From Squalus acanthias (lineage: Eukaryota), in NCBI GenBank assembly GCA_030390025.1, contig CM059432.1, positions 99,202,001 to 99,266,000 on the forward strand: a stretch of DNA of 64,000 nucleotides. Reading direction: 5' to 3'. A program made the translations under genes and the position numbers. The notes under the pieces are model-generated. The model saw nothing but the letters and a program-made list of their open reading frames with translations, was not told the DNA's origin and made no database searches. Shown here piece after piece: positions 1 through 64,000 of this stretch. Numbering within the stretch: the stretch's first letter is position 1; each line of letters begins with the position of its first letter.

Positions 1-105
1 GAGGAAGACGCAGAAGAGGAGGAAGCAGATGGAAGGATGCAACCCAGACAGCCGCTTTCTGGCCGAGATATCCGGGATGGAATGATCCGCCTGAGGTACC
101 AGTAA
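1..105 (+). pseudogene. Harbinger transposase C-terminal end
   Basis: Frame 1 reads EEDAEEEEADGRMQPRQPLSGRDIRDGMIRLRYQ*. This matches the acidic tail plus LIRLRFQ* end of the transposase at 37190-37315. AATAAA at ~197. Confidence 0.8.
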
Positions 106-927
106 CCAAACCTCAATTTCCCTTTCAACATTTGTCCCCCACCTTAACTTCACTCTGTTATTGACCATCACAGCGTTCTCTTGGCCACAATGCTGAAATA
201 AAAGCCACCACAAAGCAAACTTTCCAATCCAACATTATACATCTATCCATCTAATATAACATCAAGCAATCAACTCATCTCCCTTATGTATTCCCATAGT
301 GACTGTCTTGTGTGTGCCTTTGCCTATCCTACTGATGTCATGCAATGCTACCCCAGTGGCAACAACTTGGCTGGTGGAAGGCTGCTGACTTTCAGTGACA
401 ACCTCAGTGATGTGGTCCCACATCGTTCTTTCTAGAGGGCCTCCTGGACCCTGTGGGTAGAGGACCTCTCTGGCAATGTTGACCCCCTGCACAAAGCTGG
501 AGTGTTGCATGTGAGATCTTGGGTGTCCCTTCCCTGGATTGCTAAGCCATTTGTGTTAGTGCTGAAGCACTTTTCCCATTTTTTGAAGTGCGGAAGGGAA
601 TTCAGCTTTAGAGCTGAAGACTCCCATTTGGGTATTTTTTTCAAATGTAAAATTTTTTTTTTAAGGCAGTAGAGCTGCAAGGGCTGAAAACTGCATTTTT
701 ATTTTACTTCATTTTTATTTTTATCAGTTCAGAAGGCATTACCCTTTTAAGCAAATGACAATGCATTGCCCTTTTAATATTCCACAATGCCTAGCGAAAT
801 CATAGCCTCGCGATTGGCCGCGATTTTCCCAGCGGAGGCGGGTTGGAGTTGGGTTGGAGTTGGGTTGAGTGGTCGGCAGCTTCCATCCCGCTCCCAGTTG
901 CCGGTGCCCAGCAGGTGAAAATTTACC
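1..927. mobile_element. PIF/Harbinger transposon, right-hand part (left part outside window)
   Basis: Transposase C-terminus on + at 1-105. Myb-gene 3' remnant on - at ~285-450 (QQPSTSQVVATG), homologous to 37490-37600. GC-rich subterminal region ending in GAAAATTTACC. Confidence 0.75.
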
Positions 928-929
928 TT

Positions 930-2395
930 GATTGGCCTCATTACGGCCGACGTGTGGGTCCCTCCAGGCAATTGCTTGGAGCGTGTCAGATGCTTGTGTC
1001 TGATGACACGTTGTTTCAGTGAAGATTTAAAGGGGTCATGTCCCCTTTGCAGAAGCATTAGCTTCTTTCTCTCAGAAGTGCTGGCTGCTGCAGGAATGGC
1101 AGCGCAACAAACTAAGGCTGCACCCAGGTTCGATGAGGGCTCCCTCCATGCTCTTGTGGAGGGAGTTAGAGGACGTCAGGAGCTCCTCTTCCCTGGAAAC
1201 GGAAGGAGGAGGCCCCCTCAGCAAACCAAGGCAGCTTGGCTGCAAATTGCTGAGGAGGTGAGTTCGAGGTCTGTGTGCAGACGCACATGGGTTCAGTGTC
1301 AAAAGGTTTAATGATCTATTGAGGAGAGAAACCAGAGGTTCGTAGACGTCCTTGTCATGAGGAATGTCAGTACAGTGACGGGTTAACATGGCCCCACCAA
1401 TGTACAGCAAGGTGCTCTCCAGCAACTTGCTAGCAGTGAAGAGCGGGTGACCCATGAGAGGGACGGTGATGTACGAGCACAAGGAAGTGGGGGCTCCGCT
1501 CCAAGCGCTCACACTCCCTTGCCACTGCCGAGCCCTCGGTCAGAGCCCCATCTGCCTGAGGCAACAGGAATGGCTGTGTCTGCCCCTGCACAGCCGCAGG
1601 AGGAGCAGACTTTGGCGGGGCCCTCGAAGGCTCCCAAAACCAGAGGACGGCCGTCAAAGGTGTCTAAGCAGGAGCAGCAGGGAAGTGAGCAGCCTGCCAC
1701 CACATCTGCTGAAGCCACAGGGGTCTCACAACGTAGAAGCTCGCATAAGAGAAAGATGTCACGTTAGTTATCATAAGGGTTATCACTTGGGTGGTATGAT
1801 ATAATTATTTGAACATTTTCTGTTCATAGCGATTTTTGTAATAAAATTATGTTGAACCAAGGTTTGGCATCGTTGTGATGACAACTTGAGGTGGCACAGT
1901 TTAGGGTAAGTGCGCCTTTAAAATCCAACAATGCTGGTTAGAGTGCATCTACAGTGCCCAACACAGACTTGCAGCCTAAAAACGAAAATGCCCCCCAAAT
2001 GACTCAATCACCAAGCTTAGAGATTTCTAAATGACTAGCTTGAAGACTGCAGCTTTTACACAGCACTTGCAGCTCTGAAGTCTGCAGCTCACTGGTGTTC
2101 AAGCCACACTTACCTGGCATGTTGTCCGAACATCGCGAAACCTGAGCCAGCAGCTGAAATTTTTTTTTAAAACCCTGAAAATTGCTCACAAGTACCTGTT
2201 AATAGGCAGTTAACTGCCTTTAAGCCCTTTCCCACCGCTTGGTGTTGGGTCCATTTGCAAATCGGGGACCCAACACTCGGGAAGGTTGTGTGGAGGCAGG
2301 ATGATGGTGGGTTCGGAACCCGCCGTTAATCATATCGACTTTAAACTCTGACCCGCCTCCAAACCCGCCCTCTGAGCACTGGCAAATTCACGGCC
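930..2395 (+). mobile_element. Non-autonomous Harbinger with internally deleted Myb/SANT gene
   Basis: 1097-1311 encodes APRFDEGSLHALVEGV...KAAWLQIAEEVSSRSVCRRTWVQC (Myb/SANT, MSANTD/NAIF1 type). 1447-1767 matches the C-terminus of the gene at 13597-13920. Right TIR GGCAAATTCACGGCC ends at 2395. Confidence 0.85.
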
Positions 2396-2490
2396 TCTAT
2401 TTCTCTCTCCACAGATGCAGACCTGCTGAGTGTTTCCAGCATTTTCTGTTTTTATTTCAGATTTTCAGCATTCACAGTATTTTGCTTTTG
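2396..2490 (+). mobile_element. Penelope-type 3' repeat fragment
   Basis: TTTCTCTCTCCACAGATGC...TTTCCAGCATTTTCTG...TATTTTGCTTTT, homologous to 50221-50327 and 55886-55980. Confidence 0.7.
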
Positions 2491-4002
2491 TGTTTATCTT
2501 AATCAAACTGTTCAGTAAATATAAAGATACTTTCTTTGGTACTCACTTCAATACACCCTAAACAAAATGGATGAGTTTATGCATGGATAAAACCTTTCAA
2601 AAAGTCAGTAAGATCCTGATGATTCAGTGACTGCCATAGCCTGCAGAAAAGGAAACATTAATGGGATCAAATTGCACTCAGTGATATTGGTAAGGAACAC
2701 ATTACTGCAGACATGCAAAATAGCACATCAGCAGTAGTGCGTGAACATGCCCATTGTTGTACACTGAAGCCATAGTTTCTCACTGCCTATTCACAACTAT
2801 AATTTATTGAAATTACACAGCACAGCAGAAATAAAATTAGAAGAAATGAGTGGTGAAAAATAAGCTACTGCATGACAATGGAAAATGTAATCTGTTGGGT
2901 CCATTCGCATTTGTCCACTACTTACATTTTTCACAGTTATCATAATGCAGGTAAGCTATGTCCGTTTACTACCTTAAAATTAATTGTAGCAATGCCACTC
3001 GTACCTCAACGTACTGAATTTTATCCACAAATTTTAATAAAGAAAAAATCAATCTCTGAATTAAAGTTTTTTTAACCTGAAGGCTATTTTGCAACTGAAT
3101 TTTACCTGATTGCTGCACACTTAGTAATAATCTGATATTTAAAACAGCCCACATACATGCTCTGTTCACAAGGTAAATACAAATAAGGATTAGCTTTTGA
3201 CCCACCTTAACCCATCCATCTGGAAATAAATGACTATTAAGGACTTCAAGGCCTACCTGGAAGTCCATTCCAAGGATTGATCATTCTTTGTATGATCCTA
3301 AATAGGACTTTCAGCAATTTGAATTCATGCCCCTTTGTCCTACTGTTGGCTGACAAGTATTTGCCCTGATTAGTTTAGTTTAGGATTTAAACAAATCTAC
3401 AATATGAATAGATATCGTTAGACATTTACACCGGCTGGCGGCAACAACCTGACAAATTTGAAGTTTCGCAAAAAGAGAACATAGAGTATGTATTGATTTG
3501 TAGAAAGTGGCTGCCATTTAATGGGTGTGCTTTGCTTCTAGGCAAACATACGTTCTTGCATAGTATACTGCAGTTTCCTAGTCAAGAGGATATCTATTTC
3601 ATGGTACAAATAATTAAATAACTTATTTTATTTTCCTGCTGTTCAAAATTTATAGACAGAGTTTAAATTATTGGCTTGTTATCCCAATTTACTACACTTA
3701 ACAGTCTACAGGCTAAGTTGCATTGAGCTTAAAGCCATTCCTTGTATGCGGGCAAATATTAGGAGAGCATGTTAGGCAAGCATATGGGAATATTAGCCAT
3801 CCATAAATATTTAAATTGTAAGATTAAATTATATAGAATCTGCAATGGACCCCCATGACAGTTTTTAAATTTGGCTTTGCACCAGGCTGTAGTTGTACTA
3901 TAGCCAGTATGAGCTACAAGCAGTATGAGTCTAGCCACTGGATGTGATCTCACAGAAGTTGGATTCAGCATGCTCAGGAATTAAATCAACATTCCTTTCT
4001 GG

Positions 4003-5630
4003 CTCCCTTAGGAAAAAGAGAGTGGTCAGGAGCAATGTTGGCCCCTTAAAAACAGAAGGTGATATTGTCAACGATAATAAGGAAATGGTGGACATGTTGA
4101 ATAATTACATTGCATCAGTATTTAAAGTAGAGGAAGATGATAGAATGCCAGAAATTCCAAGGAAACTAATATTGAATCAGGGACAGAGACTCAATAAAAT
4201 TTAACGTAAGCAAAATAACAGTAATGAAGAAAATAATGGCACTAAAGCTTGACAAATCCCCAGGACCAGATGGTTTCAATACCAGAGTTTTAGAGGAAGT
4301 AGATGAGCACATTGCAGATGCTCTAACTATAATCTTCCTAAGTTCTCAATTCAGGAACCATTCCTTTAGATTGGAAAATTGCGCATATCACTTCGCCATT
4401 TAAGAATGGTGAGAGAGGGAAACCAGGGAATTATAGCCCAGTTAGCGGAACATCTGTTGTCAGGAAATTACTAGAGTCTATAATTAAGGATTGTGTGATG
4501 GAACAACTCAAATTTTCAGTTGATCAGAGAGAGCCAGCATGGATTTGTGAAAGTAGGTCATGCCTGACAAAGCTGATTGAATTTTTTGAGGAGTTGACTA
4601 AAGTAGTGGACAGGGGAATGTTTATGGATGTTATTTATATGGACTTCCAGAAGGCATTTGATAAAGTCCCACATAAGAGACTGTTAACTAAGGTAGAAGT
4701 CCATGGAATTGAGGGCAAATTATTGACCTGGTTAGGAAATTGGCTGAGCAGCAGGAGACAGAGAGTAGGGATAATGGGCAGGTACTCTAATTGGCAGGAT
4801 GTGACTAGTGGTGTCCCGCATGGATCTGTGTTGGGGTCTCAACTATTCACTGTATTTATTAATGACTTAGATGATGGGATAGAAAGCTACATATCCAAGT
4901 TTGCTGATAAAACAAAGATAGGTGGCATTGTAAGCAGTGTAGCTGGAAGCATAACATTAAAAAGAGATATTATTAATAGATTAAGTGAATGGGTAAAACT
5001 GTGGCAAATGGATTTCAATGCAGGCAAATGTGAGGTCATCCACTTTGGACCTATAAAGGATAGAACAGGGTACTTTCTAAATGGTGAAAAGCTAAAAATA
5101 GTGGAGGTCCAAAGAGATTTGGGGGTCCAGGTATATAGATCATTAAAATGTCATGAACAGGTACAGAAAATAATCAAAAAGTCTAATGGAATGCTGGCCT
5201 TTATATCTGAGGACTAGGATACAAGGGGGTAGAAGTTATGCTGCAGCTATACAAAACCCTGGTTAGACCACACCTGGAGTATGGTGAGCAATTCTGGGCA
5301 CCACATCTCAGGAAGGATATATTGGCCTTGGAGGGAGTGTAGCATAGGTTTACCAGAATGATACCCGGACTCCAAGGGTTAAATTGCCAGGAGAGATTAC
5401 ACAAACTAGGGTTGTATTCCTAGAATTTAGAAGGTTAAGGGGTGATCTGATCGAAGTTTTCAAGATATTAAGTGGAACAGATAGGGTAGAGAGATTGAAA
5501 CTATTTCCGCTGGTTGGGGATTCTAGGACTAGGGGGCATAGTCTAAAAATTAGAGTCAGACCTTTCAGGAGTGAAATTAGAAAACACTTCTACACACAAA
5601 GGTATGGCCTACTCCTCTTCTTATGTTCCC
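4003..5630 (+). mobile_element. CR1 LINE, 5'-truncated, degenerate ORF2
   Basis: RT motifs [22 protein letters not shown] and SKFADKTK; C-terminal RRLRGDLIEVFKI; frameshifts and stops. Confidence 0.95.
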
Positions 5631-5962
5631 GTGTTCCTACCAATGCTTTAATGCCAATGCCCATCTGCAATCTCTTTATCTGCTCAGAAAAGTAGCAGTA
5701 AAATCATGATTTTTAAGCAATTAAAGAAAAATCAATGCAATAATTTTTCCAATGCCAGGGGCTCTGCATTTGGTGCCCTTTAAAATGTGTTTTGATTCCC
5801 ATTTATGGCCAATCACTAAGATAATTAAACAGTGACTTTAAAAGTTAATTCCAGTCATAAAATGTTTTGTACAAAGTGGTATATAATCCAGGAACGCTCA
5901 TTTGCAAATTGGAAATTTACAGCATTACTAATAATTGTACCTGTAGAAAGAAAAAAATTCTG

Positions 5963-6050
5963 TCTTTCCTCTTTTCCTCCTTTCCTCCTTTCTTTCTCTC
6001 TCTTCCCCCCCCCCCCCCCCCCCCCCCCCCCCACCCACACACACACACAC
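5963..6050. repeat. Pyrimidine-rich low complexity, poly-C and (CA)n
   Basis: Seen directly in the sequence. Confidence 0.9.
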
Positions 6051-6465
6051 GGTCACACTCTTCTAAGATAAAATAATTGCTTCATCTATGTCCAGGAGCA
6101 TAGCTCACCATTTGTATTTATCTACTTAATTTTTTGACAAATTATACACACCAGATCATTAGGATATGCTGCTGAATTTTTGGCAACATTTATATCAAAA
6201 TATTTTCATTCCACTTAGTAGGTAAATTAATATTAATTGTAAATGATGTGGCAACAGTTGTTTAAGTGTAGGATTCTTTGGCATTCATTCCAGTGCTTAC
6301 TAATATATGACTATTAATAGTTCTTTGTACAGAGATCCATTGGAATTAGTATACCCCACTGCCAGGATGTTAAGAACCATAAAAGGAATCAAAACAGTTC
6401 ATGATATAGGAAGAATTCTTCAAACAATGCAGCTGATGTTGGGCAGGGAAACACATCTAAGTACC

Positions 6466-9400
6466 GGGAATGATAGCATAGTGGTTATGTTACTGGACTA
6501 GTAAATCCAGAGGCCTGGGCTTATGATCCAGACACGTGAGTTTAAATCCCACCATGGCAGTTGGGGAATTTAAATTCAGTTAATTAAACAAATCTGGAAT
6601 AAAAAGCCAGTATCAGTAATGGTGACCATGAAACTACTGGATTGTCATAAAAACCCATCTGGTTCACTAACATCCTTTAGGGAAGGAAATCTGCCGTCTT
6701 TACCTGGTCTGGCCTATATGTGACGCCAGACCCACAGCAATGTGGTTGACTCTTAACTGCCCTCTGAAATGGCCTAGCAAGCCACTCAGTTGTAACAAAC
6801 CACAATGAAAAACAAACAAATTAAATCGGAGGGACCACCCGGCATTGATCTCGGCACCAGCTTTGGAGACGACAACGGCACACCCAGCCCAGTCGACCCT
6901 GTAAAGTCCTCCTCACTAACATCTGGGCACTTGTGCCAAAATTGAGAGAGCTGTCCCACAGATGAATCACGCAACAGCTTGACATAGTCATACTCACAGA
7001 ATCATACCTATCAGCCAAAGTCCCAAATTCCTCCATCACCACCCCTGGGCATGTTCTGTCCAACTGGCAGGACAGACCCACCAAAGGTGGCGGCACACAG
7101 TCGGGAAGGAGTGGCCCTGAGAGTCTTCAACATTGACTCTGGACCCCATGAAGTCTCATGGCTTCAGGTCAAGCATGGGCAAGGAAACCTCCTGCTGGAT
7201 GCATTGCTGGTCATCTTCCAAAATTCTATAGACTCTGGAACAGTTCCCATGGATTGGAGGGTAGCTAATGTAACCACACTATTTAAAAAAGGTGGTAGAG
7301 AGAAAACGGGGAATTATAGACCGGTAAGCCTGACATCGGTAGTGGGGAAAATGCTAGAGTCCATTATAAAAGATGTAATAGCAGAGCACTTGGAAAACAG
7401 TGACAGGATCGGACAAAGTCAACATGGATTTACAAAAGGAAAATCATGCTTGACTAAACTGCTGGAATTTTTTGTGGATGTAACTGGTAGAATAGATAAG
7501 GAAGAACCAGTGGATGTGGTGTATTTGGACATTCAAAAGGCTTTCGATAAGGTCCCGCATAAGAGATTAGCGTGCAAAGTTAAAGCACATGGGATTGGGG
7601 GTAAGGTACTGACTTGGATAGAGAACTGGTTGGCAGACAGGAAGCAAAGAGTTGGAATAAATGGGTCTTTTTCCGAGTGGCAGGCAGTGACTAGTGGGGT
7701 ACCGCAGGGATCGGTGCTAGGACCCCAGCTATTCACAATATATATTAATGATCCAGACGAGGGAACTAGATGTAATATCTCCAAGTTTGCAGATGGCACA
7801 AAGCTGGGTGGGCGTGTGTGCTGTGAGGAGGATGCAGAGAAACTCCAGTATGATTTGGACAGGTTGGGTGAGTGGGCAGACACATGGCAGATGCAGTATA
7901 ATGTGGATAAATGCGAGGTTATCCACTTTGGTGGCAAAAACAGGAAGGCAGATTATTATCTGAACTGCAATAGATTGGGAAAAGGGGAAGTGCAATGAGA
8001 CCTGGGTGTCCTTGTGCACCAGTCGCTGAAGGTAAGCATGCAGGTGCAGCAGACGGTTAAGAAGGCAAATGGTATGTTGGCCTTCATAGCGAGAGGATTC
8101 GAGTACAGGAGCAAGGATGTCTTGCTGCAGTTGTACAGGGCCTTGGTGAGACCACACCTTGAGTATTGTGTGCAGTTTTGGTCGCCTTATCTGAGGAAGG
8201 ATGTTCTTGCCATGGAGGGAGTGCAGCGAAGATTCACCAGACTGATACCTGGGATGGCAGGAATGACGTATGAAGAGAGATTGGGTCGATTGGGCTTGTA
8301 TTCGCTAGAGTTTAGAAGAATGAGAGGGGATCTCATTGAAACTTATAAAATTCTAACAGGACTAGACAGATTAGATGCAGGAAGGATGTTCCCGATGGCG
8401 AGGGAGTCCAGAACCAAGGTCAAAGTCTAAGGATAAGGGGTAGGCCATTTAAGACTGAGATAAGGAGGAATTTCTTCACCCAGAGAGTGGTGAACCTTTG
8501 GAATTCTCTACCACACAAGGCAGTTGAGGCCAATTCATTAAATATATTCAAGAAGGAGTTAGATATATTTCTTAAGGCTAAAGGGATCAAGGGATATGGG
8601 GAGAAAGCAGGGGCAGGGTACTGAATTTGCAGGATCAGCCATGATCTCATTAAATGGCGGAATAGGCTCGAGGGGCCGAATGGCCTACTCCTGCTCCTAT
8701 CTTCTATGTTTCTATGATTACCACCTACCGCCCTCCCTCACATGATGAATCAATACTCCTCCATGTTGAACACCACTTGGAAGAAGCACTGAGGGAGGAA
8801 GCAATCCTGCCACATCCAGTCATGAAAGGTGGTGGACAATGAAACAACTAATGGGAGGAGGAGGCTCCATGAATAACCCTATCCTCAATGATGGCAGAGC
8901 CCAGCATGCGAGTGCAAAAAGACAAGGCTGCAGCATTTGCATCCATCTTCAGCCAGAAGTACTGAGTGGATGATTCATACCGGCCTCCTCCTGAGGTCCT
9001 CACCATCACAGAAGCCAATTTTCAGCCAATTCGATTCACTCCACGTGATATCAAGAAACGGCTGAACACACTGGACACAGCAAAGGCTATGGGCCCCAAC
9101 AGCATCCTGATTGTCGTGCTGAAGACTTGTGCAACAGAACTAGCCGCGTCTCTAGCCAAGCTGTTCCAGTATAGCTACAACGCTAGCATCTACCCAAAAT
9201 TGTGAAAAACTGCCCAGGTATGTCCTGTCCACAAAAAGCAGGACAAAACCAATCTGGCCAATTACCGCCCCATCAGCCTACTCTCAATCATCAGCAAAGT
9301 GATGGATGGTGTTGTCCATAGTGCTATCAAGCAGTTCTTAGCCCCAAAAACCTGCTCACCGATGCTATGTTTGGGTTCCACTGGAACCACTGGGCTCCAG

Positions 9401-10617
9401 ACCTTATTACAGCCTTGGTCCAAACATGGACAAAACAGCTGAATTCCAGAGGTGAGGTGAGAGTGACTGCCCTTGACATCAAGGCAGCATTTGACCAAGT
9501 GGGGCATCAAGGAGCCCTAGTAAAATTGAAGTCAATTGTAATCGGGGGAAAACCCTCCACTGGCTGGAGTCATACCTAGCACAAAGGAAGATGGTTGTGG
9601 TTGTTGGAGGTCAATCATCTCCGCCCCAGGACATCACTGCAGGAGTTCCTCAGGGCAGTGTCCTCGGCCCAACCATCTTCAGCTGCTTCATCAATGACCT
9701 TCCCTCCATCATAACGTCAGAAGTGAGGATGTTCGCTGATGAGTGTACAGTGTTCAGTTCCATTCGCATCTCATCAGATAATGAAGCAGTCCATGCCTGC
9801 AAGCAACAAGACCTGGACGACATTAAGGCTTGGGCTGATAATTGGCAAGTAACATTCGCACCACACAAGTGCCAGGCAATGACTGTTTCCAACAAGAGAG
9901 AGTCTAACCACCGCCCCTTGACATTCAACGGTATTACCATCGTCGAATCACCCTCCATCAACATCCTGGTGGATCACCATTGACCAGAAACTTGACTAGA
10001 CCAGCCATATAAATACTCTGGCCACAAGAGCATGTCAGAGGCTGGGTATTCTATGGCGAGTGTCTCACCTCCTGACTCCTCAAAGCCTTTTTCACCATCT
10101 ACAAGGCACAAGTCAGGAGTTTGATGGAATACTCTCCACTTGCCTGGATGAGTACAGCTCCAACAACACTCAAGAAGCTCGACATCATCCAAGACAAAGC
10201 AGCCTGCTTGATTGGCACCCCATCCACCACCTTAAACATTCACTCCCTGCACCACCAGCGCACCGTGGCTGCAGTGTGCACCGTCTACAAGATGCATTGC
10301 AGCAACTCACCAAGGCTTCTTCGACAGCACCTCCCAAACGCGTGACCTCTGCCACCTAGAAGGACAAGGGCAGCAGTCGCATGGGAACACCATCACCTCC
10401 TAGTTCCTCTCCAAGTCACACAACATCCTCACTTGGAAGTATATTGCCGTTCCTTCATCGTCGCTGGGTCAAAATTCTGGAACAGCACTGTGGGAGAACC
10501 TTCACCACAAGGACTGCAGCGGTTCAAGAAGGTGGCTCACCACCACCTTCTCAAGGGCAATTTGGGAAGGGCAATAAATGCTGGTCTTGCCAGTGACGCC
10601 CACATCCCAGGAATGAA
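6466..10617 (+). mobile_element. CR1-group LINE (APE + RT, degenerate) with tRNA-like 5' head, interrupted by a different CR1
   Basis: A-box TAGCATAGTGG 6474-6484 and B-box-like AGTTTAAATCC 6539-6549. APE start LTNIWALVPK...DIVILTESYL at ~6912-7010. RT motifs [19 protein letters not shown] and MFADE. 3' end GGGCAATAAATGCTGG...CCCACATCCC. Confidence 0.85.
7198..8714 (+). mobile_element. CR1 LINE, 5'-truncated, nested in the APE region of the host LINE
   Basis: RT ORF with [23 protein letters not shown] and FADGTK; tail TCTATGTTTCTATG. The host reading GNLLL|ITTYRPPS is restored when it is removed. Confidence 0.95.
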
Positions 10618-11086
10618 GATCAGGGCAAGAAACTCTCATACCTCATTTATCCAACTTTATTTTTCAATGTTTATTTGTTTTACCTTGCACAGAACATTAC
10701 CCCAAATGTTTACAGTGTTAAGAATTTCTTAACATCTGTTTTACATTAACTTTTTGAAAAATGAAAGAAAGAAAGACGGAATGACAGATGGACAGATATA
10801 TTTTCCTGGCTTACTTTGAAGCTGTATTCTTTACTGATTTATCTATACAATTTAATATTTTATACTGTAGGCATACACAAATCCTTAATTTTTAAATCTC
10901 ATATATATTGAAATGCTTTGCCAGGCCAAAAGGTTTTTTTCGAGGTGAAATAAATTTGTAACAGACGGTCTTTCACTGATAAGTGGACATGGAATGTGCT
11001 TTGATGTGCTTTACTCAAAGGCAATAAACATGGTTGTGACTGCAAGGAGTAGTCATAGACAACCCCCTTAGATTTGCAGACATCAT

Positions 11087-11511
11087 GGGCTGGATTTTGA
11101 ATGACCCATGGAGTCGGGTTTGGAGGCGTGTTGGGGGTTAAATTTGCCGGGTCGGGGGTCCCGACCCCATCCCGAATCCATCCCGCCTCCACGCAATTTT
11201 GACATAATCAGTCGCGGGGTTCCCGACTCCGTCCCGCCTTCAAGAGGCGGGAGAGGCCATTAAAGCCCTTAACAAGCCCTAAATTGGGTCTGTAATGCCA
11301 TTTTGAAATGCTGTAGCTAGTTTAACCCTCTTCTGACGTGAAGCACGCCTGGTGTGAAACACTCCAGTGAAACCTAGCGGGAGCACAAGTGGATAGCTGA
11401 CTATCGGCTGCAGGTCCACTATTACAACGGAGATGTGATGAAGGAGGTAGTAGTAGTATTAGGTCTGAACGCTGCCTCTGATGCTGCCTGGGAGGACTTG
11501 CTTGGCAAAAA

Positions 11512-11550
<39 letters not shown>

Positions 11551-11856
11551 CCCTCCCCCCCCCCCTTCTCCTCTACACCACCACCCATTTTTGCATCCAA
11601 GTCCACCCACATCAAAAGCCAGGCAGGTCCGCTCTCACCAACAGTCTCTGAGACTAGCCAGTCAGCAATGATGACATCATCAGAGGCGGCTTTCAGACTG
11701 AAAACACTAATTAGTTCATGGGTTCCCACATGCTCCAACTCAATTGCCCAATTAAGTGAAAATTGCATCAGGCATCTACATTAATCTGGAGTCGGGGGGG
11801 AAACACGAAATGCGGATTACACGACCCCAACCCGACCCCAAGACAAAATCCAGCCC
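11087..11856. mobile_element. Harbinger MITE / non-autonomous element
   Basis: TIR GGGCTGGATTTT...AAAATCCAGCCC; 3-bp TSD CAT/CAT; internal (CT)n at ~11515-11548. Confidence 0.9.
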
Positions 11857-12227
11857 CATGTCTACAACAAAATGGGCTACAAGATCGTAGGACGATTTTT
11901 GGTGCCTAAAGGGGAGGAGTCAAACCTTTGAAGTTTTGAAATGCAGAATGTGATGTAACACATGAACTGTAACCAAGTGGTTTTCTGCCACTTTTGTAAA
12001 CTTTATGAGTGAATGAACAATTTTGGGCTTTGATAAAGGCAAGTAATGGATAGCGACACCGGACGTGTGAGTGTGAAAACAGCTCAGGTCGAACATTAAA
12101 GGATCATTTCACCATTTCTGAATGATTGATTTAATAGGAAAAAAACAAGGAAAACTGCATAAAAAAACAGGGACAAAAATATCGGCACTGTTGTCGGAAG
12201 GCGGGGCCTGGTTGATCGTCTCAACTC

Positions 12228-12436
12228 GAAGAGCTGCAGTCGGAAGGTGAGCAGCTGTAGTCGGAAGGTGAAGAGCTGCAGTTGGAAGGTGTAGAGCTGC
12301 AGTCGGAAGGTGAAGAGCTGCAGTCGGAAGGTGAAGAGCTGCAGTCGGAAGGTGAGCAGCTGTAGTCGGAAGGTGAAGAGCTGCAGTCGGAAGGTGAAGA
12401 GCTGCAGTCGGAAGGTGAAGAGCTACAGTCGGAAGG
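12228..12436. repeat. 21-bp minisatellite, about 10 units
   Basis: Unit GAAGAGCTGCAGTCGGAAGGT; variant GAGCAGCTGTAGTCGGAAGGT at units 2 and 7. Confidence 0.97.
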
Positions 12437-12582
12437 ACGTGGCCTACAATCAACGCGGGACTGATCATCTGCGGGTGGTTGTATGTATGATTTCCTGTAA
12501 CATTATTGGTGTACTGCTCGAATAGTGGTTGGGGTTTTTGAATCTGTCTTAGGAACAATAAAAGGTTAAAGACAGAACCCGT

Positions 12583-15500
12583 GGGCTCGATTTTGCCTGG
12601 CCTGAGGAGGCGGGATTGGAGGCGTGAGAGGTGTTAAAATTGCAAAAAATGCCGTGCGGGCCCGAACCCACCTCCATCCTGCCTCCGAGCAATTTTCCCA
12701 GAATCGGGGTTTCAGACCACGTTTCCATCCCGCCTCTTGGAGGCGGGATAGGTCTTTAAGGCCCTTAACAACCACATAATTGCCTCTATAAACCAATTTT
12801 GAGAGGCCTTTCTGATTTTTACACATTTCCCCCATCCTACACGCCTCCTCTGGAACACGCCAGTGAATCCTGGCGGCCTCACAAGTGGATTGCTTAGTAA
12901 CAGCTGCAGCTCCACCATTAAAAAAGGAGTTTTCAGCAATCATCATTTGCAGGTGGCAGAACTTTGTTGTCTCAGGTCTGGGGGAAATTTTAGCAGGCCT
13001 ACTCGTTGTTGTGGAAGTTTGGAGCCTGACACCCATCTCCATTGTGACCTCCTGGGAAACCCCTCTCCCCACCTTGACTGAGCGCTTCCTCAACTGAGGT
13101 ATGTAGCAGAAGCATGGGACCATTTATTTCCTTTCCTCCTGGACATCTGATTCAGACGAAGACCAGCCGCGGCAGCAGCAGAACCCTGAACAACAGCAGC
13201 ACCAACAGCAGGAGCAACAACAGGAGCGCCAAGCTGCTGCTCATCCACTTGAAACTGCACAGGCCAGAAGGCGCCAGAGCGCGACCACATTGCTGCCGGG
13301 ATGCAAGGGACACACTCATGTTGGCCAAATTTGCTTAGCCTGCACAATCAAACACTTTTGTCTCGCACCTCCTTACCAGAGCATTCACAATGGACAAGAA
13401 CCTGCTGATTCCTATCACTCTGACCACCATACTGACAATTGCAAGTCGCCTTAAGCCCTCAATGTGAAAGTCCCATTTACAAAATGACACAGGCCACAAC
13501 TTCAACAGTTTGCCATCAAATCTGTTTATGATACCATGACAAGGATGGCTGGTCCAGATACAATACATCACAGCATCCAAGTGACTACCCTTGTGACTAC
13601 TTGTGCATTATCTTCCTCTTACGCGTGCTCCTATGTAGTGCTTCCTCTGTGACTTCAGCAGATGTGGAGGCCCCTTGCTCACAATCTTGCTGCTCCTGTC
13701 TCGATGCCTTTGGTGGGTGTCCTCTGGGGTTGCGAACCTGTGAGGGCTCGGCAAGAGTCTGCTGCTCCTGCGGCTGTGCAGGGGCTGAGACACCCATCTC
13801 AGTTGGGTGAGGACTCTGGTGGGGCTCTGACCGAGGGCTTTGCAGTGGCATGGTCGTGTGAGCAATTGGAGAGGAGCCCCCACTTCCTTGTTGTCTGCCA
13901 CCAACATCCCCCTCATGGGTCAGCCCCACTTCAGAGCTAGCAAGTGGCTTGACAGCACCTTGCTGCACTTCAGGGGGGCCATGCGGACCCGTTTCTGCAC
14001 TGGAAGTCCTAATCCAGAGAACTTCCATGAAGGTCTGGCTTCTATGCTCAATAGCTGACCATCGCTCCTCAAGAGATGTCAATCTATTCTGAACAATGAC
14101 CATGTTTTCAAGATCCTGGCAACTAAGCTTCTCCATGGCCGTAGCCATCCTCTCCTCTACCATAATCATCCTCTCCTCTGCGGTAGCAAGCCTTACCATG
14201 GAGTTAGCCATCCTTTCCATGGAGGTTGCCATCCTTTCTGCATTGATGCGTTCATGCACCAATGCCTCCACAAAGGCTCTGCTCATGTTCGCGATGCACT
14301 CCTCCATTCGCTCCACACTCGCAGCAACCCTGGAGACAAAACCTGCCAGAGACTCCTGCACCTGTTCCTGGAGTTCCAGCACCGCTCTCCTTCTGGATGG
14401 ACCCGGAGGCACAGGGTCGACATGCAGCTGAGCCAAGCTGGCAGAGTCCTGCACCATCTGACGAGGACTCTCCACTGCTGTCCCTGTCTCCAGCATCTGC
14501 TGATGCTCACTTGTGAGCTGTGATACACCAGGTGCCAACACTACTCTATCTCACGAAGGTCCCACCGAGGTGTGAGTGTCTGCACTGGTGCTGGGTGCGC
14601 TGAATTCTGCTGACGCTGCACCCTCTGAGGAGTCTGGAGGCTCAGGCTCTTCCTCCTGGACAGTGGGGACAGGGGCTTTCAATGGTCCTGTGGGGGAGTA
14701 AAGGAAAGAGTTAGAGATGTGAGGTCAAGGTTACATGCACATTGAATAGTGCAGATGATCATAAGTCAATCTGTTAGAGCATCAGATTCATTATCAGTGA
14801 CTCATGCAATGTCAATGAGAGAGATGCCAAACTATTCTGTCACCAGCTTGCTGTGAAGCGCCCGTCTGTCCGTCCCCCACTTGGGAATCCTCCTCGATCC
14901 TGGCAATTTCCAGAGCCGCCTCCTCCCAGGCGGTGAGCTGGGCTACTGAGGGTGGCCCTCCTCCTGTCCTCGCTCTTTCCCTCTTATTGTGGGCTCTCTT
15001 TTCCTGCAATGAGGGACACAAGTAGAGTTTGAGTGAGAATGAAGGAGTGAGTGTAGAGAATGCATAGCATAGATGCTTAGAAGGAGACAAAGGGCCCTCC
15101 CTGTGTGTTGTAAGTTGTTGTTGTTGTTGCATCACAGTGATAGGGAGTGTGAGGGCTGCATGGTAGAATAGTTAAGTGAATGTGACTATAGAGAGAGAGG
15201 GAATGGGTAAGGGTGCAGGGATGTAAGTGTCAAGTGGGATGTGGAGGAAGAGGTTAGCAAAGCAGAGTGCTGGTGAGGAGAGGCAATGGGGATCAGATTG
15301 AGGGAGATGGGAAAGTTATACTCACTTTTCCTGTGCAGAGAAGGTCATGAAACCTCTTCCTGCATTGCAGCCAGGTTCTGCGGCTCATCGATATGGAGTT
15401 GACCTCCTCGGCCACTTGTAGCCACACAGCTTTAGTCTGCTGAGGTGGCTTTTTTTTCCCTGAGGAAGGGAAGAGCACCTCCTTACTCGATCTTGCTCCC

Positions 15501-15845
15501 TCCACCAGTGCTTGGAGGGAGGGCTCATCGAAGCGTGGAGCACACTTTTGCCTGCTGGTGGACATAGTCGATCAATGAATTCCTTACTATAATCACCATA
15601 AGCTTTGCAGTCTCCAGAAGAAGCAAGGCTGCTTGCAGGCCTTAAATCCAGCAGCATTTATGACGTCATCGGAGGCGATTTTCTGTATGAAAAGACTAAT
15701 TGGGCCAGGGGTTCCCACACGCTGGAAATCAATTGCCCAATTAGGGCAAAATCGCACTTTTTCCCCACTTCACATTGGAGTCGGGATCCTGACACGAATG
15801 CCACCTGACACGCCCCAGCCCGCCCACACTGGCAAAATCCAGCCC
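12583..15845. mobile_element. Harbinger element retaining Myb gene, transposase largely deleted
   Basis: TIR GGGCTCGATTTTGCC...GGCAAAATCCAGCCC; probable CGT TSD; Gln-rich transposase N-terminal remnant on + at ~13113-13300. Confidence 0.9.
13597..15565 (-). pseudogene. Three-exon Harbinger Myb/SANT DNA-binding protein gene (~496 aa) with one in-frame stop
   Basis: Exons 15565-15326, 15003-14844 and 14687-13597 with GT-AG introns in compatible phases (0,1). SANT motif PRFDEPSLQALV...W..VAEEVNS...RTWLQCRKRFHDL, then EKRAHNKRERARTGGG. TGA at 14553-14551. Confidence 0.88.
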
Positions 15846-15859
15846 GTTGTGTAATTTCT

Positions 15860-16690
15860 CATAACTCTCAAGCCCGAACTCTATAACCTGTTGAACGGGG
15901 CAAGGGCTAATTCCGCATGTCCTACAATACACATTGATGAGATCCCCCTCCTTAACCACAACATTTCTACACTGCAAAGCATGAATTTCCTCATAGCTCA
16001 TCTGCTTTACAATAAGATCAGTTGTGTTGCTCTCTCCTGTACCCTTTCCAGTTCATAAATATCTTTTTTTTATGACATGGTAATTTGAATATGAACACAA
16101 TAATCCAACTTGATACCATGGATGAGAAATTTTAGCTATGAGGAGAGATTAGAGAAACTGAGGTTCTTTTCATTAGAACAGTGGAGGTTAAGAGGAAATC
16201 TGAAAAAGGTGTTCAAAATTATGAAGTGTTTTAATAAGGTAAATAGGGCAAAATTGTTTTCACTGGTCACTGGGTCAATAACTAGTAGGCATAAATCTAA
16301 GACCATCATCACTAGAACAAAGGGAAGAAATAGGAGAAATTTCTTCATGCAGAGGGTTAAGACAAAAGGGACAATTTTATTTTAACCCACACGTCGGGAA
16401 ACTGATGACACCAGGTGCAATGCTGGTTTTACTCCCACCCAATTTTGCTCTCCATTGAAGGTGTAAAACACATCCGATCATGTGGGTTTCCCATCCGGCA
16501 GGTTAAGTTAGAATTACCCCCATGGAATGCCCTACCAGAAACAGTGGCAGAAGCAGATTACAGCTTTTAAAGGGGAAGTGGTTAAATCTTTGAAGAAGCA
16601 TAAAGAAGTATGGGGAAGGGGCCAAGGAATGGAAATCTAACTAGCTCTTTCAGGAAGTGAGTGCATGCGATGTGATGTAAACATCTATGA
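15860..16690. mobile_element. Old CR1 3' fragments (inverted plus forward)
   Basis: SYEERLEKLRFFSLEQWRLRGNL on + at 16110-16385; similar motif on - at 15860-16050. Confidence 0.7.
16368..16520. mobile_element. Palindromic Harbinger-type MITE within CR1 fragment
   Basis: GGGACAATTTTATTTTAACC...GGTTAAGTTAGAATTACCCC; CR1 resumes at ATGGAATGCCCTACC. Confidence 0.65.
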
Positions 16691-16869
16691 TTGTGCATGA
16701 TTCTCCCTGTTTTGAAACCAAGGAAATGTTCTTTTAACATATTGGGGCTGATGGTTCTGATTCCTTTGTGCCTTGCTGAATTCTACATTTTGGATGGCTG
16801 CTGGTATTTATTTTCATGATGTTTAGGATTATTTGACAATTCAGATAAATGCATTAGTCTTTTGAAAGC

Positions 16870-17043
16870 ACAGTCGACTCTGAATAATTTAAAGTCATTT
16901 TTTGGAGCTAAATTATTCAAATTATCCAATAATTCAAATTAAGCAAGATAAATAACACAAAAAGTGGGAATTTAGCACTTAAAAAAAAAGAATTATTAAT
17001 GAATTTGAATAATGCAACTTTGAATTAAGAGGAGTAGATTGTA
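16870..17043. mobile_element. Old Tigger/TcMar-like palindromic MITE
   Basis: Left end CAGTCGACTCTGAATAATTTAAAG; degenerate inverted right end CTTTGAATTAAGAGGAGTAGATTGTA. Confidence 0.5.
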
Positions 17044-19840
17044 TGGTAATCAGTGAGTAATATTCATCTTTCCCACCTTTTAAATTACTCATAGCAACAT
17101 ATGTCAATACACTAGTAATTCCACTTTCTTTTTGGGTTGCAAATCCAGTGCAGTGGAACACAAAGGCAAGAAACTGGGGTGGAACCCATTTCCATGCCTT
17201 TCTGCCCCGTACTGGCTCCTCCAAGAACATCTAATGGAGCGGGCCAGGCGTCTCTTACTTAATTTGAATTATTGGATAACTTGAATAATTTAGCTCCAAA
17301 AAATGATTGCCTGTAAACCTCATTATCAAATAACATTAAGCATAAGTGGGGGAAAATGTAAAATTTCAAAATATTTGTGGCGTTTTTATTTACAAAATAT
17401 TTCTTTTTACTTTAATGCTGACATTTTTCTTTAGCCCTGAAACAGTGGAATACTTTTGTCAGCATAGGGCTGCACATGATTCGAATCCATCATAAACCAA
17501 TATAGAAAATCAGCAATGTAGGCATTTACTTTTGAATTCTAGAAACTGATACGATAAAATTCTAAATGCTGATGATGATATTGAACATTTCCAATTAAAA
17601 TATTAGCCAAACACTATACTTGTATAACATCCTAAATCAGTACAGACGTTTGATCTCAACTAATCTTTGGTGTAAAGAACTGCATTTTATGACTGACCTT
17701 CATTCATTTCATACATGTCACTGTGGAGATCCATTTTTATTGGCAATACTTAGTGTTGACCAAGAAATACTGCTTGCGAAGGTTAATGCAGCAAGCAATA
17801 AACCATAGCTATTTCATCCTAATGGTCATAAAAATAAAAGGTACTGTCTTTGATGTTGTTGACCTGTAAGTAACTATGATCTATGGTACGATTAGACAGT
17901 TGGTTTTGCATCACAGGTGAGTGTAAGGCATGTCTTTTCTCAGGATGATGCAGCGAACTTCAGTGAACTGTTTACTTGTAAAATAGGGCAGTAACAGAAT
18001 TAAAATCTTTTATTACTCATTTTTCAAATGGTTATAGGACATTTCTAAATAGCCATCTGCTACGGTTCATACAACCTAAGTGGGTGGATGTGTAATAAAT
18101 AACAGTCGTGTGCAATTTCCACCTAGTTAATTTTCTACATGGGCAGAAATGATAAAGTGGCCATGACCGTGTTTGGATCTGAGGTTTGAGCCTTATTTGA
18201 CCGTATGTTCAGAGTGAAGAAATAGACCAGGCTGCATTTTTGACTTATCTTCCTAAAGTTGACTACAAAAATCATCCATGCGAACTAAGCATTTCAATTT
18301 TATTGAAATGAAAAAGCCAAGTAGCAGATAAATTCTGTGCATCGTAGTCACAAAGAAGGCTTTTAAAATCGGGCAGCACATCCTGTGCACTGTTTTCAAA
18401 CTGTTTTGTGGATTGACACTTCCAGGAGCAGCAGCAAAGAAGGAGCATTTTTCATGCGTTTATAAAACCGCTACAATTTGCAGTAACAGATTTTGTTTGG
18501 CCATTGATTCTTCTGGCAGTTCTGCAAGCTAGGCTGATTTTGAGCACTATCCCATTAGAGGCAAATGTTAAGTCTTGTAAATCCAATTTTCCACATAAAA
18601 TGTTCAGGAAATCTGGGAACATTTGATGTAATTATCTGCTATGCTGTGCTTTTGTATTTGGTCTTAAATCATACATGCATGTATATATCCAAGAAGTGGT
18701 ATTGAGATTTTGTCCAAAACACAATAATGTACCAGTGGTCCATTAATTTTTGAAAGTGCATTCTCAGCTTCTCTTCCTTTCATTAGCCTCCTCCAAGGCT
18801 ATTGACCTCCACATGAAATTGGCCAAATACATTCCTTGATGGCTTCTAATGACCACGCCAATTCATGATGTACTGCCTGAAAGTAAGCACTCCATGGGGG
18901 AAAATAAACAGTGCCAAGAAACTGAAATTAGAATTCTCTGGGCTAATGGCCAGATGTACCATGCTCAGCTTATAATCATGCTACATGTGGAACCTATATG
19001 GTACAATTCTACACTAGTTTGGTTTTGAAACATTGAACACTAAACTTTAACACCACTCCTCTTAGGTAAGTTTTGCAATTATTAACGAAAGTCTCCGGTG
19101 TGCCTCTTTTGTCAAAATTGGAGTAGCAAAGGTTTCCGGGTCAGTTAATTATTTTGTTTTCTTTCCTTTTACATTCTGGCTCTTAAAGCTCTTTTGATGG
19201 GCATTGCTTCATTTGATATGCAACTCTGATACTGAACTTACATTGACCACCCAGAAGATTTTGAAAGCAGGAAATAAAACATTCTCAATTCCCTAGTTCC
19301 AGAGCCAGCTGTGGCCAGGCTTACAATATTACAAAGGTGCAGCCACTGAAAGACAGCTGAGAATTCTTCTAAGGTATAAGTGCCTGCGAATAAAACCATG
19401 AGGTCAGGCGAATGACTTGGTGAGCACTTACGACTGCAAAGCTGGCAAAGGTTAGCATGTTTGAGCCTACTGCCCCTTTCCTTCCTTCCATGATAATCTC
19501 TAAATGAATATCTGTGGTAGGCCTAATTTCAGTTTGTGTAATCCTTGCAGTATTGTGAAGTCTATTTCAAAACCAATATAAACAAAAGTCATTACTGCTG
19601 TTTAGAAAGGTTGCACACAGAAGTATGTGGATATAGTATAGGTGATGAAAGAAATTATGCAAAAGGAATAGACAAAACAGGAAGACATAAAAAAAACAAT
19701 GAAATAATACAGAGAATGTGAATCATCGTAAATGGTATACAAAACTGGTTGGTTGGTTGAGAGGTTTGTTGTAACAGGCAATTACTCAAGTTGGGCAGTG
19801 ATGGCCAGTACAAAATTAACAACATTTCTTTAGCACAGTA

Positions 19841-19998
19841 GGGGTCATTTTATGAAATTGCTTTCCTGTGAGGGAGCCTTGCCAACCGAGAGCATATATA
19901 AAGGGGTCGGGTGCGAATTCCCCCGTGGTTTTCTGTACATTAAAACCAATGGATGGATGAGACTCTGCCCTGGGAGCGTGATTTCATAAAATTACCCC
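19841..19998. mobile_element. Harbinger-type MITE
   Basis: TIR GGGGTCATTTTATGAAAT...ATTTCATAAAATTACCCC. Confidence 0.75.
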
Positions 19999-20824
19999 TT
20001 GTGTCCCAATGCCCGATTGTAGCAGAGCACCCTGGTGTTGTAAGTCTGCTGCTTGAAAAAAGCATTTTTCTCATCGTTCAAGTGAACAGAATCTATCACC
20101 CAGTGATGCATATTCTTTGGGGATGAATCAGTTATGTTGACCAGCTGTTTACAAGAGCTCCTATTCCAAAGTCCCACCTCACTATGATCTTACGAGCTAT
20201 ACAAGAAACATAGGAAAAGTTCATGACAACCTGTATCATTTGTCTCATTAATTTCAATTCATCCTTCTCTTAGTGAAGTGATGTGTTGCTGTCTCTGACA
20301 GATAGCAGATACTCTAGTGGTATCCAAATAAGCAGAATGAAAGATAACATTATTCCGACAGTAGTTCAGTGGGACTAAGTAAACATTTTGACGCTTTGTT
20401 TAGTAACATATTCAATAGAAGCTGCATTATTTAAATGTTAAATGTTTCCGGAGGGATTTGTCCCTTTGCATGCCTGACAACCACTGCAGGAGAATCCTTT
20501 GAACCAATTTTCCCCAGTCGATTTATCCAGATTTTAGTTGTACAAATTTTGGCATGTATGCAAGTGGAGTCCCACAGGCATCAGTCCTTGGGCAGCTGTA
20601 AGTCATATTATTTTATTAATGACCTTGACAAAGGAATAGTAAACTACATACTCAAGTTAGCAAATGCAGCAGAATTGTGTAAATTCTGAAATAATTGGCC
20701 ATAATATAATGGAGGCACCAGATGAATGTAAATCAATGCATATAAGTACTAGAAGAATACCATTTGTAATGAATGTATAATCTTGCATATGGGCAACAAT
20801 AATGAGTATGGTGCATTAAATGAC

Positions 20825-21640
20825 TGTTAGCGGAGTTCCTCCGTGGTTACTGTTGCAACAAAGGGTTGTTAGTCCGGCAATATTAACTCAGCTCATGAGT
20901 GGTTTTTATAATAACAAGCTTGATTAATTGACATTGACTAATAACAGTATTAGATTTTATATAACTGTTCTACAGTGTTATATTAAATGACAAACTGACA
21001 TGCAAATAATACAACCTGCTTCCTAGGCCCAGAGTGATCACTTCATCTCTAGGCTGCCTGCATGTCTATGGGCTTCCGAATGACCTTGATAGTTCTCCAA
21101 CCCCCAAGAGAACCACACAGTCCATGTTACCATGGCATGGAGCGACCAGCTCCAGCCCTCCAGGCCATCCATGCAGCTATGTGGTTCTGACCATCCCGAG
21201 AATGCTCTGCCCTTGGGGAGAAGCAGATTCTATTCTTATACTATAATACAACATTGGCCTGTGCCTAAGTAATACGTAATACATAGTTACACGTTTAGCT
21301 GAGGCAACATTTTTAGGTCTTTACCCCGCTTATAATCTTTTTGGCCTTTGCCTCTGTTCTACAAGCTTTGTTTATAATACAGTAAGTGTGTAGGCCAATC
21401 TTTATCTTTTACTGTGATGTGTGGTGTCTTGGCAACAGGTCTCTTATCAGGGTATAAGCCTTTTACTCAACCTGGGTGTTTATCAATCCGTGTCCTTGCA
21501 CTTCTAAACAGTCTGTTGTTCATACATAGAGACAAGATTCAAGTTCCCCTTTCTCCCACATTTGCTCTAACACTAAAAATGCTAAGGGAAAGGATGCTGG
21601 GATATCTTGACCATTTAAATCATCTTAAAGCATTCCAACA
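20825..21640 (-). mobile_element. Possible solo LTR
   Basis: TGTTAG...CCAACA termini; imperfect 5-bp flanks ATGAC/GTGAT; TATA-like motif on - at ~21235-21245. Weak. Confidence 0.3.
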
Positions 21641-21769
21641 GTGATCAAATAACATTAATGCTTGTACAGTAAGAGACTGCGTCCCAAAGTAAATGAAATA
21701 TTGGGGTACACATCCAGCTGCGTAAGAGTAAACTTGCCATACACACATAGGAATTTGCAGCAGAGAAGG

Positions 21770-24635
21770 AAGTAATTAGACCGATTGTGCCCGATAATAA
21801 CCCTAAGGCGGGTTCTGAGCGGTAGGGTGGGTAGGGGTAATAGCAGGCACAAAGCTCAGATGAAGTTTTGACATGTTAGAATGTCCAATTTCTACATGGC
21901 GACCTAATTATGATTTTACTTCCGGAATTCGCATCACCGATGCACTTCAGCAGGAGTGGTGTGCATCCACATGACGCTATGTCAACTCAAGTATATAAAG
22001 GGCCAATTCAAAGATGGAATGTGGAGGAGTTAGGAGTTTGAACAAAGAGAGAGAGAAGTTTCATGATGGATTCAAGACGGGCAAGGGCTGTGCCACGATT
22101 TAGTGAAGCTTCACTTGATGTGCTTCTGGGTACAGTGAGGAGCAAGAAGGAAATAATCTTCCCCAGCAACGGGAGGAAGAAAACAACTGCTGTCACCAAG
22201 AATGCATGGTTGGAGGTGCTGCGGAGGTCAGCAGCAGGAATTTTGTGGCCCGTTCCTGGATATAGTCGAAGAAGCACTTTAATGATCTAACCAGGGCAGA
22301 AAAGGTGAGTACAGTTGCACATTCACCTACAGCCTGTGGTGTACAACACTCCACTCTCACTCTGTCTTCTCGAGCCTACTCACATCACTCCACACACCCA
22401 CTTAACTTTCAACAGCAGCCATTGCTTACTTTCTATGCTCATCCTTACCTCCCCATTTATCCATCCACCACTGCTACTCACCCCAATTATTATGCAATGT
22501 GATTCATCTGCCTGATAGTCACCCTCGCCCAATGCACTGCATCCATTGGGTGAACATATGCCCTTACAGACACTCATAGGTCTGTTCTTGCCCCCATTGC
22601 AGGAGAAGAGAGCGCAAAACATAAGGGAGAGGGAGAGGACTGGAGGTGGGCTGCCACAGATTGTGCAGCTGGCAGATGCATCGGAGGAGGCAATGGAGAT
22701 CAGTGGCAGCTCTGCATCTCTGACCATCGGAGAAGGAGAGACTAGGAATTCACAGATGCCTGCTGACAGAATTAAAATATATATCTGACACACATCTCAT
22801 ACAAGACCAAGTCATGTTAACTTTATTTGAGCAACGAGTGAAATATGATATGCCTGATTATGCTGAGTGGCAACATAGCTACATTGCCAGCGCTAATTCA
22901 TATCCCTTTCTTCTCTCCCATCAGGGCCGTCATGCATAGAGCATCAGTCACAGCAGTCTGCTGACTTACCTGAGGATGATTGCTCAGTGGATCTCATAGT
23001 GGATTGGTACCGCAGGTCATGGCAAGAATGTCTGCCATGGAGAGAGTGACCGCATCTGTGGAACTTTAAGTATGGGTATCTAATGAGTCTATTCAGGCAA
23101 TGACCACAGCCATGCAGACGATGGAAGCCAGCATTTCTGCCACCTTAAATAAGATGACAGATACCTTATCCATGGCCTTATGGTACGTCACTGATCTGCA
23201 CCAAGCTGCTGTCCAGTAGTGTGAGAGGGATGATGTGCTGCTGGCCCAGGGAAGAATGATGGTGAAAGGGGACATGGAAGTGGGAACGCAACTCAAAGTG
23301 CTCCCACGTCTCACCCCTTGGCCCCCACCCCCCCCTCCCCCCTCAATCAGTCAGTGCCCGACATGCTGCCTCCTCTCCCAATAGCCAAGTCTGCCCCTGA
23401 ACATGTGAAGGTGGAGCAGTCTTTGGCGGGGTTCTCACGGGTGCCAAGAACAGAGGTTATAAGTGAAGAGCATCTCAACAGTCAGAGCAGGGATCTGAGC
23501 AGCCTGCCTCTATCTCTGCTGAAGCCACAGCGGTTGCTGTATGTAGGAGCGGTAAGCAGACTAAGAGAAAACAATTGTAATTCACCAAGGGTATGCACAT
23601 GGTTGTTTGAGAAAATGTTATGTTGTTAAGTTTCCTTTTGTTATCACGGCACATAACATTTATTCATTTGCATCACTTTCCCATGCTGCCCATTCTAGCG
23701 TGCTGAGTGGCAACTCGCCTTTTCATTTGCTTGGTGATGAAACTGAAGACATGAATGGTCGGGACCAATTGGGGGATGTGTAATGTGTGGGTGGTTGGTT
23801 GGAGGACTGCTTTGTGTGACTGGTGGTGGTGGGGGGGCGGGGGGGAAGGGGAGAGGGGAGAGGGGTGTGCGGGGGAGAGAGTCCGCAGGATGTGATAGTT
23901 ACTTTGGTCCCGTATGCATGACTAACTGAACCGTTGCGCTATTCCTGGCATCCTGAGCAGCAATGTGAGCACTTGGTCTGGCGCTGGGTTCCCCATCTTC
24001 ATCTTCCGCCTCCTCTTCTTCATTGGTCTCATCATCAGATGATGAGTGATGAGCGCCTTCTTCGTCCTCCACCTCTAATCCTCGCTGCTGTGTAGGAGGC
24101 AACACACCACGATCATTCTGGATACCCTCACTGGCAAGTACCGAAGGGCACCTGCAGACCTATCTAGGTACCAGAAGCGTATCTTCAGCATGCCGATTGC
24201 TTGCTCGATGACACATCTGGTGATCATGTGGCTGTTGTACCACTCTTGGACTTCATTGGTGGGGTTCCTCACAGGTGTCATGAGCCAAGTTTGAAGGGAG
24301 TATCCTTTATCTCCTAAGAGCCATCCCTTCAGTCTGCTTCCAGGTATGAAGAAGTCGGGGATGTTGGACTGCCACAAAATGAAAGCATCATGGCAGCTCC
24401 CAGGGAACCTGCCGTACATCTGCATCAACCTTTTCTTGTAGTTGCACACTAGTTGCACATTGATGGAATGAAATCCCTTGGAGTTGATGAATACACCTGG
24501 TTGATCTGGTTGTCCTCAGACTGAGACATGTGTGCAATTGATGGCAACCTATACCTGTGGGAAGCCAGCCACAGATGCGAATCAGACTACCTGCTTATTC
24601 TGGCTATTTTCGTCGCAGGGAAGTTGACATAAGTC
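21770..24635. mobile_element. Degenerate autonomous-type Harbinger (Myb on +, transposase on -), right end missing
   Basis: Myb exons at 22063-22304, ~22602-22763 (EKRAQNIRERERTGGG) and ~22925-23580; convergent transposase. Confidence 0.88.
23910..24630 (-). pseudogene. Harbinger (HARBI1-like) DDE transposase, catalytic-domain remnant
   Basis: FPGSCHDAFIL, WLLGDKGY, TRCVIEQAIGMLKIRF, VVCC, acidic tail; frameshifted. Confidence 0.92.
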
Positions 24636-25101
24636 TTTCAATCTTTCCAAAGACTTTCGGAATGATTGTTCCCTATTGTGCCACTCCCCTTTAATTGTTC
24701 TCATCAGTTTAAATTTTACTTACTCCAAATTTTCAATTCCCATCACCAGTTTGCTCCCTAGACCATCTAAATCTGTCACTGAAGTTATGATAATGAACTG
24801 AGTTAGTGCATTGTTTCACCCAATTTACCTATCATTTGAGTGTGTCAAAAACCCACCAACAGCTGCTTTCTGGCATCAACTGCTACAGCAAAAGGAAATT
24901 CTAGGCAATAGGATAATTGGTTATTGACTGCATTAAGATAGTGGATTGAAGAATTTATAGACATATGAAAATATGAAAACAAGGGCGAGAAAGAAAGGAT
25001 TGTCCCTCAGATGCTGTAACCTCATGCAGCATCCATCCCAATTGCTAGAAACCACTCAAACATTATCAGTGTTGAATTTGCTGGAATTTCTCCCTATGTG
25101 T

Positions 25102-25567
25102 CAGCTGTGGCTCAGCGGTAGCACTCTCACCTCTGAGTCAGCAGGTTATGAGTTGAAGCACCACTTCAGAGACCTGAGCACAAAATCTACGCTGACATTC
25201 CAACGGAGTACTGAGGGAGTGCTGCACCATCGAAGGTGCCATCTTTCGGACTAGACGGTAAATCGAGGCCCCATCTGCCCTCTCAGGTGGACGCAAAAGA
25301 TGCCATAGCACTATTTTGAAGAAGAATATGGGAGTTCTCTTTGGTGTGCTGGCCAATATTTATCCTTCAATCAATATCACTAAAAAAGACCAGATTATCT
25401 GGTTATTATCATATTGCTGTTTGTGGACCTTAGTGTGTTCAAATTGGCGGCCACATTTCCAACATTACAACAGTGACTACACTTCAAAAGTACTTAATTG
25501 GCTGTAAAGCACTTTGGGATGTCCTGAGGTCATGAAAGGTGTTACATAAATACAAGTCTTTCTTTCT
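25102..25567 (+). mobile_element. tRNA-headed DeuSINE (SacSINE1/AmnSINE1-like), full length
   Basis: A-box TGGCTCAGCGG; central GAGGGAGTGCTGCAC...GGCCAATATTTATCC body; L2-type tail GTAAAGCACTTTGGGA...ATAAATACAAGTCTTTCTTT. Confidence 0.85.
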
Positions 25568-26091
25568 GACTCCAAAAGGCAATTAAATTATCTCCAGCAG
25601 ACTATGCTTGCCCATGAATCACCACTAAAAATATTTAACTAATCATCCCTTATTCCTCCCCACCAGCTATGTCGCAAAGTCCCTAGGAACATTTGATGCG
25701 TTTAAACATTCATACAATTATATCGCCAACACTACTTTCTATTCAAAGATCTTGACAGATTCCATTTTTTCCCCATCAAAACAACCAGAAGAGACGTCAT
25801 TAGAAAGTAGCACAATATCATTGCAATCTCCCCAACCTCCTTCCTCCTTGTTGGAATCATTTATCTTCAAGGGATACTAATAAATACATGTTGGATGATA
25901 CTGAGTTCACTGATCCAGTCTGATCAAAGCCACCATGCCCTTGTTAGAGGTCAGAGTTTTAGCGATATAGGGAGTGAGTTTACAGCTAAGCTTGATCCCA
26001 CTAACCAAAAATGTGTCTACTTCTCAAATCTAGCTGATTTGGTGATGTTCTAGCAATCAGATATCTGAGCCTAACCCTTTGGAAAAAAAAT

Positions 26092-26362
26092 GGGGGAAAA
26101 ATTGGGTTGCTTTGTGCAGGGGTGGGAGGCCTGCAGTACCGCGCGCTACGTGCTGAGACGCGTGGCTCTGTTGCACGTAGCACCGTGATATTCAGTTGTA
26201 GTCCCCCAGGAAGGAAATGGAGTGCTTCCAGTAGCGCCCCACCTCCTGCACGGGGCGCTATCACTGAATTTACGGCGCAGGGGCACTAACCTTTTCAGGG
26301 CGCTAAAAGTAGTGTCCCGGTGAAGTTAGCGCCCCCAAGGGGTCGCCACCGAATTTCTCCCC
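26092..26362. mobile_element. Harbinger MITE, deleted relative of 61207-61878
   Basis: GGGGGAAAATT...GAATTTCTCCCC; 26120-26320 aligns with 61620-61830. Confidence 0.85.
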
Positions 26363-26371
26363 TCTAAGATC

Positions 26372-28290
26372 TAGGGTAGTGCAGTTGATGTAGTCTACAT
26401 GGACTTCAGTGAGGCTTTTGACAAAGTCCCACATGGGAGACTGGTCAAGAAGTTAAGAGACCATGGGATCCAGGGCAATTTGGCACATTGATCCAAAATT
26501 AGCTTAGTGGCAGGAGGCAGAGGGTGATAGTCGAAGGTTGTTTTTGCGACTGGAAGCCTGTGTCCAGCGTGTACCGCAGGGATCGGTGCTGGGTCCTTTG
26601 CTGTTTGTAGTGTACATTTATGATTTAGAAATGAATGTAGGAGGTATGATCAGTAAGGTCGCAGATGACACGAAAATTGGTGGAGTGGTAAATAGCGAGG
26701 AGGGAAGCCTCAGGCTACAGGACGATATAGATGGGTTGTCCAGATCCAAGGTCGTCCCATCCTCTGTCGTCGAATTACAGTATGCAGACTTGCGTCTGCG
26801 CTCACTCGGAGGTCGAACTCCAAACCATCGTCAACACCTTCACCGAAGCGTACGAGAGCATGGGCCTTACACTAAACATCCGTAAGACAAAGTTCCTCTA
26901 CCAACCTGCCCCCGCCACACAGTACTGCCCCCCGATTATCAAAATCCACGACAAGGCCTTGGACAACGTGGACCACTTTCCATACCTCGGGAGCCTACTG
27001 TCAACAAGGGCAGACGTCGACGACGAAGTCCAACACCGCCTTCAGTGTGCCAGTGCAGCCTTCGGTCGCCTGAGGAAGAGAGTGTTTGAAGACCAGGACC
27101 TCAAACCTGGCACTAAGCTCATGGTCTACAGAGCATGCAGTGATACCCGCCCTGCTGTATGCCTCAGAGACATGGACCATGTACAGCAGGCACCTCAAAG
27201 CACTGGAGAGGTACCACCAACGCTGCCTCCGCAAGATCCTGCAAATCCATTGGCAGGATAGGAGCACCAACGTCAGTGTTCTTGCTCAGGCCAACATCCC
27301 CGGCATCGAAGCTTTGACTAAGCTCGGTCAGCTCCGATGGATGGGTCACATTGTCCGCATGCCCGATACGAGACTCCCAAAACAAGCGCTCTACTCGGAG
27401 CTCCGGCACGGCAAGAGAGCCCCAGGTGGGCAGAGGAAACGCTTCAAGGACACCCTCAAAGCCTCCTTGAAAAAGTGTAACATCCCCACCGACACCTGGG
27501 AATCCCTGGCCCAAGACCGCACAAAGTGGAGGAGAAGCATCCAGGAAGGCGCCGAACACCTCGAGTCTCTTCGCCGGGAGCAAGCGGAAGCCAAGCGCAG
27601 GCAGCGCAAGGAGCGCACGTCAACCCAAGCAACCCACCCACCTGCCCCTTCAACCACCGTCTGCCCCACCTGTGACAGAAACTGTAGGTCCCGCATTGGA
27701 CTCATCAGTCACCTGCGAACTCATTTTTAATGTGGAAGTAAGTCACCCTCGTTTCCGAGGGACTGCCTAAGAGAGAAGAGAGAGACACTATAGGAAGGAT
27801 GTGATTGCATTGGAGAGGGTGCAGAGAGTTTCACCAGGATGTTACCTGGCGTGGAGCTATGAAGAGAGACTGGACAGGCTGGGGTTGTTTTCCTTAGAGC
27901 AGAGAAGGCTGAGGGGGGACCTGATTGAGGTGTACAAAATTATGAGGGGCATAGATAGGGTAGATAGAAAGGAACTTTTCCCCTTAGTAGAGGGGTCAAT
28001 AACCAGGGGGCATAGTTTCAAGGTAAGGGGCAGGAGGTTTAGAGGGGATTTGAGGAAAAACTTTTTCACCCAGAGGGTGGTTGGAATCTGGAACTCACTG
28101 CCTGAAAGGGTGGTAGAGGCAGGAACCCTCACAACATTCAAGAAGCATTTAGATGAGCACTTGAAACGCCATAGCATACAAGGCTACGGACCAAGTGCTG
28201 GAAAATGGGATTAGAATAGACAGGGCTTGATGGCCGGCATGGACACGAGGGGCTGAAGGGCCTCTTTCTGTGCTGTATAACTCTATGACA
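26372..28290 (+). mobile_element. CR1 LINE 3' part, split by RTE insertion (CR1 at 26372-26735 and 27786-28290)
   Basis: [28 protein letters not shown]-terminal RRLRGDLIEVYKI...GYGPSAGKWD*; tail CTCTATGACACTAT. Confidence 0.93.
26736..27785 (+). mobile_element. RTE-clade (BovB-like) LINE, 5'-truncated
   Basis: ELQYAD, GLTLNIRKTK, FPYLGS, LLYASETW, QLRWMGHIVRM, C-terminal CPTC..C.SRIGLISHLRTH zinc finger; GA-rich tail. Confidence 0.93.
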
Positions 28291-28477
28291 CTATTTCCCC
28301 CATAATGACTCTATTACAACAGAGAAATTCCATCAGTTTAAACCATGGTTATTTATCTCTCTCAGGAGTTTAAAAGTGAAAGCTCACAACATTACAAAAA
28401 GTGCTAACTTTTAAATTATTTCTAAAAGTTTTTACATGATTTTCAGTATAGATGACGTATTGAATGAAAAAATCAAT

Positions 28478-28642
28478 GGCATAGATCTTGACATTGTAAA
28501 ATGGGTGATAATGAGTTGGCAGCCCGTTTTACACCTCTCCTGATTTTTGAAGTCAATGGAAATAGAATTCAGGAGAGATTTAAAAGAGGCTGCCAATTCG
28601 CTATTACCCATTTTAAACTATCGCACGGTTAAAATCTACACC
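28478..28642. mobile_element. Palindromic ~160-bp Harbinger MITE
   Basis: GGCATAGATCTTGAC...TTAAAATCTACACC; homologous to 47741-47892. Confidence 0.8.
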
Positions 28643-28646
28643 AAAT

Positions 28647-30385
28647 GGCCGCAATTTTACTTACCTCGGCAGATCCGTGGTGGGCAGTGTTGGTGGCAGG
28701 TTGCAGCCCTGCTGTTGGCGCCATCCCGCTCTGTGAAGTGACTTTCCGTTGATTGGGCTTGTTAAGCCCGCCCAGCGCATTTCCCGGGCCAATTAGAGGA
28801 AGCCGGTCTGGTGACGTCATTTGATGACACGTCATCAGCCGGTTTCCTTAAAGGGACCATGGCCAAATTTATCTTCACATTGTGCTGTCAGTGTTCTACA
28901 GCATTGAGGTGCTGCAAACACTGACAATCACTGCACAGATGCATAGGGGTGCACCCAGGTTCTTCTGTGACTTCCTCCATATGCTTATGGAGGGAGTCAC
29001 ATCATGCAGGGAGGTTCTCTTCCCTTCCCATGGGCAGATGAGACCTCCCCAGGAGACATAAACAGCCTGGTTGCACATTGCAGAGGAGGGCAGAGGCAAG
29101 GATGTCGTCAGGAGGACCAGGCTGCAAGGCCGCAAACTTTTCAATGATCTCAGTAGATCACAAAACGTTACTGCAAAGCCATACTCAACCTCATTCTGCT
29201 GTGCTACTCATCACATCCCCATCATTCTGCCTTCCCTACCCTACTCCTGCACATCCTTACTCACACTACCTTACCTTGCACCTTCACCCATCACTCTCTC
29301 TCTATCTATATTATCACATCCCCATCTCACTAGCCACCCCTCATACTCCCCTCATCCTAGTGCAATCATACCAACTAACAACACACAAGGGTAGGCACTT
29401 GAGTGTTTTATCCAATGTTCATGTAAATTTCTGTTAATGTGCTGTCAATGGACAGATTTGTGTTCACCTTTGGAAGTGGCTTAGTGAGTTGCAGTGAATG
29501 GTGAGACATAACAGTAGCCCCGCATTGGTGATGAGTGTGAAAGGAATGGCTTGGACATTGTAGGGGTGCTTTATGGTGTTGGGTGGGGTGGTGCCAACCT
29601 GAAGCATTAAGTGGCAGCCAAGGTGTACAGCATCAAGTGAAGTAAATCTGGCCATGGTGAGGCCATCCCTGGCCTCCTGGGCAGTAATGTGCTCGGGTGC
29701 TGATGCCCTGTGTCCTGTGCAGCATCAGGTGATTGCGGAGAAGTTTGGTGTAGTTGTTGGTGCTGCTGGTGTGCCTGGTGCTGCTGGTGTTGGGGCTGAT
29801 CGTGAGGACCAAGGTGAAACAGTATAAATGGTACCGATGCTGATGGAATAGATGGCAGGTGAAGTTGCGATGACAGAAGCAAGCTGTCAATGGTGAGAGA
29901 GGTTGTTCCAATGAGATGACATTGGATAGAGAGTTTGCTCCAAACACTTGCAACCTGCATAAAGCTCAATCTGTCTTCCAAATGCAGTAAGCAACAGCTT
30001 CCGAGCTTGGAAAGTGACAGCTGTGAGGTGGGAGCTTTTATAGCACATTTCAAGCTGTCAAGTAATCAGCTCATTCAATGGCCATTCAACTCTCGCCTCA
30101 GCTTAACAGACATGATCCCCAAGCAACGTGGACCCCATGGGTGAGCAGTTAAAGAGAAAAGGTAAGGTTAAATGTATTATTAATGATCTGTCAACAAGGC
30201 AATAATTAGCTTAATTGGGTCCCCCGCCGCTGCGTGTCGGGTTTGCTCAGCGCTGACAGATCCGACGTTGGGAAAGGCGCGTGGCGACGGCTTGACAGTG
30301 GGGTCCCGACCCGCTGTCCAAAAAACCCTCTTCTCACCCGACCCGCCACCGATCCCGCCCGCTGAACCCTCGGAAAATTCCTGCC
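28647..30385 (+). mobile_element. 1.7-kb non-autonomous Harbinger (copy 1)
   Basis: TIR GGCCGCAATTTT...GAAAATTCCTGCC; TSD AAT/AAT; Myb exon-1 remnant ~28940-29165; Gln/His-rich transposase N-terminal remnant on - ~29690-29840. Confidence 0.9.
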
Positions 30386-31919
30386 AATGTTTCTAAAAAT
30401 TCTGAAGGAAGCAACAAGTTTCAGAAGCACTGATTTTTCATTTAATACTTTATATATTTACAAATCAATTAAGGTTATTGTAGAAAAGTGGTAGAAATTT
30501 TCATGATCATTCCAATAATTTTCTACAAAGCTTTATTTGATTTATGTATATAAATCAGTGCTTCTGAAACATACTGCTTCCGTAAAAGAATTTGAAGCAT
30601 TAACTTTTTCATTTAATACTTTCTGATCATGATACCATAATGAAATGCTTCGAAAAAAGTGGTTTCATAATTAATATTGATACTCCAAACTTTACTTGTT
30701 AATGTCGATCATCGTTCATCAATAAATAGGATTGTTATGAAACAAAAATTGTTAAGAAACTCTATATATAAGCAAGAAAAGAAATGAATGAAAGGGGGCA
30801 TTAGAAAAAGCTGTGATCAGTTAAACATAGGGGAAAGTTTACTGGTATGTGAGATCGGTCAAAAGAACTTTCTTAAACCAGCAGAGACCTACTAAATTAA
30901 ACCAGATGCATAACCTGCAGAACCTTGCATGATTGTGGAAATGAACACTTTGAATGGATAACTTCCTTTAAAACACAAAGCCAATCGATGACTTGATCCA
31001 TCAAATCATAGCTTCACAATCTGGGGTTTCCAGACTCTATGGAGCCAGCCAGCGGAGTCTCCAGTTTCAAAAGATGTCTGTCTATCTGACATCAGATTCT
31101 GCATTTGTTTTGTATTTGTTGACTTCCCTTTGGTCTTGTTTATACCAGATTAGTCCGATTGGAAATTTGGACAGCCCTGCCACGATCACCTTGACATTAA
31201 TTTCAATTTTAAAGGTCAGAAGATCCAACGCAGAAAATTAGCCCATAGGCACAGCTCCAGAAAATAACAACATTAAACAAATGAAAGAGTCACCAACTGA
31301 CAATGACTTTTTTCCAACTGCTGACATTACAAAGTTGGGACGATGTGGTGAAATTCATCTTAAAACCTTGGTAACTCAAACCTCAATCAAAAGCTCTGTC
31401 AAAGCCTCATACCTCCTTTGATCTTGTCACTGTGAAGTCTCAAAGCAGGAACTTCAATGAGAAAAGATGTAAGAAACAGACCCACATCCTGCAGAACTCC
31501 CAACGGTATTTGTAATAAGTTGGTTGACATTGCATGTTACTTGTATATAAATATGCAGTGAGATTAATTAGTTGTAGGAGGGATTTGGATGGCTGCGCTT
31601 ATAGTCAATAGAACAACAACAACTTGCATTTATATAGCACCTTTAATGTAGTAAAACGTCCCAAGGCGCTTCACAGGAGCGTTATCAAACAAACTTTGGC
31701 ACCGAGCCACAAAAGGTGATATTAGGGCAAAGAGGTAAGTTTTAAGGAGCGTCTTAAAGGAGGAAAGAGAGGTAGAAAGACGGAGAGGTTTACGGAGGGA
31801 ATCCCAGGGCTTAGGGACTTGGCAGCTGAAGACACAGCCGCCAATGGTAGAGCGATTAAAATCGCGGATGCTCATGAGTTCAGGATTTGAGGAGCGCAGA
31901 GATCTCGGGGGATTGTAGG

Positions 31920-34171
31920 CACTGTTCCCGCTAATTTTTCTTTCAACTGCGCGGCCCCTTTAAGGGGCTGTGCGGCCCATTCAAATTATCGCACATGTGC
32001 AGTTTTTTCCATTATAAAGCCGTTGAGCAGCCTGCGCAGGACCTCCAGATCATAGAATCATAGAAAGTTACAGCACGGAAGGAGGTCATTTCAGCCCCTC
32101 GTGTCCGCGCCGGCCAACAAAGAGCTATCCAGCCTAATCCCACTTCCCAGCTCTTGGTCCGTAGCCCTGCAGGTTACAGCATCCCAAGTGCACATCCAAG
32201 GACTTTTTAAATGTGGTTAGGGTTCCTGCCTCTACCACCCTTTCAGGCAGTGAGTTCCAGACCCCCACAACCCTCTGGGTGAAGACATTTCCCCTCAAAT
32301 CCCCTCTAAACCTTCCCCCAATTACTTTAAATCTGTGCCCCCTGTTTTTGATCCCTCTGCTATGGGAAATAAGTATTTTCTATCCACTTTATCTATGCCG
32401 CTCATAATTTTATACACCTCAATAAGGTCTCACCTTAGCCTGCTCTGTTCCAAAGAAAACAGACCCAGCCTATCCAATCTTTCCTCATAGCTAAGATTCT
32501 CTACGCAAGGCAACATCCTTGTAAATCTCGTCTGTACCCTCTCTAGTGCAATCACATCTTTCCTGTAATGTGGTGACCAGAACTGCACGCAGTACTCTAG
32601 CTGAGGCCTAACTAGTGTTTTATACAGTTGAAGCATAACCCCCCTGCTCTTGTATTCTATGCCACGGCTAATAAAGGCAAGCATTCCGTATGCCTTCTTA
32701 GCCATCTTATCTACCTGGCCTGCTACCTTCAGGGATCTGTGGACATGCACTCCAAGGTCCCTTTGTTCCTCTACACTACTCAGTGTCCTACCATTTAATG
32801 TGTATTCCCTTTCCTTGTTAGCCCTCCCCAAATGCATTACCTCACACTTCTCCGGATTGAATTCCATTTGCCACTGTTCTGCCCACCTGACCAATTTATT
32901 GATATCTTCCTGCAGTCTACAGCTTCCTTCTTCAGTATCAACCACACAATCGATTTTAGTATCATCTGCAAACTTCTTAATCATATATTCAAGTCTAGAT
33001 CATTGATATATACCACAAAAAGCAAGGGACCTAGTACTGAGCCCTGCAGAACCCCACTGGAACCAGTCTTCCAGTCACAAAAACACCCATCAACCATTAC
33101 CCTCTGCTTCCTGTCTCCGAGCCAGTTTTGAATCCAACTTGACACTTTGCCCTGGATCCCATGGGCTTTTAACTTCGTGACCAGTCTGCCATGTGGAACC
33201 TTATCAAAAGCCTTGCTAAAGTCCATATACACTACATCAAATGCACTACCCTCATCTACCCTCCTTGTTACCTCCTCAAAAAATTCAATCAAGTTTGTCA
33301 GACATGACCTTCCCTTAACAAATCCGTGCTGACTATCCTTGATTAATCCGTGTCTTTCTAAATGAAGATTTATCCTGTCCTTCAGAATTCTTTCCAATAA
33401 TTTTCCCACCACCGAGGTTAGGCTGACTGGCCTGTAATTACTCGGTCTATCCTTTTCTCCCTTTTTAAACAAGGGTACCACATTAGCAGTCCTCCAGTCC
33501 TCCGGCACCACACCTGAAGCCAGAGAGGATTGAAAAATGATGGTCAGGGCCTCTGCTATTTCCTCTTTTGCTTCGCTTAACAGCCTGGGATACATTTCAT
33601 CCGAGCTTGGGGATTTATCCACTTTTAAAGCTGCTAAATCCCTTAATACTTCCTCTCTCACTATGTTTATTTCATCTAATATTTCACACTCCTCCCCCCC
33701 GATAGCAATGTCTGCTTCGCCCCTCTCCTTTGTGAAAACAGATGCAAAGTATTCATTAAAAACCCTACTGACATCTTCCACCTCCACACACAGATTACCC
33801 TCATGATCTCTAATAGGCCCTACCCTTTCTTTAGTTATCCTCTTACTCTTAATATATTTATAAAACATCTTTGGGTTTTCCTTGATTTTACTTGTCAAGA
33901 ATTTTTCATGCTCTCTCTTTGCTTTCCTAATATCGTTTTTAATTGCATCCCTGCACTTTCTGTACTCCTCTAAAGATTCTGAAGTATTTTGCCCTCCCTT
34001 TTTTTCTTTATCCTACCCTGCATGTCTCTAGACATCCAGGGGGCTCTAGATTTGTTAGTCCCACCTTTTTTCTTTAAGGGCACATGTTTGGTCTGAACCC
34101 TCTGGATCTCGTCCTTGAATGCCTCCCACTGCTCTGACATGATTTACCTGCACAGCTTAATGGGAACATTG
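31920..34171. mobile_element. Short hAT-type MITE (31920-32048 and ~34149-34171) containing a CR1
   Basis: TIR CACTGTTCCCGCTAA...TTAATGGGAACATTG; 8-bp TSD ATTGTAGG/GTTGTAGG. Confidence 0.75.
32049..34148 (-). mobile_element. CR1 LINE, 5'-truncated
   Basis: ORFs 33898-32981 and 32984-32430 with RT motifs ([19 protein letters not shown]); tail TCTATGATTCTATGAT on -. Confidence 0.96.
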
Positions 34172-34753
34172 GTTGTAGGACTGGATGAGATCACAGAGAT
34201 AGGGAGAGGCGAGGCCATGGAGGGATTTGAAAACAAGGATGAGGATTTAAAATTGAGGTGTTGCTTAACCAGGAGCCAATGTAGGTCAGCGAGCACAGGG
34301 GTGATGAGTGAACAGGTCTTGGTGAGAGTTAGGACACGGGCAGCAGAGTTTTGGATGACCTCAAGTTTACGTAGGGTGGAATCTGGGGGGCCAGCCAGGT
34401 GTGCATTGGAATAGTCAAGTCTAGGGGTAACAAAGGCATGGATGAGTGTTTCAGCATCTGATAAACTGATGCGGGGCGGAGGCGGGCGGTATTACAGAGG
34501 TGGGAAATAGTCCGTCTTAGTGATGGCGTGGATATGTGGTCGGATGCTCATCTCTACAACCCGCAACTGTAGAAAACCTAATAATTTGATGTACTTCTTT
34601 TGTATGCTGTTGCTCTTGAATGCTTTATTCTCTCTAACTTAACTAGATAAAATAATTAACATAACTATCAATAATCGTGTGAATAAAGACTTTAATTAAG
34701 AGAGCGAGAGAAGCAGTCAGAGACAAAGGTAGGCCTGACTTTTAAGACTCTCT

Positions 34754-35646
34754 GGGGGAAAAAATCAGTTGGTTGCGCCTCCCGTTAGCGTCTTAAGAGG
34801 GCGCTAATGGGGCGCAAAGCATCTAGCGCCCATATGCGGCGGGGTTTGTGCCGCTCGCGAAATTAACTAGACATTTTGCGGCGGCGCTAAACACTACCGC
34901 CATGATCTCCTGCGCCGGCAGATCATGACGTCAGTCGAGTGTGCAACGGCCCGGTATCGCCCCGGAGCAGATATTGAGTGGCGCCCCCTGCCTTACCGCC
35001 TGACGCTAGCAATGACAGGTTGAGGGGAGCGTTCTGCAGTCATGAAGGGAAAGGGGGAGCGCTATTTAAAGGTGACCGCTTCCTGCCTTTTATTGTTGGT
35101 GCCATTTTTGAACTACGCATTCTGAGAGAGAGAGGGAGAGACTTCTGGAGAGATTCAACGTTGTGCGAAGGAGTTTTGGGTACTGAGCAGCACTTTGCAG
35201 GTTCATTTTGATTTGCCATTCCTTGTATCGATTTAGCAGAGACTGTGGGGGCTGCACTCTGAGCTCTTTGCCTGGTACTCTCCATTGTTCTTTCCAGCAC
35301 ATTTGATGTGCAAGTCTCTCCAGGCCGAAATTCAAGGCTGCAATGAACAGGATGTGGATGGAAAGCAAGAATAACCATCCCCTTTAAGAACTGGCCCGTG
35401 CCATTGTGTGTGTGTTCCATTGCTGACTGACATTACATGAGCTTCGCCAGCGCTCTGAGTTAGCGCCTCACTCCTCAGCCTTTGCGCCTTAAGACAGGTG
35501 TGCAGCGCCTGATTTAGCGCTCCAATCACCTCCCGGGGCGTTAAAAGTCAAGTTTCCAGTCAGTGGCGATAATTAGCACCAGGCGCTAATTTTTGCGCCC
35601 GGACGATATTTGCGCCCCAAATGGGGCGCAACTGAATTTTTCCCCC
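34754..35646. mobile_element. Harbinger non-autonomous element
   Basis: TIR GGGGGAAAAAATCAGTTG...CAACTGAATTTTTCCCCC; flanks TCT/TCC; many TAGCGC-type subterminal motifs. Confidence 0.9.
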
Positions 35647-36153
35647 TCCGGGGGAAGAATTCAGTTGGTTAGCGCCTCCCGTTAGTACCTGGCGGGAGTG
35701 CTAACGGGGCGCTGATGCAGTAGCGCTGAGCCGAGGTGAATCCAGCATTGCATGGCAAATCCGGCCCCTCCGTTGCGCCGCCAATACCAGTTACCACCGA
35801 GGACCTCACCACTAGGCAGATTGTGATGTCAGTGAGCGTGCAACGCTCACTGGGTGCCCAATTTGCCAAATTCATTTTCGCCCCCTGCCTTAGCGCCTCG
35901 CCCCAACAGCGACAGAGAAAGGAGGCGTCAAGCAGGTGGATGCCGGCTCCAGGGGCGGTATTTAAAGGCATCCTCAGTACTGAGTCGCAGCTGTCAGGTT
36001 AGTGGTGTTTTACTGCTTCCTTGTCAGTATGACATTGTGAAACCAATTCATTCAGTCATTTGAAGGTTATTTAGTATCAGGGGTGTTGTGGCTGCTAACA
36101 ATTAGTTACATTTATTCTCACAACATATCAAATTGCTACACTTGGTTACATTA

Positions 36154-37315
36154 ATGGGAGCTGTACTGGCAGTCGACCTCGCCCTCCAGGATCTATGGCG
36201 GAGGGAGCAGAGGCATCGAGAAAGACTGGAACATGTGGCCAGAGGGAGGAGAAGGGCCAATGAGAGCTCTGAACAGGAGGCCTTACTCCCCGATGATATT
36301 CCGAGAGCACTTCTCCTACCTCCAATTAAATGAGGAGCAGTGTATTAGAAGGCTTTGCTTCAGCAAGGAGGTGATCACAGTACTCTGCCACCTCCTGCAA
36401 CCAGACCTCAATCCTCAGATCAGGGTGACCACAGCTCTTTCAGTGGCAGTCAAGGTCACCGTCGCCCTCAACTTCTTCGTCAGCTAATGCTTCCAGTCTG
36501 CAACAGGAGACATAGCTAACATCTCACAGTTCACCGCATCTGGGGTGTCACAGAGGCTCTCTCCAGTAGGAGAAGGGACTATATTGGCTTCCCCATGCAC
36601 CAGAGAGAAGCAGGACGAGCTGTGCCTGTTGATTTGCCAGGATAGTGGGCTTCCCCATGGTGCACGGCATCATTGACTGCTCCCACGTGACTTTGCGGGC
36701 ACCGCAGAACAATCCTGAGATCTTCCATAACCGCAAAGGCTACCACTCACTTAATGTGCAGTTGGTGTGCAACCACAGACAGCGAATCCTCAATGTGAAT
36801 GTTCACTATCCTGGCAGCAGCTACGATGCCTTCATCCTGTGCCAGACCGGTGTGCCAGCACTCTTCCAGCCACCAGGTCAAGCTCGCGGCTGGCTGGTCG
36901 GAGACAAGGGCTATCTGCTCTCCACCTGGCTCATGACCCCCCTCCGCAACCCCAACACTCCTGCCCAGCACTCATATAATGAGAGCCACGCTGCCACCAG
37001 GAACATTATCGAGCAGACCATTGGGGTGCTCAAGCAACGGTTCGGCTCCCTTGACCACTCGGGAGGAGCCCTCGAGTACTCAACTGAGCGGGTGTCCCAT
37101 TTCGTCGTGGTCTGCTGCATGTTCCATAACTTGGCCATCATGAGGGCCCAGCCCTTGCCACCAGGGATTGCGGGACCACCTCAGGAGGAGGAAGAGGGAG
37201 AGGAGGAGGATGAGGAGGAGGACGAGGAGGAACAGAAGCGAGGGAGGAGACAGTCACTCAATCGCCTTCCGCAAGGGCTGTCCATGACCACCTCATCAGA
37301 TTGCGGTTCCAATAA
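36154..37315 (+). pseudogene. Harbinger (HARBI1-like) DDE transposase
   Basis: QCIRRLCFSK, KVTVALNFF, GIIDCSH, NRKGYHSLNVQ, PGSSYDAFIL, GDKGY, IEQTIGVLKQRF, CCMFHN; frameshifts and stops in the 5' half. Confidence 0.95.
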
Positions 37316-37499
37316 ATTAAACCCCAGATCCCCATTGCTAGCCACATTCCTATCATTCCATCCCTGTCGCAGGCCATATCACAGTGCAAAGCTGAAATGA
37401 GAGACACCACAAAATAATCCAAACTGAATTAATAAATTTATCAATAATCAATTAACACATATTTGCAACAACAATATTACTTATTCACCCTTGTGCAAT

Positions 37500-39461
37500 C
37501 CCTTAGTGCCTCTTGTTACTGTGCCTTTGCCTACTCTAGTGCTCCTATGAAGTGTTGGCCCAGTGGCTGCAGCAGGCTGGTGGAAGGCTGCTGAGTGTCC
37601 GTGCGGGAGACTTCAGATGGCCTTGCAGGACACCCTCGACCAGCTCTGGGCCTGGAAGGCCCGGCTGTAGACTGCACCACCTTAGCATGGGCGGCAGCAG
37701 TCTGGGCTGGCTGGAAGACAAGCAGCGACAAGGGCAATGGCGGAGTGCCAGTGGTGGGAGCAGGAATGCTGTCATCCTGAGAGAGGACAGCAGGTTCCTG
37801 CTCCACTAATCCACTGCCACTCCTCCGGTGCAGCACCTCAGCATCCCTAGCAATCTGCTGGAGCACAGACTGCTGGCCTACTAAGACACCGTGAAAATCC
37901 TGGTCGACGGTGGTCGACCCAGCCACGATGGCAGCAGTCAGAGCTTGTGTGGCATCAAGCTGAGACTGCATGAGAGCAGTCTGAGATTGATGCCACCAAG
38001 CATAGACTGCATTACAGCACTAAGATGTTGCATCGCTTCCACCTGTACTGCAATGGAAGCTGCCAGATTGCCCATCACACGTGACATCAGGTTTGGGTCG
38101 CCACGGTCTCTCTGGGAGACCACCATCCCTTGCAGACTACAAATCATGGGCTCCATGTTGTGCACAGAGCCTTGTGCAATGTTGGAGGCGGATTCCTCCA
38201 CAGTCCTTACCATTGCTGAGAGGCTCTTGGGCACGCTTACCATTGCACCTATCATCTCTGTGCACATGCCCATCACCCTTCTTCTAAAGGCCTCCCCATC
38301 GAGGTCCTCATCTGAGTCAGAACTCGCGCGTGAACTCGCCCTCCGGGGAGCTCACTCCTAAGCTACCCTTTCCCTCTGGCCTTGCTGCAGCCCACTCGTT
38401 CCCGGTGCATCACCCTGTGCAGATCCCGCTACTATACTAGCTTCTAAAGAACGCGTAGTGCCAGTATCTGAGCTGGTTCCTGCGGGTGAGACATGCAGTG
38501 ACTTGGTGTCTTCCTCCTCCTCCTCTTCTCCCGCCTCACTCTCAACGGTATCCTCAGGGATAGGCTGCTCAGGTGCTTGCTCATCATCTGAAAGCATAAA
38601 GGCATAAGAGTCGGTTTAAGGTGAGGGGAGGGGGCAGGAAGGGAGAAATGAATGTATACAGCATGATTAGCTGGAAAGCGCAAAACGCCTGTGGGGTGAG
38701 GGGGAAGTGGGATGTGAGAAGAAGGAGTAGGGATGAACATACCGTTGTTGTCCCCAATGGGGTTAACGTTGCCGGTGGCCACAGCACCCACCACCTGGCA
38801 CCCAATAATCTGCTACACTCGAGTCTCTAGCTCAGACAATGGTTGGATGTCAGCTTATCTCCCACCTGTGCGCTCGTGCTCCCTCCTGTTGTGAGCCACC
38901 TTGGCCTGCAAGAGAAAGGAAAGTGTGTGAGTGAGTGTGGAGCAATGTGTTTGGGTGATGTGCCTGCCATAGTTGAATAGCTGTCATTGTGTGCAAGGTG
39001 TGAGACGTGGGTGTGAGTGTTGCTAGGTAGAGATTGTTGGTGGGCGAGTGCTGGGGGTGTGGTGCTTTGAGCAGTGTGTGCAGACTGAGGTTCAGATGGT
39101 GGTATGTAGCATTTGTTGAAGCATTGACTCACCATGACCACCCGAGTGAGGTTGTTAAATTTCTTCCTGCACAGTGTGGGGGTCCTGGGGACAACAGTGC
39201 TGCCCGAGACGTGCTGCGCTACCTCCCTCTACATAGTGCAGAAGACTTGCGGCAAGGGCCTCCTGCCACTTGCTGGGTAGAGCATCGCCCTCCGTCTTTC
39301 CACTGCGAACACCAACGCCTCCAATGCATGGTCGCAGAATCTGATGGCTCTCTCCCTGGGGCTGCTTGAGTTGTCCAGCTCCTTCTCCTTGACCTGCTGC
39401 TGCTGGCTGAGACAGCTGCACAGCCAGCAATGCTGACCCTTCTTCTTGTGGCAATTGCCAT
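37500..39461 (-). pseudogene. Harbinger Myb/SANT gene, three exons, frameshifted
   Basis: Exon 1 ends KKFNNLTRVVM|gtgagt at 39133. Exon 2 starts at 38905 (AKVAHNRREHERTGG). Exon 3 starts at 38587 with acidic and coiled-coil segments. Confidence 0.8.
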
Positions 39462-39476
39462 TTTAAAGTTTAGCAT

Positions 39477-39890
39477 GTGCCCCCTTTTTAAAAGGGCACA
39501 ACCAGTAAAGACTGTAACTCAAAAACAAATTAAAAGGAACCTTAACAAATCAAATAAAAATTTTATCCCTGGGGGTGATGATGCACTCCAGTCCCTCCGG
39601 TGCCCAATGGTTGCGGAAGGCCTCGCGCGTGCCGGTGGACACCACGTGCTCCATCTCCAGGGACACCCGGGTGCAAACGTAGATGCAGAAGCGAGGCAGA
39701 CAGTCGGGACGAACGACCCACCCGTTGCCTGGACCAGTTGATGGCCACCTTGGCCAGGCCCAGGAGCAGTCCCACAAGGAGGTTCTCCGACTTTTCCGCA
39801 CTGGGTGACCAAAGATCAGGAGCGTGGGACTGAAGTGCAGCCAAAAATCAAGGAGCAGCCCCTTCGAATAGTTGAAGAGGGGTTGCAACC
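39477..39890 (-). mobile_element. Tx1-clade LINE 3' fragment inserted in Harbinger
   Basis: RLQPLFNYSKGLLLDFWLHFSPTLLIFGHPV...LLVGLLLGLAKVAI...RVSLEMEHVVSTG...WAPEGLECII resembles the Tx1 ORF2 C-terminus; terminal GTGCCC...GGGCAC stem-loop. Confidence 0.7.
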
Positions 39891-40199
39891 GCAATGCTGA
39901 GATGAGATTCTGCGGCATCAAAGGACCTCCCCTTTAAGAACTGGAAAGAGCCTGTGGCAATGATGACTTGTGATTAGACTGCACCTGATATTGGTCAGCA
40001 CTTTGAGTTTAATGCCACTGAGCTAAGCCATTAGCACTTGATTTAGCGCTCCAATCCTTTCTTTGTGCAATGAGACTGAATTTTGCGTGCAATGAAACAC
40101 TGAATTTTGCATACAGCCTGAATCATTAGCGCCTGGTGCTAATTCTCAAACTTTTCTAAAGTTAGTGCCCATTCCTGGGCTATAATGAATTTCTCCCCC

Positions 40200-43100
40200 T
40201 TAGTCTTAAGTTTATTTCTGTAAGTTAATTAATAGTCGGATAAATAGAGGCATGGCAGGGCACCTCAGTCCCGTGGAATACACATCCTGTGCCATGTGGG
40301 AAATCCAGGATGCTTCCCGTGTCCTGGACAACCACATGTGCAGGAAGTGTCATCAGCTGGAGGAGCTCGAGCTCTGGATTTCGGAACTTGAGCAGCAGCT
40401 GGCGTCACTGCGGTGCATCCGTGAGGCTGAGAGCTACGTGGCCAGCATGTTTCAGGAGGTGGTCACCCCGCAGCATAAGAGTGTGCAGGCAGAAAGGGAA
40501 TGGGTGACCGTCAGACAGACAAGGAAGACCAGGCAGTTAATGCAGGAGTCCCCTGAGTGCATCTCGCTCTCCAACCAGTATTCAGTACTGAGTACTGGTG
40601 AGGGCAATGATTCCTCTGGGGAGTACAGCCAGAGCCAAGTCCACTGCACCATGATAGGTGGATGAGACCTCCCCAGGAGACCAAGACAGCCTGGTTGCAG
40701 ATTGCAGAGGAGGGCACAAGCAGGGATGTCGTCAGGAGGACCAGGCTGCAGTGGCGCAAACCTTTCAATTATCTCAGTAGATCACAAAATGTTACTGCAA
40801 AGCCACACTCAACCTCATCTGCTGTTCCACTCATCACATCCCCATCACTCTGCCTTCCCTACCCTACTCCTGCACATCCTTACTCACACCAACTTACCTT
40901 ACACCTCCACCCATCCCTTGCTATCTACATTATCACTTCCCCATCTCACTAGTCACCCCCCACACTCACCCTCATCCTAGTCCAATCATAACAACCAACA
41001 ACACGCAAGGGTAGGCACTTGGGTGTTTTAGCCAATGGTCATGTAAACTTTCTGATAATGTGTTGTCAAGCATTGAAATCCTTATTGTCACCACTTTGCC
41101 TTCTTGGACAGATTTGTGTGCACCTTTGAAAGTGTCTTAGTGAGTTGCAATGAATGGTGAGACATAACGTTCCCCTCCCCCTCCCCCAATGGTGTTGAGT
41201 GTGAAAGGAATGGATTGGACATTGTAGGAATGCTTTATGGTGCTAGTGTTGGGTGGTGCCAACCTGCTGCATCATGTGGTAGCTAGGGTGCACAGTGTTA
41301 AGTGAAGCTAATCTGGACATGGTGAGTCCACCGCTGGTGTCCCAGGCAGCAATGTGCACGGGTGATGATGTCCTGTGTCCATTGTAGCATCAGTTGATTG
41401 CGGAGAAGGCTGGTGTGGATGTTGGTGCTGCTGGTGTGCCCAGTGATGCTGGTGTTGGGGCTGATCATGTTGGGATTCTGAGGACCAAGATGGGAGAGTA
41501 TAAAGGGCACCGATGATGATGGAATAGATGGCAGGTGAGGTTGAGATGACAGAAGTAATCTGTCAGTGTTGAGATAGGTTGTTCCAAGGAGGTGAGAGTG
41601 GATAGAGAGATTACTCCAAACACTTCAAAAGTGCATAAAGCTCAAAAGTGGGTTCCAAATACTGAAGGCTGAAGCTTCTGAGATTGGAAACTGACCAGCT
41701 GTAAAATGGCAGGTTTTAAACCACTTTTGCAGCTGTCACCTAATGAAAGAAATGGAGAGTTGTTCAGAACCCGACATACTGACCTGGCGTGATCCCCGAG
41801 CGATGGGATCCTCATGGAAAACTTGGCAAAATGCTTTGGAGCTGGGAAAATGGGGATTTAATTACTTTAAACACCCTCCTAACAAGCACAATTCAATGAC
41901 CTGCCGCTTAGTGCCGTGTCTGCAAAGCGCAGGCAGAACTGGCATTTGGGAAACTGACAAGAAGGCGGGTTCAGAATGGGATACTGGCCCGCTGTCAATC
42001 GTTTTGATTTTGACAGCGGACCCGCCTCCAAACCCGCCCTCTGAGCACCGGCAAAATTCAGCCCAATGTGCACAAAGGACAGGGAGAGACAGATAGCACT
42101 AGAATAAGAAATAGTAAGGTATTAGGTGGAGTCAGATTAAGAGAATACAAGAAGATCAAAGACAGGTTTACAGTGCATGTGTGTAAATGCACAAAGTTTG
42201 GTAAATAAGGTTGGTGGGCTGCAGGCGCACATAGCCACATGGGAATATGATGTCGTGGCGATAACGGAGACCTGGCTCAAAAAAGGGCAGGATTGGGTTT
42301 TAAAGATTCCTGGATATAAGGTGTTCAGGAACGATAGGGAAGGAAAGGAAGGTGGTGGGGTGGCAATATTGGTTAAGGAGAATGTTACAGTGTTGGAGAG
42401 AGAGGTTGTCCTGGAGGGGTCAAGGACAGAATCTATTTGGTTAGAGTTAAGAAACAATAGAGGTGCCATTACACTACTAGGTGTATTCTATAGGCCACCA
42501 ACTAGCGGGAAAGATATAGAGGAGCAAATTTGCAGGGAAATTACAGAGAGGTGCAAGAACTATAGAGTAGTAATAATGGGGGACTTCAATTATCCTAATA
42601 TAGACTGGGATAGTAATAGTGTAATGGGCAGAGATGGGGAAGAATTTCTGAAGTGTGTTCAGGAGAACTTTCTTGATCAGTACATTTCTGGCCCAACGAG
42701 GAAGGAGGCATTGTTGGATCTGGTTCTGGGGAATGAGGTGGGTCAAGTGGAGCAAGTGTCAGTAGGGGAACATTTAGGGAACAGTGATCACAGTATCATA
42801 AGGTTTAGATTAGCTATGGAAAAGGACAGGGAGCAATCTAGAGTAAAAGTACTTAATTGGAGGAAGGCAAATTTCAGTGGGTTGAGAACAGATCTGACTT
42901 GGGTAAATTGGAATCAAAGATTGGCAGGTAAAACTGTAATTGAACAATGGGCTGCCTTTAAAGAGGAGATGGTTTGGGTACAGTCCAGGTATATTCCCAT
43001 GAGGGGGAAAGGTAGGGCAATTAAAACAAGAGTTCCCTGGATGACGAAAGAGATAGAGAGTAAGATGAAGCAGAAAAATGGCGCCTATGACAGATGTCAG

Positions 43101-45043
43101 GTTGAGAATGCAAGTGAGAATCAGGCTGAATATTGAAAGTTCAGAGAGGAAGTGAAAAAGAAAATAAGTGAGAGTATGAGAATAGATTGGCAGCTAAATA
43201 AAAGGGAATTCAAAAGTCTTCTATAGGCATATAAATAGTAAACGGGTAGTAAGAGGAGGGTTGGGGCTGATTAGCGACCAAAAAGGAGACCTACGCATGA
43301 AGGCAGAGGGCATGGCTGAGGTACTAAATGAGTACTTTGCATCTGTCTTCACCAAGGAAGAAGATGCTGCCAGAGCCATAGTGAAAGAGGAGGTAGTGGA
43401 GATACTGGATGGCATAAAAATTGATAAAGAGGAGGTACTAGAAAGGCTGTCTGAACTTAAAGTTGATAAGTCACCAGGACTGGATGGGATGCATTCTAGG
43501 ATGCTGAGGGAGGTTAAGGAGGAAATCGCAGAGATACTCACCATAATCTTCCAATCCTCCTTAGATACGGGAGTGGTGCCAGAGGACTGGAGGATTGCAA
43601 ATGTTACACCCTTGTTCAAAAAAGGGTGTAAAGATAAACCCAGCAACTACAGGCCCGTCAGTTTAACTCGGTAGTGGGGGAGCTTTTGGAAACGATAATC
43701 AGGGACAAAGTCAACAGTCACTTGGAGAAGTGTGGATTAATTAAGGAAAGCCAGCCCGGATTTGTTAAAGGCAAATCATGTTTAACCAACTTGATCGAGT
43801 TTTTTGATGAGGTAACAGAGAGGGTTGATGAGGGCAATGTGGTTGACGTGGTGTATATGGACTTCCAAAAGGCGTTTGATAAAGTGCCACATAATAGGCG
43901 TACCAGCAAAGTTGAAGCCCATGGAATAAAAAGGACAGTGGCAGCATGGATACGAAATTGGCTAAGTGACAGGAAACAGAGAGAAGTGGTGAACGGTTGT
44001 TTTTCAGACTGGAGGAGGGTACACAGTGGTGTTCCCCAGGGGTCGGTACTAGGACCACTACTTTTCTTGATATATATTAATGACTTGGACTTGGGAGTGG
44101 AGGGCACAATTTCAAAATTTGCAGATGACACCAAATTTAGAGGTATAGTGAACAGTGAGGAGGATAGTGCTAGACTTCAGGAAGACATAGACAGGCTGGT
44201 GAAATGAGCGGACACGTGGCAGATGAAATTTAACGCAGAAAAGTGTAAAGTGATACATTTTGGTAGGAAGAATGAGGAGAGGTAATATAAACTAAAGGGT
44301 ACAATCCTAAAGTGGGTGCATGAACAGAGAGACCTGGGGGTACATGTGCACAAATCATTGAAGGTGGCAGGGCAGGTTTATAAACGATTAAGAAAGCATA
44401 CGGGATACTGGGCTTCATAAATAGAGGCATAGAGTACAAAAGCAAGGAAGTTATGATGAATCTTTATAAAACCCTGGTTCGGCCTCAACTGGAGTATTGT
44501 GTCCAATTCTGGGCACCGCACTTTAGGAAGGATGTGAAGGCCTTAGAGACGGTGCAGAAAAGATTTTCGAGAATGATTCCAGGGATGAGGGACTTCAGTT
44601 ACATGGATAGACTGGAGCAGCTGGGGTTATTCTCCTTAGAGCAAAGAAGGTTGAAAGGAGATTTGATAGAGGTATTCAAAATCATGAGGGGTCTAGACAG
44701 AATAGTTAGAGAGAAACTATTCCCATTGGTGGAAGGGTCGAGAACCAGAGGACACAGATTCAAGATGATTGGCAGAAGAACCAAAGGTGACGTGAGGAAA
44801 AACCTTTTTACGCAGCGAGTGGTTAGGATCTGGAATGCAATGCCTGAAAGGGTGGTGGAGGCAGACTCAATTGTGGCTTTCAAAAGGGAATTGGATAAAT
44901 ACCTGAAGGAAAGAAATTTGCAGGGCTACGGGGAAAGGGCGGGAGAGTGGGACTAGCTGAAGTGCTCTTGCAGAGAGCCGGCACGGGCTCAACAGGCCGA
45001 ATGGCCTCCTTCTATGCTGTAACCATTCTATGATTCTATGATT
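40200..45043 (+). mobile_element. Near full-length CR1 LINE (ORF1 N-terminus, degenerate ORF2), ORF1 interrupted
   Basis: ORF1 zinc finger/leucine zipper at 40252-40660 (CAMWE...MCRKCHQLEELE). ORF2 APE (NAQSLVNK, ITETWL, GDFN, SDH) from ~42170 and RT to stop at 44956. Tail (ATTCTATG)2. Confidence 0.96.
40660..42065 (+). mobile_element. 1.7-kb non-autonomous Harbinger family (copy 2), left end lost
   Basis: Colinear with 29037-30060; right TIR GGCAAAATTCAGCCC. Confidence 0.88.
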
Positions 45044-45584
45044 GAGAAAATATACATAGACATTCATTTGAATAAGGCAGTTGTTATTTGCGAAATTTGT
45101 TCAAACACAAAGAACTAGCTCAATCCAGTAATATTTAAAGTGGGCGGTTGAAACATGTCAGTGGCAAGAAAAGATGAGAACGACTGTTAACTTCGCTGAC
45201 ACCAGCTATGACTCAGTTTTATAGAGATATGGGGACTATAAATCCTACTTGAACTCCTGGCACAAATCAACTATTGTTTGCTTATCTAAATGATAATGCC
45301 ACAAGAATTATGCTATACATCTGCTTTTAAAATCAACTCCTCGCTGATTTTTCTGATCTGTATAGTCTGGATTTTCCTTGACCTGCCAGAAGCATGGCAG
45401 GATGGGACTTCTGCCTGCCCGTGTGATCCCACTGGCAACCAATAGCATTTTCTTTCAGATTGAGGAATATAGCATGCAGGGCAGGGGCGAGGTAGGAATC
45501 CTGCTGCTAATCGCTCTCTGCTGCTGGGGGAGGGTGACTCCAATTTAGCTGCAGCAGTAAAATGACTGTTGCAGTTTATAAAGA

Positions 45585-45690
45585 AAAAAGAAAGACTTGC
45601 ATTTCTATAGCGCCTTTCACAACCACCGGACGCCTCAAAGCGCTTTACAGCCAATGAAGTACTTTTGGAGTGTAGTCACTGTCGTAATAT
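45585..45690 (-). mobile_element. DeuSINE 3' tail fragment
   Basis: Reverse complement of the 25460-25567 tail. Confidence 0.8.
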
Positions 45691-45730
45691 AGGGCCAGAA
45701 GGCATTGTAAGTCTTGACGAATCAGAAACA

Positions 45731-47465
45731 GGCCGGAATTTTCCGGGGTGTCAGCGGACGGGATCTGTGGCAGGTTGGTGGAAGGTGTTTTTTACAGCGG
45801 GTCGGACCACTGTCATCCCGCCGCAACAAGCCTTTGCCCCAGGCGCGTCTGTCACCACTGAGCAGACCCGACAGGCAGCGGCGGGCGACCCAATTAGACT
45901 CATTATAATCGACTTAACAGACCCTTAACAGGCTTTTTTAACGTACTTTTTAACTTTAACTACATGGCCATGGGAACCACGCTGTTCGAGGACCACGTCT
46001 GTCAACCTGAGGTGGGAGGTTCAGTGACCATTGCTCCAGCAGATTCTTTGACAGCTTCAAATGTACAGTAAAAGCTCCCACATGACAGATCTTCACTTTC
46101 TTCAGCCATAAACTGCTCCTCACTGCATTTCCAGAACAGAATCAGCAGGCTGCAAGTGTTTCCCCCAAAGTTCTATCCAGTCTCACCTCATTACCTCTCC
46201 CACCATTTACAGATCACTTCTGTCATCTGTACTTCACCTGCCATCTATTCCATCGGCATGGGTGCCCTTTATACTCTCTCACCTTGGTCCTCAGAATCTG
46301 ACCGCGATGAGCCCCAACACCAGCAGCACCAGGCACACCAGCAGCACCAACAACAACAACACCAACCTTATCCACAATCACCAGAGGGCATCAGCACCTG
46401 AGCACATTGCTGCCCAAGAGGCCAGGGATGGCCTCATCATGGTCAGATTTACTTAACTTTACGCTGTACACCCTGGCTGCCACATGATGTGCCAGCTTTG
46501 CACCACCTCACACCAACACCATAGAGCATCCCTACAATGACCAAGACATTCCTTTCACACTCATCACCATTGCGGGGAGTACCATTATGTCTCACCATTC
46601 ACTGCAACTCATTAAGCCACTTCCAAAGGCGCACACAAATCTGTCCAAGACTGGAAAGTTGAAAATAAAGATTTCAATGTTTGACAGCACTTTAACACAA
46701 ACTTTACATAAACATTGGATAAAACACTCAAGTGGCTACCCTTGTGTGTTGTTAGTTGGTATGATTGCACTAGGATGAGGGTGAGTGTGAGGAGTGGCTA
46801 GTGAGATGGGGATGTGATAATGTTGATAGAGAGAGAGATGGGTGAAGGTGCAAGGTAAGTTAGTGTGAGTAATGATGTGCAGGAGTAGGGTAGGGAAGGC
46901 AGAGTGATAGGGATGTGATGAGAGGCACAGCAGGACGAGGTTGACTGTGGTTTTACAGTAACGTTTCATGATCTAATTAGATCATTGAAATGTTCGCACC
47001 ACTGCACCCAGGTCCTCACTACATCCCTGCTTGTGCCCTCCTCTGTAATGTGCAACCAGGCTGTTTAGGTCTCCTGGGGAGGTCTCTTCCGCCCATGGGA
47101 AGGGAAGAGAACCTTCCTGCATGCTGTAACTCCCTCCATAAGCATATGGAGGGAGTCACGGGAATACCTGGGTGCAGCCCCGTGCATCTGTGTTTGCAGC
47201 ACTTCAATGCTGTAGAACACTGACAGCACAAATGTCAAAAGAAATGTGGCCATGGTCCCTTTAAGGAAACCGGCTGATGACGCATCATCAAATGACGTCA
47301 CCAGACCTGTTTCCTCTAATTCGACTGGGAAACACGCTGGGCGGGCTTAACAAGCCCCACTGAGGTAAGTTCATTTTGGACAGCTGGATGGAGCCAGCAG
47401 CGGGGCTGCGACCCGCCACTGACTTCGCCTGCATCAGACCCGCCCAGGTAGGCAAAATCCCGGCC
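45731..47465 (-). mobile_element. 1.7-kb non-autonomous Harbinger (copy 3, inverted)
   Basis: TIR GGCCGGAATTTT...AAAATCCCGGCC; flanks ACA/AGA; reverse complement of 28647-30385. Confidence 0.9.
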
Positions 47466-47740
47466 AGAGGAATTGCACAGTGAGTGGAGAATGGCAGAAA
47501 GTGGACCAGCATCGAGGTATCTGCTATGGACAAGCCCAAAGGAGTCTTGGAAGCTTCTGTGGAGGTGGCATTGGCAGAGATAAGTGTAATGAGGGAAAGG
47601 CTATTGGCACCCAAAGCTGCAGAATAGGGTGTTGCAGCAATATGAAGGGAGATGGTTCAGTCAGTCAGTGCCCAAGCAATTCTTTCTGGCAAGTGGAATA
47701 AAAGGAAAATCTCCCCTATTTATCCCCATTTGGACTCATT

Positions 47741-47892
47741 GCGGTAGATCTTGGCTTTACGCAATAACGTAAAATGGGAGATAGCGAATCGGCCTTGAAG
47801 TCAATGGAAATAAAAAGTGGGAGTGATGTAAAATTAGCTGCCGACTCGCTAACACCCATTTTACACTATAGTACAAAGTCAAGATCTACCCC
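47741..47892. mobile_element. Palindromic Harbinger MITE
   Basis: GCGGTAGATCTTG...CAAGATCTACCCC; TSD ATT/ATT. Confidence 0.85.
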
Positions 47893-48355
47893 ATTTACCT
47901 TTAAGTACAAACATCCCTTTAAATTTTATCTGCTGGCCAAATTTGCCACATCCTCCATTCGGCTGGCTCCCTGCATAAGGCCAAGGCTGTAGAGGCAGCT
48001 ATGAATAATTATTCAAATGTGCTGTCTATGGAAACTTGGCAGTTGTCTACTCACTGCTGGCTAGTTTTGCACAAGTAGCTTGGCAGAAAAGTCTAGGCTT
48101 TTCAGCTAAGCACAATAAGAGGGACATATGCCCTTTATTACTTCAGCCTTTATAAAGTTTTAAAATTACCACGGTTGGGGGACGGTGGTGGTAGTGCTGA
48201 TGGTTGGAGGGGAAAGAAGTGCCACGCAAAAACAAAGTGAAAGGAAACCCAATATAGAGGCACAAAATGGACGAGTGAAAGTACTACCCATCACATAGTT
48301 TGATGGATCGCAAAATAGACATGCAACAGCATGAAGTAGGTGTGAAGAGTGTTAC

Positions 48356-48445
48356 CTTTATTAACACTCTCGGGCAGCTTCCCAGAGAATAGAACTGCAC
48401 TGTTCTTGTGACCAGGCTCATTGTTGTATACACTACCTGCAGGAC
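48356..48445 (-). other. Candidate host-gene exon (90 nt), unidentified
   Basis: CTATTCCCAG acceptor and AAG|GTAACA donor; open in two frames; lies in non-repeat sequence. Confidence 0.3.
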
Positions 48446-50220
48446 CTGGGAATAGATGCATAACAACATAGTACACTTTAAAGGATCTAGCAATCCAGCA
48501 AATTAAGACTGCCTGACAGCACCATGCATCAGATAGATGGCCCAAGATTACATAACACAATATATTGTCTATGGACCTGTTCAATGTTTGCTGTTTGGCC
48601 ATACTATGCCCAGACACAAATGTGTAGTTCATTCATTTAATTATCATGCATATACATACAATCATAGGGCACTCCTTTGTGATGCAAAATACAATTGAAA
48701 GCCTTGTCACACTCACATCATTATTGTAGAACAACGTACCTGTGGGATGTAGTTATTTATGAAACCTAGGTTGGTGTGTAGGTTGTGCATGCCCGTCAAT
48801 GCAAATATGCTTTCAGAACTATTATTTTGCTTGAGACAAGATGGCACTATCCTAACATGTTGAAGGCCTCCATTGTGATACATAGATGATGAAGGTGTGT
48901 CTCTCAGATATGTGATCCCAGAGGAGGCCCATGGGGAGCCAGGCATCAAGGAGCTGATTTATGTAGGGCCAGGAGGAGCCATAATACTACTTCTGGCCCC
49001 ATAAAAATAATTTTAAAATGTTTTTGCAAACTTTTTTTGAGCAGCTTGCAGGACTGCTGGTTCGGCTACTGTATGCCAGGTATCAATGGATGGAGCCTTT
49101 GTGGTGCACATTGCACCGCCCATTGTAACCTTAAAATTGCAATGGGGTCCTATTGATATCACAGGACCCCGATTTGCAAGGGCTAATGGGGCTTCTGCTT
49201 TTTCCAGCAGGCGGTGATCCAAATGTTGATGGGAGTAGGACTGTAAGTGCGGTGCTCATTTTCCCATTGTGCTAGCGTTCTGTTCCCGCTTGAAATGAGG
49301 TAATGAAAATTGGCCCTCATGCTTCTGATTTCCCTGCACCTTTTCACTCCCTGCTGTTGTTTTTACCCCTCCTGTTCTCTCTCCTTCCCTATTCTTTAAC
49401 TGCCCTTTTCTGACCAATCAACTCTACAATCAGAGAGAAAAAAGAATAAATCTCTTCCATAATTCTTCTGCAACACATCTGCTGCAGAAAAAAACTTGTG
49501 CCTTTGAGTGCTTCTTTCCTTCCTCAGGCATTTGAACTAGAAGTAATAGAAGTGGGAATTTTAGCATGTAAAATCTATTTCACATTACTAAGCCATCTAT
49601 CAAGCAATCACTGATATGCTCTACCATAATATACTCGTGTATTGGCATCGCTGTGACTGAGAGGTGACCAAACTAGAAAATATATAATGAAATTTTAATG
49701 AAACTATTTGTTGTAATAAGTACATAGAGATAAGAGAAATTAAACTTGGTTTCTTGTTACCTTTTAACTGCAAATCTCAAACTGAAATGAATTGCAGATT
49801 CATGCTGTAGTGACAGTACTTTCTTTCCAAACCTAGATTATAATAAAAATGCTGCTTTAAACAGGAGGCTCCACAAAATCATATATGAGCTTTATGTATA
49901 AAGGATGATTAGAGATTTCAGATGTCTGCCTTTGGTGGAGGTTCAATATGTTCAGTGAAGCCTGGCGCTGATTCAGATTATCGGTGATGCTTGAACCTAA
50001 TCACTCTGGGGGTGAAATTAGTTTTTGGCAGTCACGCAAAATGGGTGCTAGCAAATCAACGGCTCGTATTACAACCTTTCAAAAGATAATCGGGCGGGAT
50101 GTAAAATGGACTGCTGATTCGTTATCATCCATTTTGAGTGAGGTCAGCTGAGCAGGACAGAGAAGAGGACTTCAGGAATCCAAAAGAAAGCTGCTTGCCT
50201 CACACAAGCAGTTACCAGGT

Positions 50221-50327
50221 TAACTCTGTTTCTTTCTCCAGAGATGCTTCCTGACCTGCTGAGTATTTCCAGCATTTTCTGTTTTTATTTCAGATTTCCA
50301 GCATCCACAGTGTTTTGCTTTTGTTGT
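50221..50327 (+). mobile_element. Short Penelope-type insertion with 14-bp TSD
   Basis: TSD AGCAGTTACCAGGT at 50207-50220 and 50328-50341; insert homologous to 55882-55985. Confidence 0.85.
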
Positions 50328-51127
50328 AGCAGTTACCAGGTATTGGAAAGCCTACCAACAAGTTTCAGCACTATGGCTGAAAGTGTGGAGGAGTCTGCTT
50401 CTTACTTGTGTGGTCTTGTCAGCACTGCAGTCTACCTTGGAGAGTGTGGCCACCTCCAAGGACATTGCAGCCGGTCACCAGCCAGTGTCACCAGCCTTTG
50501 CAGCTTTAGAAGACTCTGGGCTCCACCTTGGAGAGACAGGCGTCCACCTTGGACAGATTGATGGACCAAATAAAGAGGCTTTCAAGGGATCACTCATCTT
50601 CTACAGTCCCACAGATCAGTGGAAGTGATGAGCCCCAGCACCACAGGAGTGGCAGTGGCATGATGGGAATGATACATGCTGCCCTCTCTCCAGATGTCAG
50701 CGTGTCCGCTTCTTCGACATCCCCTCAACTAATACCAGCTATGATATCAGCAAGTCAGCTGGGCTGGCCTGCCCCAGCAGCAGTCAAGGTACAGCAGTCT
50801 GCAATCGGGCCCTCACAGGCTTGAGCACCCAGCAGTCACCAGTGACGAGCATCTCAAGGGTCCCAACTTGAGGAACAGCAGCCTTCCATCAACTTTGCTG
50901 AGGCCACTAGGGGAGCATCTTTTTGGAGTAGCAGAGTTCATAAACTTTTTACAAAAAGCACTATTGGTTTGGTGAGAAATGAATGAAAGGCAATTATTAT
51001 GTTTGCCATTAAGGTAATTACCGTTATCAGGATGAAGGGAGTGGTGAAGAATGTAACAAGGTTTGCTAATGCAGAGGGGCTCTGTGTAAGTTTTGAGGGA
51101 AGGAGAATGAGCAGGTCACTGGAATCA

Positions 51128-52270
51128 CTAAGCAATTAACTCATCCTTCATGTCTCTTGCTGCAAGACGTTGAGATGGTCCTCCTTCTTCTGTTGCTTCC
51201 TCGCCTTCACCCAGGTCTTCATCGTCCAATGAGAACTGCTGCAGTTGCTCTGCCTCCTCCAAATACAGGCCTCTCTGTATGGCGAGGTTGCACAGTATGT
51301 AGCACACCACTACGATACAGGAGGCTCCATTGGCTATATTGTAGGGAGCCCCCAGACCTGTTGAGATACCTGAACCTCTGCATCAGCATGCCAATGGTAC
51401 ACTCAATAATGATCTTGGTGGTCCCTTGGCTTTGACAAAACCTGTGGTGGGGTTTCAGAGGAGTGTCATGAGCCATGTCTGTAAGGGGTATCCCTCTCCG
51501 AGCGCCACCCCCACCCCCCCCACCCCAGCATCCATTCTGCCACATTGATGGAAGGGTGGAATATTAAGGATGGTAGACTGTCGCAGGATAGATGCGTCAT
51601 ATGATAGCTACCTGGGACCATGCACAAACTTGCATGACCCTGGTTCTGTGATCAGTTACTACCTGGACATTAACGGAGTGGCAGCCTTTTCACTTTACGA
51701 ATGTAACTGGCTGGAGTCTGGTGCCCTGATGGCAACACGTGTACAGCCAATGACGCCCTGCACGCGGGGGAAGCCAGCCACTGCTGCAAATCTCCGAGAT
51801 CTCTCCTGTTGACTGTTGAGGTCAAAGGGAAAGGTGATGTAATGCTCAGCCCTGGCGAACAGGGCATCAGTGACCTGCTTAATGCAGCTGTGTACTGCCG
51901 ACTCAGAGATACGGGAGATGTCCCCTGTAGTAGACTGGAAGGAGCCAGAGGCAAAGAAGCTAACGACTGTGAAGACTTTGACAGTCACTGGCAAAACATG
52001 ACCCATGGTACAGCAAGCAACACATCCTGTTGCGGGAGGCTGCAGAAGTCTGCAACAGCCTGTCTGGAGAAGCACAGCTTCCTGATGCACTGCTCTTTAG
52101 ATAGATCCAAGAAACTGATTCTTGGCCTCCACACCCTGTATCCTGGGTATGGCCTCCTACCAGCATCTCTCTTCACCTGCTGCCTTCTAATAGGCCCAAC
52201 TACTGCTGGTGCTGGTTGCTGAGGCTGCTGCTCCTCTTCTTCCAAGTGTATCTCCATCCAAATGAAACTA
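51128..52270 (-). pseudogene. Harbinger DDE transposase, degenerate
   Basis: RRPYPGYRVWRPRISFLDLSKEQCIRKLCFS; FFASGSFQSTTGDISRISES; AGFPRVQGVIGCT; IECTIGMLMQRFRYL. Confidence 0.92.
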
Positions 52271-55200
52271 GCAATAATAATTTTAAGCTGATAAAGCTTA
52301 CTGCGGGTGGTAAGGCAAACAAAGTGAGAAAGAAATGATTTGGAAGCTGGAAACTCTCCTAGCAATTCAAATAGCTCAAAAGTTCCTGTGAGACAATTAG
52401 GTGCAGGTGAGTGCCCCTTTAAATACTGTCTCAGTGCTCTCATAGACCAATAGCCCAAGGTTTTACAGGTGGTTTAGGCACAGGGTGGAACCTTCGTGAT
52501 TTTCAATTGAAATGCCGTTGTGTCCTAATTGCATCATAGGATCCTGATTTTAATATAGTCTGCCTGCGGTGAACATCTTGACTGCCTCCGAAGTGTGCAC
52601 AGTTAAAATGGCGGCAGGCGGGAGCCTGTTTGGAATGCAGCAGAAAGTACTCTATCACTATTTTAACCATCCATCCACCCTGTGCTCGTCGGGCGGGCAA
52701 GGTAAAAATCAAGCTGAAGAGTCTGGGAACTTCAGAAAGCTGAGAATAAGAAAAAGACATTTATCCCAACAAGTATGCTTCTTCCACAGATCATCTGCTC
52801 TTTCATGGATTCTGCCACATAAATGTAATTTCTTGAGGGGAAAGTCATGTATAAGTACTTCTTGGCAATCAAGCCAAATTCCAAAATCTCTCTCTGTCCC
52901 TTCATCTTCACTAATTAGCCCTGGCCTGCTGCTCTCCATGTGCAAAGCCCAATTTCAGGAGCCGAGGAACCATTATGTCCTGTGGCATATAGCTATAGGT
53001 GCTTGGTCTTATTCCAGCCACAGATTTCATACTGTACCATTTAGTTACGTAGGGAATGTAATTTTCCAACCACCATTGTTCCCATTCAAGCTTACAATTC
53101 TTATTAAATTCCTCTGTGCGATTATTTAACAAAGAGATTGATAGATTTACTTTAATTGTAAGCGTGACACAACAGCACAGATGTCCGTTTTCCCCATCCA
53201 TTCTAGTCTCACTTATTTCCAGTATTGTTTTCATTGAAATAAATGAAACCTCTTGTGCATCTGAAAAAAATGCTAGCTTTCTCGATTCATTTTATTATGC
53301 TACCAATTGACCTCACTGGGCTTAATTTTTACCTTTGTGTGTGGATGGCAGAAGGGGGGGCGGGCGTGGATTGCGTCGGGAACCCGGAAGTTGGAGAGGC
53401 GCGGTTTGCAGTCTTTTTATTAAATCCACTGCAATTGATTCAGACTTCCGGGTTTCCCGACCAATTAACTGGAGCGGGTACGATGACGTCACAGAGGTCT
53501 CTACTTCAGCTGAACCATTTCAAGGAGCAATGCACAGATGTCACTTGAAGGCTGGTGGAGATGGAAGCTAGGTTGTGAGAGAAAGGCCCGCAGGGACAGT
53601 CTCTTCCCTGCTGATGGGATAAAGAGGCCAGCTGCTCAGATGAAAAACGCATGGCTGAAGAAATGAGCAGCAGTGGTGTTGTTGGCAGGACTTGGATCAA
53701 GTGTCGTAAACGCATTAGCGACCTTGTGAGGTCAGGAAAAGTGAGTACAATGCCACATTGCCCTACATCCTGATGTGTGTGTCACCCAACCCCCTCACTC
53801 TGCCTTCCCAAGTCTACTCCTGCACATCACTCCTCACACCAACCTATCTTGCAGGTGCACCCATCCCTCTCTGTCTATGCACTTACTCACATCCTCATTT
53901 GACCATCCACCACTGACACCCTCATCTTAATGCAATGTAACGCCTCTCCCTCATAGTCAATCTCAACAGATGTTGCCCATCCATCCCTTCCACTCATTCT
54001 ATGACTCTCATTCAAAGGTCTCTTGTTTCCCTCCTTGCAGGAGAAGAGAGCACAGAACACCTAGGAGAGAAACCGGTGGTAGCCCTTCAATCACAACACC
54101 GCTCACTTCAGCAGAGGAGGAGGCCCTGGAGCTGAGCCACATTGCAGAGCTGCTGGCAGTGGGAGATGGAGAGAGTGAGATCTCCCAGTCACCTGGTGAC
54201 AGAATTAAATATCATACAGCCACATGGCATACAACAGTCACTCATGTTGATTTGATGTCAGCATCTAGTGAAATATGATCATGTGCATAATGGTAATTTA
54301 AAACATTCTTATCAGAACAGTTCTAATTCATGTCTTTACAGCCAGAGGAAGAAGAAGACTCCTCAGAGGTGTTTGCGGAGTCTGAGGGTCCACCATCACA
54401 CGACCCATGCATACCAAGTAGCAGTGCAGATACACACACGTCAGTGGATCCAGTAAGAGAGAAAGTAGTGTTGTCACCTGGTATGTAAGGAGAGTGGAGG
54501 AGTCCATCTCCAGCATGACTAGCATGATGTCACAGGCCATGGCTATGATGTGTTCATCCGTGGAAAGGGTGGCCACCTGCATGGAGCATCAAACGCACCA
54601 GTCAAATGAGTGCATGCTTGCTGTGAGCAACAGCTTGCAGGCTCTGATTGCAGCCATATCTAGGATGGATAGAAACCTAGCCTTGGTTGTTTATCACCCC
54701 ACTGATGTGCAGTAAGGTGCTCTCCAGCTCCTTGCTAGCAGGGAAGTGCAGGTGAGCCATGAGAGGGATGATGGTGAGAGGGGACATGGAAGTGGGGGCT
54801 CTGCTCAAAGCACTCCCACTTCTCCCCCATTGCCTCCCCCTCAGTCACAGCTCCACATGCTGCCTTATATCCCGATGGTCGAGTCTGCCCTACACAGGTG
54901 CAGGAGGAGCAGTCTTTGCCAGGACCCTCACAGGCACCAAAACCCAGAGAACATCCGCCAAAAGTGTCTAAACAGTCAGAGCAGGGAAGTGAACAACCTG
55001 CCTCTACCTCTGCTGAAGCCACAGGGGTTGCACGGTGTAGGAATTGTAGGAAGAGAAAGATGACACAATTGTAGATGCACAAGGGTATGCGCATGGGTGT
55101 GTTATAAAATGTTAGATAAAGTTTCTGTTGAATTTTTGAGCCAAATAAAATTATTTCTTTGCACTACTTTCCTGTCTTGTCCATTTTTGCCTGCTGCCTG

Positions 55201-55621
55201 GCAACTGGGCTCGTCAGTTGGAGTGAATGTTAAGACATTACTGAACCTCGAGCAATAGACATAAGGGCCAAGAGTTTCCACTTTGGGCACAATCGGCGAT
55301 CTGGGAACAAATTGTGGTCAAAATTGCACTAGTTTTAAGAAGTGTTATTTTTCGCTTAAGCTTCCGCTCAAATTCATTTGCATAGCGCCAAACTTAAAAT
55401 TTGCCATGAACCAGCACAATCGGGCAGCGTTTTAGAATGTAATAAAAAAAATTGCTCTAACATATTCCATGAGTGGTAACCTGGTGCAGTTATATTGATA
55501 CAGCTGAAAATGGGTTTATCACAAAAAATAAGCACTTTAAAAGTGTGTCTAGTCCACCACCTGTGAGTAACCCAATTGAAAATAACTGAAGGCGACGTTA
55601 AAAAACAATATAGAACCATTT

Positions 55622-55985
55622 GCCCCCCCCACCTTTTTTATCCTCCTAGAAGCTGGCAGCTGTCCTTCATTCTGCCAGTGGATTTCACACTTCTTTCAGC
55701 CTTAATCTGTCACATTTACACCACCTCTAGCCTTGCATATCTCTTAATGTCTCTTAATGTCTCTTCATCTCCCCCTTTGTTCTTTTATCCCCTCCCCCTT
55801 TTCCCAGCTTTACTCTGGCCTTAAATCTATTTGATTTCCGGCTCTTCACAGTTCTGATGAAAGGTCATCGACCTGAAACGTTAACTCTCTTTCTCTCTCC
55901 ACGGATGCTGCCTGGCCTGCTGAGTTTTTCCAGCGTTTTCTGTTGTTATTTCAGATTTCCAGCATCCGCAGTATTTTGCTATCAT
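55622..55985 (+). mobile_element. Penelope-type / retrozyme-like 364-bp insertion with 15-bp TSD
   Basis: TSD AATATAGAACCATTT at 55607-55621 and 55986-56000; contains a hammerhead motif. Confidence 0.82.
55850..55886 (+). ncRNA. Minimal type I hammerhead ribozyme motif
   Basis: AGUU-CUGAUGA-A-AGGUC(AUC)GACCU-GAAA-CGUU^AACU: both core boxes, 5-bp stem II, 4-bp stem I, palindromic ACGU stem III, GUU triplet. Confidence 0.8.
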
Positions 55986-57712
55986 AATATAGAACCATTT
56001 ACTAGTTTCATTGGTGGACAGTAGTCATTTCCTTAATACATTTTTTTTTAATTTAAAAGCTTTTAAAACATGCCTATTAGTGTCCTTTCACTCAAAAGAA
56101 CTAGCTTAATTTTAAGAGCCTCCTCAAAGGCCTGCAAACGGGTGCAATTAGCAGAACCTCGCCATGGTGATTAATTCGATCTGGGGTGTGTGGCCAGTTT
56201 TGTGGGTGGGGCTAGCTTCCAGCGTGATGTATTTTAAACCAGCGTAAAAGATTACGGAAACTCGATTTGCGCTGGACGTAATTTGCGCTTGAAATTCCTC
56301 AATCTTTTGCGCTGGTTTTGCAGATTTTGAGTGAATTGCGCTACCAGCGCAACCTAGCGGAAACTCCAGGCCAAGGACTTCAGGGTCCCAACAATGAGAA
56401 GAAAGGTGCTGGCCTCACCCAAGCAGTTGTACGAGGTACTGGAGGGCCTGCCAATGAGTTTCAACACATGCGGGTGATGTCTCTTGTAGCAGCCAGGTAG
56501 GAGCTTGAGGTTAAAAAGCTCAGGGTGGTGGTGACTTTCACAGCCAATGACAAAGCATGACTCCTTAATCCAACAGGCATCCAGTCCCTCTGCAGGATGC
56601 TGCACAGATCTGCAACTGCCTGCCTGGTGAAGCACAGCCTCCAGATGCATTGCTCCTCTGAGATGTCCAGGAAAGTAACTCTTGGCCTATAGACCCTGTG
56701 GGCCGGGTAAGGGCGTCTATGAGCAGCCTCCTCACCTCCTGTGCTGTAACAGGCTCAGCTACTGCTTGTCCTGGTTGCTGAGGCTGGTGCTGTTGCAGCT
56801 GCTGTTCTATCTCAAACTGTTCATCCATTCAGACTCAAGAAGAAGAATTGGCACCCATGTAAAGCTGAAAGTGTTTAGTCAGGGTGTGCAAAGCAAACAA
56901 ATCAAAAAGAAACAATCTTCAAGCCCTGAAATGCCTCAGAAATGCAGTAATCAGAAACACAGAAAGATCCAATTCATCCAAATGAGTGCAGGTGCATGTC
57001 CCTTTAAATTTTGCGACAGTCATGCCAGTTAGTTGCTGAGGCCAATCCCACGAGGTGTTACCAGCGGATTGGCTGCTGGGCAGGAATTCCATTCCGCCCA
57101 GTTAAAATAGTGTTTGGGTCCCAGTGACGTCATGGGACTCTGATGTAAATATAAGCATCAGGTTTCGGGTGAGTGCATTTCCCAGCAGAGCAAGTTGGTC
57201 CGTATAAATTGGGATCGCTGAGCTCACAGCGGGAATGGAGCGGTAGCGGATTCCCCAAATTTTAACCCGTTCCCGTCGGAACTGCACTTTGTTTCTAGGA
57301 TCAATTGAGAGCTGATTATATCAAAATGCAATAGAGTTAAAGTAAGTTTGCAAATAAAAAGCAGAAAGAATGGCAGACAAAGAAAGGCAAAAGTCCTAAT
57401 TATTCTGAGTACCATATAAAATAAGACTGAGATGTTCCAAGGCTGCTAGTTTGCAGGCTGTAGACAAATTAACAGGTAAAGAAGCAAGATTGATAATGGT
57501 TTGCATATTTCTCTTTCAAATTACTTTCTGAAACATTTAGTTCAATGTGATTTGTCACATATAATCCTGCACAGTTGTGAGAGGGAAAATTAATTATTTG
57601 AGATCAATAAATACAATCTTATACTGTATAATTCACTTTAATAGCACTTTTACGAAAAGCATTGCACATCATGCGAAGAAATTCCATTGACCTGTACTGA
57701 AGAGTTCTCAGT

Positions 57713-58120
57713 GAAAAAGAACTTGCATTTATATAGTGCCTTTCACAATCTCACAATGTCCCAAAGCAGTTTACTGCCAACAAAGTACTTCTGTAACATA
57801 GTCACTGTTTTAATGTAGGAAATGTGGTAGCCAATTTGCACACGTCAAGGTCCCACAAACAGTAATTCGATAGATGATTAGATCATCTCTTTTAGGTGTT
57901 GGTTGAGGGATAAACGTTGGCCAGGACGTCAGGGAGAACTCCCCTACTCTTCTTTGAAATAGTGCCATGGAATTTTTTATGTTACCTGAGACAGCAGTTT
58001 AACAACTCATCTGAAAGATGGCACCTCCAATAGTGCAGCACTACCTCAGTACTGCACTGCAATGCCAGCCTAGATTGTATGCTTAAGTCTCTGGAGTGGG
58101 GCTTGAACCCACAACCTTCT
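57713..58120 (-). mobile_element. DeuSINE copy (inverted)
   Basis: Reverse complement of 25140-25567; B-box GGTTCAAGCCC on -. Confidence 0.85.
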
Positions 58121-58329
58121 AAACAATGTTCAATAAACCATGAGCCCTATGAATTCAATGTCTAGGGTAAGATAAGGATGATGATCAATGTATCCAAAAA
58201 ATAATAACAACTTGCAATTTGGTTTACCGGACTCACCTAGAAAAGCTTTGCAGATCAGTTTACAAGAGAAGGAGGAGAATACTGTCCAAGAGACAGGAGG
58301 CTTTCGAAGGAAGCCAGAGAGATAGCAAT

Positions 58330-58980
58330 GTGAAATGGTTTGTAAAGAAGCTTCCAGAAAGCAAATGGGATACTGACTGAAAAAATGGCCTTTGATGCTA
58401 GAGCAGAGGAAGTCAGGGACAAGCAGTAATGTAGAAGAACAGATGGTGTGCGTTGGAACATTCCGCTGGAGGAGATTGCTGAGCTAAGTTGGAAGGAGAC
58501 CATGAAGGGATTTCAAAATATAAATGAGGATGCTGCAGTGCCTGTGCTGGGGGATAAGGATGATCAATATGCTGGACTTTGTAAGAGAAAGAACTCAGGC
58601 TGAAGAGTTCCGGATTAACTGAAGTTTGTGTTGATTCAAAGAGGGGAGGCTAGTGAGGAGAGCATTGGAGAAATTAATCCTATAGTGATGAAAGTATGCA
58701 TCAGGGCTTTGGCGGTGGATGGACAGTGTTTGGGGCATAAGTGAACAATGTTCTAGAAGTTCTAGACTATGGCAGACTTGGTAACCGATTTGATGGGGGG
58801 TAAGAAGGTGAAGTCATAGTCGAGCAGCATAGCACCACATGGTTCACCTTCAGCAGGCAGCTGGAACGTTTGTTGGAGCTGGAACCAGAGTCATGTCATT
58901 ATCAGCATGGACTAAACTGATAGTTTTGGTTTTGCTAAAATTGAGCAAAAGAAATTTCAGCTCATCCAATGCTTAATTTC
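58330..58980 (-). mobile_element. Old L2 fragment
   Basis: Similar to 34190-34480 (GACCATGAAGGGATTTC...ATGAGGAT; GAGCATTGGAGAA). Confidence 0.6.
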
Positions 58981-59669
58981 GAACAGGGAACTTATTTCTG
59001 CAAAAACAACTGGATTTGGGTCAGGAAGTGTGTTCTTCCTTCACCCCACATCTTCTACCCATCTGTAGAAATAGTAGTGTCCCAAAACTCTTTTCTACCC
59101 ATCAGTGAATTCCATTTCCAGTCCCAAAATTTAGCCTCAATTCCCAATCCCCTTTGAGCTTAACTAATACTTTTTTGTGTGGAACTTGTCAGATGTTTTT
59201 TCAAGGTCTAAGTGTACCATAATGTAGGGTTTTTCCACAGTTCACTATTTAAAGGGCTGTACCAACCATTGAAAAGGAAGGGTATCTTTTTTGCAGGCAA
59301 GTGATTTTGGAAAGTTCATTTACATTTTGGACTTCCTTTATAGAGCAGTGCCAAAGAAGAGCATCCAAGTTTACGAATGCAATTGTTGAAGTGCTGCTTC
59401 AAGAAGTGGAGAAAGAAAGGTTATCCTGATTGGCACACCAGGGCACCTTCCCCTAGGAGAGCAGTCTACTGTGCCCGGTAGGAAGTGACACAATGTGCCA
59501 ATGCAGTCTTCACCACCCAGAGACACTGGCACCAAATTGCTAAGATTCGCAAAAAGAGGAAGTTTGGCAACGGGTACTTGTTTGGGGAGTTATAGTGGCT
59601 TGAAGTACTGAAAAGTGTTCTCCAGATATCAGTTTTGGGACACTACTATTTCTAATTTACAGCAATGAA

Positions 59670-60233
59670 TTGGATTCAGATGTGTGATACAAATGTCAAA
59701 ACAGCAGAACACAGGTCAAAGGAAATCAAGCTGAAACCATGTGGTGCTCTGGTCAGACTACACCTGTGTTCAGTACTCAAGGTGCGGTCTGACCAGTTCT
59801 TTGGTCATTGCAACACAGGTGAGACAGTCAGTAGTTAGAAGCAGTACAGAGAAGAGCCACAAGTCTAATCTCTAGTATTAGAAATTTGTGTTATGGGAAT
59901 AGATGGAGAAATTTAGGCTTTTAAGCCTTAAACGAAGGTATCAGATGGCTGATTTTATAAAGATATATGATAGTAAATGGTATGGAAAAATTGTGACAGT
60001 GGTTCACAGGATCAAAACTACTAAAAATCAAATTTAGGACTAATATCAGGAAATACTTCTTCACACAAAGAGTGATCAATACATGGAATGGACTGCCATA
60101 TGAAGTAGTGGATGCAAAAACACTGGAATCATGAACAAGCCATTGGAATCAACAGTGAAAAGGTTTTAGGGTCTTTTGATGTACTAAGATGGGCTGAATG
60201 ATCTTATTCACCCGTAATTATCTTGTGATCTTG
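59670..60233 (+). mobile_element. Old CR1 3' fragment
   Basis: LVRLHL, LEAVQRRAT and FFTQRVINTWNGLP motifs; CTTGTGATCTTGTGA tail. Confidence 0.75.
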
Positions 60234-61206
60234 TGAAGCAGTTGCCTCCATGCTGGATATCCTGCCCCCAAATCAGCGAGCTACCTTTGATTGGTTAATC
60301 ACTCGCCAGGAGCTCACCATGAATATCTAATGAGGGCCAATCTGTGGAAGGTTTGTCACAATCAGCCATGCATTTGTTAGTTGGTGCAATGCCCATGATG
60401 CAACATTTTGAGATCATTGCGCAATATTTACCCAATTATTCTTATCTGAATTGGCCAGCTGCCAGTTCTAATCATTCTTACTTACATAATGTATCATTAT
60501 CAATATAAAAAGATTTTTCAATTCTGACTGTCTCATCAGTGCAGCTACTTCAGTCATCACATAGTGACAGGTGCTAGTCCTTAGTGTATGTAAAGGAAAT
60601 CTCCAGCTTCACTTGCAATGGTAGAAAAATTATAAATATACTATAATGAGGTCAGTCAATGGAAGATTCCTAAATCTGTAGTATCCTCTTCTGTCCTTTA
60701 CATTGTTTTAGCACACTGAAAAACTAATGTAAATCATTTTGGTTTATTCTAGTGATTTGCGACTGGAGATGAACCTAAATTACAAACACCTTCCAATTTG
60801 GGAAAAACACATTTGCCTAGACTTTTATTGCATCTATTGATTTGGCTTGTCATTTCTATTTGAAAGTAGGATCCATTTTGGCAATTGTAAATAACATTGT
60901 GGACACGTACATAAAATGTGCAAAGACATTTCATATATTTGGAGAATTGATTTTGACATTTTTTTAAAAAACAATCAAAATAATTTTGCTGGCTCAAATA
61001 AATATAAGATACATAGACTTGATGGGTCTAATGTCCTGTTTCCACACTGTAACATTCCATGATTCTAAGACAGCAGACTTGAGCTAGATAATAAATATAC
61101 TTGAACAGTTCTGCAGAAGCTTTCAGCAGTGTTTTCAATAGCAAGTGAGTGGAGTCTCAGAGAATTTCTGTTCATTTTTTTGACAGCAATTGCCAAGCAG
61201 ATCTGT

Positions 61207-61878
61207 GGGGGAAAAATTCGGTTGCTTTGCACCTCCTGTTAGCGCCCCAAGGGGGCGCAAACGGGCGTGGTGCCGCTGACGCCTCCCGCGAAATTCAGTG
61301 GGAGATTAGCAGCGCGGTAGCAGCGCCCCGCTCTCGCCCCAGCCGCAAACTTGGCTCGTGCCCCCTGACCTAGCGCCGGACGCTATGTCTTCCAGGGTCA
61401 GGGTGGCGTTTTTGCGGCCGGAGTGGCGATTATTATAGGGCAGGTGTCGGGCGGCCATCTGCCAGCACCTGCCCCCTCTCGCCTCCTGCTGCGGGGTGCC
61501 AGCCATGATCGCTCAGCCTGGTATTCCTCTTGAGTGACGGGCTCTTTTGCCGGCACCCCGCTCCTCGGTGGTCCAGCAGGGCCCCAGTGGGATCTGCGCT
61601 AGGCCCCTCCCCTTTAATCAGGGGAGGAGGCCTGCAGTACCGCAGCGCTGCAGTACCATGGTGCTACTGGTGCATGTGGCGCTGCTGCACGTATCACCGT
61701 GATATTGAATGGGAGCTCCTCAAGAGGGAGGGGGAGAGCTTCCAGTAGCGCCCCGCCTCCTGCTTGGGGCGCTATCATTGAATTTTTGGCGCGGGGGCAC
61801 TAACATTTTCGGGGTGCTAAAAGTAGTGCTCCAACAAAGCTATTGCCTCAAAGGGGCGCGAGCCAATTCCCCCCCCCC
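61207..61878. mobile_element. Harbinger MITE, GC/CpG-rich
   Basis: GGGGGAAAAATT...AATTCCCCCCCCCC; TSD TGT/TGT. Confidence 0.88.
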
Positions 61879-62874
61879 TGTTTTCTTATCTCTCCTGCTG
61901 CTGAGTGGGGTCCTGCTTTTGAAATATATGGATTGGAAGTTAGAGCTCCAGGTGGAAGAAAGGAGATTGAACATGGCACTTCACAGATTTCTTTCCCCTT
62001 ATGAAAGTGGACTAGGAAGAGAATTTACTGATACCTGGACGATTTCCCCCAGGTGTGCAAACATAATACAAATCCTATCAGTGTATGAAAATACCAGGGG
62101 ACAAGTAACCCATAGTTACCGGGAATGTTAGAGGGTCAAATTCATTCTTTGCAGGTTGAGGAAATCAATAGTGCAGCAGGCAAGAATCCTGACTTGTTTT
62201 TTGGTCGTCTCTCTTCAAATACTATGATGTTTGGAACACTGACTGCAAATCACAAACCATGTCACTACAAAAACCAACACAGTAGAGATCACACGAAATA
62301 TAGAGTTACGTTCTTCCATTTACATCAAAGCACCAATTTTAATTCAGTGTTTTTCTCAAATATGTCAGTTTAGGTTTACTTCAGTATTTTGCTAAGGAAT
62401 GTTTTGAGGGTAAGGCTATTCACTTAATGCTTGTCTGGATTGATGTTGAGCAAACTCTTGTCAAGCCATAAATTTGGATCTACTCAGCTGTCTGTTTATC
62501 TTTATCATTATGCATGTTTATGAATTTATTTGCCATTTCATTCTTGCCTTGAGTACTTTAGTGCTATATTTCCACACAGCATTTAAGATAAGAAAAAGAT
62601 AGAACCTCTATTCATCATATATAATTTGTACCTAGAATGTACCAAGAAACTTTCTTTGAACATATGGGGCAAATGTTCCTCTTTAGCTCTTGGACATAAA
62701 GTATCACATGGGTGGGGCACATAGAGGAAAATGAGTTGCTGGGGGGATTGTGCACCTAGCATCCAGGCTGCCTGATTTTCCAACCATTCATTTAATTGGG
62801 CAGATAAATGAGTGCTTCATTCTGGACATATGATCCTCCATGCACGATGTTCCTATATGCGCTCCAGCAATGTG

Positions 62875-63023
62875 GGGGTAGACATTCGTCTTGGGTGGTA
62901 GTAGCGCAAAACAGGCATTATCACATCGGTCACCTGTTATACGCGTCACTCAATATTCAGTTCCAATGGCGGCCAAGACAATATCACCCGTTTTACACTA
63001 CTATGCAAGACATATTTCAACCC
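62875..63023. mobile_element. Palindromic Harbinger-type MITE
   Basis: GGGGTAGACATTCGTCTTG...CAAGACATATTTCAACCC; internal inverted arms; resembles 47741-47892 and 50008-50135. Confidence 0.7.
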
Positions 63024-63435
63024 TATGATGTTTTATACCCGAATGCTAACAAAGAAAATCTGTCCTATATAGGGGCAAATAGATTATGGGAGCAAAATAA
63101 CAGAGCAAAGTTGAAAACAATAATGTTGGTACATTTAAGGTTGTTAAGCTTGTTTGTCAGGATTTTGTTTGCACAACAAACCTTTTTCAGTTCATTGAAA
63201 CAAAAAATTGTAGGATGTTCCATTCCTCGTGTTTGACAGCTGTCAGTTGAAATTACAAGTGTTCCGGATAGTTGAAACTGTTGTCAACTTCATTGCCTGG
63301 CCAATAATTTAGCCCCTCTATTTTAGAAACTGCCCGGGATCAATAGAATGATAAATGTAGCAGGCTCTGGAATGGGCAGGTGATTTGCTTTGCCAGATTA
63401 CTAGCCAGGCAGTGAAGGTGAAAGTTAATCCCAAG

Positions 63436-63785
63436 CAGAATAAGAGAAGTTAAGAGGGAATGAGAGGCAGGAAAAGGTTGAATAGGAGTAAGAGGGAAAG
63501 AGAGGAAGGGGAAGGGGCAATGAAAGAAACAGAAACAGAGTGAAGAGATAGGAAAGGAGAGAAAAGAAGAAACATGAAGGAAAGAGGTAATGAAAAAGAG
63601 AATGAAGGTGAGGGAGAGAGTGAGCGAGGAAAGATGAAAGAAACAGGGACTAAAGGAATGGTAAAAGAGAAAGGAAATGACAGAGGTAATGAGAAAAATT
63701 ATGAGAAATTGAAGGAATGTGAGAAAGAGAGAGAGAGAATGATAGGACGAGAAGCAATGAGAAAAGGAATGGAAGACAGGAAGGT
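63436..63785. repeat. Purine-rich (GA) low-complexity tract
   Basis: About 350 bp strongly A/G-biased on +. Confidence 0.9.
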
Positions 63786-63976
63786 TTGTGGCAGATACCA
63801 GTAACAAAAACAACTTGTGATATAAGAAAACTACTAGGCACTTGGTCTAAGCGTTAAACAAAGCATTAATCAACTGTTTTTCAACATGGCGATCTACGTG
63901 TGTCCTTCACTAGTTCCTGTTAAGGAATGTCCTGAGCAAGCTGTGCCCATGCCCGAGTATTTATACTCTCCCTGGA

Positions 63977-63995
63977 CAGCGCCACCAGCAGGCCG
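63977..63995 (-). promoter_or_regulatory. Candidate CTCF-binding motif
   Basis: CGGCCTGCTGGTGGCGCTG on - resembles the CTCF core CCASYAGRKGGCRCT; YY1-like CAACATGGCG at ~63882. Confidence 0.4.
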
Positions 63996-64000
63996 CCCAG

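What the first reader, a model, noticed from the sequence alone, without database searches (positions are those of the whole stretch)
55622..55985. Hammerhead ribozyme inside a TSD-flanked non-coding Penelope-type retro-insert
Seen: a 364-bp insert bounded by a perfect 15-bp duplication carries AGUU CUGAUGA A AGGUC-AUC-GACCU GAAA CGUU AACU. Established: Penelope-like elements and animal retrozymes carry minimal type I hammerheads whose short palindromic stem III forms by dimerisation. Inference: this is a ribozyme-bearing retroelement copy that self-cleaves after 55882 (GUU), probably as a dimer via ACGU.
Basis: partly seen in the sequence, partly recalled or inferred. Interest (0 to 1): 0.7.

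Follow-up and report, generated by a model that had tools for sequence, protein, structure and literature searches.

The report
Truncated Penelope-type retroelement end with hammerhead
The 364-base insert and its minimal self-cutting RNA motif are real, but they look like an ordinary cut-short copy of the end of a very abundant Penelope-type jumping gene in a shark-like genome, a pairing described since 2014, and this lone copy probably does not cut itself.

Summary
Observation confirmed. The 15-bp target-site duplication is exact, and paralogues of the host repeat lack the insert. The motif is the window's only match to the published minimal-hammerhead descriptor; 300 shuffles gave 1 match in all. 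Rfam gave no hammerhead hit. The insert belongs to a very high-copy family (35,784 contigs laid in one run) that ends at about 55980 and, in one contig, runs on at least 400 bases upstream, so this copy is 5'-truncated. Relatives occur in two named sharks. Hammerhead, about 98-nt hairpin tail and open frame fit the end of a Penelope-like element, but I could not link it to an RT/GIY-YIG gene. Self-cleavage is not shown and is unlikely for this solo copy: no partner in 64 kb, stem I pairing under 1%, A-U at the base of stem II. The scan noted the same kind of element before, in this genome and others. One lead remains: many relatives seem to start just upstream of the hammerhead, at a splice-acceptor-like CAG.

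The parts
55607..55621 (+). left target-site duplication copy; its last TTT probably doubles as microhomology with the element
   Evidence: X15 record 1 aligns from 55618; microhomology is inference
55622..55985 (+). whole insert: 5'-truncated 3' end of a high-copy retroelement
   Evidence: depth rise and fall, loose ends and empty-site joints
55622..55849 (+). pyrimidine-rich part (74% C+T), read as 3' UTR / pseudo-LTR of one subfamily
   Evidence: X15 record 1 covers 55618-55847 with 4 other letters
55849..55851 (+). CAG after a pyrimidine tract, like a 3' splice site, at the 5' edge of stem I
   Evidence: sequence; second subfamily has the same pattern (table 7); function inferred by analogy with D. 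virilis
55850..55886 (+). minimal type I hammerhead motif: 4-bp stem I, CUGAUGA+A, 5-bp stem II (A-U at 10.1-11.1), GAAA-CG-UU, predicted cut after 55882
55857..55982 (+). 42-codon open frame from the ATG inside the core (P0001); possibly the start of the parent ORF, unproven
   Evidence: no RT-bearing protein found with it
55903..55979 (+). tail: 8-bp closing stem 55903-10/55960-67 with two inner hairpins, then a small terminal hairpin 55968-79
   Evidence: z -2.1, 8 of 200 shuffles as good; family 3' end at 55980
55981..55985 (+). 5 bases (ATCAT) unlike the T-rich continuation of other copies; untemplated or decayed
55986..56000 (+). right target-site duplication copy
55266..56372 (.). host: another repeat (about 730 bp without the insert) with imperfect terminal inverted repeats (12 of 15), Harbinger-like by context
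   Evidence: family assignment is inference
50221..50327 (+). copy 2: tail only, 14-bp duplication 50207-20/50328-41, begins 1 nt before the predicted cut; paralogous empty site near 56415-56440
2395..2486 (+). copy 3: tail only, no duplication found, 5' end abuts a DNA-transposon-like terminus

Best explanation
The insert is a dead-on-arrival, 5'-truncated copy of the 3' end (pseudo-LTR, minimal hammerhead, hairpin tail) of a very abundant Penelope-like element of sharks. Shown: it was inserted into another repeat with a 15-bp staggered cut; the family ends at about 55980; at least one relative is longer at the 5' side. Inferred from published Penelope biochemistry: the element's RT/GIY-YIG protein bound its RNA, nicked an AT-rich target, started reverse transcription near the tail hairpin about 98 nt downstream of the hammerhead cut site, copied through the uncleaved hammerhead and stopped after about 360 nt, joining at a TTT microhomology. 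The template was uncleaved at this motif, since the copy spans the cut site. In the parent element the motif probably cuts only in tandem arrays or with protein help; in this solo copy it is most likely inert.
For: Descriptor match unique in the window, 1 in 300 shuffles. GAAA-C-G-U-U occurs in 14 of 56 motifs of the 2014 alignment (my count). Empty-site joints such as 55606->55991 in runs X5 and X9. Summed contig depth in X5 is 0.9-2.0 million over 55640-55843 and 3.4-6.5 million over 55844-55979, against 2,000-192,000 in the flanks; 644 contigs leave the match at 55980; X15 record 1 (640 nt) matches 55618-55847 and goes on upstream; one X5 contig joins 55976 back to 55849, a tandem. Geometry resembles Anolis PAc, where RT starts 111-118 nt into the ORF in a stem loop and the cut is 26 nt after the start codon. 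Penelope copies with one terminal repeat, 8-10-bp duplications and microhomology junctions are described. Relatives in Scyliorhinus torazame and Heterodontus francisci gene models.
Against: No link to an RT or GIY-YIG gene was obtained: no genome is held, DNA pattern scans gave only chance bacterial matches or nothing, and three protein searches with the 42-residue frame found no retroelement protein. Rfam has no hammerhead hit. The 15-bp and 14-bp duplications are longer than the 8-10 bp in the rotifer passages read. Covariation across copies could not be counted: 215 rows of differences are hidden. The upstream continuation rests on one contig of run X15.
Confidence: 0.8

Rival explanations
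1. It is one monomer of a non-autonomous family (animal non-LTR retrozyme or hammerhead SINE) that borrows the Penelope enzyme and spreads by its own short or circular RNA.
For: The hammerhead-plus-tail module is much deeper than the upstream part (about 3-5 times in X5, about 20 times or more in X18 and X9), and 427 X5 contigs leave the match at 55850-55852 with unrelated flanks. One tandem joint of 128 nt. The 2026 preprint gives a mean of 363 bp for retrozyme families in one chondrichthyan.
Against: Solo copy, not tandem. It does not start or end at the cut site, as a cleaved monomer would. A relative continues upstream of 55622. No joint from the 3' end back to 55622 among the rows shown (134 hidden). 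The 363-bp figure is an average over families whose sequences I could not see.
Confidence: 0.12
2. This very copy is an active ribozyme that cuts transcripts of the locus after 55882, alone or as an intermolecular dimer.
For: All core positions are intact. The copy is close to some relatives (X15 record 5: 0 other letters in 55828-55878). The Anolis motif cleaves with protein help.
Against: No second motif in 64 kb. Stem I pairs have probability under 0.01 in the folded insert; the active-like double hammerhead scores -9.7 kcal/mol against -14.6 for two misfolded monomers and -15.9 for a 6-bp AACGUU duplex that ties up A14 and U17 (tertiary contacts not modelled). A-U at 10.1-11.1 occurs in 3 of 56 published motifs (my count). 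The single S. mansoni motif tested showed no cleavage; 8 of 9 Xenopus dimers did not cut. Transcription of the locus is not shown: run X9 is only guessed to be RNA.
Confidence: 0.05
3. The insert is the 3' tail of an ordinary LINE or SINE (CR1, L2, RTE type) and the hammerhead likeness is chance.
For: The window is full of RT remnants; a 3' hairpin and a long duplication fit LINE-type insertion; Rfam finds nothing.
Against: 1 descriptor match in 300 shuffled windows; the insert matches none of the LINE remnants in the window; a second subfamily with different upstream sequence converges exactly at the motif's edge.
Confidence: 0.03

Closest known systems
Minimal hammerheads (min-HHR) in pseudo-LTRs of metazoan Penelope-like elements (Cervera and De la Pena 2014, PMC4209133; main text parts 1-2 of 4 and the supplement PDF read)
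   Same: CUGANGA + one extra base, stem II, GAAA-N-N-U-H with palindromic centre, short stem I, U-rich 5' flank, mostly solo copies from truncated elements.
   Different: A-U instead of the usual G-C at 10.1-11.1 (3 of 56 published motifs share it); 3-nt loop 2; no cartilaginous fish among the 56 motifs of their Fig. S3.
PAc, Poseidon-type element of Anolis carolinensis (Frangieh et al. 2024, PMC11167929; parts 1-2 of 4 read)
   Same: Hammerhead followed about 90-100 nt later by a stem loop that marks the end of genomic copies; AT-rich target; open frame starting in the hammerhead region; insertion from uncleaved RNA.
   Different: Here the ATG lies inside the core (A6-U7-G8), not at the start of stem II; the tail is U/C-rich, not AC-rich; no ORF linked and no biochemistry.
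Animal non-LTR retrozymes (PMC7229834, passages; bioRxiv 10.64898/2026.07.22.740005, parts 1-3 of 5, supplements not seen)
   Same: Type I hammerhead, size in the 150-450 bp range, duplication longer than 4 bp, Penelope origin proposed.
   Different: Defined as tandem repeats with a hammerhead in each unit; this copy is solo, has a minimal motif and is truncated from a longer relative.
Penelope of Drosophila virilis (PMC2377424 passages; PMC4209133)
   Same: Its intron ends at the 5' end of helix I; here a pyrimidine tract plus CAG stands at the same place in two subfamilies.
   Different: Splicing is not shown here; no donor or promoter identified.

Membership tests
Minimal type I hammerhead (min-HHR) | Core CUGANGA ... 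GAAANNUH with stems I and II (published descriptor) | tested here: met
   descriptor text
Minimal type I hammerhead (min-HHR) | Palindromic 15.2-16.2 allowing a dimeric stem III | tested here: met
   ACGU at 55878-81
Minimal type I hammerhead (min-HHR) | G10.1-C11.1 pair (highly conserved, not universal) | tested here: not met
   A-U here; 3 of 56 published motifs also have A-U
Minimal type I hammerhead (min-HHR) | Core conservation and stem covariation across copies | tested here: inconclusive
   no core position among the 40 difference rows shown, 215 hidden; one X15 contig varies at the free position 7
Minimal type I hammerhead (min-HHR) | Self-cleavage | not testable with these tools
   needs in vitro assay
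Rfam Hammerhead_1 (canonical type I) | Covariance-model score at the gathering threshold | tested here: not met
   no hit at E up to 10 or 5
Endonuclease-positive Penelope-like element | RT plus GIY-YIG ORF in the parent element | tested here: inconclusive
   no genome; searches found no such protein, weak negatives; earlier scan notes claim intact elements in this genome, unchecked
Endonuclease-positive Penelope-like element | Hammerhead in the terminal repeat followed by a short tail | tested here: met
Endonuclease-positive Penelope-like element | Dispersed 5'-truncated copies with target-site duplication | tested here: met
   copies 1 and 2 with empty sites
Endonuclease-positive Penelope-like element | Partial-tandem or inverted arrangement in the family | tested here: inconclusive
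   one tandem joint 55976->55849 in X5; none at this locus
Non-LTR retrozyme | Two or more tandem units, each with a hammerhead | tested here: not met
   single motif in the window
Non-LTR retrozyme | Circular RNA joined at the cut site | not testable with these tools
   only contigs were available

The most novel reading that the evidence does not exclude
In this shark family the ends of genomic copies record how the RNA is processed in vivo. Most short copies would derive from an RNA that begins at a splice-acceptor-like CAG just upstream of the hammerhead, giving a hammerhead-headed unit of about 130 nt, and a minority (such as copy 2, which starts 1 nt before the cut) would be retrocopies of the ribozyme's 3' cleavage product. 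That would be a genomic footprint of Penelope hammerhead activity, which RNA-seq did not show for the Anolis element.
Probability: 0.15. Interest if true: 0.55.

Novelty: new member of a known kind. Interest (0 to 1): 0.18.

Why it matters
The locus itself is ordinary: one of very many truncated copies. What the minimal hammerhead does for Penelope-like elements in vivo is still open (low activity in vitro, not needed for insertion in the Anolis system). A family this abundant makes that question testable by counting where copies begin relative to the cut site and to the upstream CAG.

Tried and rejected
Whole genome: none held, so no copy alignment or covariation count. Rfam scans negative for hammerheads. 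DNA pattern scans: viral 0 and 0, metagenome 0 and 0, prokaryote genomes 3 and 2 matches that do not extend beyond 20-21 bases and are chance. Protein searches with the 42-residue frame: none at E 0.01 among 9 candidates; 9 hits, of which 8 are short ORFs of 63-107 residues and 1 (P0004) a repetitive weak match that I left out of alignment A2; the profile search found 1 of 8000 scored candidates, an N-terminal extension in a horn shark RNF14 gene model, which gave no test of splicing. No Pfam family for P0001. I first read both hammerhead-less window copies as starting at the cut site; copy 3 was dropped because its 5' end abuts a DNA-transposon-like terminus, and copy 2 is equally explained by a 2-base GT microhomology, so 1 ambiguous case of 2 remains. 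Three tail pair probes were mis-indexed and are not used. Earlier-finding look-ups by sequence and by nearby place returned nothing. Literature searches found no title on shark hammerhead ribozymes (listings only); no passage on GUU or A-U effects was found, so the view that these weaken cleavage is recalled. Supplements of PMC11167929 gave no hits for four terms. Summed contig depth was not used as a copy number, nor run X9 as proof of transcription.

Full report
Observation. The 15-bp repeat AATATAGAACCATTT stands at 55607-55621 and 55986-56000 with 364 bases between. Only 5 of 20,000 random nearby window pairs reach 15 exact bases. The motif is as described: stem I AGTT/AACT, CTGATGA, an extra A, stem II AGGTC-ATC-GACCT, GAAA, CGTT, with the predicted cut after 55882. 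I implemented the minimal-hammerhead descriptor printed in the supplement of PMC4209133. It matches once in the window, here, and once in 300 shuffled windows, never with stems as long.

The insert is a real insertion. Contigs of four public runs were laid on 55300-56300 at 80% likeness. In run X5, 35,784 contigs were laid; summed depth is 0.9-2.0 million over 55640-55843 and 3.4-6.5 million over 55844-55979, against 2,000-192,000 in the flanks, which are themselves a repeat. Depth is no copy number, but the edges agree with the duplication. Joints such as 55606->55991 (X5 and X9, one contig each; net skip about 381 against 379 expected) show paralogues of the host repeat without the insert. 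The host spans about 55266-56372 with imperfect inverted ends (12 of 15) in a region of Harbinger-type remnants.

Anatomy of the family. The 3' end is sharp: 644 X5 contigs leave the match at 55980. The last 98 nt after the cut site fold into a closed multi-hairpin (z -2.1). At the 5' side, X15 record 1 (640 nt) matches 55618-55847 with 4 other letters and goes on upstream, so this copy is truncated, probably at a TTT microhomology; this rests on one contig. A second subfamily has different upstream sequence and joins at 55849 (430 X5 contigs). One X5 contig joins 55976 back to 55849, a head-to-tail tandem. Two more copies in the window hold only the tail (87 and 82 of 98 identical). Translated relatives occur in Scyliorhinus torazame and Heterodontus francisci gene models, so the genome is shark-like.

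What it is. The motif fits the consensus for Penelope pseudo-LTR hammerheads: GAAA-C-G-U-U occurs in 14 of 56 published motifs, A-U at the base of stem II in 3 of 56, and no cartilaginous fish is among them (my counts). In the Anolis element PAc, reverse transcription starts inside the RNA at a stem loop 111-118 nt into the ORF, the hammerhead cut is 26 nt after the start codon, the target is AT-rich, and uncleaved RNA is the main substrate. Here the family ends 98 nt after the cut, in a hairpin, and an open frame starts in the core. Truncated copies with one terminal repeat, duplications and microhomology junctions are usual for Penelope-like elements. I could not show the coding link myself: no genome is held, and DNA and protein searches gave no parent. 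Earlier scan notes report intact Penelope-like elements with such hammerheads in this genome; they are unchecked and a look-up by sequence did not tie them to this family.

Does it cut? Probably not here. The copy spans the cut site, so its template was uncleaved. There is no partner motif in 64 kb. In the folded insert stem II forms (0.76-0.83) but stem I does not (under 0.01); an active-like double hammerhead scores -9.7 kcal/mol against -14.6 for two monomers in their best fold and -15.9 for a 6-bp AACGUU duplex that would trap A14 and U17 (tertiary contacts and proteins are not modelled). In print, the one single minimal motif tested in 2014 showed no cleavage and its dimers little, the PAc motif needs protein, and 8 of 9 Xenopus dimers did not cut. 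Transcription of the locus is not shown.

The remaining lead. In X5, 143, 165 and 119 contigs leave the match at 55850, 55851 and 55852 with long flanks of low agreement (0.34-0.35), as unrelated genomic flanks would; some may be diverged subfamilies instead. In 4 of the 6 translated relatives that cover the core, the residues just upstream also look unrelated to the family (my reading; biased by ORF calling). Both subfamilies carry a pyrimidine tract and CAG at this edge, and the D. virilis Penelope intron ends at the 5' end of helix I. A spliced or otherwise processed RNA may therefore be the main template. No peak at the cut site appears among the loose-end rows shown (1542 hidden). Copy 2 begins one base before the cut and has a 14-bp duplication and a paralogous empty site, but a GT microhomology explains it equally well; copy 3 abuts a transposon end and does not count.

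Sources seen. PMC4209133: main text parts 1-2 of 4 and the whole supplement PDF. PMC11167929: parts 1-2 of 4 and a supplement search. bioRxiv 10.64898/2026.07.22.740005: parts 1-3 of 5; its supplements, which may list this shark family, were not seen. Passages only: PMC6155905, PMC7229834, bioRxiv 10.1101/2021.04.23.441226, PMC2377424, PMC3846280, PMC1636495, PMC2837043. Searches showed no title on hammerheads in shark elements; repeat databases were not searchable.

Verdict. Observation confirmed; interpretation partly supported. A new member of a known kind, interest 0.18.

Noticed in passing
window 50207-50341: Tail-only copy with a 14-bp duplication inside a Harbinger-type transposase remnant; starts 1 nt before the predicted cut; the paralogue at about 56370-56470 is its empty site.
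   Followed up: yes
window 817-2486: Myb/SANT-bearing DNA-transposon remnant (PF13873 at 919-1308) with similar inverted ends at 817 and 2394, directly abutting the tail-only copy 3.
   Followed up: partly
window 55849-55852: Many relatives leave the match here with unrelated flanks; a second subfamily ends in a branch-point-like CTAAC, a T run and CAG.
   Followed up: partly
run X15 laid on window 55618-55975: A 1.9-Gb run of another organism label holds only 12 matching contigs, several 98-100% alike: trace shark DNA or horizontal transfer, not resolved.
   Followed up: no
P0011 residues 1-36: A horn shark RNF14 gene model has this tail's reading frame as an N-terminal extension; probably a repeat in the 5' UTR read as coding.
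   Followed up: partly
window 55738-55770: Short local duplication (TCTCTTAATG twice) in the upstream part of the insert.
   Followed up: no
window 56236-56318: 24-nt inverted repeat (88%) inside the host repeat.
   Followed up: no
window 4342-45000 and 24075-37400: Many broken RT/APE LINE remnants and DDE_Tnp_4 (Harbinger-type) remnants; 7 of the 10 window ORFs scanned besides P0001 had Pfam hits, no host gene noticed.
   Followed up: partly
window 12228-12436: 21-bp-period tandem repeat seen in the self-comparison.
   Followed up: no
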